From: Bacteroidales bacterium UBA1215 | GTDB taxonomy: Bacteria; Bacteroidota; Bacteroidia; Bacteroidales; WCHB1-69 | Assembly: GCA_002309475.1 (NCBI GenBank) | Contig: DBXJ01000034.1 | Coordinates: forward strand, 5,741 to 69,740 | DNA: 64,000 bases | Reading direction: 5' to 3' | Shown here: piece by piece, positions 1 through 64,000 of the stretch | Numbering within the stretch: the stretch's first letter is position 1 | Layout: each line of letters opens with the position of its first letter | The notes under the pieces: generated by a model | Database searches by the model: none | What the model saw: the letters and a program-made list of their open reading frames with translations, nothing else | Told to the model about the DNA's origin: nothing | Translations under genes and position numbers: made by a program

Positions 1-620
1 GCCTCACGCGGATTGGACTGATATAAATCGTAGTATGGTTTCAAAGAAATAAACTCTCCATAAGTAATCAATGCATCGTTTTGATAGCCTAGATAGCCGC
101 TATAATGATTTGCCACCGGCTGAATAAATACCTCTTCTTGAAAATTGTTTTTCGCAGCTGTTTCAAAAGCAATTCTTGTATAAGAAAGATAAAATGTTCC
201 TAAATAATGCCGATTTTGGTGCATGGCTTCCGGAAAGACTGCTACGGGCATGCCGTTGAGAATCTTCTCTTCTGCCATATCAAACATTTCTATGTTCTTT
301 TTTACATTGGCATGCCCATCTCTTACCCTATAGACAGGCAACAATCCCAAAAAATCTAACACCTTTTTGAAAAACCAATTACTAAACACACTGGCACGCG
401 TCATGTACCAAACCTTTCTGCATTGCATTGAAGCTACCATCAACAAGGCATCGTTAAGGGAATTTTGGTGATTGCTCGCCATTAGAAATTGCTTGCCTTT
501 TTCAGGAAATGGAGTCTTGCGAATTACATACAAACGATGATAATATATATATTTTTGAAAAAATACCTGCCAAACATAGATGACCTTGTACAAAAGCGAT
601 GTTTTTGCTATCTTTGCCAT
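1..620 (-). CDS. PlsC-like lysophospholipid acyltransferase family protein (3' end lies outside the window)
   Basis: Open minus-strand frame running off the window edge, so absent from the ORF track. Own translation from ATG at comp(618..620): MAKIAKTSLLYKVIYVWQ...KQFLMASNHQNSLNDALLMV...GLLPVYRVRDG...VAVFPEAMHQNRH. The NHQ....D, YR.RD and FPE blocks resemble acyltransferase motifs I-III. Confidence 0.65.
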   Translation of the reverse strand, partial: MAKIAKTSLLYKVIYVWQVFFQKYIYYHRLYVIRKTPFPEKGKQFLMASNHQNSLNDALLMVASMQCRKVWYMTRASVFSNWFFKKVLDFLGLLPVYRVRDGHANVKKNIEMFDMAEEKILNGMPVAVFPEAMHQNRHYLGTFYLSYTRIAFETAAKNNFQEEVFIQPVANHYSGYLGYQNDALITYGEFISLKPYYDLYQSNPRE

Positions 621-655
621 AAAAATCTATTCACAATGTTTCAATTACAATGTTG

Positions 656-663
656 CAAATGTA
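656..663 (-). promoter_or_regulatory. Bacteroidota -7 promoter box (TAnnTTTG) for the acyltransferase gene
   Basis: caaatgta is the revcomp of TACATTTG, 36 nt upstream of the ATG at 620. Confidence 0.4.
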
Positions 664-873
664 TAATTTTTTATGCTATCATTGTTCATCTTTACTCACT
701 TTTTTTGATTATAAAGTTTCACAACTACACTTTCGCTGTATAACTACAAAATGCTACATTATATATAATAAAGGGGAATTTAAAGGTGGCATTTTCTTTG
801 TTAACTGCATTTCTTGCCACTTCAACTGAACAGGATTGTTGTCATTGCATGGAAACAAATTTATTACATTGCA

Positions 874-901
874 ATAAAAAAAGCCGTTATAAAAACGGCT
901 T
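874..901 (-). terminator. rho-independent terminator downstream of tRNA-Glu
   Basis: Stem aagccgtt (881-888) pairs with aacggctt (894-901), loop of 5 nt. On the minus strand it is followed by a T-run (A-run 876-882 on plus). Confidence 0.6.
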
Positions 902-907
902 TTCTCG

Positions 908-979
908 TAGTCAGTAGGGGAATCGAACCCCTGTTGCAAGGATGAAAACCTTGTGTCCTAGCCCCTAGACGAACTGACC
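908..979 (-). tRNA. tRNA-Glu (anticodon UUC)
   Basis: Revcomp reads GGTCAGTTCGTCTAGGGGCTAGGACACAAGGTTTTCATCCTTGCAACAGGGGTTCGATTCCCCTACTGACTA. It folds as a cloverleaf: 7-bp acceptor stem, GTCT/GGAC D stem, CAAGG/CCTTG anticodon stem with loop TTTTCAT (anticodon TTC), AGGGG/CCCCT T stem with loop TTCGATT. CCA is not encoded. Confidence 0.9.
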
Positions 980-1051
980 AATTTCCTTTCGGAATCGGAA
1001 TGCAAAAGTATAAAAAAAAATAATACAAATTGCAAATTTTGTTTTATTTTT

Positions 1052-1729
1052 TTACAAGTCCGTATCTGCCTGAAAACGAAATCCTAAGCGTTTTGCTGTT
1101 TTTACTAAAGCATGCTTATTGTTCAATTCCATCATCTCGTGAATGGTCATTTCTTGTACCATTTCGTAGGGTGGCACCAACAAATCGAAATTAATGGTGT
1201 ATTGCAAAGCTGCCTCCAAAATGGTTTTCGCCATTGTTTCGTCAAAAATGGTGGAACTAAAATTGTTGTATATCTGCCCTAATTCTCGCTTTCCATCAAT
1301 ATAACAATGTCCTTCGCTATTGATAAAAACTCTTCCTATCAAATATCCGGAATCGTTCAATCTTTCATAGATTACCGAGTCGGTCAGGAAATTGTAGATA
1401 GATATCATGCCGCAAAAGGAGCGGTCTTTGTTTTCACGAATATACGGAGTTTTCATCACCTCGTGGTCGCGACTAAATTCAAATACATTGCTGTGTAAGT
1501 GGCAAAACAACACATCACTTCCATAACGAAGACTAAAGCATTGCGGTTGTTTTGATTCATACGATACCACTATTTCCGGATTGTTGTTGGTAGCTTTATA
1601 GATGTCCGGAAATTTTTGTGTTTCCTGCTTCAAAAGTTCAAATGCGGTGGCTGATTTTTGAGCAGTGGCAATTTTTAAATTACTTTTTGCCGTTAACTGA
1701 TTACAAATTAAATCTATTTTTTCTCCCAT
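1052..1729 (-). CDS. conserved hypothetical cytoplasmic protein (no family recognised)
   Basis: 225-aa ORF with no signal peptide or TM segment. It starts 5 nt after the lpxH stop, suggesting co-transcription. Confidence 0.55.
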   Translation of the reverse strand: MGEKIDLICNQLTAKSNLKIATAQKSATAFELLKQETQKFPDIYKATNNNPEIVVSYESKQPQCFSLRYGSDVLFCHLHSNVFEFSRDHEVMKTPYIRENKDRSFCGMISIYNFLTDSVIYERLNDSGYLIGRVFINSEGHCYIDGKRELGQIYNNFSSTIFDETMAKTILEAALQYTINFDLLVPPYEMVQEMTIHEMMELNNKHALVKTAKRLGFRFQADTDL

Positions 1730-1734
1730 TTTAA

Positions 1735-2493
1735 TTATTTTTTATCAAAAAATTGTAATGTACACTCGCCATTTTTCATAACTACATAACTATCGTGAAA
1801 TTGCCAGTCGCCTGAATTGATATATATGGAATTGTCGGCGATTTTCGTTACAGACGGATAATGGCGATGACCGAAAATATAGTAGTCGAAATGCTCTTGT
1901 GCCTCTATTGCCTTGCAATATTGAATAATCGGCTCTTTGTCTTCACCATGAAAATATTTGTCTTCCTCCAAATGAGCATTTCTACTTTTGAGCGAAACTT
2001 TTCTGGCAATAGCAAAAGAAATGGTGGGATGAATAGTAGAAAACCACCACTGATTGAATTTGGAAGCATATATCCGTTTGATGAGCAAATAACCTTTATC
2101 GGTGGGATCCAAGCCATCGCCATGCCCCATTCTCACCTTTTTGCCGTTGATAAGAAAATCTTGAATTCCTCTCATTTGCACCAAACCTATTTCTTGTTGC
2201 AGATAGCCGAAATTCCACATGTCGTGATTGCCTAAAAGATAGTAAATTTTTACACCTTTGTCGGACAAGTTGGCCAAACGACCAAAAAAACGCACCAAAT
2301 ATTTTGGCACAAAATCTTTGTATTCAAACCAATAGTCGAAAATATCTCCTAAAAGAAACAAGTGGGTTACCTCGTCGGCAATGCTATCGAGAAAAGCCAC
2401 TACCCGCTTTTCCCGTTGGTGACTTTCCTTTTGATCGGGTAAACCAAAATGGCAATCCGAAATTATATATACATTTCCTACTATCTCTTGCAT
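1735..2493 (-). CDS. lpxH: UDP-2,3-diacylglucosamine diphosphatase (LpxH-type metallophosphoesterase)
   Basis: Calcineurin-like phosphoesterase motifs ISDCHFG, LLGDIFDYW, GNHDMW, GHGDG and FGHRH; 252 aa, typical LpxH size. Confidence 0.8.
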   Translation of the reverse strand: MQEIVGNVYIISDCHFGLPDQKESHQREKRVVAFLDSIADEVTHLFLLGDIFDYWFEYKDFVPKYLVRFFGRLANLSDKGVKIYYLLGNHDMWNFGYLQQEIGLVQMRGIQDFLINGKKVRMGHGDGLDPTDKGYLLIKRIYASKFNQWWFSTIHPTISFAIARKVSLKSRNAHLEEDKYFHGEDKEPIIQYCKAIEAQEHFDYYIFGHRHYPSVTKIADNSIYINSGDWQFHDSYVVMKNGECTLQFFDKK

Positions 2494-2509
2494 ACTTTCA
2501 AAATGTGTG

Positions 2510-2517
2510 CAAAGATA
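2510..2517 (-). promoter_or_regulatory. -7 promoter box (TAnnTTTG) for lpxH
   Basis: caaagata is the revcomp of TATCTTTG, 16 nt upstream of the ATG at 2493. Confidence 0.5.
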
Positions 2518-2578
2518 GCATTTTTTTAAGTAATAAAAAAATTTTACCTGTTTTTTTTTATTTTATTCAAAAATAAAG

Positions 2579-2586
2579 TATCTTTG
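2579..2586 (+). promoter_or_regulatory. -7 promoter box for the NfeD/SPFH operon
   Basis: TATCTTTG lies 20 nt upstream of the ATG at 2607, divergent from the lpxH promoter. Confidence 0.5.
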
Positions 2587-2606
2587 CATTTTAAAATCTA
2601 ATTATT

Positions 2607-3047
2607 ATGATAACTGCATGGAAAATTTGGTTGATAGTGGCAATGGTTGCTTTTATAGTTGAAATTTTTACCAACACCTTTGTATTTTTATGTTTCTCGG
2701 TAGGATGTTTAGCATCAATGGTAGCTTCATTTTTTACCGACAATATAAACATACAACTAATTGTTTTTGCCATATTTACGGTGATTAGTTTTTTCACCAT
2801 TCGTCCTTTGATGAACAAATATGCCTACAAAAAAAGCAACCAAGTAAAAACCAATGCCGATGCCTTGACAGGTTCGGAAGGATACGTTACAGAAACTATT
2901 GACAACCAATTAAACACAGGAAGGACTATGGTCAATGGTGACGATTGGCGTGCCATTAGCGAAAATGATGAAATTATCACAGAAAAAACAAAAATACAAG
3001 TTGTAAAAGTAGATAGTAATAGAATTATTGTTAAACCTTTAAAATAA
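2607..3047 (+). CDS. NfeD family membrane protein
   Basis: N-terminal TM helices plus a C-terminal OB-like tail (GRTMVNGDDWRAISENDEIITEKTKIQVVKVDSNRIIVKPL). Sits immediately upstream of an SPFH gene, the canonical NfeD-SPFH pairing. Confidence 0.8.
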   Translation: MITAWKIWLIVAMVAFIVEIFTNTFVFLCFSVGCLASMVASFFTDNINIQLIVFAIFTVISFFTIRPLMNKYAYKKSNQVKTNADALTGSEGYVTETIDNQLNTGRTMVNGDDWRAISENDEIITEKTKIQVVKVDSNRIIVKPLK

Positions 3048-3053
3048 TAAAAT

Positions 3054-4040
3054 ATGACAACAGGACTTATTACCGTAATTGCGATTGTAATACTTGCAAT
3101 TATATTTGTAGCATCAGGATTACGTATTGTACAACAATCCGACACAGTGATTATTGAACGTTTTGGAAAATACCACAGCACACTTTCTGCCGGTATCAAC
3201 ATTATTATTCCATTTGTTGACAAGCCCAGAGAAATTATGTGGAGATATTCAAAAGAAACTTATGACGGCAAATCCATCGTCATCAAACGTGCCACCAACA
3301 AGATAGACTTGCGTGAAACGGTATATGACTTTCCAAAACAAAATGTGATTACAAAAGACAATGTAGTAACGGAAATCAATGCCATTCTTTATTTCCAAGT
3401 AATGGATCCTATCAAGGCTACATACGAAATTTCCAACTTGCCCGATGCCATAGAAAAACTTACGCAGACTACACTTCGTAATGTAATTGGCGACATGAGT
3501 TTGGACGAGACTTTGACATCCAGAGACACCATCAACGCAAAATTGCGCAACGTATTGGACGAAGCCTCTCATAAATGGGGTGTAAAAGTGAATCGTGTGG
3601 AATTGCAAGATATCAATCCTCCTCACGACATTCGTGATGCAATGGAAAAACAAATGCGTGCCGAACGTGACAAACGTGCAAAAATATTAGAGGCAGAAGC
3701 TGACAAACAATCACAAATTCTTCAATCTGAAGGTTGGAAAACAGCTGTTATCAACAAGGCGGAAGCTGAAAAACAATCCAAAATTCTCAAGGCAGAAGGA
3801 GATGCAGAAGCAAGAATTCGTACTGCCAACGGTGAGGCAGAAGCCATCAACGTTATCACCACCGCTATTAAAAATACCAACTCCGACCCTGTCAACTATA
3901 TGGTTGCCATTCGCTATATTGACACCTTGAACCAAATGGTAAGCGGCAAAGACAACAAAACTATCTACATGCCTTATGAGGCAACCGGAGTTTTGAGTTC
4001 TTTGGGTGGCATCAAAAATATGTTCAATGCCACTAAATAA
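3054..4040 (+). CDS. SPFH/band-7 (stomatin/slipin-like) protein
   Basis: N-terminal TM segment, SPFH core (..NVITKDNVVTEINAILYFQVMDP..LRNVIGDMSLDETLTSRD..) and a C-terminal AEAEKQ/AEGDAEA coiled-coil region. Confidence 0.9.
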   Translation: MTTGLITVIAIVILAIIFVASGLRIVQQSDTVIIERFGKYHSTLSAGINIIIPFVDKPREIMWRYSKETYDGKSIVIKRATNKIDLRETVYDFPKQNVITKDNVVTEINAILYFQVMDPIKATYEISNLPDAIEKLTQTTLRNVIGDMSLDETLTSRDTINAKLRNVLDEASHKWGVKVNRVELQDINPPHDIRDAMEKQMRAERDKRAKILEAEADKQSQILQSEGWKTAVINKAEAEKQSKILKAEGDAEARIRTANGEAEAINVITTAIKNTNSDPVNYMVAIRYIDTLNQMVSGKDNKTIYMPYEATGVLSSLGGIKNMFNATK

Positions 4041-4064
4041 TATAAATGAATGATTTTAGAATAT

Positions 4065-4094
4065 AAAAAAACGGCACAACAAAGCCGTTTTTTT
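4065..4094. terminator. bidirectional-looking rho-independent terminator
   Basis: aacggc (4070-4075) pairs with gccgtt (4084-4089). An A-run lies upstream and a T-run downstream. Confidence 0.6.
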
Positions 4095-4150
4095 ATATTC
4101 AGTCACTATCTGACTATAAAACAAGTGTCTGTCATCCTATAAAGAAACAA

Positions 4151-4411
4151 ATGAAAAGAAAGAAAATTGTCATTTTTTTTATTTTATTTTTTATCGTTTT
4201 AATTATTTGGACAACTTATGATTATTTTTTTGGCTTCGGTTATGGGTTATCATTTACGTGGAAAGAATATTTTGAAGATTTACCATGGAGAATAATAGGA
4301 TGTTTCATTTGTTCTTTCTACGGAATGTTTGTATTGTATATAGGAGACGATTTAATAAATTGGTGGGAAAAAAGAAAGAAGAAGAACAAAGACAACAACT
4401 TTTTGAATTGA
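4151..4411 (+). CDS. hypothetical small membrane protein (2 predicted TM segments)
   Basis: 86-aa ORF, very AT-rich, with hydrophobic stretches IVIFFILFFIVLIIW and IIGCFICSFYGMFVLYI and a Lys-rich tail. No family recognised. Confidence 0.4.
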   Translation: MKRKKIVIFFILFFIVLIIWTTYDYFFGFGYGLSFTWKEYFEDLPWRIIGCFICSFYGMFVLYIGDDLINWWEKRKKKNKDNNFLN

Positions 4412-4435
4412 AGTTATATTTTAAATTGTACAACG

Positions 4436-5113
4436 TTATTTGTACTGCGTCCAATCTTGTTCTTGTTTCAATAATGATTTGAATTCGTAAGGTATAAAAT
4501 TAATTCTGCGAATTGATTCAACTCCAGAATATCCCGATATTCGTTCTGTCTTTAAAAGAATAAAAGATGTGTCATAAAAATCTCTATATAAAACAGTTTC
4601 CATTCCCATACCATATTTTTTGGAAAACTCGTAGGACGTAATGCTTGTATTTTCATCCATTTTTATTCTTTTTTTCCCGAGAAAACAATGTGTAATACTT
4701 GCCACAAGGTCATGTAATCCATTACCTGTGCTATAAGTTATGCATGAATCTAAGTATTCAGCTGACATGTACAACTGTCCGCTATCATTGGCATTATTTA
4801 ATTTCAAAATGTTATTTCTAATCAATTTGTAATATTCTGTCGATTTACCCGTCAACTCTTTGTGTTTATCATTATATCTATATGTGATCTGTTGTCTTAT
4901 TCCATTTTTATCAATGATTTTAATCGCTTGATATTCGCATGGAATTGAATCCATGTATTGATAAACTTCGTAATAATATTCATGTATTTGCCAATTTTCT
5001 TTACAAGCAATATTTAACAAAAGAATACAAATAAAACAGATTTTTAATATGTAAGTATGGATATTTGTTGTTATGTTGTTATTTTTATCCTTTTTCATTT
5101 TGCGAAGATTCAT
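4436..5113 (-). CDS. hypothetical exported protein (possible lipoprotein)
   Basis: 225-aa ORF. The N-terminal hydrophobic segment ends LLLNIAC, a relaxed lipobox. No family recognised; AT-rich. Confidence 0.5.
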   Translation of the reverse strand: MNLRKMKKDKNNNITTNIHTYILKICFICILLLNIACKENWQIHEYYYEVYQYMDSIPCEYQAIKIIDKNGIRQQITYRYNDKHKELTGKSTEYYKLIRNNILKLNNANDSGQLYMSAEYLDSCITYSTGNGLHDLVASITHCFLGKKRIKMDENTSITSYEFSKKYGMGMETVLYRDFYDTSFILLKTERISGYSGVESIRRINFIPYEFKSLLKQEQDWTQYK

Positions 5114-5153
5114 TGTTTTTACTTACAATTGTTGTTCAAATTTTTATAATCCA

Positions 5154-5732
5154 TTATATCCTGTTTTTTTTACTAAACCTTGGTCCCATTGATGTTTCAA
5201 TAGGATTCTTATATTCCAATAATTTATTATAAACCATTTCCACTTGTTCTATAGTCCAGCCACCAACATCGGAAAAAATAACCAATGTAGCAAGATTTTT
5301 ATTATCAAAAAAACGAAGTTCCGTCTCAAAATGCCACAACGGAGATATTTTTTTCATGAAATGAAATAAAATATTATTTTTTTCATAAAAATAATCTAAA
5401 TTACATAATTGTATTACACATGTTTTCTTTTGAATAAAAAAAGTGTAATAAGTATGATATTCAATTGTTATTTCTTGTTTATCATCGTCTATTATTATTG
5501 TAGAAACAGCATCTCTATATGTATTCATACTCCAAAGTAAAGCCTCTATGAAAAAAATCAAAAATGAGAATTTTAGTGCTTCAAAAAAGGCAATAGAAAA
5601 TATATCAGGTGATGTCAACGCACAGATTAGCGAAAAACAAACAGACCAAATAAAAGTTTTTCGTAGAGACCCCAGCAAATACCAAAAAAAAATTGGCAAT
5701 TTATTTCTTTTACGTATATATATGTGTGTCAT
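5154..5732 (-). CDS. hypothetical membrane protein
   Basis: 192-aa ORF with 2-3 N-terminal TM helices and a ~110-aa soluble C-terminal region. No family recognised. Confidence 0.5.
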   Translation of the reverse strand: MTHIYIRKRNKLPIFFWYLLGSLRKTFIWSVCFSLICALTSPDIFSIAFFEALKFSFLIFFIEALLWSMNTYRDAVSTIIIDDDKQEITIEYHTYYTFFIQKKTCVIQLCNLDYFYEKNNILFHFMKKISPLWHFETELRFFDNKNLATLVIFSDVGGWTIEQVEMVYNKLLEYKNPIETSMGPRFSKKNRI

Positions 5733-5778
5733 TAATTTATGGTTGTATTGTTTCCTGAGGATGTGTAACAGCTTGTTT

Positions 5779-6642
5779 TTATCTATTTTTCACCACTCTT
5801 ACACTATAGCCATTATAGCGGTTGTTGTCCTCTCTCATGGCATTGAGAGTATCATTGGCAAAATACAAAGATGTTGCAGAAAACTTGTCAACAGACGATA
5901 CCGACCAATAGTTTCCGCTAACATTTATATCTCGCGGACTGGAAATTAAACGGAAACCTGCCGCCGGCAAAAACACGGCGCCATTGGCTTCCATGGCTTT
6001 CCACTGTGCCTGCGAATAACTATTGGCAGAAAAATTACTTGCCATCGGCGAAAAAGAACAACCCGCCGGCAGCACCCACGCATCCGGCAACAATACCATG
6101 CCGGGGATTTGGCTGACATTGGCTCTGCCATATTTCTGGTCTGCCATGCTACGCGTATGAAACAAATAATTCCACTCTTCCTGTGTCAGCGTACGCCACA
6201 AGCCGGATGTAATGCCACCATTTTCTATGGCATTGTAAACACCCCAGTCGTAATTGGCATAGGCACCCACCAAAGACAGTCCGCTGATAGGCTGACCATA
6301 AATAGAATAGTTGATAGAAGTTTGATGCGGATTGCTATTGTTGTAGCCGGACGTTGCCCATCCGAACAAATCTATCCAACCGGAATTAGTAGAAGAAATA
6401 TTTCTATTATCTTGTCCGATTACGGAATATTGCTGAGCGGCAAATCTCCAAGACTTGGTAGATGCTTGATATTGCAAATTGCCTTGCGAAAAAACAACTC
6501 TTCTACCTTGTCCTACGGTAAAATCCTTGGCAATAAAATTATTATTGACATCGGCATCAACCTTGTCATCACCGTCACAAGAACTTAGACAAACTATTGC
6601 CAATATCAAAAACCATGATCTACTCAATATTTTTATCTTCAT
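5779..6642 (-). CDS. surface lipoprotein carrying one FISUMP/DUF1566-like (C-type-lectin-fold-like) module
   Basis: The signal ends LSSC followed by acidic DGDDKVD, resembling the Bacteroidota lipoprotein surface-export signal. The rest matches the ~265-aa module repeated in the giant genes: GNLQY..WRFA..QY..GWIDLFGW.TSGY..YDWGVYNAI..WRTLT.EEW.YL..VFLPAAG.R..YWS..G.SVRVV. Confidence 0.7.
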   Translation of the reverse strand: MKIKILSRSWFLILAIVCLSSCDGDDKVDADVNNNFIAKDFTVGQGRRVVFSQGNLQYQASTKSWRFAAQQYSVIGQDNRNISSTNSGWIDLFGWATSGYNNSNPHQTSINYSIYGQPISGLSLVGAYANYDWGVYNAIENGGITSGLWRTLTQEEWNYLFHTRSMADQKYGRANVSQIPGMVLLPDAWVLPAGCSFSPMASNFSANSYSQAQWKAMEANGAVFLPAAGFRLISSPRDINVSGNYWSVSSVDKFSATSLYFANDTLNAMREDNNRYNGYSVRVVKNR

Positions 6643-6643
6643 A

Positions 6644-7828
6644 TTACAAATTTGCTAATAATTGTTCCAAACGCTTGTTTATCACGCTATAAGAATGATT
6701 TTCCTGAATATATTCTACTGCATTGGCAGACATTTGCCCACACAATGCTTCATCTTCAAAATAAGTTTTTACTGCTTGGGCAAATTGCTTGGCATTATCG
6801 GCAATGAACAAATGCTTTCCGGAACAAACATCCAAACCTTCCTTGCCGATAGTGGTTGTAATGACCGTCTTGCCCAATGACAAAGCTTCCACTATTTTGA
6901 TACGAATGCCGCTTCCCGACAGGAGAGGAACTACCAAAGCTCCATTTTCTTGCATAAACTGCTTGGCAGAAGGCACTTCTCCAACAATTTCTATATTAGG
7001 ATGCTTGATATTGTACCATTGATGAGGAATTTTTCTGCCGGCAATTTTTAATTGAATATTGGGGAATTGTGTACAAATCAACGGAAATATCTCATAGACA
7101 AACCAAAGCGTTCCTTCAATATTCGGCTGCCAGTCCATTGAACCCAGCATGAACAAATTCTTCTTTTCTTTTAATCCTTCAACTTTGGCAGGCAAATTGG
7201 TGGCAAATGGCAAAACCTCCACAGGGGCAAAAGAGGCAAAAAATTGTCGGTCGTACTGAGATATTGTCCAGACGGCATTGCATTTCTGTGCCATTTTTTG
7301 CTCAAAATTTTTCAGCTGTCTTGCCAAAATATGGATATAACATCTTTTGACAGGGTTTTTGGTATTTTCTCCCACCCGCTGCCAAATTTTATGCTCTACA
7401 TTGTGGGAACGAAGGACAATTTTTGCAGAACTATTTTTTCTGATAATATCGTAATAGACAGCCATATAGACTGTTTCTAAAATTACTATATCAAATTGTT
7501 GCCGCAAAATTTCTATCAACTTTTTTTCAAAGGTTTTACTATAAAAGCGCTTTACATGATAGGATTGATTTTTCAACAAGCACGCCAAAGCTCCTTTGAC
7601 AGAAAAATTCGTGTCAATGTCCACCCACTCTATTTGTGTGCGTTGCAGATAACCGGTATCTACGTTTTCTTTATCCACATGGTATTTTGGGGTGTTGACC
7701 GCCAAAATTTTCACCTGATGTCCCAACTGCAACAAAGATTCCGTGAGTGCATTCATAGCTATCGGTCCCCCTTCTTTGACGGGATATGGAGATTTATTGC
7801 ATATTTGTAGAATCTTCATGATGTACAC
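6644..7828 (-). CDS. glycosyltransferase family 4 (GT-B fold)
   Basis: N-terminal MKILQICNKSPYPVKEGG and a C-terminal GT1-type block ALVVPLLSGSGIRIKIVEALSLGKTVITT. The start is more likely the ATG at 7819 (MKILQ). Confidence 0.8.
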   Translation of the reverse strand: MYIMKILQICNKSPYPVKEGGPIAMNALTESLLQLGHQVKILAVNTPKYHVDKENVDTGYLQRTQIEWVDIDTNFSVKGALACLLKNQSYHVKRFYSKTFEKKLIEILRQQFDIVILETVYMAVYYDIIRKNSSAKIVLRSHNVEHKIWQRVGENTKNPVKRCYIHILARQLKNFEQKMAQKCNAVWTISQYDRQFFASFAPVEVLPFATNLPAKVEGLKEKKNLFMLGSMDWQPNIEGTLWFVYEIFPLICTQFPNIQLKIAGRKIPHQWYNIKHPNIEIVGEVPSAKQFMQENGALVVPLLSGSGIRIKIVEALSLGKTVITTTIGKEGLDVCSGKHLFIADNAKQFAQAVKTYFEDEALCGQMSANAVEYIQENHSYSVINKRLEQLLANL

Positions 7829-9263
7829 TCAATTTATGCAAAGGATTAATAGATGACAATTTATTGAAAAATTTCTTCAAAGCAGACATATCGGAAAGGC
7901 TTGCCTCACGCGATGCCATGACAATCAAAAATATTCCCATCGGCAACAACAAAACCGAAGAAATCCACATACCGATATATGGAGGAATGGTACCTGCTCG
8001 GGCCATTCGTTCACCGATGGTGGAGGTTACCCAATATAATACAAACACCAATATTGAAACCGTTAAAGGAATTCCCAAGCCGCCTTTTCGGATAATGGCA
8101 CCTAATGGCACACCTATAAAAAACAACAACAAACACGCCATTGACAAAGAGAATTTTCTGTGCCATTCTATCTCATAACGTGCCAACTGTCTTTCTTGTG
8201 ATTCACAATCCAGTGCACTAAACTCCAAATAACCGGAATTTTCTCTTGCCGCTTGAATGGCATAGGTATAGGCGGTATAAGTTTGCTGTGTATCTAAGGT
8301 ATCATCGGCTGCCTGCACTGCTGTCTGGCTACTATTTGCCAATTGTGGATTGTAATAATTGGAAATAGTTCGTACATTGTTGAGCAGATTGCTGCCTCGG
8401 GTAGATTCCACGGCAAAAATATCCGACTGCATGGTATCAATATAATTATCCAACTGAAAAATATTCAGCATTTGATAACTATCTTTATAGAATTCTTCAT
8501 CTGTCTTTTGCATTTGAAACGATGACAAGTCAAAACGAATTTGTTGTGTTTTGAAGGTGCCTCTCAATATCGGCATTTCTTTGGCAGTAAGCGAAGGATC
8601 GTAACTGGCATTTTCATCATAAATAAATCCGTCTTCAAGGGTGAAATACAAATATTGCTTGTTGGGCGACAAAGCCATAGTGCCTTTTTTACCGTATGTA
8701 ACAGTAGTATAACCGGTTGTTTTGGTATGATCGTAAACCAAAACATCGTGAATGGTACTATTGTCTTTGTCTTTTTTGCCGATTCGGATTATATAATTGT
8801 CAATTTCGCGATAGAAAATGCCTTCGTCAATACTCAAAGCCGGTTTTTGTGCTTGAATATCGTGCAATAAGGTAGTGAATTTCAAACTCATCACCGGCAC
8901 CACATTGTTAGAAAACACAAAAGCAAACACTGACAAACACAAAGCAAAAATTGTCAACGGTTGCATGATACGTGCCAAAGGAATACCTGCACACTTAAAA
9001 GCCGTCAACTCGTTGCGTTCGGAAAGGTTGCCGAAAGTAATTAATGACGACAACAAAATTGCCAATGGCAATGCCAATGGAACAAATGTGAAAGTACTAT
9101 AGAACAATAATTTTAACAAAACTCCCAATTCCAATCCCTTGCCGACCAAATCATCCACATACTTCCACAAGAATTGCATCATAAGTACAAATAAAACAAC
9201 TAAAAAAGTCAATATAAATGGACCTATATAGTTTTTCAACAAGAACTTATCTGCAACTTTCAT
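7794..9263 (-). CDS. LptF/LptG family (YjgP/YjgQ) LPS export permease
   Basis: MKVADKFLLKNYIGPFILTF N-terminus, three TM helices, a large periplasmic insert, then three TM helices; 489 aa. Confidence 0.8.
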   Translation of the reverse strand: MKVADKFLLKNYIGPFILTFLVVLFVLMMQFLWKYVDDLVGKGLELGVLLKLLFYSTFTFVPLALPLAILLSSLITFGNLSERNELTAFKCAGIPLARIMQPLTIFALCLSVFAFVFSNNVVPVMSLKFTTLLHDIQAQKPALSIDEGIFYREIDNYIIRIGKKDKDNSTIHDVLVYDHTKTTGYTTVTYGKKGTMALSPNKQYLYFTLEDGFIYDENASYDPSLTAKEMPILRGTFKTQQIRFDLSSFQMQKTDEEFYKDSYQMLNIFQLDNYIDTMQSDIFAVESTRGSNLLNNVRTISNYYNPQLANSSQTAVQAADDTLDTQQTYTAYTYAIQAARENSGYLEFSALDCESQERQLARYEIEWHRKFSLSMACLLLFFIGVPLGAIIRKGGLGIPLTVSILVFVLYWVTSTIGERMARAGTIPPYIGMWISSVLLLPMGIFLIVMASREASLSDMSALKKFFNKLSSINPLHKLSVHHEDSTNMQ

Positions 9264-9292
9264 CGTACAAGAGAATGTAACAGAGGTGTAAA

Positions 9293-10147
9293 TTAGTAGT
9301 CGCCTAAAGTTTCGGGTATTTGAGACAATGCCGATGCCAATTGCTCATCGTTGGGAGCAGAGCCATGCCATTTGTTGTTGCCGCACATAAAGTCAACGCC
9401 ATAACCCATTTCGGTATGCATCAAAAAAGCAACCGGTTTCTTTTGGGCTGTAGCCTTGCGTGCTTTTTCCAAATTGTCCAGCAATTGTGTCATATCGTTG
9501 CCTTCTCCTACTATCACTTCCCAGCCAAAAGATTCGAATTTTGCCTTTAAATCCAACATTGACATGACATCTTCCACATTGCCGTCTATTTGCTTGTGAT
9601 TGTAGTCCACAGTGAGGATGATATTGTCAACACCTTTTGAGCCGGCATACATCAATGCTTCCCAAACTTGTCCTTCTTCCAATTCTCCGTCACCGGTAAG
9701 AACATATACCAAAGACGGATCGTTATTCATTTTCTTCACTTCTGCCACTCCAAGTGCAATAGAAGGTCCTTGACCAAGCGAGCCTGAAGCCATTCTTACT
9801 CCCGGCAAACCATGGGCATTGGAGGGGTGACCTTGCAGCCTTGTATGCAATTTTCTAAATGTTGCCAACTCTGCCACATCGAAATATCCTCTACGTGCCA
9901 GCACAGAATACAAGCAAGGAGAAATATGCCCGTTGGATAAGAAAAACATATCTTCTCCCGTGCCTTCACGAGTAAAATTCTTCGGGTCGATATTCATTAC
10001 TTCAAAATACAATGCCACCATAAAATCCGCACATCCCAAAGAACCGCCCGGATGCCCCGATTGTACTGCATGAACCATTCTCAATGCATCTCTTCTGACT
10101 TGTGATGCAATTTTTTCTAATTCTACTACTTTATCCTTGTTTGTCAT
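9293..10147 (-). CDS. transketolase, N-terminal (TPP-binding) subunit
   Basis: GHPGGSLG, GDGELEEG and HK..DG motifs. At 284 aa it is only the N-terminal half of a transketolase. Confidence 0.9.
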   Translation of the reverse strand: MTNKDKVVELEKIASQVRRDALRMVHAVQSGHPGGSLGCADFMVALYFEVMNIDPKNFTREGTGEDMFFLSNGHISPCLYSVLARRGYFDVAELATFRKLHTRLQGHPSNAHGLPGVRMASGSLGQGPSIALGVAEVKKMNNDPSLVYVLTGDGELEEGQVWEALMYAGSKGVDNIILTVDYNHKQIDGNVEDVMSMLDLKAKFESFGWEVIVGEGNDMTQLLDNLEKARKATAQKKPVAFLMHTEMGYGVDFMCGNNKWHGSAPNDEQLASALSQIPETLGDY

Positions 10148-10166
10148 AAAAAATCAATTTAATCTG

Positions 10167-10174
10167 CAAAGATA
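10167..10174 (-). promoter_or_regulatory. -7 promoter box for the transketolase-subunit gene
   Basis: caaagata is the revcomp of TATCTTTG, 19 nt upstream of the ATG at 10147. Confidence 0.5.
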
Positions 10175-10221
10175 GTAAAAAGTTGCAAGATAAATGATAA
10201 AAATCTATTTTTTTTATTGGA

Positions 10222-10890
10222 TTATTTCTTTGCTCGCAAAATTTCTCTTTTACCTGCCGGACCCGGCAATTTTTCTATAGTAAAACCTGCTGTCCTGAGA
10301 GCCCGCTTTACTATTCCTTTGGTTGAATAAGTAAGCAATATGCTATTGTTTGTCATAGATTGATATAGTTGTAAAAAGACTTCCTCTGACCACAATTCGG
10401 GTTGCATATCGGGAGAAAAAGCATCAAAATAGACCAAATTGTAGCCATTCCGTGAAAGGCTTACATCCAACAATGATGTATTTAGTTTCAAGATAGAAAA
10501 TTGAGGAGTGACTGCCACCTCTTTGTCGAATGGGGCTTGATGTAACAAGGAAAAAAAATCCTGTACGCTTTCATATTCAGACAATTGTTGTACATAATTC
10601 AAACTTTGAATCTCAGCTTGCTCCAAGGGATATTTTTCAACAGCAGTATAGTAAATTTTTCTGTCATTTTGATGCAACATAGTCAGCAAGGCATTTAAAC
10701 CAGTGCCAAAGCCCATTTCAAAAATATGTAATTCCTGCCTGTCGGACAATATATCGGCATTTAAACCGTGATGAATAAAAATATGTTCTGATTCCTGAAT
10801 GGCACCATGTATAGAATGATAGCACTGATTGAACTGCGGCACAAACAAACTGGAAGAGCCGTCTTGGGTAAGTACGACTTTTCTTTCCAT
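10222..10890 (-). CDS. tRNA U34 5-methylaminomethyl-2-thiouridine methyltransferase (MnmD/MnmC methyltransferase-domain type)
   Basis: SAM-binding FEMGFGTGLN plus YFDAFSPDMQPELWSEEVF, characteristic of the MnmC C-terminal-domain/MnmD family. Confidence 0.75.
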   Translation of the reverse strand: MERKVVLTQDGSSSLFVPQFNQCYHSIHGAIQESEHIFIHHGLNADILSDRQELHIFEMGFGTGLNALLTMLHQNDRKIYYTAVEKYPLEQAEIQSLNYVQQLSEYESVQDFFSLLHQAPFDKEVAVTPQFSILKLNTSLLDVSLSRNGYNLVYFDAFSPDMQPELWSEEVFLQLYQSMTNNSILLTYSTKGIVKRALRTAGFTIEKLPGPAGKREILRAKK

Positions 10891-11381
10891 TAAAGATTTT
10901 TTATCTTATTAATTATGTTGGTAGTGGAGCAACCTTCTACGAAGTCTATGGTCATTACTTTTCCGCCTTTTTTGGTGACAATGTCGTAACCGACAATGTT
11001 TTCTACTTGATAGTCTGCCCCTTTGACAAGTATATCGGGCTGTATTTTTTCTATCAGTTGATAAGGGGTGTCTTCGTCAAAAAAAATCACGGCATCTACA
11101 AAAGCGAAAGCTGCCAAAAGTTGTGCCCGGGATTGCTGATCTATAATCGGACGCGAATTTCCTTTCAATCTTTTCACAGAAGCATCTGTATTCAAACCTA
11201 TTATCAATTTGTCTCCAAAAGCAGCCGCCTTCATCAAATAATCCACATGACCGCGGTGAATGATGTCAAAACAACCATTGGTAAAGACAATTTTTTGATG
11301 TTCTGCCTTCCACTTCGGCAACAAAGCACATGATTCTGCAGTAAAAGCGATTTTTTCGTACAATTTTGATTGATAATCCAT
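10890..11381 (-). CDS. cytidylyl/adenylyltransferase family protein (RfaE domain II-like heptose-1-phosphate adenylyltransferase)
   Basis: FTNGCFDIIHRGHVDYL (HxGH nucleotidyltransferase motif); 163 aa. The TAATG stop/start overlap with the downstream gene indicates translational coupling. Confidence 0.75.
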   Translation of the reverse strand: MDYQSKLYEKIAFTAESCALLPKWKAEHQKIVFTNGCFDIIHRGHVDYLMKAAAFGDKLIIGLNTDASVKRLKGNSRPIIDQQSRAQLLAAFAFVDAVIFFDEDTPYQLIEKIQPDILVKGADYQVENIVGYDIVTKKGGKVMTIDFVEGCSTTNIINKIKNL

Positions 11382-11387
11382 GAAATT

Positions 11388-12434
11388 TTAATTTTGATGA
11401 TTTTCCACTGTTTCGGTTCGGGTGGTTTCATGAGTAAAAGAAATAACTACCAAGGATAACAATCCCATCATAAGATACATGGCTGATTCTACTGCCCATA
11501 TCACCCAACCAACTGCCAAACCGACTTCAGCACCCATACCATACAATGCCAACACCATTGACACCAACAAAGGATATGCTCCCAAACCGCCTTGTGCGAC
11601 TATAAAACCGAGCGTTCCTATTACCACACAAGACAGTGATGCCAATGCCACCCTTACTCCCAGTGTGCTTACCAATTCAGGAAAAGCAAATGTAGCTACA
11701 AAAAACATAAAATAATAGCATACCCAAATGCTTAGCGAATATACAATAAAACGAACAGGATGCTTGGTATTTTTTATCGAAATCAATCCTTCCCAAAATC
11801 CTAATAAAACTTGTTTTATTTTTTGTACTATCTTAAATTGTAATATCCACTTTCTAAAAATATATATCAACACGATTATCAATATCAAACCGGCTATGAC
11901 AATATATTTGGTGACACCGGAAAGCATATTAACAATATTGTCTGCGACATGATTTTCAACAAAGATAGTCGTCAATCGGTCGGATTCCAAAATAAAGGCT
12001 GCAACGAAAACCAATCCACAGATAAGCACATCCAAAACCCGTTCGGTGACTACCGTTCCGAATGACTTTTGGAAGGGTACATGCTCGTATTTTTGCAATA
12101 TGGTGCATCGCAAAATTTCTCCCAAACGCGGAATGGCAAGGTTGGCCAAATAGCCGATCATTACAGAATGATAGGCCATAGTGGATTTTACATGATAGTT
12201 CATCGGCTCCAACATGATTACAGAACGTCTGCCACGAAGCCAAACACTCAAAATCCCTATCAATGCACACAAAACAAGAAAAATCCAACCATTACCACTG
12301 AAAGCATTTCTTGCATTTATCCACAATTGTGAACGATCTTCAGGTGTTAAATCTTTGAGTGACAACCACACAAAAAAGAATCCCAAAGCAAGAAATATAA
12401 TCAGTTTGACAATATCTTTTAAATACTTTTTCAT
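11388..12434 (-). CDS. flippase-like / lysylphosphatidylglycerol-synthase-TM-domain (UPF0104) membrane protein
   Basis: Polytopic membrane protein. Start moved from 12482 to the ATG at 12434 (MKKYLKDIV) because a -7 promoter box lies inside the longer ORF. Confidence 0.7.
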   Translation of the reverse strand: MKKYLKDIVKLIIFLALGFFFVWLSLKDLTPEDRSQLWINARNAFSGNGWIFLVLCALIGILSVWLRGRRSVIMLEPMNYHVKSTMAYHSVMIGYLANLAIPRLGEILRCTILQKYEHVPFQKSFGTVVTERVLDVLICGLVFVAAFILESDRLTTIFVENHVADNIVNMLSGVTKYIVIAGLILIIVLIYIFRKWILQFKIVQKIKQVLLGFWEGLISIKNTKHPVRFIVYSLSIWVCYYFMFFVATFAFPELVSTLGVRVALASLSCVVIGTLGFIVAQGGLGAYPLLVSMVLALYGMGAEVGLAVGWVIWAVESAMYLMMGLLSLVVISFTHETTRTETVENHQN

Positions 12435-12450
12435 TCTTGACAATAAAATG

Positions 12451-12458
12451 CAAAGATA
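12451..12458 (-). promoter_or_regulatory. -7 promoter box for the UPF0104 membrane protein operon
   Basis: caaagata is the revcomp of TATCTTTG, 16 nt upstream of the ATG at 12434. It explains the YLC in the ORF-track extension. Confidence 0.5.
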
Positions 12459-12531
12459 GCACTTTTTACTGACATTTTCCATTTTTGCAAGCGGTCAACT
12501 TTTTCTTCGCTTTTTTATCGGTTAAAAATGC

Positions 12532-12539
12532 TATCTTTG
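12532..12539 (+). promoter_or_regulatory. -7 promoter box, divergent, for the 12597 operon
   Basis: TATCTTTG lies in the 12483..12596 divergent intergenic region. Confidence 0.45.
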
Positions 12540-12596
12540 CACATGTTGATTTTCGGCGGGAAAATTACGTAAAATACTGTCAATAAACAATTTAAT

Positions 12597-13613
12597 TTGA
12601 AAAATATAAAAGAATTTTTTACATATTGTTTCAAAAAAACCGGGAAATCAATTTGGAATTTACTCAAATTGATGATTCCTGTTTCTATTATTATTCATTG
12701 CATTCAGTTAGCAGGCATATTACCCTATTTAAGCAATATCCTATCACCGATTATGAAAGTGGTGAATTTGCCCGTTGAAACGGCATTAGTCTGGGTGACA
12801 GCCATGGTGGTGAATATTTACGGAGGATTGTTATCGTTGTTTTCTATTTATTCCTCTTTGGCAGAGCCGCTTACCGTGGCACAAATGACAACTTTGCTAA
12901 CAATGATTCTTATTGCTCATACATTTCCGATTGAATTAGGCATTGCCAACAAAACCGGCATAAAAGTCTGGGTGATGTTTCTGATTCGTTTTGGGTGCGG
13001 AATTATTGCAGGCATATTTTTAGCTTGGTTTTACAAGGCTACCAACTGGTGCCAAACGCCTGTAACTATTGCCAATACCTTTAGTGCCGACACGCCAACT
13101 TGGAGCAGTTGGGCACTTCACGAATTGAAAAATTACGGCATGATTGCCTGCATTATTTTTACTTTGGTAACAATCATTCACCTATTGGAAGTTACCGGTG
13201 CCATCAACTGGCTCAACAAGTTGATTTTACCGGCCTTGCAATGGTTAGGAATTAGCAGCACCATGCTCCCGCTCACAGTGGCAGGACTTTCACTCGGCAT
13301 TGCCTATGGCGGTGGATTGATTATAGAAGAAGGCAAACGTCCGGATGTAAAAGCAAAAGATATTTTTTATGCCATGACACTCATGGGAGTGTTCCACTCC
13401 ATTTTTGAAGACACTATTTTAATGCTTTCTATGGGTGGACATTGGTCAGGAATTATTGTCTTTAGAATGCTGTTCGCTTTTTTGGTCACCTACATCATCA
13501 TGCGATGGTGCAACTCGCAAAACGATGAAACATTCGACCGGAGAGTGATGACGAAAAGTTATAGAAAACACAAACAAACTATTTTAACACAACAAATCAA
13601 TAAAAATAATTGA
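12597..13613 (+). CDS. nucleoside-recognition (Gate) domain membrane protein
   Basis: Polytopic membrane protein with two Gate-like hydrophobic halves. The TTG start from the ORF track is uncertain; the first in-frame ATG is at MIPVS, 25 codons downstream. Confidence 0.6.
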   Translation: MKNIKEFFTYCFKKTGKSIWNLLKLMIPVSIIIHCIQLAGILPYLSNILSPIMKVVNLPVETALVWVTAMVVNIYGGLLSLFSIYSSLAEPLTVAQMTTLLTMILIAHTFPIELGIANKTGIKVWVMFLIRFGCGIIAGIFLAWFYKATNWCQTPVTIANTFSADTPTWSSWALHELKNYGMIACIIFTLVTIIHLLEVTGAINWLNKLILPALQWLGISSTMLPLTVAGLSLGIAYGGGLIIEEGKRPDVKAKDIFYAMTLMGVFHSIFEDTILMLSMGGHWSGIIVFRMLFAFLVTYIIMRWCNSQNDETFDRRVMTKSYRKHKQTILTQQINKNN

Positions 13614-13615
13614 CA

Positions 13616-14344
13616 ATGAAAGCAATGATATTGGCAGCCGGATTGGGTTCACGACTCAAAGAAATGACACAACACTGCCCGAAGGCATTGGTAGAAGCAG
13701 GTGGAATTACATTGTTGGAACGCTGCATTGAAAAACTGAAAAGCTATCAAGTGAATGATTTTGTTATCAACATACACCACTTTGGAGAACAAATTATACA
13801 ATTTGTAGAACAAAAACACTATTTTAATGTCAACATACAATTTTCTGACGAAAGGACATTGTTGCTGGACACAGGTGGCGGCATTAAACACGCAAGAAAA
13901 TTCTTAGACAACGGAGAACCATTTATTGTCCACAATGTAGATATTATCAGTGACTTGGATATTAGAAAAATGTATGATTTTCATTGTCAACAGCAGGCTT
14001 TGGCAACTTTGGCGGTAAGAGAACGAATTACCCAACGTTTTTTCCTATTTGACAGCAACAATCAACTATGTGGCAAAGTCAATTTGAATACCAACGAAAG
14101 ATTGATAGTGAAAAACAAGGAAGATAAAAATCTAAAACCATTGGCATTTAGTGGCATACATATTATTTCTCCAAAGATATTCTCACTATTTCCGACAGAA
14201 GAAAAGTTTTCCATCACTGCCTTTTATGAACAGATTGCGGAAAAAGAAAAAATCCTCGCCTACCAACATCAAGAAGGAATGTGGATGGATATGGGGAAAA
14301 TTGAAGATTTCCAAAAATTAGAACAAATGATAAAAAAGCAATAA
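13616..14344 (+). CDS. sugar-1-phosphate nucleotidyltransferase family protein (MurU-like)
   Basis: MKAMILAAGLGSRL N-terminal NTP-transferase motif. The ATG at 13616 is preferred over the TTG at 13610. Confidence 0.8.
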   Translation: MKAMILAAGLGSRLKEMTQHCPKALVEAGGITLLERCIEKLKSYQVNDFVINIHHFGEQIIQFVEQKHYFNVNIQFSDERTLLLDTGGGIKHARKFLDNGEPFIVHNVDIISDLDIRKMYDFHCQQQALATLAVRERITQRFFLFDSNNQLCGKVNLNTNERLIVKNKEDKNLKPLAFSGIHIISPKIFSLFPTEEKFSITAFYEQIAEKEKILAYQHQEGMWMDMGKIEDFQKLEQMIKKQ

Positions 14345-14399
14345 AACCAATTATCATAATTTAATCTATTACAAACTATAAATGAAAAAACATTTTTAG

Positions 14400-14407
14400 T
14401 ACTTTTG
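14400..14407 (+). promoter_or_regulatory. -7 promoter box for miaB
   Basis: TACTTTTG lies 21 nt upstream of the ATG at 14429. Confidence 0.5.
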
Positions 14408-14428
14408 CAAAAATAATATTCACGCCAA

Positions 14429-15727
14429 ATGGGGAAAGGAAAATTATATATAGAAACCTACGGATGCCAAATGAATTTTGCTGACAGTGAGGTTGTTGCG
14501 GCAATTCTATCACCGGAATACGACATAGTGGACAATGTAAAAGATGCCGATGTAATATTGGTGAATACTTGCTCGATTCGTGACAATGCAGAGCAAAGAG
14601 TCTTCAACCGCTTGAATGAATTGACGAATTTGAAAAATAAGAAAAAACATTTGCAAATCGGCATATTAGGATGTATGGCGGAGCGATTGAAAGACGACCT
14701 TTTTCAAAAATCGAACGTAGATTTGATTGTCGGTCCGGATGCATACCGCATGTTGCCTGAAATATTGAAAAGTGAAATTTCTCCTATAGATGTTCAACTT
14801 TCCCAAACGGAAACCTACAAAGAAATTATTCCGTTTAAATACGAAGGCAATGGTGTATCTGCCTTTGTCTCCATTATGCGTGGCTGCAATAATTTTTGTT
14901 CCTACTGCGTAGTACCTTATACCCGCGGACGTGAAAGAAGTCGTGAAATAGACAGCATCCTCAATGAAATTCAACATTTGGTCAACGATGGCTACAAAGA
15001 AGTAACTTTGTTGGGACAAAATGTCAATTCCTACCACTTTGAAGATTATAATTTTGCCACATTGATGCAAATAGTTGCAGAAAAATTTTCCACTACAAGA
15101 ATTCGTTTTGCCACTTCACACCCCAAAGATTTGTCAGACGAATTGTTAGAGGTGATGGCCAAATACAACAACATTTGCAAAAGCATTCACTTGCCGGCAC
15201 AATCCGGCAGTACAGCCATGTTGAAACGGATGAATAGAAAATATTCACGGGAAGACTACCTTAACCGTATTGCCAGCATAAAAAAACACCTACCCGATTG
15301 TGCTATCAGCACCGATTTGATAGCCGGTTTTTGCGATGAAACCGAGGAGGAATACCAAGCCACACTCTCTTTGATGAAAGAAGTCGGCTTTGATTTTGCC
15401 TACATGTTTAAATATTCCATGCGAGAAGGAACTGCCGCCCACAAACACATGCAAGACAATATTCCGGAAGAAATCAAAATAAAACGTTTGGAAGAAATTA
15501 TTGCCTTGCAACAAGAATTGTCACACATCAGCAACAAAAAAGATGTTGGCAAAAGCATGGAAGTTTTGGTAGAAGGACCTTCTAAACGCAATAAAAATCA
15601 ATATTTCGGTCGTAACAGCCAAAACAAGGTGGTGATATTTGACAAAGGCAATTGCCAGAAAGGCGATTTTGTGATGGTAAAAATTACTGCCTGCACCGCT
15701 GCCACCCTCTTGGGAGAATTGTTATAA
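14429..15727 (+). CDS. miaB: tRNA-i6A37 methylthiotransferase MiaB
   Basis: N-terminal MTTase domain (YIETYGCQMN), radical-SAM CNNFCSYC and a C-terminal TRAM-like domain. Confidence 0.9.
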   Translation: MGKGKLYIETYGCQMNFADSEVVAAILSPEYDIVDNVKDADVILVNTCSIRDNAEQRVFNRLNELTNLKNKKKHLQIGILGCMAERLKDDLFQKSNVDLIVGPDAYRMLPEILKSEISPIDVQLSQTETYKEIIPFKYEGNGVSAFVSIMRGCNNFCSYCVVPYTRGRERSREIDSILNEIQHLVNDGYKEVTLLGQNVNSYHFEDYNFATLMQIVAEKFSTTRIRFATSHPKDLSDELLEVMAKYNNICKSIHLPAQSGSTAMLKRMNRKYSREDYLNRIASIKKHLPDCAISTDLIAGFCDETEEEYQATLSLMKEVGFDFAYMFKYSMREGTAAHKHMQDNIPEEIKIKRLEEIIALQQELSHISNKKDVGKSMEVLVEGPSKRNKNQYFGRNSQNKVVIFDKGNCQKGDFVMVKITACTAATLLGELL

Positions 15728-16945
15728 TTATTTCAATGCCACCGCATTGGTAACTTTTACTTTCTTGGCGACTAAATAAGCCGGCAGGACTAAAAACATG
15801 AAACTGACTACCAATATTCCTACATTGATCAACAACAAGTGCAGCCATTGTACATCTATTGGCACACAAGAAACATAATAATTTTCCGGATCCAACTTAA
15901 TGATAGAAAATTGTTGTTGCATAAAACAAATCAACAATCCTACACAATCGCCTATCACCATGCCCCGTAATAAAACTTTGGCGGAAATCCATAGAAATAT
16001 CTGACTTATCTGTACATTGGTGCAACCGATTGTCTTCAAAATGCCTATTGTAGGAATGTGTTCTATGGTGAAAGTTAATTGTGTGGAAATCAATGTAACT
16101 GCGGTAATAATCAATATTAACACTACCAACACCACCACATTTTGCCTTACCAAATCTATCCAGTCGAAAATTTCTTGATTTTTCTCTTTCACACTTACGG
16201 CTTCCATATCGTAATCCACTTCTTGATTGACAGCATTGGTAGTTTCGTCCAACTTGGAGAAATTGTCAATAAACACCTCCAATGCATCCACTCTGTCTGC
16301 TGCCCAACCATTGATTTTCACTAACTGCCGTATATCGCAAATAATATAAGTTTTGTCGTAAATAGCTAAACCTGTGTTGTAAATTCCTGACACGGTAAAT
16401 TTTCGCATGCGGACTGTATTTTGCACAAAATACACATTGACAGCATCCCCTAACCGCAAACCCGTCTTTTTAGAGAAAGTTTCTGAAATTAAAATTTGGT
16501 TGCTTACTTGGGCGGTATCAAACTGCAAGCAGGCACCTTCAACCATATATTGAGCAAAAAATGTGGTATCATAATCATTGCCCACACCTCTAAAAACGGC
16601 TCCTTCGATATGTTCTTCGCCTTTTACAATACCTGCTTTGTCAATAATTGCCTGCACGTGACTTACATGGTCAACGGCAAGAATAGCATTTCTTAATCGG
16701 GCTTCATCCACTATCGGGGTTCGCTGATAAGAATCGTTGCTTTCGTAATGATGCACCTCTATATGACCACCCAAACCAATCACTTTGTTTTGGATTTCGT
16801 TTTGAAATCCCGTCATGATGGCAAAAGTAAGTATCAACACCACCATACACAATGCCACGCCTAATATTGCCAAACGAATGGTAGAATAAGATTTACCTTT
16901 CTGTGTTTGACTATAAAGTTTAGCTGCTATTTGGTGACTATTCAC
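15728..16945 (-). CDS. FtsX/LolE-like ABC transporter permease
   Basis: TM1, a large periplasmic domain, then three C-terminal TM helices (FtsX fold); 405 aa. Confidence 0.8.
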   Translation of the reverse strand: MNSHQIAAKLYSQTQKGKSYSTIRLAILGVALCMVVLILTFAIMTGFQNEIQNKVIGLGGHIEVHHYESNDSYQRTPIVDEARLRNAILAVDHVSHVQAIIDKAGIVKGEEHIEGAVFRGVGNDYDTTFFAQYMVEGACLQFDTAQVSNQILISETFSKKTGLRLGDAVNVYFVQNTVRMRKFTVSGIYNTGLAIYDKTYIICDIRQLVKINGWAADRVDALEVFIDNFSKLDETTNAVNQEVDYDMEAVSVKEKNQEIFDWIDLVRQNVVVLVVLILIITAVTLISTQLTFTIEHIPTIGILKTIGCTNVQISQIFLWISAKVLLRGMVIGDCVGLLICFMQQQFSIIKLDPENYYVSCVPIDVQWLHLLLINVGILVVSFMFLVLPAYLVAKKVKVTNAVALK

Positions 16946-16951
16946 TGATAT

Positions 16952-17566
16952 TTATTTTAAAAAATATGTAAATCCTGCTTTTACAACAAAACTATCCAAA
17001 ATATTGTCAGGATATTTTTTATCACTAAGATTGTAAAATAGCAACAAATAAATTGCCACTCTGCCTGCCCTTTGATAATAGCCTCCTCCCAACAAAATAT
17101 TGTGGGAATTGGTTCTAACTGCGTTATATCGATTGTTGGATATGGTGTACAAATCATAATTCAGCCATTGATATTCTACATGTAAGGCTAAATAATTGAA
17201 AAAATGCGGTTCCACAAACACTCTTGCACCAAATACATGTGAAAAATCTTTAAAACCGGTGGTATTCATATATGTCAGCATATAAGTACCTCCGGCACCT
17301 ACACACACCCATTTGTTGAAGTGGTAAGTAACATCCGGCGACAATTCCACATGAAAATAGGAGCCGAACTGCAATCCTGCAGTTCCTCCCACTCCAATTT
17401 TTGACAAAATAGCATTCTTCTTTTCTACTTGTTCTATATGTTGTTGCACAGCATCATCATTAGATTGATAATGATAGTTGACATCATTATCTTCTTGTTG
17501 TGCCAAACTTATTTTCGGACACAAGAACAATCCCGACAACAACAAAAAACAGAGATATTTTTTCAT
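16952..17566 (-). CDS. outer-membrane beta-barrel (porin-family-like) protein
   Basis: Signal peptide MKKYLCFLLLSGLFLCPKISLAQ (start moved to the ATG at 17566), alternating-hydrophobicity strands and a C-terminal aromatic residue (..GFTYFLK). Confidence 0.55.
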   Translation of the reverse strand: MKKYLCFLLLSGLFLCPKISLAQQEDNDVNYHYQSNDDAVQQHIEQVEKKNAILSKIGVGGTAGLQFGSYFHVELSPDVTYHFNKWVCVGAGGTYMLTYMNTTGFKDFSHVFGARVFVEPHFFNYLALHVEYQWLNYDLYTISNNRYNAVRTNSHNILLGGGYYQRAGRVAIYLLLFYNLSDKKYPDNILDSFVVKAGFTYFLK

Positions 17567-17611
17567 ATATAAAACAATGTGAGCATTATCAACAACGCTC
17601 ACATTTCATTT

Positions 17612-18811
17612 TTATTGCTCTACAGGGAGAGGTTGGTCAATTTGTTCATTCCATGGCAAACCATACTGATTCAATTTTTCCATGAACGGGTCCGGATCGA
17701 ATTCTTCCACATTTTTCACGCCTATGCCGCCCCATTTGCCGGTTAGAACCATCATGGCACCTATCATTGCCGGTACACCTGTGGTATAAGAAACGGCTTG
17801 AGCACCACATTCTTTGTAAACTTCTGCATGATTGCAGTTGTTCCAAACATAGTAGGTACGGTCTTTACCGTCTTTGATACCTCTTATCTGGCAACCGATA
17901 GAAGTTTCACCTTTGTAACCTTCACCCAAGGATGCCGGCTCCGGCAAAACTGCTTTCAAAAATTGCAATGGCACTATTTCTTTTCCTTCATAAACAATTG
18001 GTTGTATGCTGGTCATACCCACCTCTTGCAAGACATTCAAAACGGTGATATATTTTTGTCCGAACGTCATCCAAAAACGAGCTCTTTTGATGGTTGGAAA
18101 ATTCTTAGTCAAAGATTCCAATTCCTCATGATACAAAAGATAAGATTCTCTTTCACCGATATTCGGATAGGAAATTGGCTTATGAATTTCCATAGGTTCG
18201 GTAGATATCCACTTGCCGTCTTGATAGTAGCGGCCATTTTGGGTAATTTCTCTGATATTGATTTCAGGATTGAAATTGGTAGCGAATGCTTTTCCGTGGT
18301 CACCTGCATTGCAATCCACAATATCCAAATAGTGCATTTGGTCAAAATAATGTTTGTTGGCATAAGCTGTATAAACACCTGAAACACCCGGATCGAATCC
18401 ACAACCCAATACTGCCAAAATGCCTGCATCTTGGAATCTTTTTTGGAAAGCCCACTGCCAGCTATATTCAAAATGAGCTTCATCTCTTGGCTCATAATTG
18501 GCAGTATCCAAATAGTTGGTTTTGGTACGCAAACAGGCCTCCATCAAAGTTAAATCCTGATACGGCAAAGCCACATTGATCAATAAATCAGGTTTAAATT
18601 GATTGATAAGATCAACAGTTTGTTCTACATTATCGGCATCCACTTGTGCTGTTTTTATACGATTGCCACCGATACGTTGGGCTATTTTGTCGCATTTGGA
18701 TTTTGTACGACTTGCCAACATAATTTCTTCAAAAACTTCCGGTACAGATGCACATTTATGTGCCACTACTGCACCTACTCCACCTGCACCTATAATTAAA
18801 ACTCTTCCCAT
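17612..18811 (-). CDS. saccharopine dehydrogenase family protein, carboxy(nor)spermidine dehydrogenase type
   Basis: Rossmann motif MGRVLIIGAGGVGAVVAHK. The 399-aa length and sequence layout are typical of Bacteroidota carboxyspermidine dehydrogenase. Confidence 0.8.
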   Translation of the reverse strand: MGRVLIIGAGGVGAVVAHKCASVPEVFEEIMLASRTKSKCDKIAQRIGGNRIKTAQVDADNVEQTVDLINQFKPDLLINVALPYQDLTLMEACLRTKTNYLDTANYEPRDEAHFEYSWQWAFQKRFQDAGILAVLGCGFDPGVSGVYTAYANKHYFDQMHYLDIVDCNAGDHGKAFATNFNPEINIREITQNGRYYQDGKWISTEPMEIHKPISYPNIGERESYLLYHEELESLTKNFPTIKRARFWMTFGQKYITVLNVLQEVGMTSIQPIVYEGKEIVPLQFLKAVLPEPASLGEGYKGETSIGCQIRGIKDGKDRTYYVWNNCNHAEVYKECGAQAVSYTTGVPAMIGAMMVLTGKWGGIGVKNVEEFDPDPFMEKLNQYGLPWNEQIDQPLPVEQ

Positions 18812-19026
18812 ATTTATTTTTTTTGTATATTTGCTGCAAAATTATACTTTTTCATGGAAAAAATTTCAGTCAAAGATAATTTCTATAAAAAACTTGTATT
18901 CAATGGTTTATAAGTTGTATTTTTTATTTTATACCTGTTAAAGAGAAAAATTTTTAACAAAAAAATACGAAAAATACTTACAAAAATGCCATTTTATCTA
19001 CAAAATTGAATTAAAAAGAGACATAC

Positions 19027-19692
19027 ATGGAATATAATACACAAAAAGAAAAGTTGATCAATGGCGAATATGGTCGTCATATTCAAAAGATGATTGCCTA
19101 CTGTGCCGGCATTAAAAACCGAGATTTACGCAACGAACAAGCCAAAAGCATTATCCACACAATGGCTATGTTGAATCCCGGACCAAAAGATACCGAAGAT
19201 TTTTGGCACAATTTGTGGGACCAACTGTTTATCATTTCTAATTTTCAATTAGATGTTGACAGCCCTTTTGAACGTCCTGACAAAGAAACGGTTCAAAAAC
19301 GCCCGCAAATCATTCCTTATCCAAAACATCAAATTACTTTCCGTCCTTACGGCCATTTGATGGAATCCATTATCAAAAAAGTAGCCGAAGAGGAAGGGGA
19401 CGCAAAAGAAATTGTAGTGAACAATATTGCCAAACATTTAAAAAAACAATACCTCACTTGGAATAGAGATTCGGTAAGCGATGAGTTGATATTGGAACAT
19501 TTGGACACACTTTCTAACGGGAAATTACACTTAAGCGGTGATTTTCAATTGCCAAGCACACAATCTATCCTAAAAGACGCCAACGAAAAGAATATTAGCA
19601 ATACAAAATCCAACAAAGCCAAGAAAAAGAAGAAGAAAAAATCCAACAAACAACAGAACAATCCTCAAAATCAACAATTTAATACAAAATAA
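19027..19692 (+). CDS. DUF4290 domain-containing protein
   Basis: MEYNTQKEKLINGEYGRHIQKMI... matches my recollection of the DUF4290 N-terminus. It has a Lys/Asn/Gln-rich low-complexity tail. Confidence 0.65.
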   Translation: MEYNTQKEKLINGEYGRHIQKMIAYCAGIKNRDLRNEQAKSIIHTMAMLNPGPKDTEDFWHNLWDQLFIISNFQLDVDSPFERPDKETVQKRPQIIPYPKHQITFRPYGHLMESIIKKVAEEEGDAKEIVVNNIAKHLKKQYLTWNRDSVSDELILEHLDTLSNGKLHLSGDFQLPSTQSILKDANEKNISNTKSNKAKKKKKKKSNKQQNNPQNQQFNTK

Positions 19693-19693
19693 C

Positions 19694-20638
19694 ATGGAAG
19701 AAAAAACAAAATGCCTGATTATCGGTTCGGGACCTGCCGGCTATACTGCCGGTATCTACACTTCACGTGCCAACCTGCATCCCATTCTCTACGAAGGATT
19801 GCAAGTCGGCGGACAATTGACGATCACCACAGAGGTAGAAAATTTTCCCGGATTTCCAGAAGGTGTGCAAGGAACCGACTTGATGGAACATATACGTCAA
19901 CAGGCTCTAAAATTTGGCACTGACATTCGCTCCGGAATGATCACAAAAGTAGATTTTTCACAACGTCCCTTCCACTGCACCGCTGACGACGGCACGATTA
20001 TTATTGCCGACACGGTTATTGTGGCAACAGGAGCTTCTGCCCGTTGGTTAGGATTAGACTCTGAAAAAAAATTCAATGGTTATGGCGTTTCCGCCTGTGC
20101 TACTTGTGATGGTTTTTTCTATCGCGGTAAAGATGTTGCCGTGATTGGCGGAGGTGACACGGCTGCCGAAGAAGCCACCTATTTGGCATCTTTGTGCCGA
20201 AAAGTCTATTTGGTACATCGTAGAAACGAACTCCGTGCCAGCAAAGCCATGCAACAACGTGTTTTTAATACAGAAAATATCGAAATGGTATGGGATAGCG
20301 TTCCTGTAGAAATATTGGGTGAAGAACAAAAATTCAGCAAAAATGTTACCGGATTAAAGATAAAAAATGTCAAAACCGAGCAAGAATCCATCTTGAATAT
20401 AGAAGGTGTTTTTATTGCCATCGGACATCACCCTAACACCGAAGTTTTCAACAATCAATTGGAATTAGATGCCGAAGGTTACATTCTCACCCAACCCGGC
20501 ACTTCCAAGACCAATATTCCGGGAGTATTTGCCGCAGGAGACGTACAAGACAAACAATATAAACAGGCCATTACCGCTGCTGCAGCCGGTTGCAAGGCTG
20601 CTGTTGACGCAGAACATTTTCTATTGGAAAATGCTTAA
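19694..20638 (+). CDS. trxB: thioredoxin-disulfide reductase
   Basis: FAD site IIGSGPAGYTAGIY, redox-active CATCDG and NADPH site GGGDTAAEEA. Confidence 0.95.
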   Translation: MEEKTKCLIIGSGPAGYTAGIYTSRANLHPILYEGLQVGGQLTITTEVENFPGFPEGVQGTDLMEHIRQQALKFGTDIRSGMITKVDFSQRPFHCTADDGTIIIADTVIVATGASARWLGLDSEKKFNGYGVSACATCDGFFYRGKDVAVIGGGDTAAEEATYLASLCRKVYLVHRRNELRASKAMQQRVFNTENIEMVWDSVPVEILGEEQKFSKNVTGLKIKNVKTEQESILNIEGVFIAIGHHPNTEVFNNQLELDAEGYILTQPGTSKTNIPGVFAAGDVQDKQYKQAITAAAAGCKAAVDAEHFLLENA

Positions 20639-20657
20639 TGACCTATTGTCAGCATCA

Positions 20658-20689
20658 AATAGGCGGAACAAAGTTCCGCCTATTTTTTT
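20658..20689 (+). terminator. rho-independent terminator after trxB (overlaps the 3' end of the convergent gene)
   Basis: aataggcggaac pairs with gttccgcctatt (12-bp stem, 3-nt loop), followed by a T-run. Confidence 0.7.
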
Positions 20690-21255
20690 AAGTAATCTTT
20701 TATTTCTGCCACTATAGGCTTGATGCTGGTAAAACGATGCCCGTATCCGTCAAAATATTTAAAATGGTGACATTGCGGATATTTTTGTTCCAAATAATGA
20801 TGGTCGCCCAACAATTCATCGTCATTTGACAGCAAAAAACGAGTGTTTTCATCTGTCAAGACTATCTTAGAAAATTCGTCCTCCTCAAACCGCCTGCATT
20901 TTTCAATATCCTGCTCGGTGATAACATATTTTTGTTTGGTAATATAATTTTGATTTTCTCCCAAAAATCGTTTCAAAGTGTCTGTCAAATGGGTTACCGG
21001 ATTGATGGCTATACATTTGCAATGATATTTGGCACTTGCATACAAAGCCATAAAACCTCCGGCAGACGTTCCTACCACTATATCTATTTTGTTGGTAATA
21101 AAAGTAGATCGCAACAATTTTAAGGCTAAATCGAATTGTTTATAGTCAAAAGTGGGAGAAATAATTTTATAATTCGGCAACTCCGTGCGAAGAGCCTGAC
21201 TTTTAAAAGTTGTTCCTGCTGAATTAAATCCGTGAATATATAAAATGGTTGTCAT
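20680..21255 (-). CDS. YqiA/YcfP-family alpha/beta hydrolase (esterase)
   Basis: ILYIHGFNSAG N-terminus and GTSAGG nucleophile elbow; 191 aa. Confidence 0.7.
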   Translation of the reverse strand: MTTILYIHGFNSAGTTFKSQALRTELPNYKIISPTFDYKQFDLALKLLRSTFITNKIDIVVGTSAGGFMALYASAKYHCKCIAINPVTHLTDTLKRFLGENQNYITKQKYVITEQDIEKCRRFEEDEFSKIVLTDENTRFLLSNDDELLGDHHYLEQKYPQCHHFKYFDGYGHRFTSIKPIVAEIKDYLKK

Positions 21256-21312
21256 GTTATTTTTTTTACTTAATTTTCAATTTTTATCTTGGCAAAAGTA
21301 CTAAAAAAATAC

Positions 21313-21320
21313 TATCTTTG
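21313..21320 (+). promoter_or_regulatory. -7 promoter box for the S9 peptidase gene
   Basis: TATCTTTG lies inside the ORF-track extension (..KYYLCIL..), 19 nt upstream of the ATG at 21340. Confidence 0.5.
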
Positions 21321-21339
21321 CATTTTAAATTTAAAAAAT

Positions 21340-23370
21340 ATGCAGAAAAAAGGATTTTTTATTAGTATTTGTTTTATCATTATCACTTGGTCTATGAATG
21401 CACAAGAAAAACGTTATACCCCTGAATTGCTATGGGACTTGAATCGGTTGAGCGGCATGGAATGTTCTCCTGACGGCAAACAACTGCTATTTGGTCTCAC
21501 CCATTACGATGTCAATGCCAATACCGGCAATCGTGATTTATACACCATCAGCACACAAGGCGGCAACATGCAATTGATTACCAACACACCGACTATCAGC
21601 GAATTTGAAGCTGTCTGGACACCTGACGGCAAAAAAATTGCCTTTCTGGCTCCTGATGAAAGCGGAGACATGCAAATTTTCACCATCAACCCCGATGGCA
21701 GCCAAAAAACTAAAATTTCTGCCGTAAAAGGCGGTATTGAGGGATTTAAAATTTCTGCCGACATGAGCAAAATTCTCTATACGCATTTGGTGAAATTGGA
21801 TGCAGAAGTCAAAGATATCTATCCAGACCTCCCCAAAGCCAATGCACTTATTGCCGACGACTTGATGTATCGTCATTGGAATGCATGGACCAACTATTCC
21901 TACAGCCATATTTTTGTTGCCGACTTCCCTGCCATGCAAAATGCTATTGACATTATGGAAGGAGAACGCTTCGCAAGTCCTATTCCCAACTATGGTGGCA
22001 TGGAAGAAATTTGCTTCAGTCCGGACGGAACAAAAATTGTTTATACCAGCAAGAAAAAAGTCGGCAAAGATTTTGCCTTAAGTACCAATTCTGACATTTA
22101 TATATATGATATTGCAAAAAAATCCACTACCAACCTTTCCGCTTCCAATCCCGGCTACGACATTGACCCGGCATTCAGTCCCAACGGAAAACTATTGGTA
22201 TGGGCAAGCATGGCTACAGACGGTTTTGAATCGGATTTAAAACGTATTTTTATCCACAATTTTGACAAAGGTACCACCGAAAATTACAGCGGAACTTTCG
22301 AAGAAGGTGCATCTAATTTCACTTTTAGCAAAGATGGAAAAATACTTTATTTTATCAGTCCGATAAAAGGTACCAACCAAATTTTCTATCTGGATATTGC
22401 CAAAAAGCAAATACACCAACTCACTTTCGGACAACATGACTATACTTCTATCTGTTTGGGAGCAAAAGAATTGTATGGCACAAGAGAATCCATGGAAGTG
22501 CCGTCTGACATATACAGCATTGATTTAAAAACAGGAAAAGAAAAACAATTGACATTTGTCAACAAAGAAAAATTAGCAGGTGTGGCATCCATCAAAGTGG
22601 AAGAACGCTGGGTGAACACTACCGACGGCCAAAAAATGTTGGTATGGGTGATATTGCCACCCGATTTTGACAAGACAAAAAAATATCCTGCCGTATTGTT
22701 CTGCGAAGGCGGACCACAATCAATGGTGAGCCAGTTTTTCTCCTATCGCTGGAATTTTCAAATGATGGCATCAAGGGGTTATGTGGTTGTAGCCCCCAAC
22801 AGACGCGGTTTGCCGGGATTCGGAAAAGCTTGGAACGACCAAATCAGTTTGGACTACGGCGGACAAAATATGAAAGACTATCTTAGTGCTATAGACGCCA
22901 TTGCCAAAGAAGACTATGTGGACGAAAACCGCTTGGGATGTGTAGGTGCCAGTTATGGAGGATTCTCTGTGTATTGGTTGGCCGGACACCACGAAAAACG
23001 CTTCAAAGCTTTTATTGCCCACTGCGGCATGTTTAATTTCAAAAGTTGGTATGCCACCACCGAAGAATTGTTTTTCGCCAACCACGATATAGGCGGTCCT
23101 TTCTGGGAGAAACCGGAACCCCACAGCTACGCTTTTTCGCCTAACAACTTTGTGGACAAATGGGACACCCCTATTATGGTGATACATGGCGGCAATGATT
23201 TCCGCATCCCTTACACCGAAGGTTTGCAAGCCTATAACATAGCACAAATAAAAGGTATTCCCAGCAAACTATTATATTTCCCTGACGAAACCCATTTTGT
23301 ATTAAAACCGCAAAATGCCATTCTCTGGCAAAGAGAATTCTTAGGATGGTTGGATAAATGGTTGAAATAA
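21340..23370 (+). CDS. S9 family serine peptidase (prolyl oligopeptidase/dipeptidyl peptidase type)
   Basis: Signal peptide MQKKGFFISICFIIITWSMNAQ, a beta-propeller region with repeated SPDGK motifs and a catalytic domain with GASYGG. Start corrected from 21289. Confidence 0.85.
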   Translation: MQKKGFFISICFIIITWSMNAQEKRYTPELLWDLNRLSGMECSPDGKQLLFGLTHYDVNANTGNRDLYTISTQGGNMQLITNTPTISEFEAVWTPDGKKIAFLAPDESGDMQIFTINPDGSQKTKISAVKGGIEGFKISADMSKILYTHLVKLDAEVKDIYPDLPKANALIADDLMYRHWNAWTNYSYSHIFVADFPAMQNAIDIMEGERFASPIPNYGGMEEICFSPDGTKIVYTSKKKVGKDFALSTNSDIYIYDIAKKSTTNLSASNPGYDIDPAFSPNGKLLVWASMATDGFESDLKRIFIHNFDKGTTENYSGTFEEGASNFTFSKDGKILYFISPIKGTNQIFYLDIAKKQIHQLTFGQHDYTSICLGAKELYGTRESMEVPSDIYSIDLKTGKEKQLTFVNKEKLAGVASIKVEERWVNTTDGQKMLVWVILPPDFDKTKKYPAVLFCEGGPQSMVSQFFSYRWNFQMMASRGYVVVAPNRRGLPGFGKAWNDQISLDYGGQNMKDYLSAIDAIAKEDYVDENRLGCVGASYGGFSVYWLAGHHEKRFKAFIAHCGMFNFKSWYATTEELFFANHDIGGPFWEKPEPHSYAFSPNNFVDKWDTPIMVIHGGNDFRIPYTEGLQAYNIAQIKGIPSKLLYFPDETHFVLKPQNAILWQREFLGWLDKWLK

Positions 23371-23375
23371 AAAAA

Positions 23376-23398
23376 AGAGGCGATTGCCTCTTTTTTTT
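23376..23398 (+). terminator. rho-independent terminator after the S9 peptidase gene
   Basis: gaggc pairs with gcctc (loop gatt), followed by T8. Confidence 0.65.
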
Positions 23399-23441
23399 AC
23401 ATACAAATCTTTTCTCCTTACACATCTCGACACCTCCTATT

Positions 23442-23462
23442 CCTGAAAAATCATGATTTTTC
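23442..23462. repeat. perfect 18-nt palindrome gaaaaatcatgatttttc within cctgaaaaatcatgatttttc
   Basis: Read directly. A related cctgaac..aaaaatcaaattgattttttc occurs at 33054..33086. Confidence 0.7.
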
Positions 23463-23521
23463 GGGATTTGTATTAATTAAATATGATAATAGAAGTGTTG
23501 ACGAAAAGAATAAAATAAGGT

Positions 23522-24208
23522 TCAGGACAACTTTAGAGTTTTTTTTCTAAAATTCTTTAATAGCAAATTGAATAAATTTTCATGTCGATGATTATATCTA
23601 AATTCACATTCTTTAATATGTAAAATAAAAGTTTGTTTATCAATTCCTCTAAATTTTGTTAATCTACTTTTACACAATCCCCAAAAATTCTCTATACCAT
23701 TTGTATGTATTTTCCCATTTCTTACAAACTCATTATTATTATGAATAACAGTTAAATGATTAGAAAAACCATTGCCAATTAAGTGACGATATGTAGTAAA
23801 TCCATCTGTATATATTGTTGAATTGTCAGAAATAACTTGTTTAATTAAAGGCAATAATGTAGAATGTTTACAATCTCTAACTACAAAGGTAGAAACATTA
23901 CTACCCCTCTTTAATATACCAAATACGATTGTTTTTTCTTTTGCTCCACGACCTCGTATTCCTCGTACTCTGCAAGCACCAAAATAACTTTCATCAAGTT
24001 CATATTCTCCATCTGAACAGATAGTCTCTTCATCGCATATTTCCTTTATTCGAATTCTAAAACAGTAGAATAATTTATTGATACTTTGGCGAGAAATGTG
24101 AGTTATTTCAGCTACTTTTTTAGCTTCTATATCTAAACAAAAACAACGTAAAATTTGTCTAAATGTGCGTTCATTAATATGAGCATGCTCTAAATACTTA
24201 TTTTTCAT
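23522..24208 (-). CDS. IS1595 family (ISXO2-like) DDE transposase
   Basis: N-terminal HTH-like ERTFRQILRCFCLDIEAKKVAEITHISRQSINKLF. The DDE region has ELDESYFG, IYTDGF, HTNGIENFW and ECEFRYNHR blocks typical of IS1595 transposases. Confidence 0.85.
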   Translation of the reverse strand: MKNKYLEHAHINERTFRQILRCFCLDIEAKKVAEITHISRQSINKLFYCFRIRIKEICDEETICSDGEYELDESYFGACRVRGIRGRGAKEKTIVFGILKRGSNVSTFVVRDCKHSTLLPLIKQVISDNSTIYTDGFTTYRHLIGNGFSNHLTVIHNNNEFVRNGKIHTNGIENFWGLCKSRLTKFRGIDKQTFILHIKECEFRYNHRHENLFNLLLKNFRKKTLKLS

Positions 24209-24210
24209 CT

Positions 24211-24235
24211 TTGTATCAATTAGTTATTGATACAA
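24211..24235. promoter_or_regulatory. inverted repeat immediately upstream of the transposase start
   Basis: ttgtatcaa (24211-24219) and ttgatacaa (24227-24235) form 9-bp arms with a 7-nt loop, 2 nt from the ATG at 24208. Candidate operator or translational hairpin. Confidence 0.45.
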
Positions 24236-24243
24236 AAATAACG

Positions 24244-24257
24244 CTAAAGTTGTCTTG
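24244..24257. repeat. subterminal copy of the IS terminal repeat
   Basis: ctaaagttgtcttg versus terminal ctaaagttgtcctg: 13/14 identical, same orientation, about 80 bp inside the right end. Confidence 0.5.
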
Positions 24258-24368
24258 TGTAAATCTGCAACATTTTTTTGACTATATTGAGCAAATATTC
24301 AATCTATTATACAATATTTTTGTTTCTAAAGTTGTCCTGAACCAAATTTTATTTACATAAATTCAAAA

Positions 24369-24854
24369 CTACTTACAACAAGAATAAATTATCGTTACCA
24401 CTATAGACGCAATGGATAGAACAATAGTAGTTCCTATACCATACACTGCTGCACGAAAAGCTGACCTATTTGCTGTATCAAACTGTTTCCACAAATAGCA
24501 AAAATTATTTGCTCGTTCAACTATAACCTTCTTTTTCTTTTGATTGTTTTGTGGGAATAGTTCCTTTTGGGTTCTATACCCCAAAGCGATTTCTTCACTG
24601 TTTATTCCATTGCAAGCACGACATTTACGATAAACAGGTTTGCCTTCCCCATCCTCTCGACTTATTTTTACTAAACCCTCCCAGTAATATTGAGGTCTAA
24701 TTTGTCTTTTTGTTTTTTTACATATAAGACTACCAAGGCTTTTACTATAAACCAATGCAAAATTTTCATAATCTATGGTTTTATCCATAAAATCTTGTGG
24801 AATATTTTCTACTTTAAATGTATTTATTTCTTCTTTATTATTATTTTTACACAT
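24369..24854 (-). CDS. hypothetical tail-anchored membrane protein
   Basis: 161-aa AT-rich ORF with a single C-terminal TM helix (AAVYGIGTTIVLSIASIVVTIIY). No family recognised. It lies 59 nt downstream of the 1659-aa gene on the same strand. Confidence 0.5.
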   Translation of the reverse strand: MCKNNNKEEINTFKVENIPQDFMDKTIDYENFALVYSKSLGSLICKKTKRQIRPQYYWEGLVKISREDGEGKPVYRKCRACNGINSEEIALGYRTQKELFPQNNQKKKKVIVERANNFCYLWKQFDTANRSAFRAAVYGIGTTIVLSIASIVVTIIYSCCK

Positions 24855-24913
24855 ATTCTATATTTTTATTTATCATTTAATATAAAATTCTTTAAATTAC
24901 TAAAATATATTTT

Positions 24914-27900
24914 CTATTGATTTACATTTCGTACTAAACGAATAGAAAGACCAAAATAACGATTTAAGGTTATTGATGGATTAAGATCGTACGAACCAAA
25001 AGTCAAGTAATAAGCGTAATCGCTATTGTAACACGTAGATGACCAATAGTAACCACCTGGGCCGGCAGCATTAATAGAAACTCTTTTGCGATTACCCGCA
25101 GACGGCAAAAAAACACAACCCGCAGCATCCATCTTGGCCCAATCATTTACATTGATAATATTTGATGTATGCAACGCATTTTGTGTATTGGGATTATTTA
25201 ATAGATAAATAGATGTACTCCAATCATCAGGCACAATAATTAAACCTTCAACACCATTGATAGTGGCTTTTGCATAACGTATGCCTGAAATAGTACTACG
25301 CGTATTCAACAGATAAGCCCATTCATTTTGAGTCAATGTACGCCATGTACCCGGTGCATCAGTCGTATTCGTTTTAGGATTATAAATGGCATTATACACG
25401 CCCCAGTCATAATTAGTTCCTGAAATATTGATACTACCATTTCCATAATCCGAATAATTTGTACTTGTTGTATAAGGATATTTATTATTATATCCGCTGG
25501 TACCCCAACCAAATAAATCTATCCATCCGGAGTATGAAGAATCTATGTTGCTATTATTTGTACCAATAGTATCCCATTGTTGAGGAGCAAATCTCCATGT
25601 GCCTGCAGCAGTTCCATTACCTGCCACTACATGAGTGGTGGCAGTAGTTCCACCATTCTTGGCACTCCATTGCAGATTGCCGGGTGAAAATAACACCTTT
25701 TGTGTGGCAGAAACGGAAAATTGTGCATTACTTTGTGTTGCCGGAGTAGTAAATGTATCTTGGTTGCCGTAAGCTGTACCTGCAGCATTGGTTGCATAGG
25801 CTCGAACATAATAAGTTGTACCTGATTTTAATCTGGTGATATTACTTGTAAAACTACCAATACCACTGCTATCGGAAGTATGGTTGCTATTTATGGTAGG
25901 ATTGGGCAATGTATCCCAACAAATTCCTCGGGCTATTACCACGGCTCCACCATTAGACGTGATAATTCCTCCGCTAACTGCAGAACTATCGGTTATATTA
26001 CTTACCACTATGGTAGTAAGTATGGGAATTGTAATGTTTGCTTTTGTAGTAAACGTCACTTGATTGCCATATGTAATACCTGCAGCATTGGTTGCATAGG
26101 CTCGAACATAATAAGTAGTATTACTTGTTAAGCCGGTAAGATTGCTTGTAAAACTACCTGTATCTAATCCATTGTTTGTATGATTATCATTTATAGTAGG
26201 ATTTGGAGAGGTACTCCAACATATTCCACGAGTTGTAACCATAGAACCTCCATCTGAGATTATATTGCCTCCGCTAACTGCAGAACTATCTGTTATGTTA
26301 CTTGCTACTATAGTGTTAATTACAGGTAAATTTTGAACTAAATTGCTAACATCTTGAACAAGGCGAACAGAAAGACCAAGATCGGTATAATAACTGTACA
26401 AAGGATTTACACTGATCGAATCAAATTTCAATTCGTATGCGTATTTATTATTTATAATAGACATATTTGCAGACCAATAAAATCCGGTATAATTAACATG
26501 AAAGGTCGAAGTCCCACTACGGTCTCCTGCTGCAGGTAGGAAGACACAACCTGATCTTTCCATATATAACCAATCCAATCCTTTAATAGTATTAGAACTA
26601 TATGGTGCATTTAAAGTATTAGGCATACTAAATTTGTTAGATGAGAGATAACAAGTGTCAGGAACAATAATTAAACCTCTCACTCCATTCACCACAGCTT
26701 TTGCATAACGTATGCCGGATGAGGTTGTACGAGTATTCAACAAATAATTCCATTCATCTTTGGTCAAAGTTCGCCATGTCCCCGGAGCATCTGTATGATT
26801 GGTTTTAGAATTATAAATAGCATTATACACACCCCAATCATAATTAGTACCTGATATATCGTTACTCCCATTGCCATAATTCGAAATTGTACCACCATTA
26901 GGATTATTATTATTATATCCGCTTGATCCCCAATAAAATAAGTCTATCCATCCAGTATAAGAAGTATCTATTAACCTCCTATTATTGACACCAATGGTAT
27001 CCCACTGATTGGGGGCAAAACGCCATGTTCCGGTAGCAGTACCATTTCCTACTACTGCATGAGTAGTGGCAGTATTACCACCATTGGTGACACTCCACTG
27101 CAAATTGCCAGATGAAAATAACACCTTTTGTGTGTCAGTAACGGAAAATAGTAAATTAGGCGTTGGAAGAGTTATAAATTCAACTTGATTGCCGTATGCT
27201 GTACCGCCAGCATTGGTAGCGTATGCTCGAACATAATACTTGGTGTAGCCATATAAATTAGTAAGATAGCCTACAAAATTACCTGTATCACTACCATTAC
27301 TTGTATGATAATCATTAATAGTAGGATTAGGAGAAGTACTCCAACATATTCCACGAGTAGTTACCATAGCACCTCCATCTGAAGTTATATAACCTCCACA
27401 AACTGCAGAACTACCAGTTATATTACTGGCTATTATAGTGTTAACTACTGGTAAATTTCGTATTGGTTTGTTAATATCATGAACAAGGCGAACAGACAAA
27501 CCATATCTGCGCCACCTACTTCCCCAACCGACACTTTGATTGGAAAACCCAATATAACTCGCACCTGTTTCAGTAACGTTCCTAGCCGACCAGTATACAC
27601 CACTGGAACCGATATAGATGACCGAATCCCAACTATTACGCCTGCCGGCAGCTGGAAGAAAAACACAACCTGCAGAATCCAATTTCACCCAATCTAAAGC
27701 ATTAATCACGTTGGAAATAAATGTTGCACTTTTTATATTTGTACTATCCAATGCATATATAGAGTTACTCCAATTGTCAGGAACAATAATTAAACCATTC
27801 ACTCCATTCACCACAGCTTTAGCATAACGAATACCAGATAGAGTATTTCGTGTACTTAGCAAATACCCCCATTCATCCCCATATTCATCAACCCATCCTT

Positions 27901-29893
27901 TTAAGGTACGCCATGTACCTGGAGCATTTGTAGTTTGTGTTTTGGAATTATAAATAGCATTATACACGCCCCAATCATAATTGGTATTTGAAATACTACT
28001 ACTTCCATTACCATAAAGTGTATCTATAGGAATAGCCATATAAGGATATTTATTATTATACCCACTGGTGCCCCAGCCAAACAAATCTATCCATCCGGTA
28101 TAGGTAGAATAAATGTTCATGTTATCGGCACCAATTGTATCCCACTGATTAGGAGCAAAACGCCATGTGCCTGCCGCCGTTAGATTGTCTGCTATTGTAT
28201 GAGTAGTGAGAGTATCTCCTCCATTAGTGGGACTCCATTGAAGATTTCCGGGTGAAAAATACACATATTTACCATTACCAACGGAAAATGATTTATCTAA
28301 CACTGCGATAAAACTAATTTGATTTCCATATGCCGTATCAAAGGCGTTGATAGCATAAGCACGAACATAATATATCTTACCTAATTCAAGTCCTACTAAA
28401 TGGCTAGTAAAACTTCCAATCCCTGACCCATCAATAGTGTGATTATCATTAATAGTTGGATATTGTGAAGTACTCCAGCACACACCTCGTGCTGTAACCA
28501 TAGTTCCTCCATCTGAACTTATCTTACCTCCGCAAATAGCAGAATTTTCAGTTACATTACTTACATCTATGGTAGTAAGTATCGGAATTGTAGTATTTGC
28601 AGTAAACGACACTTGGTTGCCGTATGCTGTTCCAGCAGCATTGGTAGCGTAAGCTCGAACATAATAAGTAGTATTCTTTGTTAAGCCGGTAAGATTGCTT
28701 GTAAAACTACCCGTACCGGAACCATTAGTCGTGTGATTATCATTAATAGTTGGATTTTGTGAAGTACTCCAGCACACACCTCGTGCTGTAACTTGTGCGC
28801 CTCCATCGGATGTGATATTTCCTCCGCTTGTTGCTGAACTATCCGTTATATTGCTTGCCGTAAAGGTATTTATTGTTGGTAATGTTGCCGGTATTGCCGT
28901 AACAAAGACTATCTCATTACCAAAGGCCGTTCCTACACTATTGGTAGCATACGCTCGAACATAATACGTAGTATTACCAGTTAAGTTGGTAATATTACTT
29001 GTAAAATTACCTATACCACTGCCATCTGTTGTGTGATTCCCGTTGATAGTAGGATTATGAGACGTACCCCAACATACTCCTCGTGCTGTTACTTGTGAGC
29101 CTCCATCAGATGTGATATTGCCTCCACTAACAACAGATGTTTCGGTTATATTGCTTGCCGTAATAGTACTTAGTTTTGGTAAAGTAGTTGGTTGTGTAGC
29201 ATTGAATTTTAAACTAAATGTTTGTGTATTGCCTTGTGCTTGCGTAATACGTTGGCTTTCTTCCATATTACCATTAATAGTAGCATATCCTACATATTCC
29301 ATCATATCTCCATAGCTAAATGGTTGCGAGGATTGCCGTTTTTGAATTTTGGAGGTTTGTTCCTCTGAAAGCGGCAAGGTACTTCTAAACTTTATATAAT
29401 TATCCCCGGAATGCCCTACATTAACGAGTTTTTGTACCATACGCCCTTCTAAGGTGTTTACCACCAAGAAATAAACTTGTGGTTTCTGGAAACCTATGTC
29501 AAAATGATTGATTCCGGCTTCTAATTGCGAACTAAACTCCATCACTCGCTGACCGGTTATATTATACACAGCCATATACACTTCCTCACTTTGTGGTATC
29601 GTAAGCAATACCGAACTTGTACCATTGAAAGGATTGGGATACGAAAAAAGCCCTATTCCCTGTTCTTGAACATCGGAAATGCCTGTTTTATTGGTAAGTG
29701 TGAGTACCGTATCCGGCCAATAAATTGTTTCTTGCCAACTTTTGGTTAAATTAGTAACAACCACTTTGTTGAGTTGTACATATCTATTGGTTGCATCTCT
29801 ACCTGTAAAAGTAAGTGACACTGTCTGTGCTGATACAGTTGCTATGCTACATAAACAACCTAAAATAAATGTCAAAAAATTTATCTTTTTCAT
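24914..29893 (-). CDS. giant modular secreted/surface protein: N-terminal T9SS-sorting-domain-like module, 6 Fn3/Ig-like repeats, 3 FISUMP/DUF1566-like lectin-fold modules
   Basis: 1659 aa. Domain map in aa: signal 1-22 (VSA-Q; alternative lipobox ILGC at 10-13); beta domain 23-78; CTD-like 81-160; linker 161-236; ~95-aa repeats at 238-333, 338-432, 436-531, 814-908, 1189-1283 and 1289-1383; ~265-aa lectin-like modules at 535-805, 914-1181 and 1391-1656. Confidence 0.85.
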   Translation of the reverse strand: MKKINFLTFILGCLCSIATVSAQTVSLTFTGRDATNRYVQLNKVVVTNLTKSWQETIYWPDTVLTLTNKTGISDVQEQGIGLFSYPNPFNGTSSVLLTIPQSEEVYMAVYNITGQRVMEFSSQLEAGINHFDIGFQKPQVYFLVVNTLEGRMVQKLVNVGHSGDNYIKFRSTLPLSEEQTSKIQKRQSSQPFSYGDMMEYVGYATINGNMEESQRITQAQGNTQTFSLKFNATQPTTLPKLSTITASNITETSVVSGGNITSDGGSQVTARGVCWGTSHNPTINGNHTTDGSGIGNFTSNITNLTGNTTYYVRAYATNSVGTAFGNEIVFVTAIPATLPTINTFTASNITDSSATSGGNITSDGGAQVTARGVCWSTSQNPTINDNHTTNGSGTGSFTSNLTGLTKNTTYYVRAYATNAAGTAYGNQVSFTANTTIPILTTIDVSNVTENSAICGGKISSDGGTMVTARGVCWSTSQYPTINDNHTIDGSGIGSFTSHLVGLELGKIYYVRAYAINAFDTAYGNQISFIAVLDKSFSVGNGKYVYFSPGNLQWSPTNGGDTLTTHTIADNLTAAGTWRFAPNQWDTIGADNMNIYSTYTGWIDLFGWGTSGYNNKYPYMAIPIDTLYGNGSSSISNTNYDWGVYNAIYNSKTQTTNAPGTWRTLKGWVDEYGDEWGYLLSTRNTLSGIRYAKAVVNGVNGLIIVPDNWSNSIYALDSTNIKSATFISNVINALDWVKLDSAGCVFLPAAGRRNSWDSVIYIGSSGVYWSARNVTETGASYIGFSNQSVGWGSRWRRYGLSVRLVHDINKPIRNLPVVNTIIASNITGSSAVCGGYITSDGGAMVTTRGICWSTSPNPTINDYHTSNGSDTGNFVGYLTNLYGYTKYYVRAYATNAGGTAYGNQVEFITLPTPNLLFSVTDTQKVLFSSGNLQWSVTNGGNTATTHAVVGNGTATGTWRFAPNQWDTIGVNNRRLIDTSYTGWIDLFYWGSSGYNNNNPNGGTISNYGNGSNDISGTNYDWGVYNAIYNSKTNHTDAPGTWRTLTKDEWNYLLNTRTTSSGIRYAKAVVNGVRGLIIVPDTCYLSSNKFSMPNTLNAPYSSNTIKGLDWLYMERSGCVFLPAAGDRSGTSTFHVNYTGFYWSANMSIINNKYAYELKFDSISVNPLYSYYTDLGLSVRLVQDVSNLVQNLPVINTIVASNITDSSAVSGGNIISDGGSMVTTRGICWSTSPNPTINDNHTNNGLDTGSFTSNLTGLTSNTTYYVRAYATNAAGITYGNQVTFTTKANITIPILTTIVVSNITDSSAVSGGIITSNGGAVVIARGICWDTLPNPTINSNHTSDSSGIGSFTSNITRLKSGTTYYVRAYATNAAGTAYGNQDTFTTPATQSNAQFSVSATQKVLFSPGNLQWSAKNGGTTATTHVVAGNGTAAGTWRFAPQQWDTIGTNNSNIDSSYSGWIDLFGWGTSGYNNKYPYTTSTNYSDYGNGSINISGTNYDWGVYNAIYNPKTNTTDAPGTWRTLTQNEWAYLLNTRSTISGIRYAKATINGVEGLIIVPDDWSTSIYLLNNPNTQNALHTSNIINVNDWAKMDAAGCVFLPSAGNRKRVSINAAGPGGYYWSSTCYNSDYAYYLTFGSYDLNPSITLNRYFGLSIRLVRNVNQ

Positions 29894-29898
29894 ATCTT
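29232..29898 (-). repeat. 667-bp near-identical 5' module, copy 1 (pairs with 32217..32883)
   Basis: Constant offset of 2985 nt with no indels and roughly 40 substitutions by eye. The encoded residues 1-221 differ at 9 positions. Confidence 0.85.
29414..29653 (-). other. T9SS type-A sorting-domain-like segment (aa 81-160) in an N-terminal position
   Basis: LFSYPNPFNGTSSVLLTIPQSEEVYMAVYNITGQRVMEFSSQLEAGINHFDIGFQKPQVYFLVVNTLEGRMVQKLVNVG. Confidence 0.65.
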
Positions 29899-29944
29899 TT
29901 ACCTAAAATTCAATGTTATAGTATTTATTAGAAACCTTTATTTT

Positions 29945-32878
29945 TTATTGCACATTCTTCACAAGACGGACAGAGTGACCAATGTAGCAATCCACAATAA
30001 CCGATGGATTTAAAGAATACCTAGAAATAGATAAATAATAAGCCTCACCGCTTGTGAAATTTGTAGTTGACCAATAGTAGGCAGAAAAAAAGACATCATA
30101 AACTGAAGTTCCAATACGATAGCCGGTAGAAGGCAGAAAGACACAACCCGCATTCTCCATTGTTGTCCAATCTGCATTACTAATAATATTAGATGCATAA
30201 GTCGCACTTGGTGTATTAGTACTATCCAATGCATGGATAGAGGTACTCCAATTGTCAGGAACAATAATTAAACCACCTTTTCCCCATACTGTAGCTTTCG
30301 CATAACGTAATCCGGATAAAGTAGTACGAGTATTCAACAAATACGTCCATTCATCTTTGGTTAATGTACGCCATGTGCCCGGAGCATCAGTGGTATTGGT
30401 TTTAGGATTATAAATAGCATTATACACTCCCCAATCATAATTAGTACCTGCAATATTGTTATTGCCATTTCCATAATCTGTTCCTGTAATACTAGTCATA
30501 TATGGATATTTATTATTATATCCGCTGGTACCCCAACCAAACAAGTCTATCCATCCGGTATCGGTGGAAGATATGCTACTATTGGTAGATCCTATTTTAT
30601 CCCATTGATTAGGGGCAAAACGCCATGTTCCGGCTGCAGTACCATTGCCTGCTACTATATGAGTGGTGGCAGTATTGCCTCCATTGGTGGCACTCCATTG
30701 TAAGTTGCCGGGAGAAAATAAAACCTTTTGTGTGGCAGAAACTGAAAATTGTGTATCAGACTTCACTCCTGTAGTAGAAAACGTCACTTGATTGCCGTAA
30801 GCTGTACCTGCTGCATTGGTAGCATAGGCTCGAACATAATAAGTAGTATTACTTGTTAAGCCCGTAAGATTGCTTGTAAAACTTCCAGCACCGGAACCAT
30901 TAGTTGTGTGATTAGTATTGATAGTAGGATTAGGAGAGGTACTCCAACATACTCCCCGAACTACAACCGAAGAACCTCCATTTGAAGTGATATTGCCACC
31001 ACTTACGGCTGTACTATCGGTTATATTGCTCACTCTTATAGTATTGACTATAGGCAATATGGCAACATTCCGAACAAGGCGGACAGAAAGACCGTAGCAG
31101 TGGTTGCGGTCCCACGAGGGACCTAGACCGCTCGAATCGAAGGACAAAACGTACGCGTGACCTCTATCGTAGTACGTAGCCGACCAGTAGGTGCCGTCAT
31201 CAACGACATATTTGACCGAAGTCCCAATACGGTTGCCGGCAGCAGGCAGGAAGACACAACCTACATTTTCCATTTTAGCCCAGTCAGTTGCACCAATAAT
31301 ATTGGATGTATATGCCGCACTTGCTGTATTCACGTTTGTTAATGGATAATAAGTATTACTACAATTATCCGGAACAATGATTAAACCCACAATTCCACAT
31401 ACTGTAGCTTTAGCATATCGTATGCTAGATAAGGTAGGACGAGTATTTAACAAATAAACCAATTCGTCTTTTGTCAATGTACGCCAAGTACCTGGTGCAT
31501 CGGTGGTACTAGTTTTAGGATTATAAATAGCATTATAAACGCCCCAATCATAATAAGTGCCTGAAATATTGTTGCTCCCATTGCCATAATCTCTGTATGA
31601 GGTACTTGTCATATACGGAAATTTTTGATTATATCCGCTGGTGCCCCAACCAAACAAGTCTATCCAACCGGTATAGGTAGAGGAAATATTTCCATTGTTT
31701 GCCCCGATGGTATCCCATTGGTGTGGAGCAAAACGCCATGTACCTGCAGCAGTGCCATTGCCTGCCACTATATGGGTGGTAGCGGTATTGCCCCCATTGG
31801 TGGCACTCCATTGCAAATTTCCGGGAGAAAATATTACAGAATCGGTAGCACTAACAGAAAATACGGGAGAATTAATTTTTGCATCTGTGGTAAATGTAAC
31901 TTGGTTACCATACGCTGTACCAGCAGAATTGGTAGCGTATGCACGTAAGTAATAGGTTGTTCCTGCTGTAAGTCCGGTCATATTACTTGTAAAACTGCCT
32001 GTATCTAAACCATCGGTTGTATGATTATTGCTAATGGTGGGATTAGACGTTGTATCCCAACAAATACCGCGGGCTGTTACCGAAGATCCTCCATCGGATG
32101 TAATATGGCCTCCACTAACTGCCGATGTGGTAGTAATATTACTGGCTGTGAATGTATTTAATGTTGGTAATATTGCCTTTGTTACATCAAATTGTAAAAT
32201 AAATGTTTGTGATGTTCCTTGTGCCTGCGTAATACGTTGGCTTTCTTCCATATTACCATTAATAGTAGCATATCCCATATATTCCATCATATCTCCATAA
32301 CTAAATGGTTGCGAGGATTGCCGTTTTTGAATTTTGGAGGTTTGTTCCTCTGAAAGCGGCAAGGTACTTCTAAACTTTATATAATTATCCCCGGAATGCC
32401 CTACATTAACGAGTCTTTGTACCATACGCCCTTCTAAGGTGTTTACCACCAAGAAATAAACTTGTGGTTTCTGGAAACCTATGTCAAAATGATTGATCCC
32501 GGCTTCTAATTGCGAACTAAACTCCATTACTCGCTGACCTGTAATATTATACACAGCCATATACACTTCCTCACTTTGTGGTATCGTAAGCAATACCGAA
32601 CTTGTACCATTGAAAGGATTGGGATATGAAAAAAGACCTATCTCCTGTTCTTGAACATCGGAAATACCTGTTTTATTGGTAAGTGTGAGTACTGTATCCG
32701 GCCAGTAAATTGTTTCTTGCCAACTTTTGGTTAAATTGGTAATTGTTATGCTATCCAATTGCACATAATTATTGGTAGCATCTCTACCTGTAAATGTAAG
32801 TGATACTGTCTGTGCTGATACAGTTGCTATACTGCATAAACAACCTAAAATAAATGTTAAAAAATTTATCTTTTTCAT
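29945..32878 (-). CDS. giant modular secreted/surface protein, paralog: same N-terminal module, 2 Fn3/Ig-like repeats, 2 lectin-fold modules
   Basis: 977 aa. Domain map in aa: signal 1-22; CTD-like 81-160; repeats 237-331 and 608-702; lectin-like modules 339-604 and 710-975. Only 51 nt separate it from the downstream 1659-aa gene. Confidence 0.85.
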   Translation of the reverse strand: MKKINFLTFILGCLCSIATVSAQTVSLTFTGRDATNNYVQLDSITITNLTKSWQETIYWPDTVLTLTNKTGISDVQEQEIGLFSYPNPFNGTSSVLLTIPQSEEVYMAVYNITGQRVMEFSSQLEAGINHFDIGFQKPQVYFLVVNTLEGRMVQRLVNVGHSGDNYIKFRSTLPLSEEQTSKIQKRQSSQPFSYGDMMEYMGYATINGNMEESQRITQAQGTSQTFILQFDVTKAILPTLNTFTASNITTTSAVSGGHITSDGGSSVTARGICWDTTSNPTISNNHTTDGLDTGSFTSNMTGLTAGTTYYLRAYATNSAGTAYGNQVTFTTDAKINSPVFSVSATDSVIFSPGNLQWSATNGGNTATTHIVAGNGTAAGTWRFAPHQWDTIGANNGNISSTYTGWIDLFGWGTSGYNQKFPYMTSTSYRDYGNGSNNISGTYYDWGVYNAIYNPKTSTTDAPGTWRTLTKDELVYLLNTRPTLSSIRYAKATVCGIVGLIIVPDNCSNTYYPLTNVNTASAAYTSNIIGATDWAKMENVGCVFLPAAGNRIGTSVKYVVDDGTYWSATYYDRGHAYVLSFDSSGLGPSWDRNHCYGLSVRLVRNVAILPIVNTIRVSNITDSTAVSGGNITSNGGSSVVVRGVCWSTSPNPTINTNHTTNGSGAGSFTSNLTGLTSNTTYYVRAYATNAAGTAYGNQVTFSTTGVKSDTQFSVSATQKVLFSPGNLQWSATNGGNTATTHIVAGNGTAAGTWRFAPNQWDKIGSTNSSISSTDTGWIDLFGWGTSGYNNKYPYMTSITGTDYGNGNNNIAGTNYDWGVYNAIYNPKTNTTDAPGTWRTLTKDEWTYLLNTRTTLSGLRYAKATVWGKGGLIIVPDNWSTSIHALDSTNTPSATYASNIISNADWTTMENAGCVFLPSTGYRIGTSVYDVFFSAYYWSTTNFTSGEAYYLSISRYSLNPSVIVDCYIGHSVRLVKNVQ

Positions 32879-32883
32879 ATCTT
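32217..32883 (-). repeat. 667-bp near-identical 5' module, copy 2
   Basis: See 29232..29898. Confidence 0.85.
32399..32638 (-). other. T9SS type-A sorting-domain-like segment (aa 81-160) in an N-terminal position, second copy
   Basis: Same sequence as copy 1 except K155R. Confidence 0.65.
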
Positions 32884-32976
32884 ATAATGTTTATTCTATC
32901 AATACAATAACTAAAAATTTTATTTTTTTGTTAAATTTTTAAAATTCTCATTTTCAGCATTATATCTTCTCAAAAA

Positions 32977-32999
32977 TCTAAAGTTATTCTATACCAAAT
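32977..32999. repeat. degenerate solo copy of the IS1595 right end
   Basis: tctaaagttattctataccaaat versus tctaaagttgtcctgaaccaaat (24325..24347): 19/23 identical, same orientation. Confidence 0.5.
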
Positions 33000-33016
33000 A
33001 TAATACTATAAAAGTG

Positions 33017-33024
33017 CAAAGATA
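33017..33024 (-). promoter_or_regulatory. -7 promoter box for the giant-gene operon
   Basis: caaagata is the revcomp of TATCTTTG. It is the only such box upstream of 32878 and leaves a ~135-nt leader. No box is present in the 51-nt gap before the second gene. Confidence 0.45.
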
Positions 33025-33078
33025 GCATTTTTTCTTCATTTTATAAACTCTAACCTGAACTTTTTAAAAATCAAATTG

Positions 33079-33140
33079 ATTTTTTCTTAAAAAATTATTT
33101 TCTAATTCAAATTTTTGTTGTACTTTTGCAAGCTGAAAAT
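33079..33140 (+). repeat. cassette spacer copy C (promoter module upstream of abiEi)
   Basis: 33104..33140 is 34/37 identical to 34501..34537. The spacing from the attttctt-like start to the -7 box is 42 nt in both copies. Confidence 0.7.
33121..33128 (+). promoter_or_regulatory. -7 promoter box for the abiE operon
   Basis: TACTTTTG lies 40 nt upstream of the ATG at 33169. Confidence 0.55.
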
Positions 33141-33165
33141 ACAAAATTTTTGTATATACAGCTTG
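33129..33165. promoter_or_regulatory. nested palindrome between promoter and abiEi start (candidate AbiEi operator)
   Basis: Outer arms caagctg/cagcttg (33129-35 and 33159-65). Inner palindrome atacaaaa-t-ttttgtat at 33139..33155. Confidence 0.45.
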
Positions 33166-33168
33166 CTT

Positions 33169-33729
33169 ATGAATATTTTGAATATCCTATTATCCAGTTC
33201 ACGGACGGTGTTTACCCCTCAATGGTTAGCCATGACATGTGAAGAAAAAGAACGGCAGTCATTACGACGTTCTCTTATTTACTATGCCAAAAAAGGAGCC
33301 CTGCTAAATCCGCGAAAGGGCATTTATACCAAACCGGCATACAATGAACAAGAAATGGCTTGTGCATTGCTAAAACCGTCTTATATCTCTCTTGAGTACG
33401 TGTTGGCACGTGCCGGTGTAACGTTTCAATACAGTTCGGATATTACCTGCATCAGCTACCAAAACCGCATTATCGAAGTGGATAAACGTTCCTATGTATT
33501 CCGGCAAATCAATCCCAAAATATGGATGAACATGGCGGGCATTGAACAGCACGACAATATTGCCATTGCCACACCGGAGCGAGCTTTTCTGGATATGCTC
33601 TACCTCAGTAGCGGACAATGCTATTTCGACAATCTGCATCCCTTAAAAAAGAATCTTATCCGACAAATTTTGCCGGTTTACAATTCTCCGACATTAACCA
33701 AACGCGTAGAAATGCTTTTAAATCAATAA
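33169..33729 (+). CDS. type IV toxin-antitoxin system AbiEi-family antitoxin (transcriptional regulator)
   Basis: N-terminal wHTH-like ..SRTVFTPQWLAMTCEEKERQSLRRSLIYYAKKGALLNPRKGIYTKP.. resembles the AbiEi_4 pattern. Sits 3 nt upstream of an AbiEii gene. Start corrected from 33115, which reads through the promoter. Confidence 0.7.
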   Translation: MNILNILLSSSRTVFTPQWLAMTCEEKERQSLRRSLIYYAKKGALLNPRKGIYTKPAYNEQEMACALLKPSYISLEYVLARAGVTFQYSSDITCISYQNRIIEVDKRSYVFRQINPKIWMNMAGIEQHDNIAIATPERAFLDMLYLSSGQCYFDNLHPLKKNLIRQILPVYNSPTLTKRVEMLLNQ

Positions 33730-33732
33730 ACT

Positions 33733-34425
33733 ATGGATATCAACAAACACCGCTATTACTTGACACAATTACTGCTGGCGATATTTCGTCATCCTGAATT
33801 ATGCAAACTGCTGGCATTCAAAGGAGGCACCTCGCTAATGCTCTTCCATGGCTTGACGCGATTTTCTACCGATTTGGATTTTACCTTGTTAGATGCTACA
33901 AAATCAAAATATGTATATAAAGAATTACATCGTTTGCTGCTGAAATTCGGCACTATTGACGATGAAGCTATGAAATTTTATGGTCTGATTCTGGTGCTCA
34001 ACTACGGCAAGGACGAACGGATGTTGAAAGTGGAAGTCAGCAATCGCGAATATCCCAACCACTATGAAATTCGCTCACTACTCGGCACGGATATTCGTGT
34101 TATGACACTACCGGACATGTTTGCACATAAACTATGTGCATTAGGCGAACGAATTACTCCACGCGACATCTACGATGTATGGTTTTTCTTGCAAAAACGC
34201 ACAGCGATTAACGAAGAGATTGTCCGCATGCGTACCAATATGTCCGTCAGCGAGTATGCACAACAATGTGCAAAAAAAGTGCGAGAATATAGTTCCCGAA
34301 TACTGATGCAAGGAATCGGAGATGTTCTCATGGACAATCAATCCAAGAATTTCGCCCGCAAGCAACTTATCCCCGAAACCGCCTCCGCATTGGAACTATT
34401 CGCCACATATCCTTTACTGGCTTAA
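33733..34425 (+). CDS. AbiEii/AbiGii-family nucleotidyltransferase toxin
   Basis: KGGTSLMLFHGLTRFSTDLDF is the nucleotidyltransferase hG[GS]x9-13DxD motif in the DUF1814/AbiEii context; 230 aa. Confidence 0.8.
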   Translation: MDINKHRYYLTQLLLAIFRHPELCKLLAFKGGTSLMLFHGLTRFSTDLDFTLLDATKSKYVYKELHRLLLKFGTIDDEAMKFYGLILVLNYGKDERMLKVEVSNREYPNHYEIRSLLGTDIRVMTLPDMFAHKLCALGERITPRDIYDVWFFLQKRTAINEEIVRMRTNMSVSEYAQQCAKKVREYSSRILMQGIGDVLMDNQSKNFARKQLIPETASALELFATYPLLA

Positions 34426-34517
34426 CATTTTTCGCGACATTACCTCCAAGAGCATTTCAAATGTAATTTATTTGCATTTTCTTGCCCTAAATCTTTGTTT
34501 ATTTCAAAATTTTGTTG

Positions 34518-34525
34518 TACTTTTG
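34518..34525 (+). promoter_or_regulatory. -7 promoter box for the ATPase gene
   Basis: TACTTTTG within the shared module ttttgttgtacttttgcaag. Confidence 0.55.
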
Positions 34526-34537
34526 CAAGTTGAAAAT

Positions 34538-34568
34538 CGTAACACACATTACGGTAATACGTGTTACG
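34538..34568. promoter_or_regulatory. 31-nt imperfect palindrome in the ATPase leader
   Basis: cgtaacac-ac-attac-g-gtaat-ac-gtgttacg, with 8-bp outer and 5-bp inner arms. Confidence 0.6.
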
Positions 34569-34590
34569 TTTATAAAAATTCAAAGAAAAA

Positions 34591-35910
34591 ATGAAATTCT
34601 ATAATCGTGAAAAGGAGTTGCAGTTATTGCATGAAATTGAGGTTACATCGTGTGAACATTCGCAGATGACAGTATTGGTAGGACGGAGACGTATCGGGAA
34701 AACCAAACTACTACTGAAAGCCATTGAAGGCAAACCGTCTGTATATTTATTTGCCTCACGCAAAAGTGAAAGTATCCTTTGCCAACAATTTGTTGAAGAA
34801 GTGGAGCGATCGTTGAATATGCCTATTGGCCGGTACACGCGTATTGCCGCTCTCTTGGAACATTTGATGCGTATCTCAAAATATACTCCTTTCACGTTGA
34901 TTATAGATGAATTTCAAGAATTGGAGAAAATAGATTCCTCTATCATTGGCGACATACAACGGGTTTGGGACCTAAACAAAGACGAAAGCCGGATAAATTT
35001 ATTACTCAGCGGCAGTGTCTATTCCATGATGAAGCATATCTTTGAGGATGCAAAAGAACCGCTATTCTCTCGCGCAAGCCATATTATAAATTTAAAGGCT
35101 TTCAGCACCGACACACTGAAAACAATTCTTGCAGATTTCAATCCCCACTACACACAAGAAGACTTGCTTGCTCTTTACATGTTCACAGGTGGTGTAGCTT
35201 GGTATGTAGAACTGCTGATGACGGCCAAAGCATGGACGTGGAAAAAGATGATAGAGGTGATTTTTCAAGAACAGTCACTATTTATCAATGAAGGAAAAAA
35301 TCTGCTAATTGAGGAAATAGGAAAAGAATACAGCATCTATTTCTCCATATTGGAGTGCATTTCGCGAGGAATAAACACCCGGGGAGATATAGAAAATGCA
35401 ACAGGGGTGAAGGAAATCGGCGGCTACCTTAGCAAATTAGAGAAAGACTTCGGTATTATTGCTCAGTTGCGTCCGATATTTAGCAAACCGGCTTCCAAAA
35501 CCGTCAAATATACTATCTCTGATAACTTCTTGACGATTTGGTTCCGATTTTTCTACAAATACATGAATTATGTAGAATCCGATAACTTTACACTACTGAG
35601 AAAGATGGTCAAGAGAGACTATCAGACTTGTTCCGGTATTATGTTGGAGCGATATTTCCGTCAACAAGCTAAAGAATCCGGCAAATACACAGATATCGGA
35701 CAATTCTGGGACAAGAAAGGACAACACGAAATTGACATAATCCTTGTTAATGAGCAAGAACAACTTCTTCGTATAGGAGAAATCAAACGCCAAGCAAAAA
35801 ACATTGATTTCTACGCCTTACAAAATAAAATAGATCATTTCTTGTCTCTACACCCCCAACTTCAGCAATATACAAAAGAAATTCTTACATTATCAATGAA
35901 AGATATGTAA
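34591..35910 (+). CDS. AAA-type ATP-binding protein (Arch_ATPase + DUF234-like architecture)
   Basis: MKFYNREKELQLL start, Walker A GRRRIGKTKLL and Walker B LIIDEFQE. The 439-aa length and layout are typical of the PF01637/DUF234 ATP-binding proteins common in Bacteroidales. Confidence 0.8.
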   Translation: MKFYNREKELQLLHEIEVTSCEHSQMTVLVGRRRIGKTKLLLKAIEGKPSVYLFASRKSESILCQQFVEEVERSLNMPIGRYTRIAALLEHLMRISKYTPFTLIIDEFQELEKIDSSIIGDIQRVWDLNKDESRINLLLSGSVYSMMKHIFEDAKEPLFSRASHIINLKAFSTDTLKTILADFNPHYTQEDLLALYMFTGGVAWYVELLMTAKAWTWKKMIEVIFQEQSLFINEGKNLLIEEIGKEYSIYFSILECISRGINTRGDIENATGVKEIGGYLSKLEKDFGIIAQLRPIFSKPASKTVKYTISDNFLTIWFRFFYKYMNYVESDNFTLLRKMVKRDYQTCSGIMLERYFRQQAKESGKYTDIGQFWDKKGQHEIDIILVNEQEQLLRIGEIKRQAKNIDFYALQNKIDHFLSLHPQLQQYTKEILTLSMKDM

Positions 35911-36036
35911 TTTATTTGCATTTTTCTAACATAAATCCTTTCTTATCATCTGTTTGTGTGGTACTTATAAATTCAAAATCGTAACATACATTACGGTAAT
36001 ATATGTTACGTTTGCTAAAAAGAACATAGCAAAATG
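35905..36036 (+). repeat. cassette spacer copy B (downstream of ATPase gene; decayed promoter, no gene behind it)
   Basis: Same 20-nt start (overlapping the ATPase last codon and stop, atg taa). The -7 box has decayed to tacttata and the palindrome is conserved. It ends at an ATG (36034) opening only a 23-codon ORF. Confidence 0.7.
35980..36010. repeat. second copy of the 31-nt palindrome with compensatory arm change
   Basis: cgtaacata-c-attac-g-gtaat-a-tatgttacg. The arm pair c/g of copy A is replaced by t/a, so symmetry is preserved. Confidence 0.6.
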
Positions 36037-36132
36037 GATTTTTACTGCGGATTTGTCTATAAAATGAATATATGCAAAACTATTTGCATTAAGAATTCAA
36101 AGTAAGCTCTTTTCGATTCAAAGCATCGGATT

Positions 36133-38316
36133 TTATTCGTTTACAAACACAAAATCCATTTGTTTTTTAGTTTGATCAACAGCTTTTACCTTCACGCTGA
36201 CAGCATCTCCCAAGCGGATGGTTTTGCCGCTGTGTTGTCCGATATAGCGATAGTTTTCTTCGTCATAATAGTAGAAATCGTCTGTCAGCGTTTTCACTGA
36301 CACCATTCCCTCGCATTTGGAATCATCCAACTGCACCCAGATGCCCCATTTGCTGACACCGGAGACGACACCGTCGAACACTTGCCCGATCTTGTCGGAC
36401 AAAAACTCCGCCTGCTTGTATTTAATAGAATTTCTTTCTGCCTCGGTTGCCTTTTGTTCCATATCGGAAGCATGTTTGCATTTTTCTTCCAATTCCTCTT
36501 TGTTGACAGAAGGTTTTCCGGTTAAATAACGGGTTAACAAACGATGCACCATCAAATCGGGATATCGGCGGATAGGAGATGTAAAATGTGTATAATATTT
36601 AAATGCCAAACCATAATGTCCAATATTGTCGGTGGAATACACAGCTCGCTGCATGGTTCTAATCGCCAGAGTTTGTATCATGTTTTGCTCTTGCCTGCCC
36701 TGTATATCTTTCAACAAACCATTCATTGATGCAGATAAATTCTTGCTGCCGGACAGACGCATTTGGTAGCCGATTCTTTCCAAGAAGGTATTAAAAGTAT
36801 TGATTTTTTCATCAGAAGGTTTGTCGTGAACACGATAGACAAAACTTTTGGTCTCCTGATTTTGGGCTACCTTGCCGATTTTCTCTGCCACTTTGCGATT
36901 GGCTAACAACATAAAATCTTCTATCAATTGATGTGAATCGGTGTTTTCACATATATAAACGCCTATCGGTTTGGCATTTTCGTCTAAGATAAATTTCACT
37001 TCCTCTGTGGCGAAATCAATAGCCCCATGGTCAAAACGCTCTTTTCGGAGTATTTTTGCCAGTCGGTCCAAGGTGAGAATTTCTTCGGCGAATTCACCTT
37101 TTTTAGTCTCAATAATTTCCTGCACTTCCTCATAATTAAAGCGTCTATCGGAATTGATGATCGACCTGCCTATCCATTGCTTATGGATTTTTGCTTGGTC
37201 GTCTAATTCAAAAACAACCGAATAGCACAATTTATCTTCATGGGGTCGCAATGAACAAAGCAGGTTGCACAATTTTTCCGGCAACATGGGATAGGTTCTA
37301 TCCACCAAATAGACGGAAGTGCCCCGTTGATAGGCTTCTTGATCTATTGCCCCGCCTTCTTTCACATAAAAAGATACATCGGCAATATGTACACCCACTT
37401 GATAGTGCCCGTTTTCCATTTTTTTAAAAGACAAGGCATCGTCAAAATCTTTTGCATCAGCAGGATCGATGGTGAAAGTGAGCACATTGCGGAAATCTCT
37501 ACGGGCATACAATTCTTTTTCCGGAATCGTGGTGGAAATATTTTCCGCCTCCCTCTCTGCTGCTTTCGGAAATTCCAAAGCAAAATTTTGGTCTATCAAA
37601 ATAGACTTCATCTCCACATCGTTGTTGCCAGGATATCCCAATACCTGCTTTACGTTTCCAAAAGGATTTTTCACATGGTCGGACCATTCTGTAATTTCCA
37701 CTACCACCTTTTGCCCGTTTTTGGCACCGTGAAGGTTTTCCCGTGGAATTAATATGTCAATAGGCATATTAACATCATCAGGAATAAAATAAGGAATTGT
37801 TCGAGAATAATTAATCGTGCCTACAAACAGTTTTTTGCTACGTTCCAATATCTCCACTACGCGGCCTTCCGGATGTTTGCCGTTACGGGCGGGAAACAAC
37901 TGCACCTTCACCCGGTCACCATTGAGAGCATGATGGGTATTGTTGGCAGCAATAAAAACATCTTCAATTTCAGGATTTTCTGACAATAGGTAGGCTTTGC
38001 CTGTAGGTTTCATCAGCAAACGACCTTCCAAAATATTGTCAGGATTCATTTCTACATGAATAGGATTGAGTTTGAATTTGCCTCTTTGACCGACTACCAA
38101 CACTTGATGCTGCAACATATCGGTAATCGTTTTTTTGACCAATTCCCTGTCACTTTTATCGTTAATACCTAATTGTGCAGAAACTTGCTTATAGTTAAAA
38201 TACTGATATGGATTTTTAGAAAAAACTGCCAACACCTGTGCTTCAAACAAGGTATTCGTTGTAAATTTATCCGATTTCTGTCTTTTTCTTGCCATAAATA
38301 TTAATGTTTTGTCCAC
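36133..38316 (-). CDS. rnr: ribonuclease R
   Basis: N-terminal wHTH/cold-shock-like region, an RNB catalytic domain (..DPADAKDFDDALS.., ..HFTSPIRRYPDLMVHR..) and a C-terminal S1 domain (GVVSGVSKWGIWVQL). The alternative start MARKRQK at 38295 avoids overlap with the upstream ORF. Confidence 0.9.
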   Translation of the reverse strand: MDKTLIFMARKRQKSDKFTTNTLFEAQVLAVFSKNPYQYFNYKQVSAQLGINDKSDRELVKKTITDMLQHQVLVVGQRGKFKLNPIHVEMNPDNILEGRLLMKPTGKAYLLSENPEIEDVFIAANNTHHALNGDRVKVQLFPARNGKHPEGRVVEILERSKKLFVGTINYSRTIPYFIPDDVNMPIDILIPRENLHGAKNGQKVVVEITEWSDHVKNPFGNVKQVLGYPGNNDVEMKSILIDQNFALEFPKAAEREAENISTTIPEKELYARRDFRNVLTFTIDPADAKDFDDALSFKKMENGHYQVGVHIADVSFYVKEGGAIDQEAYQRGTSVYLVDRTYPMLPEKLCNLLCSLRPHEDKLCYSVVFELDDQAKIHKQWIGRSIINSDRRFNYEEVQEIIETKKGEFAEEILTLDRLAKILRKERFDHGAIDFATEEVKFILDENAKPIGVYICENTDSHQLIEDFMLLANRKVAEKIGKVAQNQETKSFVYRVHDKPSDEKINTFNTFLERIGYQMRLSGSKNLSASMNGLLKDIQGRQEQNMIQTLAIRTMQRAVYSTDNIGHYGLAFKYYTHFTSPIRRYPDLMVHRLLTRYLTGKPSVNKEELEEKCKHASDMEQKATEAERNSIKYKQAEFLSDKIGQVFDGVVSGVSKWGIWVQLDDSKCEGMVSVKTLTDDFYYYDEENYRYIGQHSGKTIRLGDAVSVKVKAVDQTKKQMDFVFVNE

Positions 38317-38645
38317 TGTTTGGTGGTGGATTGATAAACCTTTGTTTGTCCGTCTTTCAAGACAAACGACAACTCATAAGTAGTATCATTAATAATTTGA
38401 TAATGAAACAATTCTTCTATCGACTCATCGTCAGGATACAATACCAACAAATCTTTCGGCAATGTTTGATGCTTCTTTTGGTATTTATCCAATCTGCCGA
38501 CAATTTCTTTGCCATAACGAGTAACGGTATTTTCAAACATATCGTCATTTTTGTAGATGGCAATAATCACCATCACCGCTATGGAGACTATCAATATCAA
38601 TGCCGACAAAGATACTTTCATATTCCAACGAGTCTTTCCTTTCAT
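38301..38645 (-). CDS. hypothetical small membrane-anchored protein
   Basis: 114-aa ORF with one N-terminal TM helix (LSALILIVSIAVMVIIAIY). No family recognised. Confidence 0.45.
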   Translation of the reverse strand: MKGKTRWNMKVSLSALILIVSIAVMVIIAIYKNDDMFENTVTRYGKEIVGRLDKYQKKHQTLPKDLLVLYPDDESIEELFHYQIINDTTYELSFVLKDGQTKVYQSTTKQWTKH

Positions 38646-38697
38646 AATGGTTAATTATTTGTTTGCATTTTATATCACTTTTTTACTATTTGATGTT

Positions 38698-39402
38698 TTA
38701 TTCATGCAAAACTGTCCGCAATACATCTAAAGAATGCAAAGCAGACAAATCTATTATATGTACTGTATAATATTTCAACAAGGTGTCTAACAATGAATTA
38801 CGAATACTATATGGGACAATATCCGCTTGTGAGGTTGGAAAAATCGGACTATTGAGCAACTCGTGCAAATAATAAGCTGTCATTTTATCCATTTCGTTGG
38901 CAGTTTGTTGCTCAAAGCGAGCATCAATAATATTAAAAACGCTACCTTGAGAATAATTGTCCATAGGCATAGAACCCAAACGCATAGCACTATGCAACAA
39001 AAATCGTAAATGAAAATCCGGTGAAAAACTATGGCTATAAAAATCCTGCAAAGTTTGATAAAAGAAATCAAACAAATCGGCATCTTCACCGGCATTGAAC
39101 AGCAATTTGTATAGCACTTCGTTGATAAACATGGCAACGGCAGTCTTCGTTAACTCGTAACCTTCACTACTGACTGAAGATATATATTGTACATCTTTCA
39201 AAAAGGCAAAATCGGAAGCATGTTTTTTCTCACTACAAAAATTCACCAACGTCATCGGCTGCAAAGCCGCCACATTGCTCCCTTTGGACTTACGATAGCA
39301 CATATAGGAGTTGGTGCCGGTTTCGGTATAGATTTTGACAATATCTTTATTGTCATTGAAATCAAATTTCCGTAATACTATGCCTTTTACTTTTTCTACC
39401 AT
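38698..39402 (-). CDS. recO: DNA repair protein RecO
   Basis: N-terminal OB-fold-like VKGIVLRKFDFNDNKDIVKIYTETG; 234 aa. It lies directly downstream of era (the era stop abuts the recO start), the conserved era-recO linkage. Confidence 0.75.
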   Translation of the reverse strand: MVEKVKGIVLRKFDFNDNKDIVKIYTETGTNSYMCYRKSKGSNVAALQPMTLVNFCSEKKHASDFAFLKDVQYISSVSSEGYELTKTAVAMFINEVLYKLLFNAGEDADLFDFFYQTLQDFYSHSFSPDFHLRFLLHSAMRLGSMPMDNYSQGSVFNIIDARFEQQTANEMDKMTAYYLHELLNSPIFPTSQADIVPYSIRNSLLDTLLKYYTVHIIDLSALHSLDVLRTVLHE

Positions 39403-40293
39403 TTAACTACCGTAACCGAATTTTTTTAATCTACTGTCGTCATTACGCCAGTCTTTCTGAACTTTTACACTCAACGACAAAAACACTTTGCTGCCAATAA
39501 AGTCTTCAATCGCCAATCTGGACTGTGTTCCCAATTCTTTGATAGCCGCTCCTTGATGTCCTAAAATAATGGCTTTCTGACTTTCTCGTTCTACATATAT
39601 TGTTGATTCTATTCTTGTTATATTTTGTTCTTCTTTATAACTCGTCACCACCACTTCCACTCCATAAGGAATTTCTTTCTTATACAGCAAGAGTATTTTC
39701 TCTCGAATAATCTCCGATACAAAAAACCGCATAGAACGGTCAGTAAGTTCGTCTTTTGGAAAATAAGGAGGTGCCACCGGCAAACATTCCACCACTGCCT
39801 CCACCACCGATGACACATTGTCATCTTTCAAAGCAGAAATACAACAAGTTTTTTTAGGATGTATCAATGCTTCCCAATACTGTCGGCATCGCTCAATTTC
39901 TTCTGCCGACACCTTGTCTATCTTATTAATGATTAAAATAATGGGAATAGTCAAATGGCTCATCTCTTCTACAAGTGCTTCATGGTGATTTTTCTCACCT
40001 ACTTCTACCATATATAGCAGAATATCACTATCTTGCAGAGCCGTTTCTACATATTGCATCATGTATTCCTGCATTTTGTAACTCGGCTTCAACACTCCCG
40101 GTGTATCAGAATAGACTATTTGAAAATCTTCTCCATTAACAATGCCCATAATTCTATGACGAGTGGTTTGGGCTTTGTTGGTGATGATAGACAATCGCTC
40201 ACCTACCAAAATATTCATCAAAGTGGATTTTCCTACGTTTGGATTACCCAAAATGCTGACAAAACCTGCCTTATGTTTTTTTTCTTCTTCCAT
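39403..40293 (-). CDS. era: GTPase Era
   Basis: G1 GNPNVGKST, G3 DTPG, G4 NKID and a C-terminal KH domain. Confidence 0.95.
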   Translation of the reverse strand: MEEEKKHKAGFVSILGNPNVGKSTLMNILVGERLSIITNKAQTTRHRIMGIVNGEDFQIVYSDTPGVLKPSYKMQEYMMQYVETALQDSDILLYMVEVGEKNHHEALVEEMSHLTIPIILIINKIDKVSAEEIERCRQYWEALIHPKKTCCISALKDDNVSSVVEAVVECLPVAPPYFPKDELTDRSMRFFVSEIIREKILLLYKKEIPYGVEVVVTSYKEEQNITRIESTIYVERESQKAIILGHQGAAIKELGTQSRLAIEDFIGSKVFLSLSVKVQKDWRNDDSRLKKFGYGS

Positions 40294-40294
40294 A

Positions 40295-40789
40295 TCAATA
40301 ATCTATCTTTCCACTACTTTTTTTCCACATTTCCAATGGCTTGGATGAATCCAAATCGGTAATATGTATGGTTTTCAGATGTCGCAATTCCATTTTTAAG
40401 TTAATCTCTTGATAAATAAATTCATCATCAAAGCCTGCATCGGCTGCTTGAAATCTGTCGGCAGCAAACACCAATCTTGCCGGACGAGCCCAATAAATGG
40501 CACCTAAACACATAGGACAAGGCTCACAACTTGCATAAATAGTACAACCTTCCAACTGAAAAGCATTCAATTGACTACAAGCATTTCTAATAGCTGTCAC
40601 CTCTGCATGTGCGGTAGGATCGTTGTTGGCAGTTACCCTATTGGCACCTGTTGCCACTATTTTTCCGTCCTTAACGACTATAGCAGCAAATGGTCCTCCT
40701 TGGCTTTCAACATTTTTTACTGCCAAATCGATTGCCTGTTGCAGAAAATACCTATCCTCATCCTTTTGACACATAACTCTTTTTTGCAA
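40295..40789 (-). CDS. nucleoside (guanine/cytidine-type) deaminase, CMP/dCMP deaminase zinc-binding family
   Basis: HAEVTAIRNA ... CEPCPMCLGAIYWAR zinc site. The N-terminal GGPFAAIVVKDGKIV resembles GuaD-type guanine deaminases. Confidence 0.8.
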   Translation of the reverse strand: MQKRVMCQKDEDRYFLQQAIDLAVKNVESQGGPFAAIVVKDGKIVATGANRVTANNDPTAHAEVTAIRNACSQLNAFQLEGCTIYASCEPCPMCLGAIYWARPARLVFAADRFQAADAGFDDEFIYQEINLKMELRHLKTIHITDLDSSKPLEMWKKSSGKIDY

Positions 40790-40932
40790 AAATATCTAAA
40801 ATTTATGACACTTATGACACTCTTGTTAAATTTTTATACACATATTTGAGTGAAAATTTTTTATAAATTGCTTTTTGATGCTATGTCATTTCTATACTAA
40901 ATAAATAGACAAAAAATGCCGAAAAAAAATTG

Positions 40933-40940
40933 TACTTTTG
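40933..40940 (+). promoter_or_regulatory. -7 promoter box for the MATE transporter gene
   Basis: TACTTTTG lies inside the ORF-track extension, 16 nt upstream of the ATG at 40957. Confidence 0.5.
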
Positions 40941-40956
40941 CAAAATTGACTACAAG

Positions 40957-42279
40957 ATGAAAACTTCCATCAGCAACAAAGAAATTTGGCGAATTGCATG
41001 CCCTATCATGTTAGGGTTTATGACACAAACCATCATTTCTTTCACCGACACAGCCTTTTTGGGGCACTTGGGCATGATAGAACTCAGTGCCTCCATGATG
41101 GCAGGTATGTACTATTTTGTTTTCACTACCTTAGCCATGGGGTTTGCTGTCGGCATACAAATTTTTATTGCCAGACGCTATGGAGAAGGAAACTTTTCTA
41201 ATATCGGAAAAATATTTTTTCATGGTGCCTTTTTTGTTTTTCTATTAGGATTGGCACTATTGAGTATTCTCTATTTCAGTAGCGGACTATTGTTAGATAA
41301 AATTATCAGTTCCGACAATATATACACCTCTGCAAAAACATATCTTAATTTCCGTCAATTTGGAATTATGTTTGTGGTGTTCAACTTTTTGTTCCGCTCG
41401 CTCTATGTAGGAATTTCCAACACCAAAGCCATCACCCTGTCAACAGTCATTATGGCCATTGTAAACATATTTTTAGATTATGCTCTTATTTTTGGTCACT
41501 GGGGATTTGCACCAATGGGAATTGCAGGAGCCGCCATTGCATCTTTATCGGCGGAAATATCAGCATGCTTGTTTTTTATCATATATACCTATTTTGCTGT
41601 GCCACAAAAATATGAAATTTTCAAATTTCATTCTATCGACAAATCATTGATGAGTAATCTTATCAAAATTGCATTTCCAAGCATGCTACAACGTCTTGCC
41701 TCTTTTGGTTCTTGGTTTGTATTTTTTATTATGATAGAAAAGATGGGAGAAATGGCAATCGGCATATCCTCCTTGGTTCGAAGTGTGTATATGGTGCTCG
41801 TTATTCCTTCATTTGCCTTCGCCTCAACTGCCAATACTCTTACAAGCAGATTGATCGGTGAAGGTCGTAGCGAAGAAGTGTTTTCTACGCTATGGAAAAT
41901 TATTAAAAACAGTGTTCTCTGTGCATTGCCCTTAGCTTTGATTGTTTGTATTATCCCATTGCAAGTTATACAAATTTATACCGATGATATTACATTGGCC
42001 ACACTGGCACAACCCACCATTTATATAATAGCCGTTGCCACGTTGATACTTTCAGGCAGCACCATTTTCTTCGAATCTGTTTCAGGCACCGGCAACACAC
42101 ATGCCGCCTTTGTAATAGAATGTAGCATCATCGGCACCTATTTAATCTACATTTATTTCATGTCAATCTTAGTTCCTATCCATTTTGTCTGGACTGCAGA
42201 ATGGCTCTACAATTTTTTCATTGGTCTATTTTCTTTCATCTATCTCAAAAAAGCTCCTTGGCAAAAGAAAAAACTCTAA
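40957..42279 (+). CDS. MATE family efflux transporter
   Basis: 12-TM layout with N-terminal EIWRIACPIMLGFMTQTIISFTDTAFLGHLG, typical of MatE repeats. Start corrected from 40930. Confidence 0.85.
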   Translation: MKTSISNKEIWRIACPIMLGFMTQTIISFTDTAFLGHLGMIELSASMMAGMYYFVFTTLAMGFAVGIQIFIARRYGEGNFSNIGKIFFHGAFFVFLLGLALLSILYFSSGLLLDKIISSDNIYTSAKTYLNFRQFGIMFVVFNFLFRSLYVGISNTKAITLSTVIMAIVNIFLDYALIFGHWGFAPMGIAGAAIASLSAEISACLFFIIYTYFAVPQKYEIFKFHSIDKSLMSNLIKIAFPSMLQRLASFGSWFVFFIMIEKMGEMAIGISSLVRSVYMVLVIPSFAFASTANTLTSRLIGEGRSEEVFSTLWKIIKNSVLCALPLALIVCIIPLQVIQIYTDDITLATLAQPTIYIIAVATLILSGSTIFFESVSGTGNTHAAFVIECSIIGTYLIYIYFMSILVPIHFVWTAEWLYNFFIGLFSFIYLKKAPWQKKKL

Positions 42280-42344
42280 ATTTCAATACTATACATAAAG
42301 AAAAAACTTTCTTTGAAATCTTTGCCCATTTCAACAAAAAGTTG

Positions 42345-42352
42345 TATATTTG
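42345..42352 (+). promoter_or_regulatory. -7 promoter box for glnA
   Basis: TATATTTG lies 55 nt upstream of the ATG at 42408. Confidence 0.45.
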
Positions 42353-42407
42353 CAAATTACTTTCATTTGAAATATTAAAAAAATAAAATACAATAAATAA
42401 ATTAGGT

Positions 42408-43913
42408 ATGAGTACAGCAGAAAAAAATTACCTTAACCCATTGGTTAAGTTTTTAGGCAAGAACCCTGACGAATTTACAAAGAAAGACATTCTTCAATAC
42501 ATCAAAGAGAATGACATTGCAATTGTTGATTTTCACTATGTTGGTGGAGATGGACGTATCAAAACGCTCAACTTTGTTGTTTCAGATGAAGAATACATTG
42601 AACAAGTGCTTACTTTCGGCGAACGCGTAGATGGTTCTAGTTTATTCTCCTTTGTACAAGCAGGCTCCAGCGATTTATATGTAATTCCTCGCTTCAGCAC
42701 AGCTTTTGTAGACCCATTCAACGAACTGCCGACACTTGGCATCATGTGTTCGTATTATACAAAAGACGGTCAACCATTGGAAATTTCTCCGGAACATGTT
42801 TTACACAAAGCAGCAGCATCTTTTACAAAAGTTACCGGCATGAAATTCCAAACGATGGGCGAATTGGAATACTATGTCATCGGTGATGAAGAAGATTTAT
42901 TCAAAGCCACCGACCAAAAAGGTTATCATGAATCAAGTCCTTTCACCAAGTTTGAAAGCTTCCGCAGAGAATGCATGTATCAAATTGCAAAAGCCGGCGG
43001 CATGATAAAATATGGTCACTCCGAAGTCGGCAATTTTACATTAGACGGCAGAATCTACGAACAAAATGAGATAGAATTTTTGGTTACAGATGTAGAACAA
43101 TCAGCATTACAGCTTATTATGGCTAAATGGATTATCCGTCGTTTGGCTTATGAATATGGATTAGATGTTACCTTTGCACCAAAAATCACTGTCGGAAAAG
43201 CCGGAAGCGGCATGCACATTCACACTCGCATTGTAGATAACAATGGTAAAAATGCCATGGTGACAGACGGACAATTGAACGAAACTGCTCGCAAAGCCAT
43301 CGCCGGCTACATGGAATGTGCTCCATCTTTAACAGCATTCGGCAATATGAATCCGACTTCTTATTTCCGTTTGGTTCCACATCAAGAAGCTCCTACTACC
43401 GTTTGTTGGGGTGACAGAAATCGTTCTGTATTGGTACGTGTTCCTCTCGGATGGACTGCCAAAACCGACATGGTTTCCAACGAAAATCCATTAGAAACAC
43501 CAACTACAACCGATGGTTCGCAAAAACAAACTGTTGAATTCAGATGTCCGGACGGCTCTGCCAACATTTATTTGCTATTGGCAGGCTTGACAGTTGCCGC
43601 TCGTACCGGTTGGGAAATGGAAAATGCTTTAGACAAAGCAAAAGAAACCTATGTAGATGTTAATATTTTCGAAGATAAATATAAAGATTTGGTGGCTAAC
43701 TTAAAGAGTCTGCCAACATCTTGCTGGGAATCTGCAGAAATGTTAAACAGCCAAAGAGCTATCTTTGAAAAATACGATGTATTTACACCGGAAATTATCA
43801 ATGGTGTAATTGATATCTTAAAATCTCACAATGACAAGAATCTACGACAAGAATTAGAACAAAATCCTGACAAAATGATGGAGATTGTTAAAGAATTTTA
43901 TCATTGTGGTTAA
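42408..43913 (+). CDS. glnA: glutamine synthetase (type I-like, ~500 aa form)
   Basis: Beta-grasp N-domain and a catalytic domain with ..FAPKITVGKAGSGMHIHTR.. and ..NRSVLVRVP.. blocks. Confidence 0.85.
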   Translation: MSTAEKNYLNPLVKFLGKNPDEFTKKDILQYIKENDIAIVDFHYVGGDGRIKTLNFVVSDEEYIEQVLTFGERVDGSSLFSFVQAGSSDLYVIPRFSTAFVDPFNELPTLGIMCSYYTKDGQPLEISPEHVLHKAAASFTKVTGMKFQTMGELEYYVIGDEEDLFKATDQKGYHESSPFTKFESFRRECMYQIAKAGGMIKYGHSEVGNFTLDGRIYEQNEIEFLVTDVEQSALQLIMAKWIIRRLAYEYGLDVTFAPKITVGKAGSGMHIHTRIVDNNGKNAMVTDGQLNETARKAIAGYMECAPSLTAFGNMNPTSYFRLVPHQEAPTTVCWGDRNRSVLVRVPLGWTAKTDMVSNENPLETPTTTDGSQKQTVEFRCPDGSANIYLLLAGLTVAARTGWEMENALDKAKETYVDVNIFEDKYKDLVANLKSLPTSCWESAEMLNSQRAIFEKYDVFTPEIINGVIDILKSHNDKNLRQELEQNPDKMMEIVKEFYHCG

Positions 43914-43923
43914 ACAATTTTTT

Positions 43924-43956
43924 AATGCACATCTCGTTAAGAGATGTGCATTTTTT
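43924..43956 (+). terminator. rho-independent terminator after glnA
   Basis: aatgcacatctc pairs with gagatgtgcatt (12-bp stem, loop gttaa), followed by T6. Confidence 0.75.
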
Positions 43957-43971
43957 AATTAAAAGACACTC

Positions 43972-44622
43972 GTGTTTCTATCATTTTTAGAAGGATTGTT
44001 GTTAGGATTGCCCTTTGTCATTGTCATTGGGCCGGCTTTTTTTGCAATTTTGCAAACAAGCATGAACAAAGGATTCTATTCCGGCATGCAATTAGCCATC
44101 GGCATTGCCTTAAGCGATAGTTTGCTTATGTTTGGATGCTATTTCGGCTTGATGCGATTTTTTGCCAACGACACTTTCCAAATCATAATAGGATTTTTAG
44201 GAACTGCTGTTTTAATGATATATGGCATCTATCTTTTTCTCCGGACAAAACTTCCACAAACAAAAAATGACATAGAAATTCCGCTCCCTCTGAAAATCAA
44301 ATGGGGAGACGTATTTACTCAAATCGGCAAAGGATTCTTTCTCAATATTATGAATCCATTTTTGTGGATGATGTGGCTGGCGATTGTTGTTTCTGCTACC
44401 AGTAATCGAACAACTGCTAATGCAGTAATATTTCTTATCGGTATAGAAATCATGATATTTTCAACCGATACCTTGAAATCTTATTTCGCCAACAAAATTT
44501 CCCACCTGCTTTCTCCCAAACTAATCTTCTATAGCAACAAAGTGGTGGGAGGATTGTTGATGTTGTTTTCAGTGATATTGTGTGTCCGCACAATAGGGCA
44601 TTTTATTTTCCACCTATTTTAA
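43972..44622 (+). CDS. LysE family amino-acid translocator
   Basis: About six TM helices with N-terminal FLEGLLLGLPFVIVIGPAFFAILQTS, typical of LysE/RhtB. GTG start as in the ORF track. Confidence 0.7.
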   Translation: MFLSFLEGLLLGLPFVIVIGPAFFAILQTSMNKGFYSGMQLAIGIALSDSLLMFGCYFGLMRFFANDTFQIIIGFLGTAVLMIYGIYLFLRTKLPQTKNDIEIPLPLKIKWGDVFTQIGKGFFLNIMNPFLWMMWLAIVVSATSNRTTANAVIFLIGIEIMIFSTDTLKSYFANKISHLLSPKLIFYSNKVVGGLLMLFSVILCVRTIGHFIFHLF

Positions 44623-44631
44623 TCCATCTGC

Positions 44632-45243
44632 ATGAGCATCAACTTTTTCATTATCATCATCACTTGTGCTGTTTCTATCATTTCTTTTCGACAAGCATCA
44701 TGGTTCAACCGCTTGTGTTTTAGTCCGACAGCCATCGTTCAATATAATCAATGGGATAGAATGATTTCCTATGGATTTGTACATGCTAATTGGTCTCACT
44801 TGCTTATTAATATGTTTGTTCTTTATATGTTTGGTTCTATTGTAGAAGATACTTACTGCTACTTGTGGGACAACTGGGGAAAATTTATGTATCTAATTCT
44901 TTATCTTTCTGCCATTATAGTTTCCACATTACCGGATTTTATCAAACACAAAGAAGACTACAACTACATCGCTATTGGGGCTTCAGGAGCTACCTCTGCC
45001 ATTGTATTCGCATCCATTTTGCTTTTCCCGACACAAAAATTATATCTTTTCTTTATTCCCATCGGCATTCCAGCTGTTATTTTCGGCATCGGATATCTCG
45101 CCTATTCCGCCTATATGAACAAACACGGACAAGACAACATCGGCCACAACACACATTTTTGGGGTGGCATTTATGGATTTGTTTTCAGTTTGATTTTCAA
45201 ACCTCAACTTTTCATCGAATTTTTAGATAAAATATTCCACTAA
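44632..45243 (+). CDS. rhomboid family intramembrane serine protease
   Basis: Six TM helices; HANWSHLLINM, catalytic GASGA and a downstream H in a TM helix (NTHFWGGIYG). Confidence 0.8.
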   Translation: MSINFFIIIITCAVSIISFRQASWFNRLCFSPTAIVQYNQWDRMISYGFVHANWSHLLINMFVLYMFGSIVEDTYCYLWDNWGKFMYLILYLSAIIVSTLPDFIKHKEDYNYIAIGASGATSAIVFASILLFPTQKLYLFFIPIGIPAVIFGIGYLAYSAYMNKHGQDNIGHNTHFWGGIYGFVFSLIFKPQLFIEFLDKIFH

Positions 45244-47159
45244 TCGTGGAATCGCCATGCAATGCCTACGGCAAAACCCATATCTTTGCTGGGATAATGT
45301 GGTGTAAAATAATAATTTCTTCCAAACAAACCCGCCCAAGCATGTGTCCATTTAGCTTGTAAAACAAATCGATTTATTTTTGCTTTCAAAAATACATCTA
45401 AATAACCATAATTGCCAACTTTAGTATCCGATTGAAGATAAAATTGTTGCAAAGCCGGATTGTATGCATCGGCATAGTAAGATGTATTGTACAAGAAATC
45501 CAAACCTAACACCACAAATAATTTTTCCTCTAATTTCTTTTTGCAGAAATAAAACCCGTAAAACATCGTTTGTCTGGTGGCAAAAACAGGAATGTGCAAC
45601 TGCTTGTTGTCACAATATTGCAGATACATATTTGCCGTCCAGCCAAAACCTTTGATAGTAAACGGAATATATGCTGCCAATTGATAAACATTGGTCAATT
45701 TGTCCATCTGCATTACCTTGCTTTTTTCTTGAAAAACAGTGTAATGATTCAACATATAATAATTTGCACTAATCTCATAGGACAAATATTTCCATTTAAC
45801 ATCAACAAGGAAGTTTTGCTGCTTTTTTAAATGATTGTTCCACAAATAATTGTTGGATAAATAATGCGAAAAAATATAATCGGGTGAAAAATTATAAAAT
45901 TTCACATCTGTCTCTATGGTATGTTGCCATGTATGTTGCTTGCCAATATCCAGACATACATTTCCTTCAACCGTTACATCTCCTGCATTGTAGCCGTTGA
46001 TAGTAAAATACGCATCTGCAGCTATTTCTAAACGACCAAACAATCTTGTCTGTATGGTGGCAAATGGAGTGAATTGGTTGTCTAAAAATCGACCGGTGGT
46101 ATCATATACCATATTCAAAGAATGATTGACACCTGCCGCTAAATGAAGAAAATACGGTTTTTCAATAATGGTATCTTCAGGCATATAACTTGACCAATAG
46201 ACACTGTTTTTCAACTGACGAAAACGAATGCGGGTGTAGGTGGTATCATTATTAAATAAATGATAATCATAAAAATCGGTTGCCGACACTTCATCGTCAT
46301 GAAAAATATATCTTGTAGCATGATAGTCCAAATCGTGAACTATATAACCGACATTCACCTTTCTTTTATCTTCTTTTGCATTAGGAGAAATGGATAAATA
46401 ATGCCTTAAAAAAATATGATTGTCCATTGTATTATTTTCTGCAGTCGTAAAATGAACATCTAACAGACGCACATTTTTTTTCGCAGCAAAGGCAGTATCG
46501 TACAAAATACCTCCGTTTTCACCCAACTTCATCATTGTAAAAGAATAATATAGTTTTATACCATATCGTCGATTGGGCATCACATAGTCTAAACCCACAC
46601 CAACATTGACATCTCTTAATGCTTGATTGACATAGCGACCTTCTGCTAAGATAGTTTCCAAACCTGCATTCAATGTCAGACCTTCGTAAATATGTTGTGC
46701 ATGAGTAGCCGAAAAGTGATTTTCTTTTCCGGAAGCAAAATCGTATGATAAATTGGTATAAACTGTCGGCAATGAATAAATTTTCCAATTTTCAAACGTC
46801 CTCAAATAACTATCATAAGGCAATTGTTTATACTGAAAGCCATGTTTACGAGAAAAATTAAAATTCATTGCTTTTTGTGCCTGTCCAAAACAACCTAAAG
46901 TAGCATAAAGATGATGACTATTTAAGGAAATATCTTCACAATAAGCATTCAATACTGATGTATCTATCAATTGCAAATCCTTACATTTGGCAATAGAAGT
47001 ATTGAGATAATAAAAATAGGCAGGAGCATAATTCAAACCTCCTTCTTTATCCATCGTAGCGGTAGTGTCTTCGTTTGTTGTTTCCTGAGCAAACAAATTG
47101 CCACTGCCTATCATCAAAATGGACAACACAAAAAATGCTCTTACATATTTTACAAACAT
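45240..47159 (-). CDS. putative outer-membrane porin / large beta-barrel protein
   Basis: Signal peptide MFVKYVRAFFVLSILMIGSGNLFAQ. The 639-aa sequence is rich in Y/N/G with alternating strands and ends ..AVGIAWRFHD. Confidence 0.6.
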   Translation of the reverse strand: MFVKYVRAFFVLSILMIGSGNLFAQETTNEDTTATMDKEGGLNYAPAYFYYLNTSIAKCKDLQLIDTSVLNAYCEDISLNSHHLYATLGCFGQAQKAMNFNFSRKHGFQYKQLPYDSYLRTFENWKIYSLPTVYTNLSYDFASGKENHFSATHAQHIYEGLTLNAGLETILAEGRYVNQALRDVNVGVGLDYVMPNRRYGIKLYYSFTMMKLGENGGILYDTAFAAKKNVRLLDVHFTTAENNTMDNHIFLRHYLSISPNAKEDKRKVNVGYIVHDLDYHATRYIFHDDEVSATDFYDYHLFNNDTTYTRIRFRQLKNSVYWSSYMPEDTIIEKPYFLHLAAGVNHSLNMVYDTTGRFLDNQFTPFATIQTRLFGRLEIAADAYFTINGYNAGDVTVEGNVCLDIGKQHTWQHTIETDVKFYNFSPDYIFSHYLSNNYLWNNHLKKQQNFLVDVKWKYLSYEISANYYMLNHYTVFQEKSKVMQMDKLTNVYQLAAYIPFTIKGFGWTANMYLQYCDNKQLHIPVFATRQTMFYGFYFCKKKLEEKLFVVLGLDFLYNTSYYADAYNPALQQFYLQSDTKVGNYGYLDVFLKAKINRFVLQAKWTHAWAGLFGRNYYFTPHYPSKDMGFAVGIAWRFHD

Positions 47160-47163
47160 GTTG

Positions 47164-47171
47164 CAAAGATA
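47164..47171 (-). promoter_or_regulatory. -7 promoter box only 4 nt upstream of the porin ATG
   Basis: The minus strand reads TATCTTTG-CAAC-ATG. Confidence 0.45.
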
Positions 47172-47259
47172 ACATTTTTTTGCCTAACTTTTTTCAATTG
47201 CAACTTTTAAGCAATTTTTTATTTTCATTTTCGTTTTTTACATTAAATATTTATTCAAA

Positions 47260-47889
47260 ATGGTGGAAATAGATACAAATTTGGCAGATTATATCAATAA
47301 AAATATTATTCCGCAATATGCTCATTTTGACCATGCTCACAATCTTGACCATGTTCAAACAGTTATCAAAACAAGTTTAGAATTGGCAGCTCACTACCAA
47401 GTAAATATCAATATGGTGTTTACTATTGCCGCCTATCACGATTTAGGCATTGCCATTGACCGCGATACACATCATATTGAATCGGGAAAAATTCTTTTAG
47501 CCGACAACAATCTTAAAAAATGGTTTTCAGAAGAGAAAATCGGCATCATGAAAGAAGCCGTTGAAGACCATCGAGCCTCATCTAAAACAGCCCCTCGAAG
47601 CATTTACGGAAAAATTGTCGCAGAAGCCGATAGGGATATTTCCACACACAAGATTTTGCTTCGCACCATTCAATTCGGCTTGGACAAATATCCTAACGAA
47701 AGCAAAGAATTTCATTATCAACGATTTCTACAACATTTGAACGAAAAATACGCCGAAGGCGGCTATTTAAAATTATGGATACCATATTCCGACAATGCCG
47801 CCAATTTGAAAAAATTGCAAATGCTGATAAAAGATAAAAATCGACTTAGACAAGCATTTGAAAAAATTTTCACTAAAATTCATCCATAA
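47260..47889 (+). CDS. HD domain-containing phosphohydrolase
   Basis: HNLDHV ... AAYHDLG ... EDHR metal-binding pattern; 209 aa. Confidence 0.75.
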   Translation: MVEIDTNLADYINKNIIPQYAHFDHAHNLDHVQTVIKTSLELAAHYQVNINMVFTIAAYHDLGIAIDRDTHHIESGKILLADNNLKKWFSEEKIGIMKEAVEDHRASSKTAPRSIYGKIVAEADRDISTHKILLRTIQFGLDKYPNESKEFHYQRFLQHLNEKYAEGGYLKLWIPYSDNAANLKKLQMLIKDKNRLRQAFEKIFTKIHP

Positions 47890-47894
47890 AAAAA

Positions 47895-47921
47895 AGCAGC
47901 GAAAATCGCTGCTTTTTTTTT
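47895..47921. terminator. bidirectional rho-independent terminator between convergent genes
   Basis: agcagcga pairs with tcgctgct (loop aaa), flanked by an A-run and a T9 run. Confidence 0.7.
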
Positions 47922-47934
47922 ACATTAATATTTA

Positions 47935-50457
47935 TTATTTCTTATCGAAGATAAGTTTTTGATTTGCCTTATCGATTCTATAAGTACCGAAGTTGTCTTC
48001 AAATGTTTCTCTTCCGATTACTACAGGAACTTTTTGTCCTTTTACAACCGTCATTTCCACATTTTCCATCACATCATCGCTAATACGTAAAGTTTGTAGA
48101 TAAACTTTCACGCCATCAATGATAGTACCATCTTCAGCTACAATAGCCTTTTCTCCCAATTCAAAGTCACCTACAGTGATAATAGCTTCTTTCAAAAATG
48201 CCATGGCTTGATCGTATGAAATAGTCATTTTTTCACCTTTAGGTTCCAATAAGAATTTCATTGTTTTGCTATTCAAATAGCAAGTACCATAAGTTAAGTC
48301 TTCATCTGTCTCAACCGGAATAGAAACTTCTGTTACGATATTGACAATGGATGCTCCGCCGTCTTCTACTGCATCTACATGTCCTTTTGGAACATAATCG
48401 TCTCTTAGAATCATAAATTCAGTACGACGATTCAAATCGTGAGCGGCTTCTTGGTCTTTCTTCGGCAAACTCAAGATGAAAGCACTATCCAAAACAGTTC
48501 CTTTTTTGAAAGTAATACCTCTTGATACTTTATCTTTTTCCAAAACGCGAGGTACTTTTTCACCATAACCTTTTGCTACCAAACGGTCAGGATCTATACC
48601 CGATTCTATCAAGAAACGTACGCAAGATTCTGCACGACGTTGTGACAAGGTATCATTGGTCATTGGAATAGGTCTAAAGTCGGTGTGAGAACGCAACTCA
48701 ATAACCAAAGTCGGGTTATCTTGCATAATCTTCAACAAACCACGCAAAGAATCTTCATATTGCGGTTTCAAATCCCATTTTGCCAAATCGTACAAAATAT
48801 CAGGCAAAACAACCGGTTCTTTCGGAATAGGATTGATTAAGAAATCATGACGCAAGTCTTTATTTTCGGTTAATCCTACTGTGGTTTCTCTACCTTTACA
48901 ATTATCATTTTCATAATAACCGCTCTTTTGCACCAACAAATCATAAGTCAATTCACCCAAAACTTTTGTTTTGTCAAAACTATAATAACCTTTTACATCG
49001 GTAGTGGTTTTATAAGAAACTCCATTTGATGCAGTTAGAGTAACTGTTGCTCCGTCAACATATTGTCTAGTAACGCTATCTCTTACATAACCGGAAATGG
49101 TGAAAACCAACGGGCGGAGTTTAAATGTCCAAATATCATCCATTCCTTTGCCACCGGCACGATTAGAGGTGAAATATCCTTTTTCTACAAAAGGAAATCC
49201 TGATGCAGGATCTATTACATTGGAATGGTCGAAAATAATACCATAGTCATCTGCTTCGGAATTGATAGGATATTTTAAATTTTCCGGAGTAGTCCACTCT
49301 CCATTGACTTTTTTAGTTCTAAAAATATCATAACCACCTAAACCGACATGTCCTTTGGAAGAGAAATATAAAGTGGAATCATTTTCCAAAGATGGGAACA
49401 TTTCGTGGTCTCCACTATTGACAACAGTACCTAAGTTAACAGGATTTTCAAATGGTTTGCTTTTTTTACTACGAGAAATAGACCATAAATCGTAACCGCC
49501 ATTTGTTCCCGGCATATCCGAAACAAATATCAACTCTAATTCATCGCTGGAAATACAAGGATGAACATAGTCGAATGAATCCGGACCTATTTTTATTTCT
49601 GTAGGTGCACCCCAAGATTTTCCTTTTTTAGTAACTTGATACAATTTACAATAAGAAAGAGTCTTTTTTTCGTTAGGACAACGAGTAAAATACATAGTTG
49701 TTCCTTTAGGATTGAAAGTGGCTTCACCTTCGTTGGCATCCGAATTGACAATATTTTCTTTATCTAACAAAACAGGAGTAGTCCATTCCCCCGGAAAATC
49801 TACCAATTTGCTTTTTGGTTTGGTAGTGCTATATAAATCTGAAAATGCCTGACCTGACCATACATCCATATTTTTACCGGTACTACCTTCTCGAGAAGAA
49901 GTAAATACTATTTGATTTTCTTTAGTAGGAAGCCCCCATGCCGGAGACCAATCACTTTGAGCAGTATTCCATTTTTTCATGTTCTCCACCTCATGACGAG
50001 TTGGATTATTAATCCACTGCGGAGCTACTTTACAAGATTCTATTCTAGATTCTACTCTCGGATCTTTTGGACGCAATTTCTGATATTTTTCATAATACTT
50101 CAAAGCGGTCGGATAATCCTTTTTAATTCTATAAATATCTGCTAAACGCAAGAAAATAAGCGGATTGTCTTTTTGATAATTGACTTTTTCCAAACGCAAA
50201 TATTGTTGCTCTGCTTTTTTCAAATCTCCGCTCATGGAATAGCATTCTGCCATACGGAACATAATACGGCGTTTTTCAACCGGATTCTTCTTAACTTTTC
50301 CGTATGCTTTTTTATATAATTCCGCTGCTTCTGTGTATTGAAACGTTGCAAACGCTTTGTCAGCTTCGGCAGATGGAGATTTTTGAGCAAATGCTGAAAT
50401 ATTGATTATCAGCATCATGGCAAACAAATAACCTAACTTTCGTAATCCTTTAATCAT
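47935..50457 (-). CDS. OmpA family outer-membrane-associated protein with TPR, TolB-like beta-propeller and CarboxypepD_reg-like modules plus a ~140-aa C-terminal extension
   Basis: Signal peptide. TPR-like helices at aa 35-135. Repeated propeller-like blades (..YFTS.R..G..D(I/L)W..). ISGYVRDSVTRQYVDGATVTL. OmpA_C block LRSHTDFRPIPMTNDTLSQRRAESCVRFLIESGIDPDRLVAKGYGE...NRRTEFMIL ends near aa 685; the protein continues to aa 840. Confidence 0.85.
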   Translation of the reverse strand: MIKGLRKLGYLFAMMLIINISAFAQKSPSAEADKAFATFQYTEAAELYKKAYGKVKKNPVEKRRIMFRMAECYSMSGDLKKAEQQYLRLEKVNYQKDNPLIFLRLADIYRIKKDYPTALKYYEKYQKLRPKDPRVESRIESCKVAPQWINNPTRHEVENMKKWNTAQSDWSPAWGLPTKENQIVFTSSREGSTGKNMDVWSGQAFSDLYSTTKPKSKLVDFPGEWTTPVLLDKENIVNSDANEGEATFNPKGTTMYFTRCPNEKKTLSYCKLYQVTKKGKSWGAPTEIKIGPDSFDYVHPCISSDELELIFVSDMPGTNGGYDLWSISRSKKSKPFENPVNLGTVVNSGDHEMFPSLENDSTLYFSSKGHVGLGGYDIFRTKKVNGEWTTPENLKYPINSEADDYGIIFDHSNVIDPASGFPFVEKGYFTSNRAGGKGMDDIWTFKLRPLVFTISGYVRDSVTRQYVDGATVTLTASNGVSYKTTTDVKGYYSFDKTKVLGELTYDLLVQKSGYYENDNCKGRETTVGLTENKDLRHDFLINPIPKEPVVLPDILYDLAKWDLKPQYEDSLRGLLKIMQDNPTLVIELRSHTDFRPIPMTNDTLSQRRAESCVRFLIESGIDPDRLVAKGYGEKVPRVLEKDKVSRGITFKKGTVLDSAFILSLPKKDQEAAHDLNRRTEFMILRDDYVPKGHVDAVEDGGASIVNIVTEVSIPVETDEDLTYGTCYLNSKTMKFLLEPKGEKMTISYDQAMAFLKEAIITVGDFELGEKAIVAEDGTIIDGVKVYLQTLRISDDVMENVEMTVVKGQKVPVVIGRETFEDNFGTYRIDKANQKLIFDKK

Positions 50458-50564
50458 ATTTTTAATACGTAAAATTTCAATTTGCTAAAATACTAAAAAA
50501 ATCAATATCAATCAACTTTTCGTCGATGTTTTTTTTATTTTAAAACAAGCAACTGATTTTCAAC

Positions 50565-50596
50565 AAATAAAAAAGCCGTAACAGAAAGTTACGGCT
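50565..50596 (-). terminator. rho-independent terminator after ptb
   Basis: agccgtaac pairs with gttacggct (loop agaaa). On the minus strand it is followed by a T-run. Confidence 0.65.
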
Positions 50597-50634
50597 GTAA
50601 AATGAATTAAAAAATACAAAATGATTTTCTATTA

Positions 50635-51546
50635 TTATTTTGCGGAAATTGCTGCCAAAGCAATAGAATACATCTTTGTTTTTGCAGAATCTCCACGTGA
50701 GGTAAGTACACAAGGCACTTTTGCACCGACTACCATACATCCCAATTCAGCTCCGCCGAATTTGGTGCAAGCTTTATAGAACACGTTGCCGGATTCTATA
50801 TTCGGGAATAACAAACAATCGGCATCACCTGCTACTTCACCTGTAAGTTTCTTAATTTGAGCACTTTCTTTATCTATGGCAACATCCAATGCTAAAGGAC
50901 CATCTACCAAAGCTCCTTTTATCTGACCACGGTCTCCCATCTTAGAGATAATAGCGGCTTCTACACAAGCCGGCATGCCGGTAGATACTTGTTCGGTTGC
51001 AGCCAATACAGCTACTTTCGGTTTTTCTATTTGTAAGGATTTGGCAGTGCTAACCAAATATCCCAATATGGCTTGTTTTTGCTTCATATCCGGAGCAGGA
51101 ATAATTGCCACATCGCTTGCTATCAACAATTTGTGATATTTCGGTATTTGGAAAACAGCTATATGAGTAAGCATATCGTTCTTTTTACCGGGCATCAAAC
51201 CATTTTCTTTGTTTAAGATAGCTCGCATATATTTGTCAGTACTGAGCAAACCCTTCATCAATATGTCGCCTTCACCTTTGTTGATAAGACTTACAGCTAC
51301 GGTGCCGGCTTTGGTTTCATCGGCTTCTTGTACTATTTTGAATACCGATGCATCAAAGTTATGTTCTTTACAAACATTTTTAATTGTTTCTTCATCGCCG
51401 ACCAATGTAGCTTCTACTATACCTGCCTGTATGGCATTATACACAGCTTCTATGGTGTGAGCATCGTTAGCGTATGCTGCTACCAATCTTTTTTTACCTT
51501 TAGCTTTTACAACTTCTAAAAGTTGATCTAATTTAGTTATACTCAT
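50635..51546 (-). CDS. ptb: phosphate butyryl/acetyltransferase family protein
   Basis: The 303-aa length and sequence layout (..RLVAAYANDAHTIEAV.., ..DILMKGLLSTD.., ..GPLALDVA.., ..PNIESGNVFYK..) are typical of phosphate butyryltransferase. Confidence 0.8.
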   Translation of the reverse strand: MSITKLDQLLEVVKAKGKKRLVAAYANDAHTIEAVYNAIQAGIVEATLVGDEETIKNVCKEHNFDASVFKIVQEADETKAGTVAVSLINKGEGDILMKGLLSTDKYMRAILNKENGLMPGKKNDMLTHIAVFQIPKYHKLLIASDVAIIPAPDMKQKQAILGYLVSTAKSLQIEKPKVAVLAATEQVSTGMPACVEAAIISKMGDRGQIKGALVDGPLALDVAIDKESAQIKKLTGEVAGDADCLLFPNIESGNVFYKACTKFGGAELGCMVVGAKVPCVLTSRGDSAKTKMYSIALAAISAK

Positions 51547-51566
51547 TTCTTTTACTTAATCTTATG

Positions 51567-52130
51567 TTAAACAGTCATTATTTCTTTCTCTTTCATGGCA
51601 AACAACTTGTCAATATCAGCAATAAAGGTATCGGTTGCTTTTTGGATGTCGTTTTCCAACTTTTTGATTTCGTCTTCTGAAACGCCATTGTCTTTCAATT
51701 TTTTGGCTTGATCGTTGGCATTTCTACGAATGTTTCTTATATTGACTTTTGCTTGTTCGGTTTCTTGTTTTGTTCTTTTTACCAATTCTTTACGTCTTTC
51801 TTCCGTCAAAGTTGGCACTATTACACGGATTATTTCTCCATTATTTTGTGGATTGAAACCCAAATTGGCAGCCATTATCGCTTTTTCAATAGGTCCTATC
51901 ATGCTTTTTTCCCAAGGTTGAATCAATATTTGCTTAGGATCCGGTGTGCCTATGCTTGCCACTTGCTCAATAGGGGTCGGCGTACCATAATAATCTACTT
52001 TGACACCTTCCAACATTTTTGGATTAGCCTTGCCTGCTCTAATTTGCTCTAATTCTTTTTTCAAAAAGTTGAGTGAATTGGTCATATCATTTTTCATTTC
52101 ACTCAAACATTCACTACTTGTTGTTACCAT
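51567..52130 (-). CDS. frr: ribosome recycling factor
   Basis: ..LKKELEQIRAGKANPKMLEGVKVDYYGTPTPIEQVA.. is the canonical Frr pattern; 187 aa. Confidence 0.95.
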   Translation of the reverse strand: MVTTSSECLSEMKNDMTNSLNFLKKELEQIRAGKANPKMLEGVKVDYYGTPTPIEQVASIGTPDPKQILIQPWEKSMIGPIEKAIMAANLGFNPQNNGEIIRVIVPTLTEERRKELVKRTKQETEQAKVNIRNIRRNANDQAKKLKDNGVSEDEIKKLENDIQKATDTFIADIDKLFAMKEKEIMTV

Positions 52131-52150
52131 AATATTTATTTGTTTTATAA

Positions 52151-52540
52151 TTATTCTTCAGCAAAAGGACCATCATTGCCTTGTGTTTCAACAGCTCCTG
52201 ATTCCATTTGCTCTTGTTGTTCTTTCTCTTTTTCTTGTTGTTCTTTCTTACGCAATTTTCTCACCTCTTTGTCTACATAAGATTTTCCCCATTTGAATAC
52301 CACCAAATAGTGAAAATAGACAATAATAAACCAAATAAGTGTCAATCCTGCACAAAATTTCAACATTGAACGACCTAAATCACTATCCTTGAACAGAAAA
52401 AAATACAATACCCAAAGCAATGCACATACTAAAATAAATATGGTGCAATGAATACGCATATTGACTCTATTTTTTGCTTTTGCCCGCCTTTTTCTTTCTT
52501 CCGGTGTTTCCTCTTGAGGAATTTGATCAATTTCTGCCAT
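52151..52540 (-). CDS. 2TM-domain small membrane protein
   Basis: Two adjacent TM helices flanked by charged N- and C-terminal tails (KRRAKAKNR.. / ..KKEQQEKEKEQQEQ). Confidence 0.5.
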   Translation of the reverse strand: MAEIDQIPQEETPEERKRRAKAKNRVNMRIHCTIFILVCALLWVLYFFLFKDSDLGRSMLKFCAGLTLIWFIIVYFHYLVVFKWGKSYVDKEVRKLRKKEQQEKEKEQQEQMESGAVETQGNDGPFAEE

Positions 52541-52543
52541 AGT

Positions 52544-53260
52544 TTATTCGTTTAAAATTTTTGTACCTACTTTTTCTCCATTTACCACTTTATATAAATT
52601 GCCTTGCGTATTCATATTGAATACTATTATAGGCATATTATTTTCTTTGCAAAGTGTAAATGCCGTCAAATCCATAATATGAAGATTTCTTTCGTAAGCT
52701 TCATCAAAAGTAATTTCATCAAATTTCACTGCATCAGGACATGTTTCCGGATTTTTGTCATATACACCATCCACTCTAGTACCTTTAAGCAATATATCTG
52801 CATGGATTTCTATAGCTCGCAAAGCACCTGCAGAATCAGTAGTAAAGAACGGATTGCCAGACCCTCCGGCTATGATTACAACATTGCCTTGCTTCAAATA
52901 GTCCATAGCACGCCTGCTGCTCATTTTTTCACATACAGGGTCTATTGCCAAACCTCCTAACACAACAGACTTTATTCCCAAAGATTCTAACATTCCTTGT
53001 AGAGCCATGCTATTGATAGTAGTAGCCAACATACCCATATAATCCCCTTGTACACGGTCGAATCCGTTTTTAGCACCTTGTAATCCGCGAAAGATATTTC
53101 CGCCACCGATTACAACTGCAATTTCCACTCCACAATCAACTGCAGATTTAATCTCTGTTGAAAAATAATTCAGCATTTCGGTATCTATACCGCTGCCGCT
53201 TTTTCCTGCCAAGGACTCTCCACTTATTTTTAATAAAATTCTTTTGTACTTTACCATCAA
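52544..53260 (-). CDS. pyrH: UMP kinase
   Basis: KRILLKISGESL, VIGGGNIFRG and amino-acid-kinase fold blocks; sits in the pyrH-frr neighbourhood. Confidence 0.95.
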   Translation of the reverse strand: MMVKYKRILLKISGESLAGKSGSGIDTEMLNYFSTEIKSAVDCGVEIAVVIGGGNIFRGLQGAKNGFDRVQGDYMGMLATTINSMALQGMLESLGIKSVVLGGLAIDPVCEKMSSRRAMDYLKQGNVVIIAGGSGNPFFTTDSAGALRAIEIHADILLKGTRVDGVYDKNPETCPDAVKFDEITFDEAYERNLHIMDLTAFTLCKENNMPIIVFNMNTQGNLYKVVNGEKVGTKILNE

Positions 53261-53331
53261 TCTATATTCTATTGAAAATCTTTTAAATAACCGGCAAATT
53301 TTTACATGATTGCCGACTTACAAACCAAGTG

Positions 53332-53339
53332 CAAAGATA
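53332..53339 (-). promoter_or_regulatory. -7 promoter box for the pyrH operon
   Basis: caaagata is the revcomp of TATCTTTG, 71 nt upstream of the ATG at 53260. Confidence 0.45.
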
Positions 53340-53547
53340 ACATTTTTTTTCAAATATTTGTGCAAAAAATTATATGGCAATATTTTTAATCATATAATTT
53401 TCTAACAATCAAACACTAAAATAATTTAAACTCAATTTATTTTGACATAAGTCACTTTCAACATCTCACTAAAACAAGAAATTTTCATACCTAAACAAAC
53501 CTCATCCGGCAAGAAGCAATAAGCAATTTTAATTCATAATTTTGTGT

Positions 53548-53555
53548 TATCTTTG
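53548..53555 (+). promoter_or_regulatory. -7 promoter box for the M3 peptidase gene
   Basis: TATCTTTG lies inside the ORF-track extension (MCYLCKKKIM), 13 nt upstream of the ATG at 53569. Confidence 0.5.
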
Positions 53556-53568
53556 CAAAAAAAAGATT

Positions 53569-55635
53569 ATGCAAAAAGAAATAAACAACAACCCATTGTT
53601 AAACAACTGGATACTACCTCCTTTTGACAAAATTAAGTCTGAAGATTTTTTGCCAGCCATACAATTTGCTGTCAGCCGAGCCAAACAAGAAATAGATGCA
53701 ATAGTAGCCAATCCTGAAGAACCAACCTTTGAAAATACCATTGTCGCCTTGGACAAAAATGGCATGCTATATAGTGATATTTGCAATATTTTCTATAATC
53801 TTTTGGAAGCAGAATCAAACGAAGAACTACAAGAAATTGCCGAAAAATTGATTCCGATAGAAGTAGAGTTTTCCAACTATATTTTCTTAAATGATGCACT
53901 CTTTCAGAAAATTAAGCATGTTTATCAGAAACGTGATTCTTTAAATTTGGCGGAAGACGCTCTTACACTGCTGACTGACAATTATAAATCGTTTTGCCGT
54001 AATGGTGCCAATTTGAATGCAAACGATAGAAAACGCTACGAAAAATTGGTAGAAGAATTGTCAAAAAAAAGTCTGCAATTCAAAAACAATCTTTTAAGTG
54101 CAACTACTGCATTTGAAATGTATTTTCCTGAAAATGAGAAAGACCAATTAAAAGGACTACCGGAAAACGAATTAGCACTTGCCCATGCAAAGGCATTAGA
54201 AAAATCGCACGACAACGGTTGGTCATTTGACCTATCTATGCCAAGTTACTCCGCATTTATTAAATATGTAGAAAATAGAGATTTACGAAAAAAAATCTAT
54301 TTCGCATATAATAGCCGTGCCTTTGGTGGAAAATTTGACAATTCACAAACTATTTTTGACATTCTCCACTTGCGGAAAGAATTAGCACAACTACTTGGGT
54401 ATCAAACCTATTCTGACTATGTTTTAGAAGAAAGGATGGTAAAATCAAGCAAAGAAGTATTTGATTTTCTTCATCAATTGATCAATATTTTTAAGCCGGT
54501 TTCACAAGAAGAAGTGAAAATGTTGACCGAATTTGCTTATGAAAACCATTTTGAAGGAGAATTGCAAGCCTGGGACTGGTCCTTCTATGCAAATAAATAT
54601 CAACTTGCTCATTTTCAATATGACGAACAAGAAGTAAAACCTTATTTCCAATTAGAAAATGTACAAAAAGGCATTTTTTCGTTAGCCGAACAACTTTATG
54701 GCATTCACATCAAAGAAAATTCAAAAATACCTGTCTATCAAAACGATGTAAAAGCATACGAAATTTTTGAAAACGAAGAAAAGATTGGTACACTCTACAT
54801 GGATTTCTTCCCGAGAAATAGTAAACGCAACGGAGCTTGGATGACATCGTTTAAAGATCAAGGTTTTGATGCTGATGGCAACAAAATACTTCCGATAGTA
54901 TCGCTGGTATTCAATTTTACACCTGCAACTGCTGATATGCCTTCTTTGTTAACCTTCAACGAAGTAAGTACTTTCTTGCACGAATTTGGACACGGTTTAC
55001 ACGGGTTGTTGTCAAAAGTGAGATATAATTCATTGTCAGGAACATCCGTTGTAAGAGATTTTGTTGAATTACCATCTCAAATCATGGAACATTGGGCCAC
55101 CGAAACCGAATTTTTGCAAACATTTGCCTTTCATTATCAAAATCATGAACCTATCAAAGCCGATTTGATAGAAAAAATAAAACTTCACGACAATTTTTTG
55201 TCCGGCTACTACAATATGCGACAATTCACTTTTGGCTTATTAGATATGCAAATGCACAGTCAAAAAACTGATTGGGAAGGAAATTTGGAAGCGATAGAAG
55301 AAAAAATCACACAAATTACACAAGTTTTGCCACATGTAAAAGGCACCTGCATCAGTACAGCTTTTTCACATCTTTTCGGCGGTGGTTATGCATCCGGTTA
55401 TTATGGATATAAATGGGCGGAAATGCTCGCCGATGATGCCTTTGCAGAATTTTCCGACAAGGGTATTTTTTCCAAAGAAACTGCCAAAAGATTTCGGGAA
55501 AACATCCTCTCACAAGGTGGCAATGCCGATGCCATGGAGTTGTATATTCGATTTAAAGGCAAAAAACCTACAATAGATGCCCTTTTAAAACGTTATCTTG
55601 GGGAAAAATACTATCTTTGCAACTTTGTAAAATAA
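53569..55635 (+). CDS. dcp: M3 family metallopeptidase (peptidyl-dipeptidase Dcp / oligopeptidase A type)
   Basis: HEFGH zinc motif with a downstream E (..VELPSQIMEHW..). The ~690-aa length is typical of M3A. Start corrected from 53542. Confidence 0.85.
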   Translation: MQKEINNNPLLNNWILPPFDKIKSEDFLPAIQFAVSRAKQEIDAIVANPEEPTFENTIVALDKNGMLYSDICNIFYNLLEAESNEELQEIAEKLIPIEVEFSNYIFLNDALFQKIKHVYQKRDSLNLAEDALTLLTDNYKSFCRNGANLNANDRKRYEKLVEELSKKSLQFKNNLLSATTAFEMYFPENEKDQLKGLPENELALAHAKALEKSHDNGWSFDLSMPSYSAFIKYVENRDLRKKIYFAYNSRAFGGKFDNSQTIFDILHLRKELAQLLGYQTYSDYVLEERMVKSSKEVFDFLHQLINIFKPVSQEEVKMLTEFAYENHFEGELQAWDWSFYANKYQLAHFQYDEQEVKPYFQLENVQKGIFSLAEQLYGIHIKENSKIPVYQNDVKAYEIFENEEKIGTLYMDFFPRNSKRNGAWMTSFKDQGFDADGNKILPIVSLVFNFTPATADMPSLLTFNEVSTFLHEFGHGLHGLLSKVRYNSLSGTSVVRDFVELPSQIMEHWATETEFLQTFAFHYQNHEPIKADLIEKIKLHDNFLSGYYNMRQFTFGLLDMQMHSQKTDWEGNLEAIEEKITQITQVLPHVKGTCISTAFSHLFGGGYASGYYGYKWAEMLADDAFAEFSDKGIFSKETAKRFRENILSQGGNADAMELYIRFKGKKPTIDALLKRYLGEKYYLCNFVK
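55612..55619 (+). promoter_or_regulatory. -7 promoter box for polA, embedded in the last codons of dcp
   Basis: TATCTTTG lies 21 nt upstream of the polA ATG at 55641 and 14 nt before the dcp stop. Confidence 0.5.
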
Positions 55636-55640
55636 AGAAC

Positions 55641-58355
55641 ATGGAGCAGAAAGAAAAAAAATTGTTTTTATTTGACGCTATGTCATTAATATTTAGGGCA
55701 TACTATGCGTTGAATAAAAATCCACGTCTTACATCAAAAGGTTTGAACACTTCAGCCATATTGGGTTTTACTAATACATTATATGAAGTAATAAAAGCGG
55801 AAAAACCGACACACATGGCAGTGGCATTTGACAGCCACGGACCTACAGTGCGACACGCTGATTTTGAACAATACAAAGCCAATCGAGATGCCACCCCTGA
55901 AGATATTGTAGCATCCTTGCCTTATATTGACGCCATTTTAGATGCTTTCAACATTCCCATACTACGACTAAGCGGCTACGAGGCCGATGATATCATTGGC
56001 ACCTTCGCAAAAAAGGCAGAACAACAAGGTTTTACCACCTACATGATGACTACCGACAAAGATTACGGGCAATTAGTATCAGAAAATATTTTTATATACA
56101 AACCCGCACACAAAGGTTCGGAAATTTCGATATTGGGAGTGAAAGAAATTTGCGAGAAATATTCCATCAACGAACCTGAACAACTGATTGACATTTTAGG
56201 TCTTTGGGGTGACGCTGTTGACAACATCCCCGGCATAAAAGGGATTGGTGAAGTGGGTGCCAAAAATCTCATTAAACAATTTGGCAGCATAGAAAATATG
56301 ATTGCAAATGTTGATTTGATTCGTAATGAAAAACTTAAACAAAAAGTAATAGACGGCAGCGAAGATGCTATCTTGTCAAAATCACTGGCAACCATTATAC
56401 TTGATGTACCTATAGAATTTGACGAACAACAATTGAAATTTGACAAACCAGATGTTGGCAAACTGAAAAAGATTTTTGACGAATTGGAATTCAGAACACT
56501 TTATCAACGTATTATCAAAGATTTCAATTTAGAGCAAACTACCACTAAACCGACCACATTTTCAGATAGTTTGTTCCCTGACTTATTTTCTCAAAGCATC
56601 AACAACTCCCTCAATAGTAACAAGACATACAACCAAATAACCAACATTCAGGAATTGGCAAAATTTATTGAAGATATCAAAACCAAAAATTGTTTTGCAT
56701 TCATTCCTAACATTAAAATTAATATTGACCAAAGCAAAAGTTTATTAGGACTCGCATTTTGCACCGAAAAAGACAAAGCCACTTATGTACAACTTCCCGA
56801 TAGAAAAGAAGCATTAATAGCTTGGCTCAACATCTTGGAAGAAATTTTCACCAACAAGCAAGAAAAAATCACCTACGAACTCAAAAATAGCATCAAAATA
56901 TTCCACACATGTGGCATGGAAATTCAAAATAACTGTTTTGACACTATTTTAGCACACTATATATTAGAACCGGAAGCAAGACACAATATAGAAAATCTTT
57001 CTGACAACTATTTGCATTCCAATTTGATGTATGCCTCCAACAATGATTTTTGGTACTTTTGTGAGCAAGCTGACATTGTTTTTCAATTAAAACCTGTTTT
57101 TGCCAAATTGATGGAAGAACGAGAAGCCACAAAATTGTTCAACGAAATTGAAATGCCGCTGGTGGCGGTATTGGCAGAAATGGAAGAAACCGGAGTGAAA
57201 ATTGACGTAGATTGTTTGAAAAACTATTCTATCGTTTTGGACGAAAGAATCTCCGCTATCAAAAAGGATATTTATGCAATGGCGGGAGAAGAATTCAACA
57301 TCGGGTCTCCCAAACAATTAGGAATTATTCTTTTTGAAAAATTACGCATTATAGATAATGCAAAACTCACTAAATCAAAACAATATCAAACAGGAGAAGA
57401 TATTTTGATAAAATTGGAGAACAAACATCCAATTATCAGTAAAATTTTAGAATTTAGAGGATTAAGCAAATTAAAATCCACTTATGTAGATGCTTTCACC
57501 TTGCTGGTGAACAAGAAAACAGGCAGATTGCACACACAATTCAATCAAACTGTTACAGCCACAGGTCGCTTAAGTTCCAGCAATCCCAATCTACAAAATA
57601 TTCCTATTCGCGATGAAGACGGTAGAGAAATTCGCAAAGCATTTGTTCCCAGCAATCCTCAATACACACTTATCGCTGCTGACTACTCACAAATTGAATT
57701 GCGATTGGCAGCCGTAATGAGCCACGATGAAAATATGCTCAACGACTTTATGCACAATGTTGATATTCATGCTGCCACTTCTGCCAGAATATATAACGTT
57801 GACATAACCGATGTTACAAAAGACATGAGAAGACATGCCAAAGCCGTTAATTTTGGCATCCTATACGGAATGAGTGCCTTTGGGTTGGCAGAAAGACTGA
57901 ATATTTCTCGCACCGAAGCAGCACAATTGATAGAACAATATTTTGAAAAATTTCCAAGCATCAAAGATTATATCAATCAACAAATAGAATTTGCTCAAAA
58001 TCATGGTTACGTAGAAACTATCATGAAACGAAGACGTTACTTGAGAAATATTAATTCCAAGAACAACAATCTACGAAGTTTTGATCAACGAAACGCCGTC
58101 AATGCCCCTATTCAAGGAACGGCTGCCGATTTGATTAAAATTGCCATGATAAACATTTACAGAGATTTGAAAAACAATAATTTGAAGGCTAAAATAATTT
58201 TACAAGTTCACGATGAATTAGTTTTAGACGTACCTTTGGACGAAGTAGAAAAGGTAAAAGAAATTGTCAATAAAAACATGACAACCGTCATCAACATGCC
58301 TATTCCGCTTTCCATTGACATGAAATGTGGACAAAATTGGTTAGAAGCACATTAA
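55641..58355 (+). CDS. polA: DNA polymerase I
   Basis: 5'-nuclease N-domain (LFLFDAMSLIFRAYYA), a central exonuclease-like domain and Pol A motifs DYSQIELRLAA, RRHAKAVNFGILYGMS and LQVHDELVLDV. Start corrected from 55617. Confidence 0.95.
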   Translation: MEQKEKKLFLFDAMSLIFRAYYALNKNPRLTSKGLNTSAILGFTNTLYEVIKAEKPTHMAVAFDSHGPTVRHADFEQYKANRDATPEDIVASLPYIDAILDAFNIPILRLSGYEADDIIGTFAKKAEQQGFTTYMMTTDKDYGQLVSENIFIYKPAHKGSEISILGVKEICEKYSINEPEQLIDILGLWGDAVDNIPGIKGIGEVGAKNLIKQFGSIENMIANVDLIRNEKLKQKVIDGSEDAILSKSLATIILDVPIEFDEQQLKFDKPDVGKLKKIFDELEFRTLYQRIIKDFNLEQTTTKPTTFSDSLFPDLFSQSINNSLNSNKTYNQITNIQELAKFIEDIKTKNCFAFIPNIKINIDQSKSLLGLAFCTEKDKATYVQLPDRKEALIAWLNILEEIFTNKQEKITYELKNSIKIFHTCGMEIQNNCFDTILAHYILEPEARHNIENLSDNYLHSNLMYASNNDFWYFCEQADIVFQLKPVFAKLMEEREATKLFNEIEMPLVAVLAEMEETGVKIDVDCLKNYSIVLDERISAIKKDIYAMAGEEFNIGSPKQLGIILFEKLRIIDNAKLTKSKQYQTGEDILIKLENKHPIISKILEFRGLSKLKSTYVDAFTLLVNKKTGRLHTQFNQTVTATGRLSSSNPNLQNIPIRDEDGREIRKAFVPSNPQYTLIAADYSQIELRLAAVMSHDENMLNDFMHNVDIHAATSARIYNVDITDVTKDMRRHAKAVNFGILYGMSAFGLAERLNISRTEAAQLIEQYFEKFPSIKDYINQQIEFAQNHGYVETIMKRRRYLRNINSKNNNLRSFDQRNAVNAPIQGTAADLIKIAMINIYRDLKNNNLKAKIILQVHDELVLDVPLDEVEKVKEIVNKNMTTVINMPIPLSIDMKCGQNWLEAH

Positions 58356-58358
58356 AAA

Positions 58359-59663
58359 ATGCTGAAGAAAATATTTGGAACTTTCGGAACAAGACTTTTG
58401 TGTGTATTGATATCATTCGGATTGGTGATTGTCAATACTAATTATTTTCATGCAGAAGGAGTTGGAACAATCGGTTTGTTTGTATTAGGCATCAGCATAT
58501 TACAAATTTTTACATCCGTTTTGGGAAGTGATTCCATTGTATATACATTGCCACGATACGACCATTTTCAAATTATCTTTATTGCTTATCTTTCTTCAAT
58601 AATTATCAATTTGATAGGTAGTGGTATCATGTTTATATTCAAACTGATACCCATGGAATATTTTGGTTTGTTTATTTTTTCAACTATTTGTGTATCATTT
58701 TATTCTATAAATATGCAAATTCTTTTATCCAAAAAGAAAATTGCACTTTACAACATTTGTTCGCTTATGCAAATAGTGATGTTGGCAATATGGCTTTGCT
58801 ATTTCATATTTATTAGAAACCATCAGCAAGTTTCTTCCTATTTTATTGCCTACTCACTTTCCTATTTGATAATTACAATTATATCCATAATACCTGCTAT
58901 AAAAGGCACACAATATAAAGGATTTTCCGGTATTTGCGACTTACTAAAACAATTGGCAAAATACGGCATCACCATTCAATTGGCCAATCTTGCACAAATG
59001 CTCAATTATCGATTAAATTATTATATTATAGAATTTTGTTCCGGACGTAAAGCTTTAGGAATATATGATTTAGGAACAAAACTATCTGAATCGATTTGGA
59101 TTTTGCCCAAAAGTATTTCCACTATCCAATATACACATATTTCCAACTGCCATAATGATAAACAATATGCAAAAAAAATCACACTTGCCTTCACAAAACT
59201 ATCCATTTATTTTGCCTTAATAGCCATTATTGTTTTATTATGCCTGCCAAAAGAAATTTTTGCTTTCATTTTTGGTCCCGAATTTATAGAAGTAAAGCCA
59301 GTTTTGTATGTATTGGGAATCGGGATTTTTATTTTTTCTGCTAATGTCATTTTAGCTCATTACTTTTCCGGTTTGGGAAAATTCAAAATCAACACTATTG
59401 CCTCCATTATTGGTTTGATCGTAACGGCAGTTTTAGGATTTGCCTCCATTCCGCTTTTAAAATCTCTTCCCTATTTACAAGCACTAACTCTTGTCGGAAT
59501 TATCACAAGCATTTCTTATACAACAAGTTGTATCTATTCATTCATCTGCTTCAAAAAAGACGCAGATGTAACACTAAAAGATTTTCTTTTACAAAAAGAA
59601 GATTTTTATTTACTGCAAGTAGAAATAAAAAAAACATTTAATCGAAATGAAGAAAAAAGATAA
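58359..59663 (+). CDS. polysaccharide biosynthesis/oligosaccharide flippase (MOP/Wzx-like) family protein
   Basis: A 434-aa polytopic membrane protein with about 12 TM helices, resembling Wzx/MurJ-superfamily flippases. Assigned by topology only. Confidence 0.6.
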   Translation: MLKKIFGTFGTRLLCVLISFGLVIVNTNYFHAEGVGTIGLFVLGISILQIFTSVLGSDSIVYTLPRYDHFQIIFIAYLSSIIINLIGSGIMFIFKLIPMEYFGLFIFSTICVSFYSINMQILLSKKKIALYNICSLMQIVMLAIWLCYFIFIRNHQQVSSYFIAYSLSYLIITIISIIPAIKGTQYKGFSGICDLLKQLAKYGITIQLANLAQMLNYRLNYYIIEFCSGRKALGIYDLGTKLSESIWILPKSISTIQYTHISNCHNDKQYAKKITLAFTKLSIYFALIAIIVLLCLPKEIFAFIFGPEFIEVKPVLYVLGIGIFIFSANVILAHYFSGLGKFKINTIASIIGLIVTAVLGFASIPLLKSLPYLQALTLVGIITSISYTTSCIYSFICFKKDADVTLKDFLLQKEDFYLLQVEIKKTFNRNEEKR

Positions 59664-59743
59664 TGTTGTTTACCTTTGGGACTTGCAATTGAGACAAAAA
59701 CCTCTAATTTGTCTTGAACTGAATTTTATTAATTTCAAAACAC

Positions 59744-60937
59744 ATGAAACAAATTACTAAAAACTGGATAAGTTTGTTTTCTGCCAATTTTTTAGGCATA
59801 TTGAATGACAATTTCATGAAATTCTGCATTGTCTATATTGGAGCAAGTTGGTCATGGCTGAACACCTCACAACTCACAACAGCTGTTTCGGCAGCATTGG
59901 TGATTCCATATCTTACTTTTTCACCTTTAAGTGGAAAAATTGCCGTCAAGTATGCAAAACACAAAATTTTCCGTATTTGCAAATTGCTGGAATTTCCGAT
60001 TGTTGCCATTGCCGGAGTTGGCTTCTATTGCCAAAATATATGGCTCACACTTGTTGCTGTTTTACTCATGGGTATCCAAAGTTGCATGTATTCTCCTACA
60101 AAATACGGACTGATAAAGGAAATTGGCGGAGAAGAAGGTGTTAACTTTGGCAGTGGTGTTTTTGAGACTATGTCGTTTTTGGCCATTTTAACAGGAACTT
60201 TCTTATCTTCATTCCTTTCAGACCATTATATTGTTCATATAGTTGTCGGCTTATTGTTTCTATTTGCTTTTGGCGGCTATTTTATGTGTCGTCTCATTAA
60301 AGTGGAAGAACATCCGGAAAGTGACTATAACGGCACTACCAACCCTATAAAATTTCTAAAACAAGCTTTTCTTTTTGCCAAACAATTTGAAGGTGTCAAT
60401 GCTGGTATTTTCGGCGAATCATCATTCTGGATGATTGCCGGCATTTTGCAAATGAACCTACTTATACATTGTACACAAACTTTAGCACAAAGCAACACCA
60501 CTTCAGGCATTGTTATGACAATTGCCGCTATCGGCATTGCTATCGGCTGCACCGTAACGGGTAAACTTTGCAATATATTCAAACGCAAAACACTAATACT
60601 TACAGGATTGATAGGAATGATACTTTGTATAACATCCATTATCATTTTCAATCCATCTATTATCACATGTGCAATATTGATTTTCATTATTGCCTTTATG
60701 GGCGGTTGTTATGAAGTACCCTGTTTGAGTTTAATACAAAAAGCTAATACCGGACAAAAAAACGGAGACATGCTTGCCTACATGAATTTGATGACTTTTA
60801 TTTTTGTCTTATTGGGAACTTTGTTATTTTTTGCTGTTACACATTTTACACACGAAAATAGCATTGCCGTCTTTATTGCCATAGATGCTATTTGCTTTAT
60901 TTCTTTAATCTTTTTTGCCCCCCAAAAAATATCATAA
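59744..60937 (+). CDS. MFS transporter (LplT-like)
   Basis: 12-TM layout in two 6-TM halves. The N-terminus ..SLFSANFLGILNDNFMKF.. resembles lysophospholipid-transporter-type MFS proteins. Confidence 0.7.
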   Translation: MKQITKNWISLFSANFLGILNDNFMKFCIVYIGASWSWLNTSQLTTAVSAALVIPYLTFSPLSGKIAVKYAKHKIFRICKLLEFPIVAIAGVGFYCQNIWLTLVAVLLMGIQSCMYSPTKYGLIKEIGGEEGVNFGSGVFETMSFLAILTGTFLSSFLSDHYIVHIVVGLLFLFAFGGYFMCRLIKVEEHPESDYNGTTNPIKFLKQAFLFAKQFEGVNAGIFGESSFWMIAGILQMNLLIHCTQTLAQSNTTSGIVMTIAAIGIAIGCTVTGKLCNIFKRKTLILTGLIGMILCITSIIIFNPSIITCAILIFIIAFMGGCYEVPCLSLIQKANTGQKNGDMLAYMNLMTFIFVLLGTLLFFAVTHFTHENSIAVFIAIDAICFISLIFFAPQKIS

Positions 60938-62335
60938 CTTTTCCAACATGCACACATTTTCCACATGTTGCGTATGAGGAAACATATCTACAGGCTGTGT
61001 GGCTATCACCTGATAAGCAGATGACAATAAGGCAATATCTCTTGCCTGTGTAGCGGGATTGCAACTTACATACACTATTCGTTTCGGCATAATCTTCAAT
61101 ATTTGAGCCACCACGTCAGGATGCATACCATTGCGAGGAGGATCGGCTATCAGTATATCAGGTTTTCCATTCTTGGCAATAAAGTCATCGGTAAAAACCT
61201 TTGCCATGTCGCCGACATAAAAAACAGCATTATCTATGTGATTTAAAATTGCATTTTCTTTTGCATTTTCCACTGCAGAATCCACATATTCCACTGCCAC
61301 TACTTTTTTTGCCAATCGTGCCACAAACAAGGCAATAGTGCCGGTACCAGTATATAAATCATATACAATATCTTCCGGCTGTATATTTGCAAAAGTTCGC
61401 ACAGTTTGATACAATTTCAATGCTTGTGAAGCATTGGTTTGATAAAATGCCTGCGGAGCTACATGAAATTGCAAATCCTCCATTTGCTCAGTCATAAAAT
61501 CATTTCCGAAAAACGTATGCACTTCTAAATCTGCAATGCTATCGTTCATTTTATCATTGACAACATACATCAAAGAAGTAATTTGCGGAAAGGTAACACG
61601 CAAAAAATTCATCACCATTTCTAAAAACTTATCTTTGTAGGCAAAGACCACTATTACCATCAAATCTCCGCAAACAGAATTTCGAATAACAACATTCCTT
61701 AGCAAACCTTCATGTGTACGAATATTATAAAACGATATACTATTTTTCAAAGCAAATTCTCGCAAACTATTTCTAATCTGATTGCCGATTTCGCTATGCA
61801 AATCGCAATGATTAATATCCAACACTTTGTCAAATACTCCCGGCAAATGAAAACCTAATCCATTTAAATTCAATTCATCTGCATGTTCCATTTCTTCATT
61901 GGACAGCCAACGACGATTAGAAAAAGTATATTCTATTTTATTGCGATATTGAAAAATATTATCTGATGGCAGAATCGGTTTCAACGGAGGAAAAGAAAAT
62001 TTTCCAATGCGTTCAAAATGATCCTGCACTTGTTTTTGTTTATAGAAAAGTTGGGCTTGATAGTCCATATTTTGCCACTTGCAGCCTCCACAAATACCAA
62101 AATGCTCACACTTTGGCTCCACTCTTTTTTCAGAAGGAACCTTCAATTGTAACAATCTTGCCATATAATAATGATGCTTCTTTTTATAGACTTCCACATC
62201 TACCACATCACCGGGTACAACATTGTTAACAAAAACCACTCTTTCCTCATACTTGCCAATACAAACACCTTCTGCACCTGCATCTAATATCAACAAGTCT
62301 TCTATGGTAAATTTTTCTTTCATCTTTTTTCCCAT
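60932..62335 (-). CDS. rlmD: 23S rRNA (uracil-C5)-methyltransferase RlmD
   Basis: N-terminal TRAM domain, Fe-S cysteines CEHFGICGGCKWQ and a SAM methyltransferase with DLYTGTGTI and ADPPRNG. Confidence 0.9.
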   Translation of the reverse strand: MGKKMKEKFTIEDLLILDAGAEGVCIGKYEERVVFVNNVVPGDVVDVEVYKKKHHYYMARLLQLKVPSEKRVEPKCEHFGICGGCKWQNMDYQAQLFYKQKQVQDHFERIGKFSFPPLKPILPSDNIFQYRNKIEYTFSNRRWLSNEEMEHADELNLNGLGFHLPGVFDKVLDINHCDLHSEIGNQIRNSLREFALKNSISFYNIRTHEGLLRNVVIRNSVCGDLMVIVVFAYKDKFLEMVMNFLRVTFPQITSLMYVVNDKMNDSIADLEVHTFFGNDFMTEQMEDLQFHVAPQAFYQTNASQALKLYQTVRTFANIQPEDIVYDLYTGTGTIALFVARLAKKVVAVEYVDSAVENAKENAILNHIDNAVFYVGDMAKVFTDDFIAKNGKPDILIADPPRNGMHPDVVAQILKIMPKRIVYVSCNPATQARDIALLSSAYQVIATQPVDMFPHTQHVENVCMLEKL

Positions 62336-62338
62336 ACG

Positions 62339-63727
62339 CTATTTTGGCACATTAACATTGGTTGTTGCATTGGATTTAACAACAAATACATGCTCCCAAG
62401 TCTTTATTGTTTGATATTCTTTATCTTTTCTAAATACCACTTTGTAGGTTCCGGGTTGCAACATGATGGACTCTGAAGTGTCATCACTTCGTAAATTATA
62501 AATCCATTCATCTTTGCCATCTTTAACAACATAGAGACTTCCATATCCGAATTCTCCTTTTTGAATAATGGCAACTCCGGGATCTGCTACTTTTATCTGT
62601 GTGGTATAACTTTGACTTACATCTACATTATTGATATAAACACGTGGCAAACACAAAATTTCCAAATCGTATTTTCCTGTCAAATATTTTTCTGCAATAT
62701 TAAAATATTGTACGTTGACAATTTCTGCACTTCCTGATTTTCTAACTATCACCGGAACAGAATTATAACGAGTACTTTTGGCGGTTGTGGTCTTCACCAA
62801 TAAATTACCTTGCGGTACATCAATCGGAATTACCGTATGTGTCCCCGGATTCAGTTTCACATGTTCTACTTCCACAGGCGGTAAAGTATGCACTTTTATA
62901 CGGTATGAAGGCATCGCATTCAAATACAAGGTGTCAGGCAATCCACGAGGATTCATAGTATGGATATAATTGTATGCCAATGTGTTATTCGACTCATCAA
63001 TAAACGACATATTTACATTTGACTCAGTAGGTTTTCCGTTAGCATCTAATAGACTTACTTGGCAAGTTGTTTTGTTAAAAATTTGCTCAATAATGATTGT
63101 CAATGCTTGGTCAAAGGCCTTTTCGCTACTTGCATCAAGATAGTTGCCGACACAACTTAAATCCAATGTTTGCCCCGTACCAATGCCAATGATAAACGGC
63201 TTTAACATAATACCTTTACGTTGCAAAGCTTGCGATACTTCACAAGGATTGCCAGAACATTCTTCTATACCATCAGTTATCAAAATGATGATATTTCTGC
63301 TATTGGTAGCGGAAGCAAAATCCTGTTCGGCAGCCGCCAACGACATTGCTATGGGCGTTGTCCCCTTGGGACGAATGGTTTTTAATTTCTGCTGGATTCT
63401 TTGAAAATTATTTGGACCAAATGGAACTTCCAACTTGGTATCATTGCAATTGTGTAATTTGTATTCATATTGATGACCATAAACACGTAATGCCAATTCC
63501 ACATTCGGATAATTTTCCAAACTATCTATCATTTTGGATAACAATCGGTTCGCAATGTGAATTTTCTTATCACTCTGCCAATCCCCCCACATGCTATTAG
63601 ATGCATCAAAAATAAATAATATTCGTGTTTTGGGTTGTTGAGAACTTAAATATGTGGTCTGGGCTTTTGCCAATATTCCACACATGCCTAACAACATCAA
63701 ACTTAACAAGATTTTTTTACAATACAT
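62339..63727 (-). CDS. secreted von Willebrand factor A (VWA) domain protein
   Basis: Signal peptide MYCKKILLSLMLLGMCGILAKAQ, MIDAS motif ILFIFDASNSMWG and C-terminal beta-rich domains. Start corrected from 63754, which reads through the promoter. Confidence 0.8.
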   Translation of the reverse strand: MYCKKILLSLMLLGMCGILAKAQTTYLSSQQPKTRILFIFDASNSMWGDWQSDKKIHIANRLLSKMIDSLENYPNVELALRVYGHQYEYKLHNCNDTKLEVPFGPNNFQRIQQKLKTIRPKGTTPIAMSLAAAEQDFASATNSRNIIILITDGIEECSGNPCEVSQALQRKGIMLKPFIIGIGTGQTLDLSCVGNYLDASSEKAFDQALTIIIEQIFNKTTCQVSLLDANGKPTESNVNMSFIDESNNTLAYNYIHTMNPRGLPDTLYLNAMPSYRIKVHTLPPVEVEHVKLNPGTHTVIPIDVPQGNLLVKTTTAKSTRYNSVPVIVRKSGSAEIVNVQYFNIAEKYLTGKYDLEILCLPRVYINNVDVSQSYTTQIKVADPGVAIIQKGEFGYGSLYVVKDGKDEWIYNLRSDDTSESIMLQPGTYKVVFRKDKEYQTIKTWEHVFVVKSNATTNVNVPK

Positions 63728-63742
63728 TGCTCTAATTTTTTG

Positions 63743-63750
63743 CAAAGATA
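63743..63750 (-). promoter_or_regulatory. -7 promoter box for the VWA/rlmD operon
   Basis: caaagata is the revcomp of TATCTTTG, 15 nt upstream of the ATG at 63727. Confidence 0.5.
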
Positions 63751-63813
63751 ACATTTTTTGTTGAATTGAATAAAAAAAAATAGTTTTTGCTTTGTTATCA
63801 AATAAAAATTGAC

Positions 63814-63821
63814 TATTTTTG
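63814..63821 (+). promoter_or_regulatory. -7 promoter box for the terminal lipoprotein gene
   Basis: TATTTTTG lies 20 nt upstream of the ATG at 63842. Confidence 0.45.
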
Positions 63822-63841
63822 CATATTTAAAATTCACTATT

Positions 63842-64000
63842 ATGAAAAATTTTTCTATCTGCCGTTTTTGTATTGTCATATTTACCTTGTTGACACTTGT
63901 TGGTTGCAAAAAAGATCCTCAAATAGGTTCCTATTTAGGCACATTTACCGGTTCCTATACTGACAACAACACGACTACAGATTACACTTCTTTTTATTCT
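63842..64000 (+). CDS. hypothetical lipoprotein (5' part only; continues beyond the window)
   Basis: Own translation: MKNFSICRFCIVIFTLLTLVGCKKDPQIGSYLGTFTGSYTDNNTTTDYTSFYS. It has a lipobox LVGC and the frame is open to the window end. Confidence 0.6.
   Translation, partial: MKNFSICRFCIVIFTLLTLVGCKKDPQIGSYLGTFTGSYTDNNTTTDYTSFYS

Follow-up and report, generated by a model that had tools for sequence, protein, structure and literature searches.

Tandem modular proteins with FISUMP-related repeats in a Bacteroidales bacterium, candidate multivalent lectin-type adhesins

What do two very large genes built from alternating repeats, lying side by side in the genome of an uncultured Bacteroidales bacterium of the herbivore gut, encode, and is their arrangement peculiar to that genome? 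The question was raised by a first-pass annotation of 64,000 nt of contiguous DNA (the window), made from the sequence alone, which described two adjacent genes as assemblies of a beta-sandwich repeat (its module 1, here module F) and a longer lectin-fold module (its module 2, here module L). The products are paralogous, Sec-exported modular proteins. They belong to a very large family, of which the tandem pair on its own is an unremarkable case, and their arrangement is not special to the source genome. Gene A (29945..32878, 977 aa) and gene B (24914..29893, 1659 aa) are both on the minus strand and are separated by 51 nt (29894..29944), exactly as first described. In keeping with the earlier claim that it holds no promoter box, this gap lacks the TAnnTTTG box; it also lacks any terminator-like hairpin, and co-transcription of A and B is probable. 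TAnnTTTG, which is the usual -7 promoter box in Bacteroidetes, starts at 33024 and 33002, upstream of gene A, where a candidate Bacteroidetes-type promoter (32990..33031, minus strand) is defined by motif match only. Sigma-70 promoter predictions carry no information in this phylum, with 30 sites found versus 38 expected.

Parsing of the two ORFs with anchor motifs and a MAFFT alignment gives the order SP-N-F-L-F-L for A and SP-N-FFF-L-F-L-FF-L for B, where SP is the signal peptide and N an N-terminal cassette. The F-L-F-L and FFF-L-F-L-FF-L orders, the copy numbers and the consensus strings of both modules all agree with the first-pass annotation. Module F (~98 aa, copies 54-79% identical) occurs twice in A (F1, 31880..32173, residues 236-333; F2, 30767..31060, residues 607-704) and six times in B (F1-F3, 28298..29185, residues 237-532; F4, 27164..27457, residues 813-910; F5-F6, 25739..26332, residues 1188-1385), always on the minus strand. 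Module L (~265 aa, 59-70% identical) is likewise encoded on the minus strand, with two copies in A (L1, 31064..31861, residues 340-605; L2, 29948..30748, residues 711-977) and three in B (L1, 27479..28288, residues 536-805; L2, 26354..27148, residues 916-1180; L3, 24917..25720, residues 1392-1659). A sixth copy had been assigned to a lipoprotein gene elsewhere in the window, here gene C (5779..6642, minus strand, 287 aa), and it is indeed there: residues 41-284 are 42-44% identical to the other copies (tblastn E 1e-41 to 1e-49), and the protein has the lipobox LSSC followed by DGDDK. The similarity among modules is far beyond chance, with self-blastn of the locus yielding 69-75% identity over 0.9-2 kb (E 1e-131 down to 0). 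Duplication of F+L units, 70-75% identical in DNA, is directly visible in this comparison and bears out the proposed expansion by internal duplication.

The N-terminal cassette is a third module, missed by the first-pass annotation. Residues 1-235, common to A and B and 93% identical, comprise the signal peptide and a split beta-sandwich that holds a nested T9SS-CTD-like (Por_Secre_tail) domain; beyond the signal peptide, the cassette covers residues 23-235 in A (32174..32812, minus strand) and 23-236 in B (29186..29827, minus strand). The signal peptide of both proteins ends in VSA before a Q at +1. This Q is nearly invariant across the N-cassette family and agrees with what is usual for Bacteroidetes substrates of signal peptidase I. 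Both a lipobox and a C-terminal T9SS CTD are absent from A and B, and the route by which they would cross the outer membrane is therefore not evident. The nested domain (residues 85-157; in gene A 32408..32626, minus strand) scores above threshold in A and B with TIGR04183 (32.2 and 31.4 bits, cutoff 23) and PF18962 (27.2 and 29.6 bits, cutoff 27). It occupies these residues in chains of 977 and 1659, not the extreme C-terminus, which is formed by an L module in A and B alike. In relatives P0160 and P0176 the nested domain is missing and its two flanks are contiguous; in other proteins the cassette is fused to true FISUMP domains. A Foldseek search of the PDB with the cassette finds only generic Ig-like sandwiches. 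It is doubtful that the nested domain is a working sorting or anchoring signal, through which an internal, N-proximal CTD would mediate T9SS handling or surface tethering. If it were, the Fn3/lectin array would project outward from the N-terminus, a topology not known for T9SS cargo, whose signal is C-terminal. For T9SS biology, the nested domain is a minor peculiarity that can be tested.

Module F had been described as a beta-sandwich, and an Fn3/Ig-like assignment holds at the level of the whole protein, where B exceeds the Pfam cutoffs for fn3 and NAR2. The PF00041 whole-protein score is 42.8 for B and 24.0 for A (cutoff 25), and no single stretch passes alone. The best PDB matches by sequence, at E 0.04-0.5, are to Fn3 domains of Tie2 and titin; in NCBIfam, the module resembles the N-terminal domain (positions 31-139) of NF049889, the BT0360 arabinanase model (E 6e-59).

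For module L, the view that no named family spans the whole module stands: Pfam gives no match and NCBIfam none at threshold, and sequence searches find no PDB relatives. Its suggested parallel with FISUMP holds for the C-terminal ~145 residues and is not significant for the N-terminal ~120. The C-terminal half of bona fide FISUMP domains (GW-x-P-S/T-xxEW helix, LPAGG, FWS, G-SVRCV) has its homologue in residues 123-266 of L (hhalign 95.1%, E 3.4e-8; second run 93.2%, controls 0.2-0.9%; E across runs 3e-7 to 3e-8), whereas the N-halves alone give E 0.52 and a probability of 0.1%. Scored directly, TIGR02145 reaches 24.1 bits in A, 36.9 in B, 21.7 in C and 19.3 in a single module, all below its cutoff of 41.65 bits. 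Matches to it occur in 18 of 49 L family members, the best with E 3.2e-6 and 27.9 bits in that member, and every score displayed in this survey is below the cutoff. PF09603 has no match at E<=0.1 in A and B, nor at E<=10 in the six modules. PF07603, the DUF1566/Lcl_C family (gathering threshold 34.9 bits), matches no protein of the window, A, B and C included. Two homologues score below that threshold, P0299 at 28.6 bits and P0107 at 17 bits, and the L module of one homologue matches Lcl_C at E 1.9e-6. PF26707 (DUF8237) appears among precomputed matches, weakly and in a minority of L family members. FISUMP itself has no PDB relatives by sequence.

The AlphaFold model of module L, built from the second copy in A, is confident (pLDDT 95, pTM 0.92). 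Foldseek finds nothing significant for it in the PDB; among viral models, its two best matches are FISUMP-annotated phage proteins (E 1e-3). Conservation divides the module. The N-terminal ~120 residues are conserved (entropy 0.5-1.5), aromatic-rich and family-specific, while residues 211-255 are hypervariable (entropy 2.1-2.8), with 5% of the columns of this block invariant among the five in-gene copies. W, Y and F make up 14-15% of the module. None of the canonical Ca2+/sugar motifs (EPN, QPD, WND) occurs in it, and each module has only 1-4 Cys, of which one, the C of GCVFLP, is kept in the five in-gene copies and is Ala in lipoprotein C. The canonical Ca2+/carbohydrate motifs and conserved disulfides of animal CTLDs are also missing from bacterial CLec-like domains such as Lcl-CTD (PMC11162425).

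The L family is very large: clustering at 50% identity leaves 12,974 clusters, one protein can have as many as 20 copies, and a genome dozens of paralogues. It is concentrated in uncultured Bacteroidales/Paludibacteraceae MAGs from herbivore gut (rumen, hindgut). At least 60 of the 120 nearest members have a lipobox. The N-F-L grammar is widespread, and both NFLFL and NFFFLFLFL recur in independent assemblies. The closest relatives, P0005, P0002 and P0027, consist of a Bdellovibrio-MAT-like N-domain (E 2.4e-11), a coiled coil and one L module. Clustering of the ORFs of 78 loci revealed no conserved neighbour gene or operon partner. The sole recurrent neighbour cluster has as its longest member an ORF that is antisense to an L gene and overlaps it, and hence probably consists of spurious antisense ORFs. 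The surroundings of the A-B locus include mobile or defence genes, for an IS1595 transposase and for an AbiE pair; its flanks are housekeeping genes for an S9 peptidase and RNase R, with those for DNA polymerase I and LptF/G lying further away. A phage or plasmid origin was rejected: there is no PHROG match, the flanks are housekeeping, and no plasmid matches 38698-42279, the housekeeping stretch 6 kb downstream that was used for this comparison.

The reading to which we lean, at slightly better than even confidence, is that A and B are multivalent secreted or surface adhesins of the lectin type. Each has an N-terminal cassette, in which a T9SS-CTD-like sandwich is set into a loop of a beta-sandwich; the F modules would act as rigid Fn3-like spacers, and the L modules would be the binding heads. 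Each head would combine a conserved, aromatic-rich N-terminal subdomain with a FISUMP/DUF1566-type, C-type-lectin-like C-terminal subdomain, whose last ~50 residues differ strongly between copies. Several heads per chain could provide avidity and possibly a range of specificities, the likely ligands being glycans of plant fibre, of host mucus or of other microbes. The most conserved part of L, its N-half, is without known relatives; function may therefore reside in that half, at a site that is not necessarily of the lectin type. The genes are envisaged to grow and shrink as F+L units of ~1.1 kb duplicate and recombine, which would explain why copy number varies between strains. In favour of this reading stand the confident model of L and its kinship with FISUMP and DUF1566, the contrast between its conserved and variable parts, its richness in aromatic residues, the placing of single L modules as distal heads in MAT-like relatives, the lipoboxes of the nearest family members and the modular variation of the F+L units; against it count the lack of an evident route across the outer membrane, the missing Ca2+/sugar motifs, the strongly conserved N-half and the finding of no conserved neighbour that would point to a pathway.

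The conserved N-half could also be read as the seat of an active site, in which case L would be an enzyme, either glycan- or cell-wall-active or FGE-like, and A and B would be multi-catalytic. The best-conserved motifs (GNLQ, WRFA, GWIDLFGWGTSGYN, YDWGVYN) do lie there, with acidic and aromatic residues that are invariant, and the CLec/FGE fold can be catalytic (PMC11661182). Yet no enzyme family in Pfam, NCBIfam or the PDB resembles L, arrays of up to 20 tandem copies typify binding modules rather than catalytic ones, and the resemblance of module F to a GH43 arabinanase model is limited to the non-catalytic N-terminal domain of that model; catalysis is distinctly unlikely. The hypervariable end of L invites other explanations. 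It is positioned as the variable regions of diversity-generating retroelements (DGRs) are in CLec folds, and DGR targets are reported to carry variable regions in FISUMP and DUF1566 domains (PMC11661182), but the window holds neither a template-repeat-like copy nor an ORF with the reverse-transcriptase YxDD motif, and divergence is spread over whole modules, making a DGR source of this segment extremely improbable. Variability might instead be the purpose of these proteins, as surface or decoy antigens whose role is strain variation, in escape from phage, protozoa or host immunity, and not the binding of a defined ligand. A related strain with 98.7% identical flanks has a wholly different module number, with a single, frameshifted N-L-F-L gene at the same locus; the mobile and defence genes around A and B, the variable C-terminal part of L and the many paralogues per genome fit as well. 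Variation is nonetheless compatible with binding, and both roles commonly coexist; the strong conservation of the L N-half argues for a conserved molecular function, and no phase-variation switch (invertible promoter or DGR) is seen in the window. An exclusively antigenic role is rather unlikely.

The single, frameshifted allele would also speak for the pair being an artefact, as would the finding that A and B occur on one contig only among 15 billion sequences. The gene-position index has no entry for B, and the ~700-nt N-cassettes, ~93% identical, could confuse an assembler. A metagenome misassembly of strain alleles, or an expansion or collapse of repeats, the latter being an outcome that the first-pass annotation had named as refuting, is nevertheless very unlikely: the internal repeats, at the DNA identity given above, are far too divergent for collapse, both reading frames stay open over their 2.9 and 5.0 kb, the sequence of the A-B junction is unique, and identical architectures exist in independent assemblies.

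Module L defines one of the larger protein families still without a name, a solved structure or an assigned function. If it is a glycan-binding head, it would represent a new family of carbohydrate-binding modules, relevant to attachment to plant fibre, mucus and neighbouring cells. The confident model, with a conserved N-half set against a hypervariable C-terminal patch, offers a concrete starting point for binding assays.

Among the closest known systems is FISUMP (TIGR02145/PF09603). Its alignment with the C-terminus of L runs block for block, through PGxW-x-x-(T/S)-xxEW, (F/A)LPA(A/G)G, (Y/F)WS and G-SVR-x-V, and both families are massively paralogous, associated with fibre-degrading guts and often borne by lipoproteins. 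They differ in length (~265 aa for L versus 176 positions in the TIGR02145 profile), in a ~40-residue insertion between two helices in L, and in the N-terminal half, where L has no significant similarity to the FISUMP half with D-x-DGN-x-Y-x-TV-x-IG-x-Q-x-WM-x-ENL and YG-x-LYNW. With DUF1566/Lcl_C (PF07603), L shares the motif order WR-x-(P/L)T-xxE(W/L) ... YWS ... VR-x-V. In Legionella Lcl, the DUF1566 domain (Lcl-CTD) forms a C-type-lectin-like trimer and serves as a glycosaminoglycan-binding adhesin head (PMC11162425). Lcl has one such trimeric head, carried on a collagen stalk, whereas L forms a tandem array. Like the cargo of T9SS with type-A CTDs (PF18962/TIGR04183), A and B pass both curated sorting-domain thresholds, at residues 85-157; unlike that cargo, they have the domain near the N-terminus, inside another beta-sandwich and with 820 to 1500 residues downstream. 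The broader plan, in which a conserved N-terminal part is combined with interchangeable heads for ligand binding, is common to A and B, Bdellovibrio MAT fibres and phage receptor-binding fibres. MAT fibres bear ligand-binding tip domains, one of which (Bd2740, 8OKS) has a C-type-lectin fold (PMC10769870). A and B have no MAT_N domain, coiled coil or beta-helix, and their heads are repeated along the chain, not placed at the tip only, but close relatives of L do occupy the C-terminal tip of MAT_N-like coiled-coil proteins.

The tandem pair of modular genes, A (29945..32878, minus strand, 977 aa) and B (24914..29893, minus strand, 1659 aa), is an unremarkable representative of a very large family that has no name, is related to FISUMP (the major paralogous domain of Fibrobacter succinogenes) and is specific to herbivore-gut Bacteroidales. 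Both ORFs lie exactly where the first-pass annotation put them, on one strand and 51 nt apart, and anchor motifs and alignments recover the number and order of modules that it had read: after a shared N-terminal cassette (N), protein A runs F-L-F-L and protein B FFF-L-F-L-FF-L, F being a ~98-aa Fn3-like repeat and L a ~265-aa FISUMP-related, lectin-like module. F occurs twice in A (residues 236-333, 607-704) and six times in B (237-334, 337-434, 435-532, 813-910, 1188-1285, 1288-1385), L twice in A (340-603, 711-974) and three times in B (536-805, 916-1180, 1392-1655); pairwise identity is 54-79% among the eight F copies and 59-70% among the five L copies. Comparison of the window with itself reveals DNA repeats of 69-75% identity across 0.9-2 kb, and the best A-B matches cover whole F+L units; the duplication unit is therefore ~1.1 kb, in keeping with the proposed expansion by internal duplication. 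Long antisense ORFs overlap the L coding regions in the window (31625-31948, plus strand) and in related loci (L004-L081), where one cluster has 25 members from 16 loci, its longest member overlapping an L region; they are most likely spurious, a product of biased repeat composition.

Residues 1-235 of A and B, overlooked in the first pass, are 93% identical, and the DNA homology of this cassette starts just 8 nt upstream of either ATG. A signal peptide ending in VSA|Q is followed by an all-beta region, in which residues 85-157 (window 32408-32626 in A, 29423-29641 in B) score above the curated cutoffs of both type IX secretion system (T9SS) sorting-domain models, PF18962 and TIGR04183; the NCBI label 'T9SS type A sorting domain-containing protein' on some family members rests on this nested domain (CTD-like). 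Two relatives, P0160 and P0176, lack the segment and have both flanks contiguous; it follows that the CTD-like domain has been inserted into another beta-sandwich. AlphaFold models the cassette as all-beta (pLDDT 74), with strands at 2-45 and 144-208 on either side of a well-predicted domain (59-136), and Foldseek with this model returned generic Ig-like sandwiches and nothing more specific. A search with the cassette recovered 40 proteins, mostly small; in other proteins it is followed by F modules, L modules or bona fide FISUMP domains (PF09603), and is thus a recurrent "handle" for such heads.

Module F may fairly be described as an Fn3-like beta-sandwich spacer, which agrees with its earlier reading as a beta-sandwich repeat: protein B exceeds the whole-protein cutoffs of Pfam fn3 and Ig-like NAR2, the best matches of F in a PDB sequence search are Fn3 domains with marginal E-values, and every copy aligns to positions ~31-139, the non-catalytic N-terminal domain, of the NCBIfam BT0360 arabinanase model (E 6e-59 for B).

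Module L, as had been supposed, belongs to no named family: a Pfam search and a PDB sequence search found no match, and NCBIfam TIGR02145 (FISUMP) matches A, B, the lipoprotein C and 18 of 49 relatives with displayed scores that all fall below the 41.65-bit cutoff. The AlphaFold2 model, built on a 49-sequence alignment, is very confident (pLDDT 95, pTM 0.92). Foldseek found no PDB match at E<1, the C-type-lectin tip of Bdellovibrio Bd2740 (8OKS) ranking third without significance; a search of viral models ranked two proteins annotated "Fibrobacter succinogenes major paralogous domain" highest (E 1e-3 and 2.4e-3), with DUF1566 proteins further down. The likeness to FISUMP and DUF1566 suggested in the first pass holds for one half: in a profile comparison with a purpose-built alignment of true FISUMP domains, L residues 123-266 match the C-terminal half of FISUMP at 93-95% probability (E 3e-7 to 3e-8; reversed-profile and module F controls, <1%), whereas the N-terminal halves share no significant similarity (E 0.52). 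L is therefore a divergent, enlarged FISUMP relative, by these profiles composed of an N-terminal subdomain (~120 residues) peculiar to the family and a predicted FISUMP/DUF1566-type subdomain. The strongest motifs (FSxGNLQ, WRFA, GWIDLFGWGTSGYN, YDWGVYN) all fall in the former. Conservation among the 49 relatives is strong in the N-terminal half (block entropies 0.5-1.5), and residues 211-255 are hypervariable (2.1-2.8); only 5% of the columns in this block are invariant across the five in-gene copies. Aromatic residues make up 14-15% of the module, which has no conserved disulfides and none of the motifs EPN, QPD and WND. Separately, precomputed Pfam matches to PF26707 (DUF8237) are weak and occur in a minority of module-L and of true FISUMP proteins (P0006, P0109, P0198, P0238 and locus L082 3001-3840).

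Searched exhaustively with HMMER, 1.84 billion representatives yield 12,974 clusters of the module L family at E<=1e-3, of which 4,503 reach E<=1e-30. Single proteins carry up to 20 copies (7313 aa; another has 12 in 4151 aa). When the best 149 representatives were parsed with HMMs for N, F and L, the cassette appeared in 21 and F in 64, and the A/B grammar proved common: NFLFL, the order of A, in P0325, NFFFLFLFL in P0305, N-F8-LFLFL in P0341, and (FL)x8 and (FL)x7 in P0298 and P0300. Proteins with a single L are mostly lipoproteins and frequently bear an InlB-B-repeat (Flg_new_2) domain as well. In species-representative genomes a scan confirmed 593 module-L loci, several apiece in many genomes; the 78 that were inspected all belong to MAGs of Bacteroidales or Paludibacteraceae (one labelled Prevotella) from the rumen, the reticulum or the gut of horse or deer, and share no conserved neighbouring gene family.

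The sixth L copy noticed earlier is that of gene C (5779..6642, minus strand), a 287-aa single-L lipoprotein 42-44% identical to the in-gene copies, which lies beside a GT4 glycosyltransferase (6644..7828) and an LptF/G permease (7794..9263). Its lipobox, LSSC, precedes an acidic run, DGDDKVDAD, which we take to resemble the surface-export signals of Bacteroidota lipoproteins. Unlike A and B, which a database search finds on one contig only, C belongs to a 41-member cluster at >=90% identity.

The flanks are housekeeping genes (S9 peptidase, UPF0227, RNase R), and the immediate surroundings of A and B are accessory: an AbiEi/AbiEii pair (33115..34425), an ATPase_2/DUF234 gene (34591..35910) and, downstream of B on the minus strand, an orphan 161-aa ORF (24369..24854) and an IS1595/ISXO2-like transposase (23522..24208; Pfam E 5e-24). 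The hydrophobic C-terminal 27 residues of the 161-aa ORF suggest a tail anchor. TAnnTTTG, the Bacteroidetes-type -7 box, occurs upstream of A at 33024 and 33002; a scan found none in the A-B gap, as the first pass had it, and none between B and the 161-aa ORF, and neither A nor B is followed by a terminator-like hairpin. A and B are likely to form one transcription unit, with which the 161-aa ORF, lacking a box of its own, may be co-transcribed.

A hotspot of strain variation separates the AbiE pair from the S9 peptidase. The metagenomic scaffold L001 has flanks 98.7% identical to the window (32181-34578 and 17899-23466, matching L001 8300-10698 and 15309-20888), yet in place of A, B, the 161-aa ORF and the transposase it carries one N-L-F-L gene, split by a frameshift into 295-aa and 607-aa ORFs that overlap at about 10827-10888, then two unrelated ORFs of 359 and 101 aa and an AAA/DUF4143 gene. 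This different arrangement and the confinement of A and B to one contig imply that module number and order at the locus change within the species. L001 also lacks window 34579-35904 with the ATPase_2/DUF234 gene, which is bracketed by two diverged copies (~34462-34578, ~35905-36021) of an intergenic element of ~117 bp that includes a palindrome, CGTAACAC...GTGTTACG; L001 has one copy of this element.

Beyond this anatomy, homology, distribution and strain variability, the reading with the best support, a moderately probable one, makes A and B lectin-type adhesins, multivalent and either secreted or surface-located. F modules would hold the L heads apart, the conserved half of L would serve as a scaffold or common site, and its variable C-terminal patch may tune specificity. 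The weak points of the adhesin reading are that module L matches no lectin structure significantly, that its most conserved part is without a known relative, and that A and B have no evident outer-membrane route because both lack a lipobox as well as a C-terminal CTD. The observations of the first-pass annotation are thus upheld, its interpretation in part.

That A and B are instead variable or decoy surface antigens appears improbable, and an enzymatic role for module L slightly more so. An assembly artefact is very unlikely, since copies as old as their 69-75% DNA identity suggests make repeat collapse or expansion implausible. Least credible is that the L modules are targets of a diversity-generating retroelement, since the 64-kb window holds neither a template-like copy nor a reverse-transcriptase motif.

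The value of the locus lies less in the tandem pair itself than in the family, large and confidently modelled yet without an assigned function, and in the nested domain. Compared with the T9SS type-A Por_Secre_tail, the sorting-domain look-alike of A and B sits near the N-terminus, inside another beta-sandwich. P0005, P0002 and P0027, the proteins most closely related to A's L modules (70-72% identical), consist of a signal peptide, a Bdellovibrio MAT_N-like domain (E 2.4e-11, 43.7 bits, under the cutoff of 60), a coiled coil and one L at the C-terminal tip. Fibres with exchangeable binding tips are a known layout, and these Bacteroidales proteins share the fibre-with-tip arrangement of Bdellovibrio MAT-type fibres (PMC10769870).

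Follow-up and report, generated by a model that had tools for sequence, protein, structure and literature searches.

AbiEi, the winged-helix-containing product of the abiE operon, binds inverted repeats that overlap its own promoter (PMC7319586; PMC3985639), and autoregulation through these promoter repeats has been published (PMC7319586). Archaeal Orc1/Cdc6 proteins bind origin recognition boxes (ORB elements), and PDC-S27, a candidate defence family of PADLOC, was predicted from genomic embeddings, experimental validation being pending for most PDC candidates (PMC12988326). Two kinds of gene organization are also relevant, namely defence-island hot spots and integron arrays. The window (the whole 64-kb stretch of DNA analyzed here) bears a likeness to each of these. 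Its features, in window coordinates, are as follows.

23488..35904: island that is strain-specific when compared with the empty-site strain L030, bounded by the S9 peptidase side and unit B
23522..24208, minus strand: IS1595/ISXO2-like DDE transposase ORF (228 aa), situated at the island's left edge (Pfam DDE_Tnp_IS1595, E 5.4e-24)
33079..33140, plus strand: unit C, abiE core promoter, with a -33-like TTTC at 33099-33102 and the -7 box TACTTTTG at 33121-33128
33128..33166, plus strand: abiE palindrome GCAAGCTGAAAATACAAAA/TTTTGTATATACAGCTTGC, with 19-nt arms that are 89% complementary
33169..34425, plus strand: abiEi (33169-33729) and abiEii (33733-34425), a type IV toxin-antitoxin/abortive-infection operon
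34461..34590, plus strand: unit A, predicted active leader of the ATPase gene, with the -33 TTTG at 34494-34497 and the -7 box TACTTTTG at 34518-34525
34461..34480, plus strand: 20-mer ATGTAATTTATTTGCATTTT, copy 1, where the ATPase presence/absence polymorphism begins on the left
34539..34567, plus strand: candidate operator array A, GTAAC acac ATTAC g GTAAT acgt GTTAC
34591..35910, plus strand: ATPase with AAA+ (Orc1/Cdc6-like), winged-helix and DUF234 (PD-(D/E)XK) parts (Pfam ATPase_2 and DUF234)
35905..36065, plus strand: unit B, candidate orphan leader, with the decayed -7 box TACTTATA at 35961-35968
35905..35924, plus strand: 20-mer ATGTAATTTATTTGCATTTT, copy 2, overlapping the last codon and stop codon of the ATPase gene
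35981..36009, plus strand: candidate operator array B, GTAAC atac ATTAC g GTAAT atat GTTAC
36034..36105, plus strand: 23-codon ORF beginning ATG GAT TTT TAC (MDFY)
36133..38316, minus strand: rnr (RNase R), conserved right flank (Pfam RNB, E 1.9e-115)

The identities originally given to the abiE, ATPase and rnr genes are backed by PADLOC and Pfam matches, which for the abiE operon are AbiEi (E 1.7e-73), AbiEii (E 1.1e-94) and Pfam AbiEii (E 2.5e-25). Unit C is the abiE promoter; its core promoter module is as in A, and it has its own, different palindrome. This palindrome (RNA-fold z-score -5.9) is presumed to be the AbiEi operator, and together with unit C it matches the AbiEi case exactly in appearance. 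A palindrome of the abiE type also precedes the abiE remnant of locus L120. The leader of the ATPase gene would follow the same logic as AbiEi autoregulation. Unlike the latter, it is built of 5-mers with N4/N1 spacing in two to four units and belongs to another protein family, and its presumed binder is no dedicated antitoxin but the large ATPase-nuclease.

The ATPase, a candidate anti-phage protein, matches PDC-S27 over near its full length (E 2.3e-41) and adjoins AbiE in a variable island. Its AF2 model (mean pLDDT 80) contains a winged helix with helices at residues 244-258, 264-271 and 277-286, its wing strands spanning 290-293 and 306-309. The best PDB matches to the model were archaeal ORC/Cdc6, PABY2304 and SSO1545, and the entries closest in structure included 1w5t, 1fnn and 2qby; in sequence the ATPase is only 11-19% identical to the matched proteins. 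With the Orc1/Cdc6 proteins the window ATPase shares the order AAA+, lid, winged helix and, if it binds at the array as we infer, a winged-helix target made of short inverted repeats. In contrast to the ORB elements, the array sites are found at the promoter of the ATPase gene itself, with no sign of a replication origin, and the window ATPase has an additional C-terminal domain of PD-(D/E)XK fold, DUF234 having been assigned to these families (PMC3424549).

The original prediction had described three copies of one spacer. A and B are real homologs, with approximately 80-85% identity across a full-length alignment of about 130 nt (34461-34590 versus 35905-36036); a repeat search of the window returned A/B blocks with 81% identity over 42 nt and 85% over 52 nt. 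C, however, resembles A in the core promoter only (49 nt at 86% identity, 33092-33140 versus 34489-34537), and its operator differs. The coordinates and identities given there were all borne out, including the identical 20-mer at the start of A and B and its overlap with the ATPase stop in B, the distances of 130 nt from the start of A and 129 nt from the start of B to an ATG (34591 and 36034), the promoter module common to A and C, and the decayed -7 box of B followed by the MDFY ORF. The 64-kb window has exactly two copies of the 20-mer (34461 and 35905), the chance expectation with up to three mismatches allowed being 0.09 matches. The most informative feature had been overlooked: a near-perfect palindrome of 29-33 nt in A (34536-34568) and in B (35978-36010), with the common 29-nt array GTAAC-N4-ATTAC-N-GTAAT-N4-GTTAC. 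In A the promoter is followed by the array and then by an AT-rich 5' leader; the gap from array to ATG is 23 nt in A versus 24 nt in B.

Unit B was found in every strain that retains this segment, including the empty-site strain and the abiE-only strains. Its right edge is placed at 36065 because two strains (L033 and L028) carry an inserted gene of 287 aa between window 36065 and 36118-36125. Among seven strain variants of B, variation affected 0/20 pentamer positions, 5/8 N4 positions and 28/132 positions in the rest of the unit; for invariant pentamers versus variable N4, Fisher p = 0.0006, from only seven related sequences. The 23-codon ORF has no match in Pfam. MDFY is the N-terminus of a genuine member of the ATPase family at locus L085, and these codons are likely the remnant of a lost ATPase gene. 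To judge from the sequence, B most plausibly once led a gene of the ATPase family that has since been lost, since the leader is homologous, the array intact and the ATG spacing equal, and MDFY compares with MKFY.

A strict form of the palindrome pattern was searched in GTDB, using one genome per species, resulting in 23 loci, nearly all from Bacteroidota and spread over many families. An ATPase homolog (41-74% identity) lay just 3' of the palindrome in 13 of these genome loci, and 10 were cases of orphan or truncated arrays. An unbiased sample was provided by 71 non-identical ATPase loci out of metagenomes: the array was present within 120 nt upstream of the ATPase in 55 of 63 and no array was recognizable in eight, against a background of 0 arrays in 92 kb of ATPase ORF and 1 in 226 kb of flanks. 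The unit is not the generic cassette spacer that had been proposed but a family-specific leader of PDC-S27-type ATPase genes. The general motif is GNAAY-N4-RTTNC, repeated with N between the copies, downstream of a Bacteroidota -7 box. In 46 of 65 cases the array is preceded by an exact TAnnTTTG box whose end lies 4-14 nt (median 7) 5' of it, and the array starts about 2 nt past the predicted +1, within the 5' UTR, with a median of 26 nt from its end to the ATG. Arrays of three to four units and purely tandem 15-nt repeats exist (L106, L109 and L111), additional copies lie 5' of the promoter at L011 and L115, and arrays were seen 3' of the ATPase stop at L036 and L011. An intact tandem pair of PDC-S27-type ATPases is present in another genome, at L125. 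A short element past the ATPase stop codon is conserved at many loci. No mention of a regulatory motif of PDC-S27 was found in the literature searched, and the operator motif appears to be undescribed.

The pentamers co-vary with the protein. In about 60 sequences, with two or three independent switches only, column 281 (IGGYL-x-K/R-L-E) was the top column by mutual information (0.99), Thr occupying it in 24/24 GAAAY-type loci and 0/30 GTAAY-type loci. At least two switches, L089/L093/L094 and L050, contradict the protein tree. Residue 281 is located in the third helix (277-286) of the AF2 winged helix, whose wing spans 290-309, and eight of the top 35 co-varying columns fall within residues 281-310. 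Mixed arrays obey no simple rule; exceptions are L046 and L072, with Ser or Leu at 281 yet outer GAAAT pentamers, and the second ATPase of L125, with Thr yet outer GTAAT pentamers. That the second base of the pentamer tracks a residue of the recognition helix suggests that the ATPase itself binds the array as a DNA operator.

Comparison of the S9-peptidase/rnr interval across strains, a check that the original prediction had proposed, revealed turnover. Conspecific contigs held at least six gene contents between flanks that are about 99% identical (97-99% for the rnr flank); one of them is an empty site, and in several abiE is present and the ATPase missing. In the empty-site strain, window 16950-23487 is followed by about 60 nt and then by window 35907 onwards. 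The ATPase indel measures 1444 nt and has the identical 20-mer at its bounds, homology of strains L001/L002 to the window begins exactly at C (33079/33073), and several different islands share one end point directly left of GTAATTTATTTGCA. Orphan arrays occur at junctions of variable and conserved DNA (L006/L026 versus L015). Independently of the window, L120 has a promoter duplication of about 130 nt between the ATPase and the abiE operon. Conserved S9 peptidase/rnr flanks, alternative gene contents, toxin-antitoxin/defence genes and an IS element are as in known defence-island hot spots; unlike in these, some breakpoints lie at the cassettes' own promoter/leader repeats (the 20-mer, the start of C and the L120 repeat), and the site is without tRNA and, among the nine ORFs scanned, without integrase. 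The idea of a decayed tandem array of defence cassettes with the last one lost is partly supported: turnover, B as the leader of a lost gene, the L125 pair and the promoter module common to A and C speak for it, but the single common spacer does not stand.

Could the resemblance of A and C be convergence on a strong Bacteroidota promoter consensus in AT-rich DNA, with neither descent nor gene conversion? When each of the 131 TAnnTTTG sites in the window served as the anchor of a 60-nt segment and the segments were compared (8515 pairs), A-C was the best pair, with 46/60 identities versus a mean of 21.2 (sd 3.5), about 7 sd above it. Unrelated promoter pairs of the window reached 39-41/60, the best of them five below A-C, so part of the match is generic promoter consensus, and -7 regions of the GTACTTTTGCA type also occur at L011, L060, L125 and L126. 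Convergence nevertheless seems unlikely, as the identity also covers 12 nt past the -7 box, within the left arm of the abiE palindrome (GCAAGYTGAAAAT) and outside the promoter consensus, orthologous ATPase leaders (L035 and L036) have different promoter sequences, and the ATPase/abiE promoter duplication in L120 is unambiguous. We consider it quite improbable that the palindrome acts as RNA, as a 5'-terminal stem-loop or two short hairpins controlling stability or translation of the ATPase mRNA. Its place just past the predicted +1 in the 5' UTR would suit such a role, as would the fold z-score of the B leader (-4.05), pentamer pairs that are 82-88% complementary with some G-U-type pairs, and one compensated arm change between A and B (C/G to T/A). 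The A leader, however, folds no better than shuffles (-1.19), and the N4 segments are 42% complementary (shuffled, 32%) and 41% identical in direct orientation; the array is, from its sequence, no continuous stem, and for the tandem 15-nt arrays one long stem is impossible. Moreover, the pentamers are conserved both in the copies 5' of promoters (at L011 and L115) and in orphans that lack a -7 box, they track a residue of a DNA-recognition helix, and no Rfam family matched. Co-variation of the arms is also expected under RNA pairing, and the position of the array would suit a protective 5' stem-loop too.

The ATPase cassette might instead be a selfish, self-mobilizing element whose winged helix recognizes the array and whose DUF234 nuclease cuts there, orphan arrays such as B being empty targets that homing-like repair or Campbell-type integration would fill. 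One protein does unite a sequence-specific winged helix with ATPase and nuclease-fold domains (PMC3424549), orphan arrays are frequent, arrays flank the gene on both sides at three loci (the window, L036 and L011), a direct repeat of about 130 nt brackets the cassette in L120, and there is the conserved short element past the stop codon at many loci. Yet a downstream array was present in only 1/63 unbiased loci, conservation between loci in different contexts ends at the operator and promoter with terminal repeats undefined, the indel breakpoint lies in the 20-mer and not in the array, and nuclease activity is putative, all of which make this very unlikely. Least credible is an integron-like system in which the units are attachment sites and a dedicated recombinase acts at the 20-mer or the palindrome. 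As in integron arrays, genes stand in a row with related, imperfectly palindromic non-coding units between them and vary in presence among strains; the 20-mer exactly bounds the ATPase polymorphism, different islands have a common end left of GTAATTTATTTGCA, and orphan arrays sit at variable/conserved junctions. Against it, nine ORFs scanned in or beside the island gave no Pfam match to integrase or recombinase families, only the IS1595 transposase being present, at the far end, and the locus showed neither attI nor an attC-type site. The palindrome is presumably unlike the attC R''/R' consensus. The cassettes bring their own promoters, the units sit 5' of the gene with the palindrome tied almost exclusively to one family, the 20-mer is found nowhere else in the window, and an identical run of 20 within 130 nt at 80% identity is no great rarity, with an estimated expectation of about 0.25. 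Viral contigs searched for the array gave zero matches.

The reading that we favor, and hold to be probable, is that of a leader with an ATPase-bound operator, an orphan copy B, an abiE promoter C and a hot spot of defence cassettes, with the following elements: (i) A and B would be two paralogous transcriptional leaders of the kind that precedes PDC-S27-type genes, each consisting of a Bacteroidota promoter (TTTG at -33, TAnnTTTG at -7) and an alternating 5-mer array around the predicted +1; (ii) the array would be a DNA operator for the winged helix of the ATPase itself, which on binding would block RNA polymerase at +1 and so repress its own promoter; (iii) A would be the working leader of the ATPase gene, and B that of an adjacent paralog whose coding sequence was deleted and whose -7 box decayed, its pentamers being conserved still, presumably because proteins of the family still bind them; and (iv) C would serve abiE with its own palindromic operator, presumably for AbiEi. 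At the S9 peptidase-rnr hot spot, defence-type cassettes are gained, lost and permuted among conspecific strains, and this recombination, whose mechanism and direction we infer, is seen at common leader/promoter segments such as the 20-mer here and the repeat of about 130 nt in L120.

Re-reading of the window bore out the description of a region in which three units, A, B and C, had been recognized around the abiE operon and a neighboring ATPase gene. The features of the locus are as follows; handles such as L120 denote other loci or contigs, some from conspecific strains and some from other genomes or metagenomes.

23522-24208, minus strand: 228-aa IS1595/ISXO2-like DDE transposase ORF (Pfam E 5.4e-24), left edge of the strain-specific island
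24914-29893, minus strand: giant ORF, 1659 aa
29945-32878, minus strand: giant ORF, 977 aa
33079-33140: unit C, abiE core promoter
33169-33729: abiEi
33733-34425: abiEii
34461-34590: unit A, leader 5' of the ATPase gene
34591-35910: ATPase gene
35905-36036: unit B, orphan leader 3' of the ATPase gene
Beyond unit B, minus strand: rnr, RNase R by Pfam RNB

Units A and B align end to end with approximately 80-85% identity, and the 20-mer ATGTAATTTATTTGCATTTT occurs only twice, at 34461 and 35905 (0.09 chance matches expected with up to 3 mismatches). Both contain a 29-nt array, GTAAC-N4-ATTAC-g-GTAAT-N4-GTTAC (34539-34567 in A and 35981-36009 in B), which the original prediction had overlooked. 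The likeness of C to A covers 49 nt (33092-33140 against 34489-34537, 86% identity). When 60-nt segments anchored on all 131 TAnnTTTG sites of the window were compared (8515 pairs), A-C was the top pair, with 46/60 identities where the average was 21.2 (sd 3.5); this match is partly generic promoter consensus, since unrelated promoter pairs reach up to 39-41/60, and the A-C identity extends 12 nt beyond the -7 box into GCAAGYTGAAAAT. The palindrome of C, with 19-nt arms (33128-33166), differs from the array of A and B. The proposal of one spacer in three copies is not supported; C has only the core promoter in common, and the "spacer" is a leader specific to the ATPase family. A search of the whole window against Rfam 15 at the gathering threshold returned one tRNA only and no family for the A, B or C palindromes; within 33000-36200, allowing E values up to 5, nothing better than E = 1 was found.

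The ATPase matched the PADLOC profile for PDC-S27 (PDLC04985, E 2.3e-41) over residues 2-435 of 439, and Pfam identified an N-terminal AAA+ domain (ATPase_2, PF01637, E 7.5e-15) and a C-terminal DUF234 (PF03008, E 3e-9), which is the COG1672 layout. DUF234 is listed as a PD-(D/E)XK nuclease-fold family (PMC3424549), and the positions D382...E397-x-K399 are invariant in both ATPase alignments. At least 7938 relatives were found at E <= 1e-20; NCBIfam has no model for the window ATPase. PDC candidates come from a genomic-embedding prediction, and most of them, apparently S27 as well, await experimental validation (PMC12988326). The searchable literature on DUF234, COG1672, PDC-S27 and guilt-by-embedding contained nothing on the regulation of this family. 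An element of approximately 25 nt, TTTCTCTACAATATTTCAAAGAAC, lies directly 3' of the PDC-S27 ATPase stop codon in seven loci of unrelated contexts (L116, L126, L122, L037, L024, L120 and L125); the window version, TTTTCTAACATAAAT, is weak.

To determine how widely the array occurs, a strict palindrome pattern, GTAACNNNCATTACGGTAATNNNNGTTAC, was run against one genome per GTDB species (185,579 species). It identified 23 loci with one match each, nearly all in Bacteroidota and distributed over many families; an ATPase homolog with 41-74% identity to the window protein begins directly 3' of the palindrome in 13 of them, and the remainder are orphan arrays or arrays adjoining truncated ATPase fragments. 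An unbiased sample was assembled from 80 metagenomic loci retrieved by protein rather than by motif, of which 63 were non-identical and had enough upstream sequence. An array was located no more than 120 nt upstream of the start codon in 55/63; ATPase coding sequence, 92 kb in all, contained none, and 226 kb of flank elsewhere, clear of ATPase starts, contained only one. A downstream array was seen in just 1/63. The general form is GNAAY-N4-RTTNC, with 2-4 repeats at a 15-nt period and with GTAAY, GAAAY, GCAAY and GAACT as pentamer variants. In 46/65 cases an exact TAnnTTTG box precedes the array, its end 4-14 nt (median 7) away, and the median distance from the array end to the ATG is 26 nt. 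Bacteroidota promoters differ from the sigma-70 type. The Bacteroides promoter consensus consists of TAnnTTTG at -7 and TTTG at -33, and for this reason the array should span approximately +1 to +30 of the transcript. Two individual loci deserve mention: contig L004, labeled Pseudomonadota, has a perfect-core array (340-368) beside feoB-like genes with no ATPase nearby, which may reflect a mis-binned contig or transfer; and L007 carries arrays at 1993-2021 and 2818-2859, 800 nt apart, between which are short ORFs resembling serine/tyrosine recombinase fragments (MIYGYIRVSS..., ...ARHSWAS...).

What such an array might be was weighed against several known kinds of element. A role as a 5' stem-loop in the transcript would agree with the 82-88% complementarity of the pentamer arms, whichever pairing scheme is used, and with the folding of leader B, which is better than that of shuffled sequences (z -4.05). 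Leader A folds no better than shuffles (z -1.19), and the N4 segments are 42% complementary (32% when shuffled) and 41% identical in direct orientation (29% when shuffled). The arrays of L106 and L111 are plain tandem 15-nt repeats, those of L079 and L109 comprise three to four units, and L011 and L115 have an extra copy 5' of the promoter. The non-complementary N4 segments and the tandem direct units rule out a single long RNA hairpin, and we regard a stem-loop function in the transcript as improbable. The reading favored by these sequence features is that the arrays are half-sites recognized in double-stranded DNA, i.e., a putative operator.

The possibility that arrays form both ends of a mobile element, as a general rule, is ruled out by the single downstream array among the 63 loci and is further countered by the conservation upstream, which across differing contexts is limited to the operator and promoter. 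The palindrome pattern had 0 matches in viral contigs; hence, no phage link was apparent. The arrays do not form a REP or MITE family because their copy number is low (two in the window) and they are tied to one gene family. Integron cassettes are promoterless and each end in an attC site with RYYYAAC...GTTRRRY cores, a pattern from which the palindrome ends TCGTAAC...GTTACGA depart; moreover, the units lie 5' of genes and carry -33/-7 boxes, so the cassettes have their own promoters, and an integron array was rejected. An integron would also have an IntI tyrosine recombinase gene with attI beside its array; a Pfam search of nine ORFs in or beside the island (21289-32878 and 33169-38316) gave no integrase-family match and, as sole transposase, one of IS1595 type.

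Further support for an operator came from the ATPase itself. Sixty full-length ATPases were aligned, and the column that best separates GAAAY-type from GTAAY-type loci was sought. This was residue 281 (window numbering; mutual information 0.99) within an IGGYL-x-K/R-L-E motif, which is Thr in 24/24 GAAAY loci and in 0/30 GTAAY loci; residues 281-310 hold 8 of the 35 most discriminating columns. L089, L093 and L094 possess Ser together with GTAAY arrays, yet are nested among GAAAY/Thr sequences in the protein tree, and L050 combines Thr with a GAAAY array, yet is nested among GTAAY-type and mixed-array sequences. The mixed arrays of L046, L072 and the second gene of L125 follow no simple rule. 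An AlphaFold model (mean pLDDT 80) displayed a helix-helix-helix-strand-strand winged helix at residues 244-309, in which 277-286 form the third helix and 290-293 plus 306-309 the wing. The best matches of a fold search were archaeal ORC/Cdc6, PABY2304 and SSO1545, all AAA+ plus winged helix; the ORC/Cdc6 structures came first (E 2e-7, with TM scores of only 0.23-0.31). From the co-variation of residue 281 and its place in the modeled winged helix, we infer that the ATPase binds its own leader, a reading kept at that strength because the independent switches are few and the mixed arrays irregular. The protein would most likely act there as a repressor, and the winged helix would make the contact with DNA, to judge from the co-variation only.

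Cassette gain and loss in the S9-peptidase/rnr interval had also been proposed, and comparison across strains revealed that the gene contents indeed differ. The strain set comprised the many assemblies that encode an identical 114-aa protein beside rnr, with flanks 97-99% (mostly approximately 99%) identical to those of the window.

Contents of the S9-peptidase/rnr interval in the strains compared
L030: empty; S9 side, approximately 60 nt, unit B from window position 35907, rnr
L032, L034: 500-aa Por_Secre_tail gene; unit B absent
L027, L029, L031: various genes, abiE, a single B-type unit; ATPase absent
L033: as L027, L029 and L031, with a 287-aa gene inserted between window positions 36065 and 36125
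L028: other genes, a B-like unit, the 287-aa gene
Window, L001, L002: abiE, A, ATPase, B; three different left flanks

The left flanks of the window, L001 and L002 diverge precisely where C begins (33073-33079). In the abiE-only strains, the abiE 3' flank is followed by the 20-mer and then directly by B-type sequence; therefore, the ATPase polymorphism amounts to a 1444-nt segment between two identical 20-mers. This segment may have been gained by a single crossover in the 20-mer or lost between the 20-mers, which are mirror-image events. Unit B is resident sequence of the site. The abiE segment (window 32181-34578 against L027, L029, L031 and L033) is approximately 5% diverged and the core flanks approximately 1%, a difference that suggests a separate history of the island alleles. 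At the left island boundary a repeat of approximately 21 nt, aaaaatcatgatttttcggga / aaaaatcatgtaatttcggga, is present in two copies in L030 and L031 and in one copy in the window (23440-23470), and all three sequences diverge directly after cgggatttg. The two giant ORFs have 72-76% identical internal repeats, common to each other and to genes of other strains. Their Por_Secre_tail match falls close to the N terminus (residues ~85-157); the place to expect a T9SS sorting domain is the C-terminal end. Elsewhere, one and the same orphan array, with a 280-aa gene and hisS to its right, occurs in L006/L026 and in L015 next to different TA-like genes on the left, the break being at the left edge of the array.

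Among seven strain variants of B, the pentamer positions varied at 0/20, the N4 positions at 5/8 and the rest of the unit at 28/132 (Fisher p = 0.0006 for the pentamers against N4 and 0.026 against the rest). Despite its decayed -7 box, the orphan array thus appears to be under constraint. The gap from array to ATG is 24 nt in B and 23 nt in A, and the short ORF after B begins with MDFY, which is the true start of the family member L085. L125 (3501-6434) has an intact tandem pair of PDC-S27 ATPases, one sharing 79% and the other 47% identity with the window protein, and each with its own promoter and pentamer array; the two genes are nearly identical over their final 19 coding bases, the stop codon and approximately 12 nt beyond. 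Arrays just 3' of an ATPase stop codon also occur in L036 and L011. Since an array in this position is rare (1/63), it points to a remnant of neighboring paralogs and not to gene architecture. The idea of a decayed array of cassettes with promoter-bearing spacers was therefore partly right, with the addition that the spacer is a leader, once active (A) and once orphaned (B). Traces of additional units were less convincing. A third, collapsed unit after B was considered because 36062-36090 weakly resembles the ATPase 3' end plus 20-mer (AATGAATATATGCAAAACTATTTGCATT; 33/1000 shuffles equal), a hint only; this stretch could be the tail of a deleted second ATPase. The comparison of 36090-36105 with the end of leader A was insignificant (145/1000 shuffles), and 34426-34460 before A, with its ATGTAA frame, showed on inspection no convincing likeness to ATPase C-termini.

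The window AbiEi and AbiEii proteins matched their PADLOC profiles with E values of 1.7e-73 and 1.1e-94, and the two genes, abiEi (antitoxin with winged helix) then abiEii (DUF1814 nucleotidyltransferase), form a bicistronic operon with 3 nt between them, the layout of the AbiE type IV toxin-antitoxin/abortive-infection system. The palindrome at the promoter takes in the final base of the -7 box and stops just short of the ATG, a putative AbiEi operator by its form and position; the window abiE is accordingly an AbiE operon of the ordinary type, complete with the palindrome expected at its promoter (PMC7319586, PMC3985639). The core promoter of A is closer to C than to the promoters of orthologous ATPase leaders, e.g., those of L035 and L036. 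In L120, a 79%-identical ATPase is bracketed by a direct repeat of approximately 130 nt (2816-2938 and 4329-4448) composed of the ATPase 3' flank plus promoter. The first copy continues into the ATPase array, and the second into an abiE-type palindrome, GCAAGCTG...CAGCTTGC, followed by an abiE whose internal deletion fuses AbiEi residues 1-29 to AbiEii residues 159-230, and by a hipBA module. Two independent loci, the window and L120, therefore have the same promoter module before the ATPase and the abiE operon, and in both the breakpoints fall after the -7 box and before the cassette-specific operator. These junctions fit recombination at shared promoter/leader segments as one route by which cassettes may be shuffled.

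Among defence hot spots the window locus is a typical variable one, with an IS1595-type transposase at its far edge, and a defence gene in a variable island that would regulate itself belongs to the known kinds of system; the novelty appears to lie in the putative PDC-S27 pentamer-array operator and the apparent specificity residue. PDC-S27 is among the commonest predicted single-gene defence candidates of bacteria and archaea. A bolder view, to which we give little credence, is that PDC-S27 cassettes are semi-autonomous modules: the ATPase-nuclease would recognize its own array, orphans, B among them, would act as landing pads, and cassettes would move by recombination at shared leader/promoter repeats, either Campbell-type or nuclease-triggered. 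If true, this would constitute shuffling of defence genes without an integrase. The GNAAY-N4-RTTNC arrays offer a concrete candidate target for the PDC-S27 winged helix, along with a candidate for the residue that sets specificity (position 281, where Thr goes with GAAAY and other residues go with GTAAY), the prediction that PDC-S27 genes repress themselves, and, in the orphan arrays, a marker of lost gene copies. The locus also provides a worked example of defence-gene reshuffling in Bacteroidales, here at a chromosomal hot spot whose breakpoints fall in repeated promoter/leader segments.
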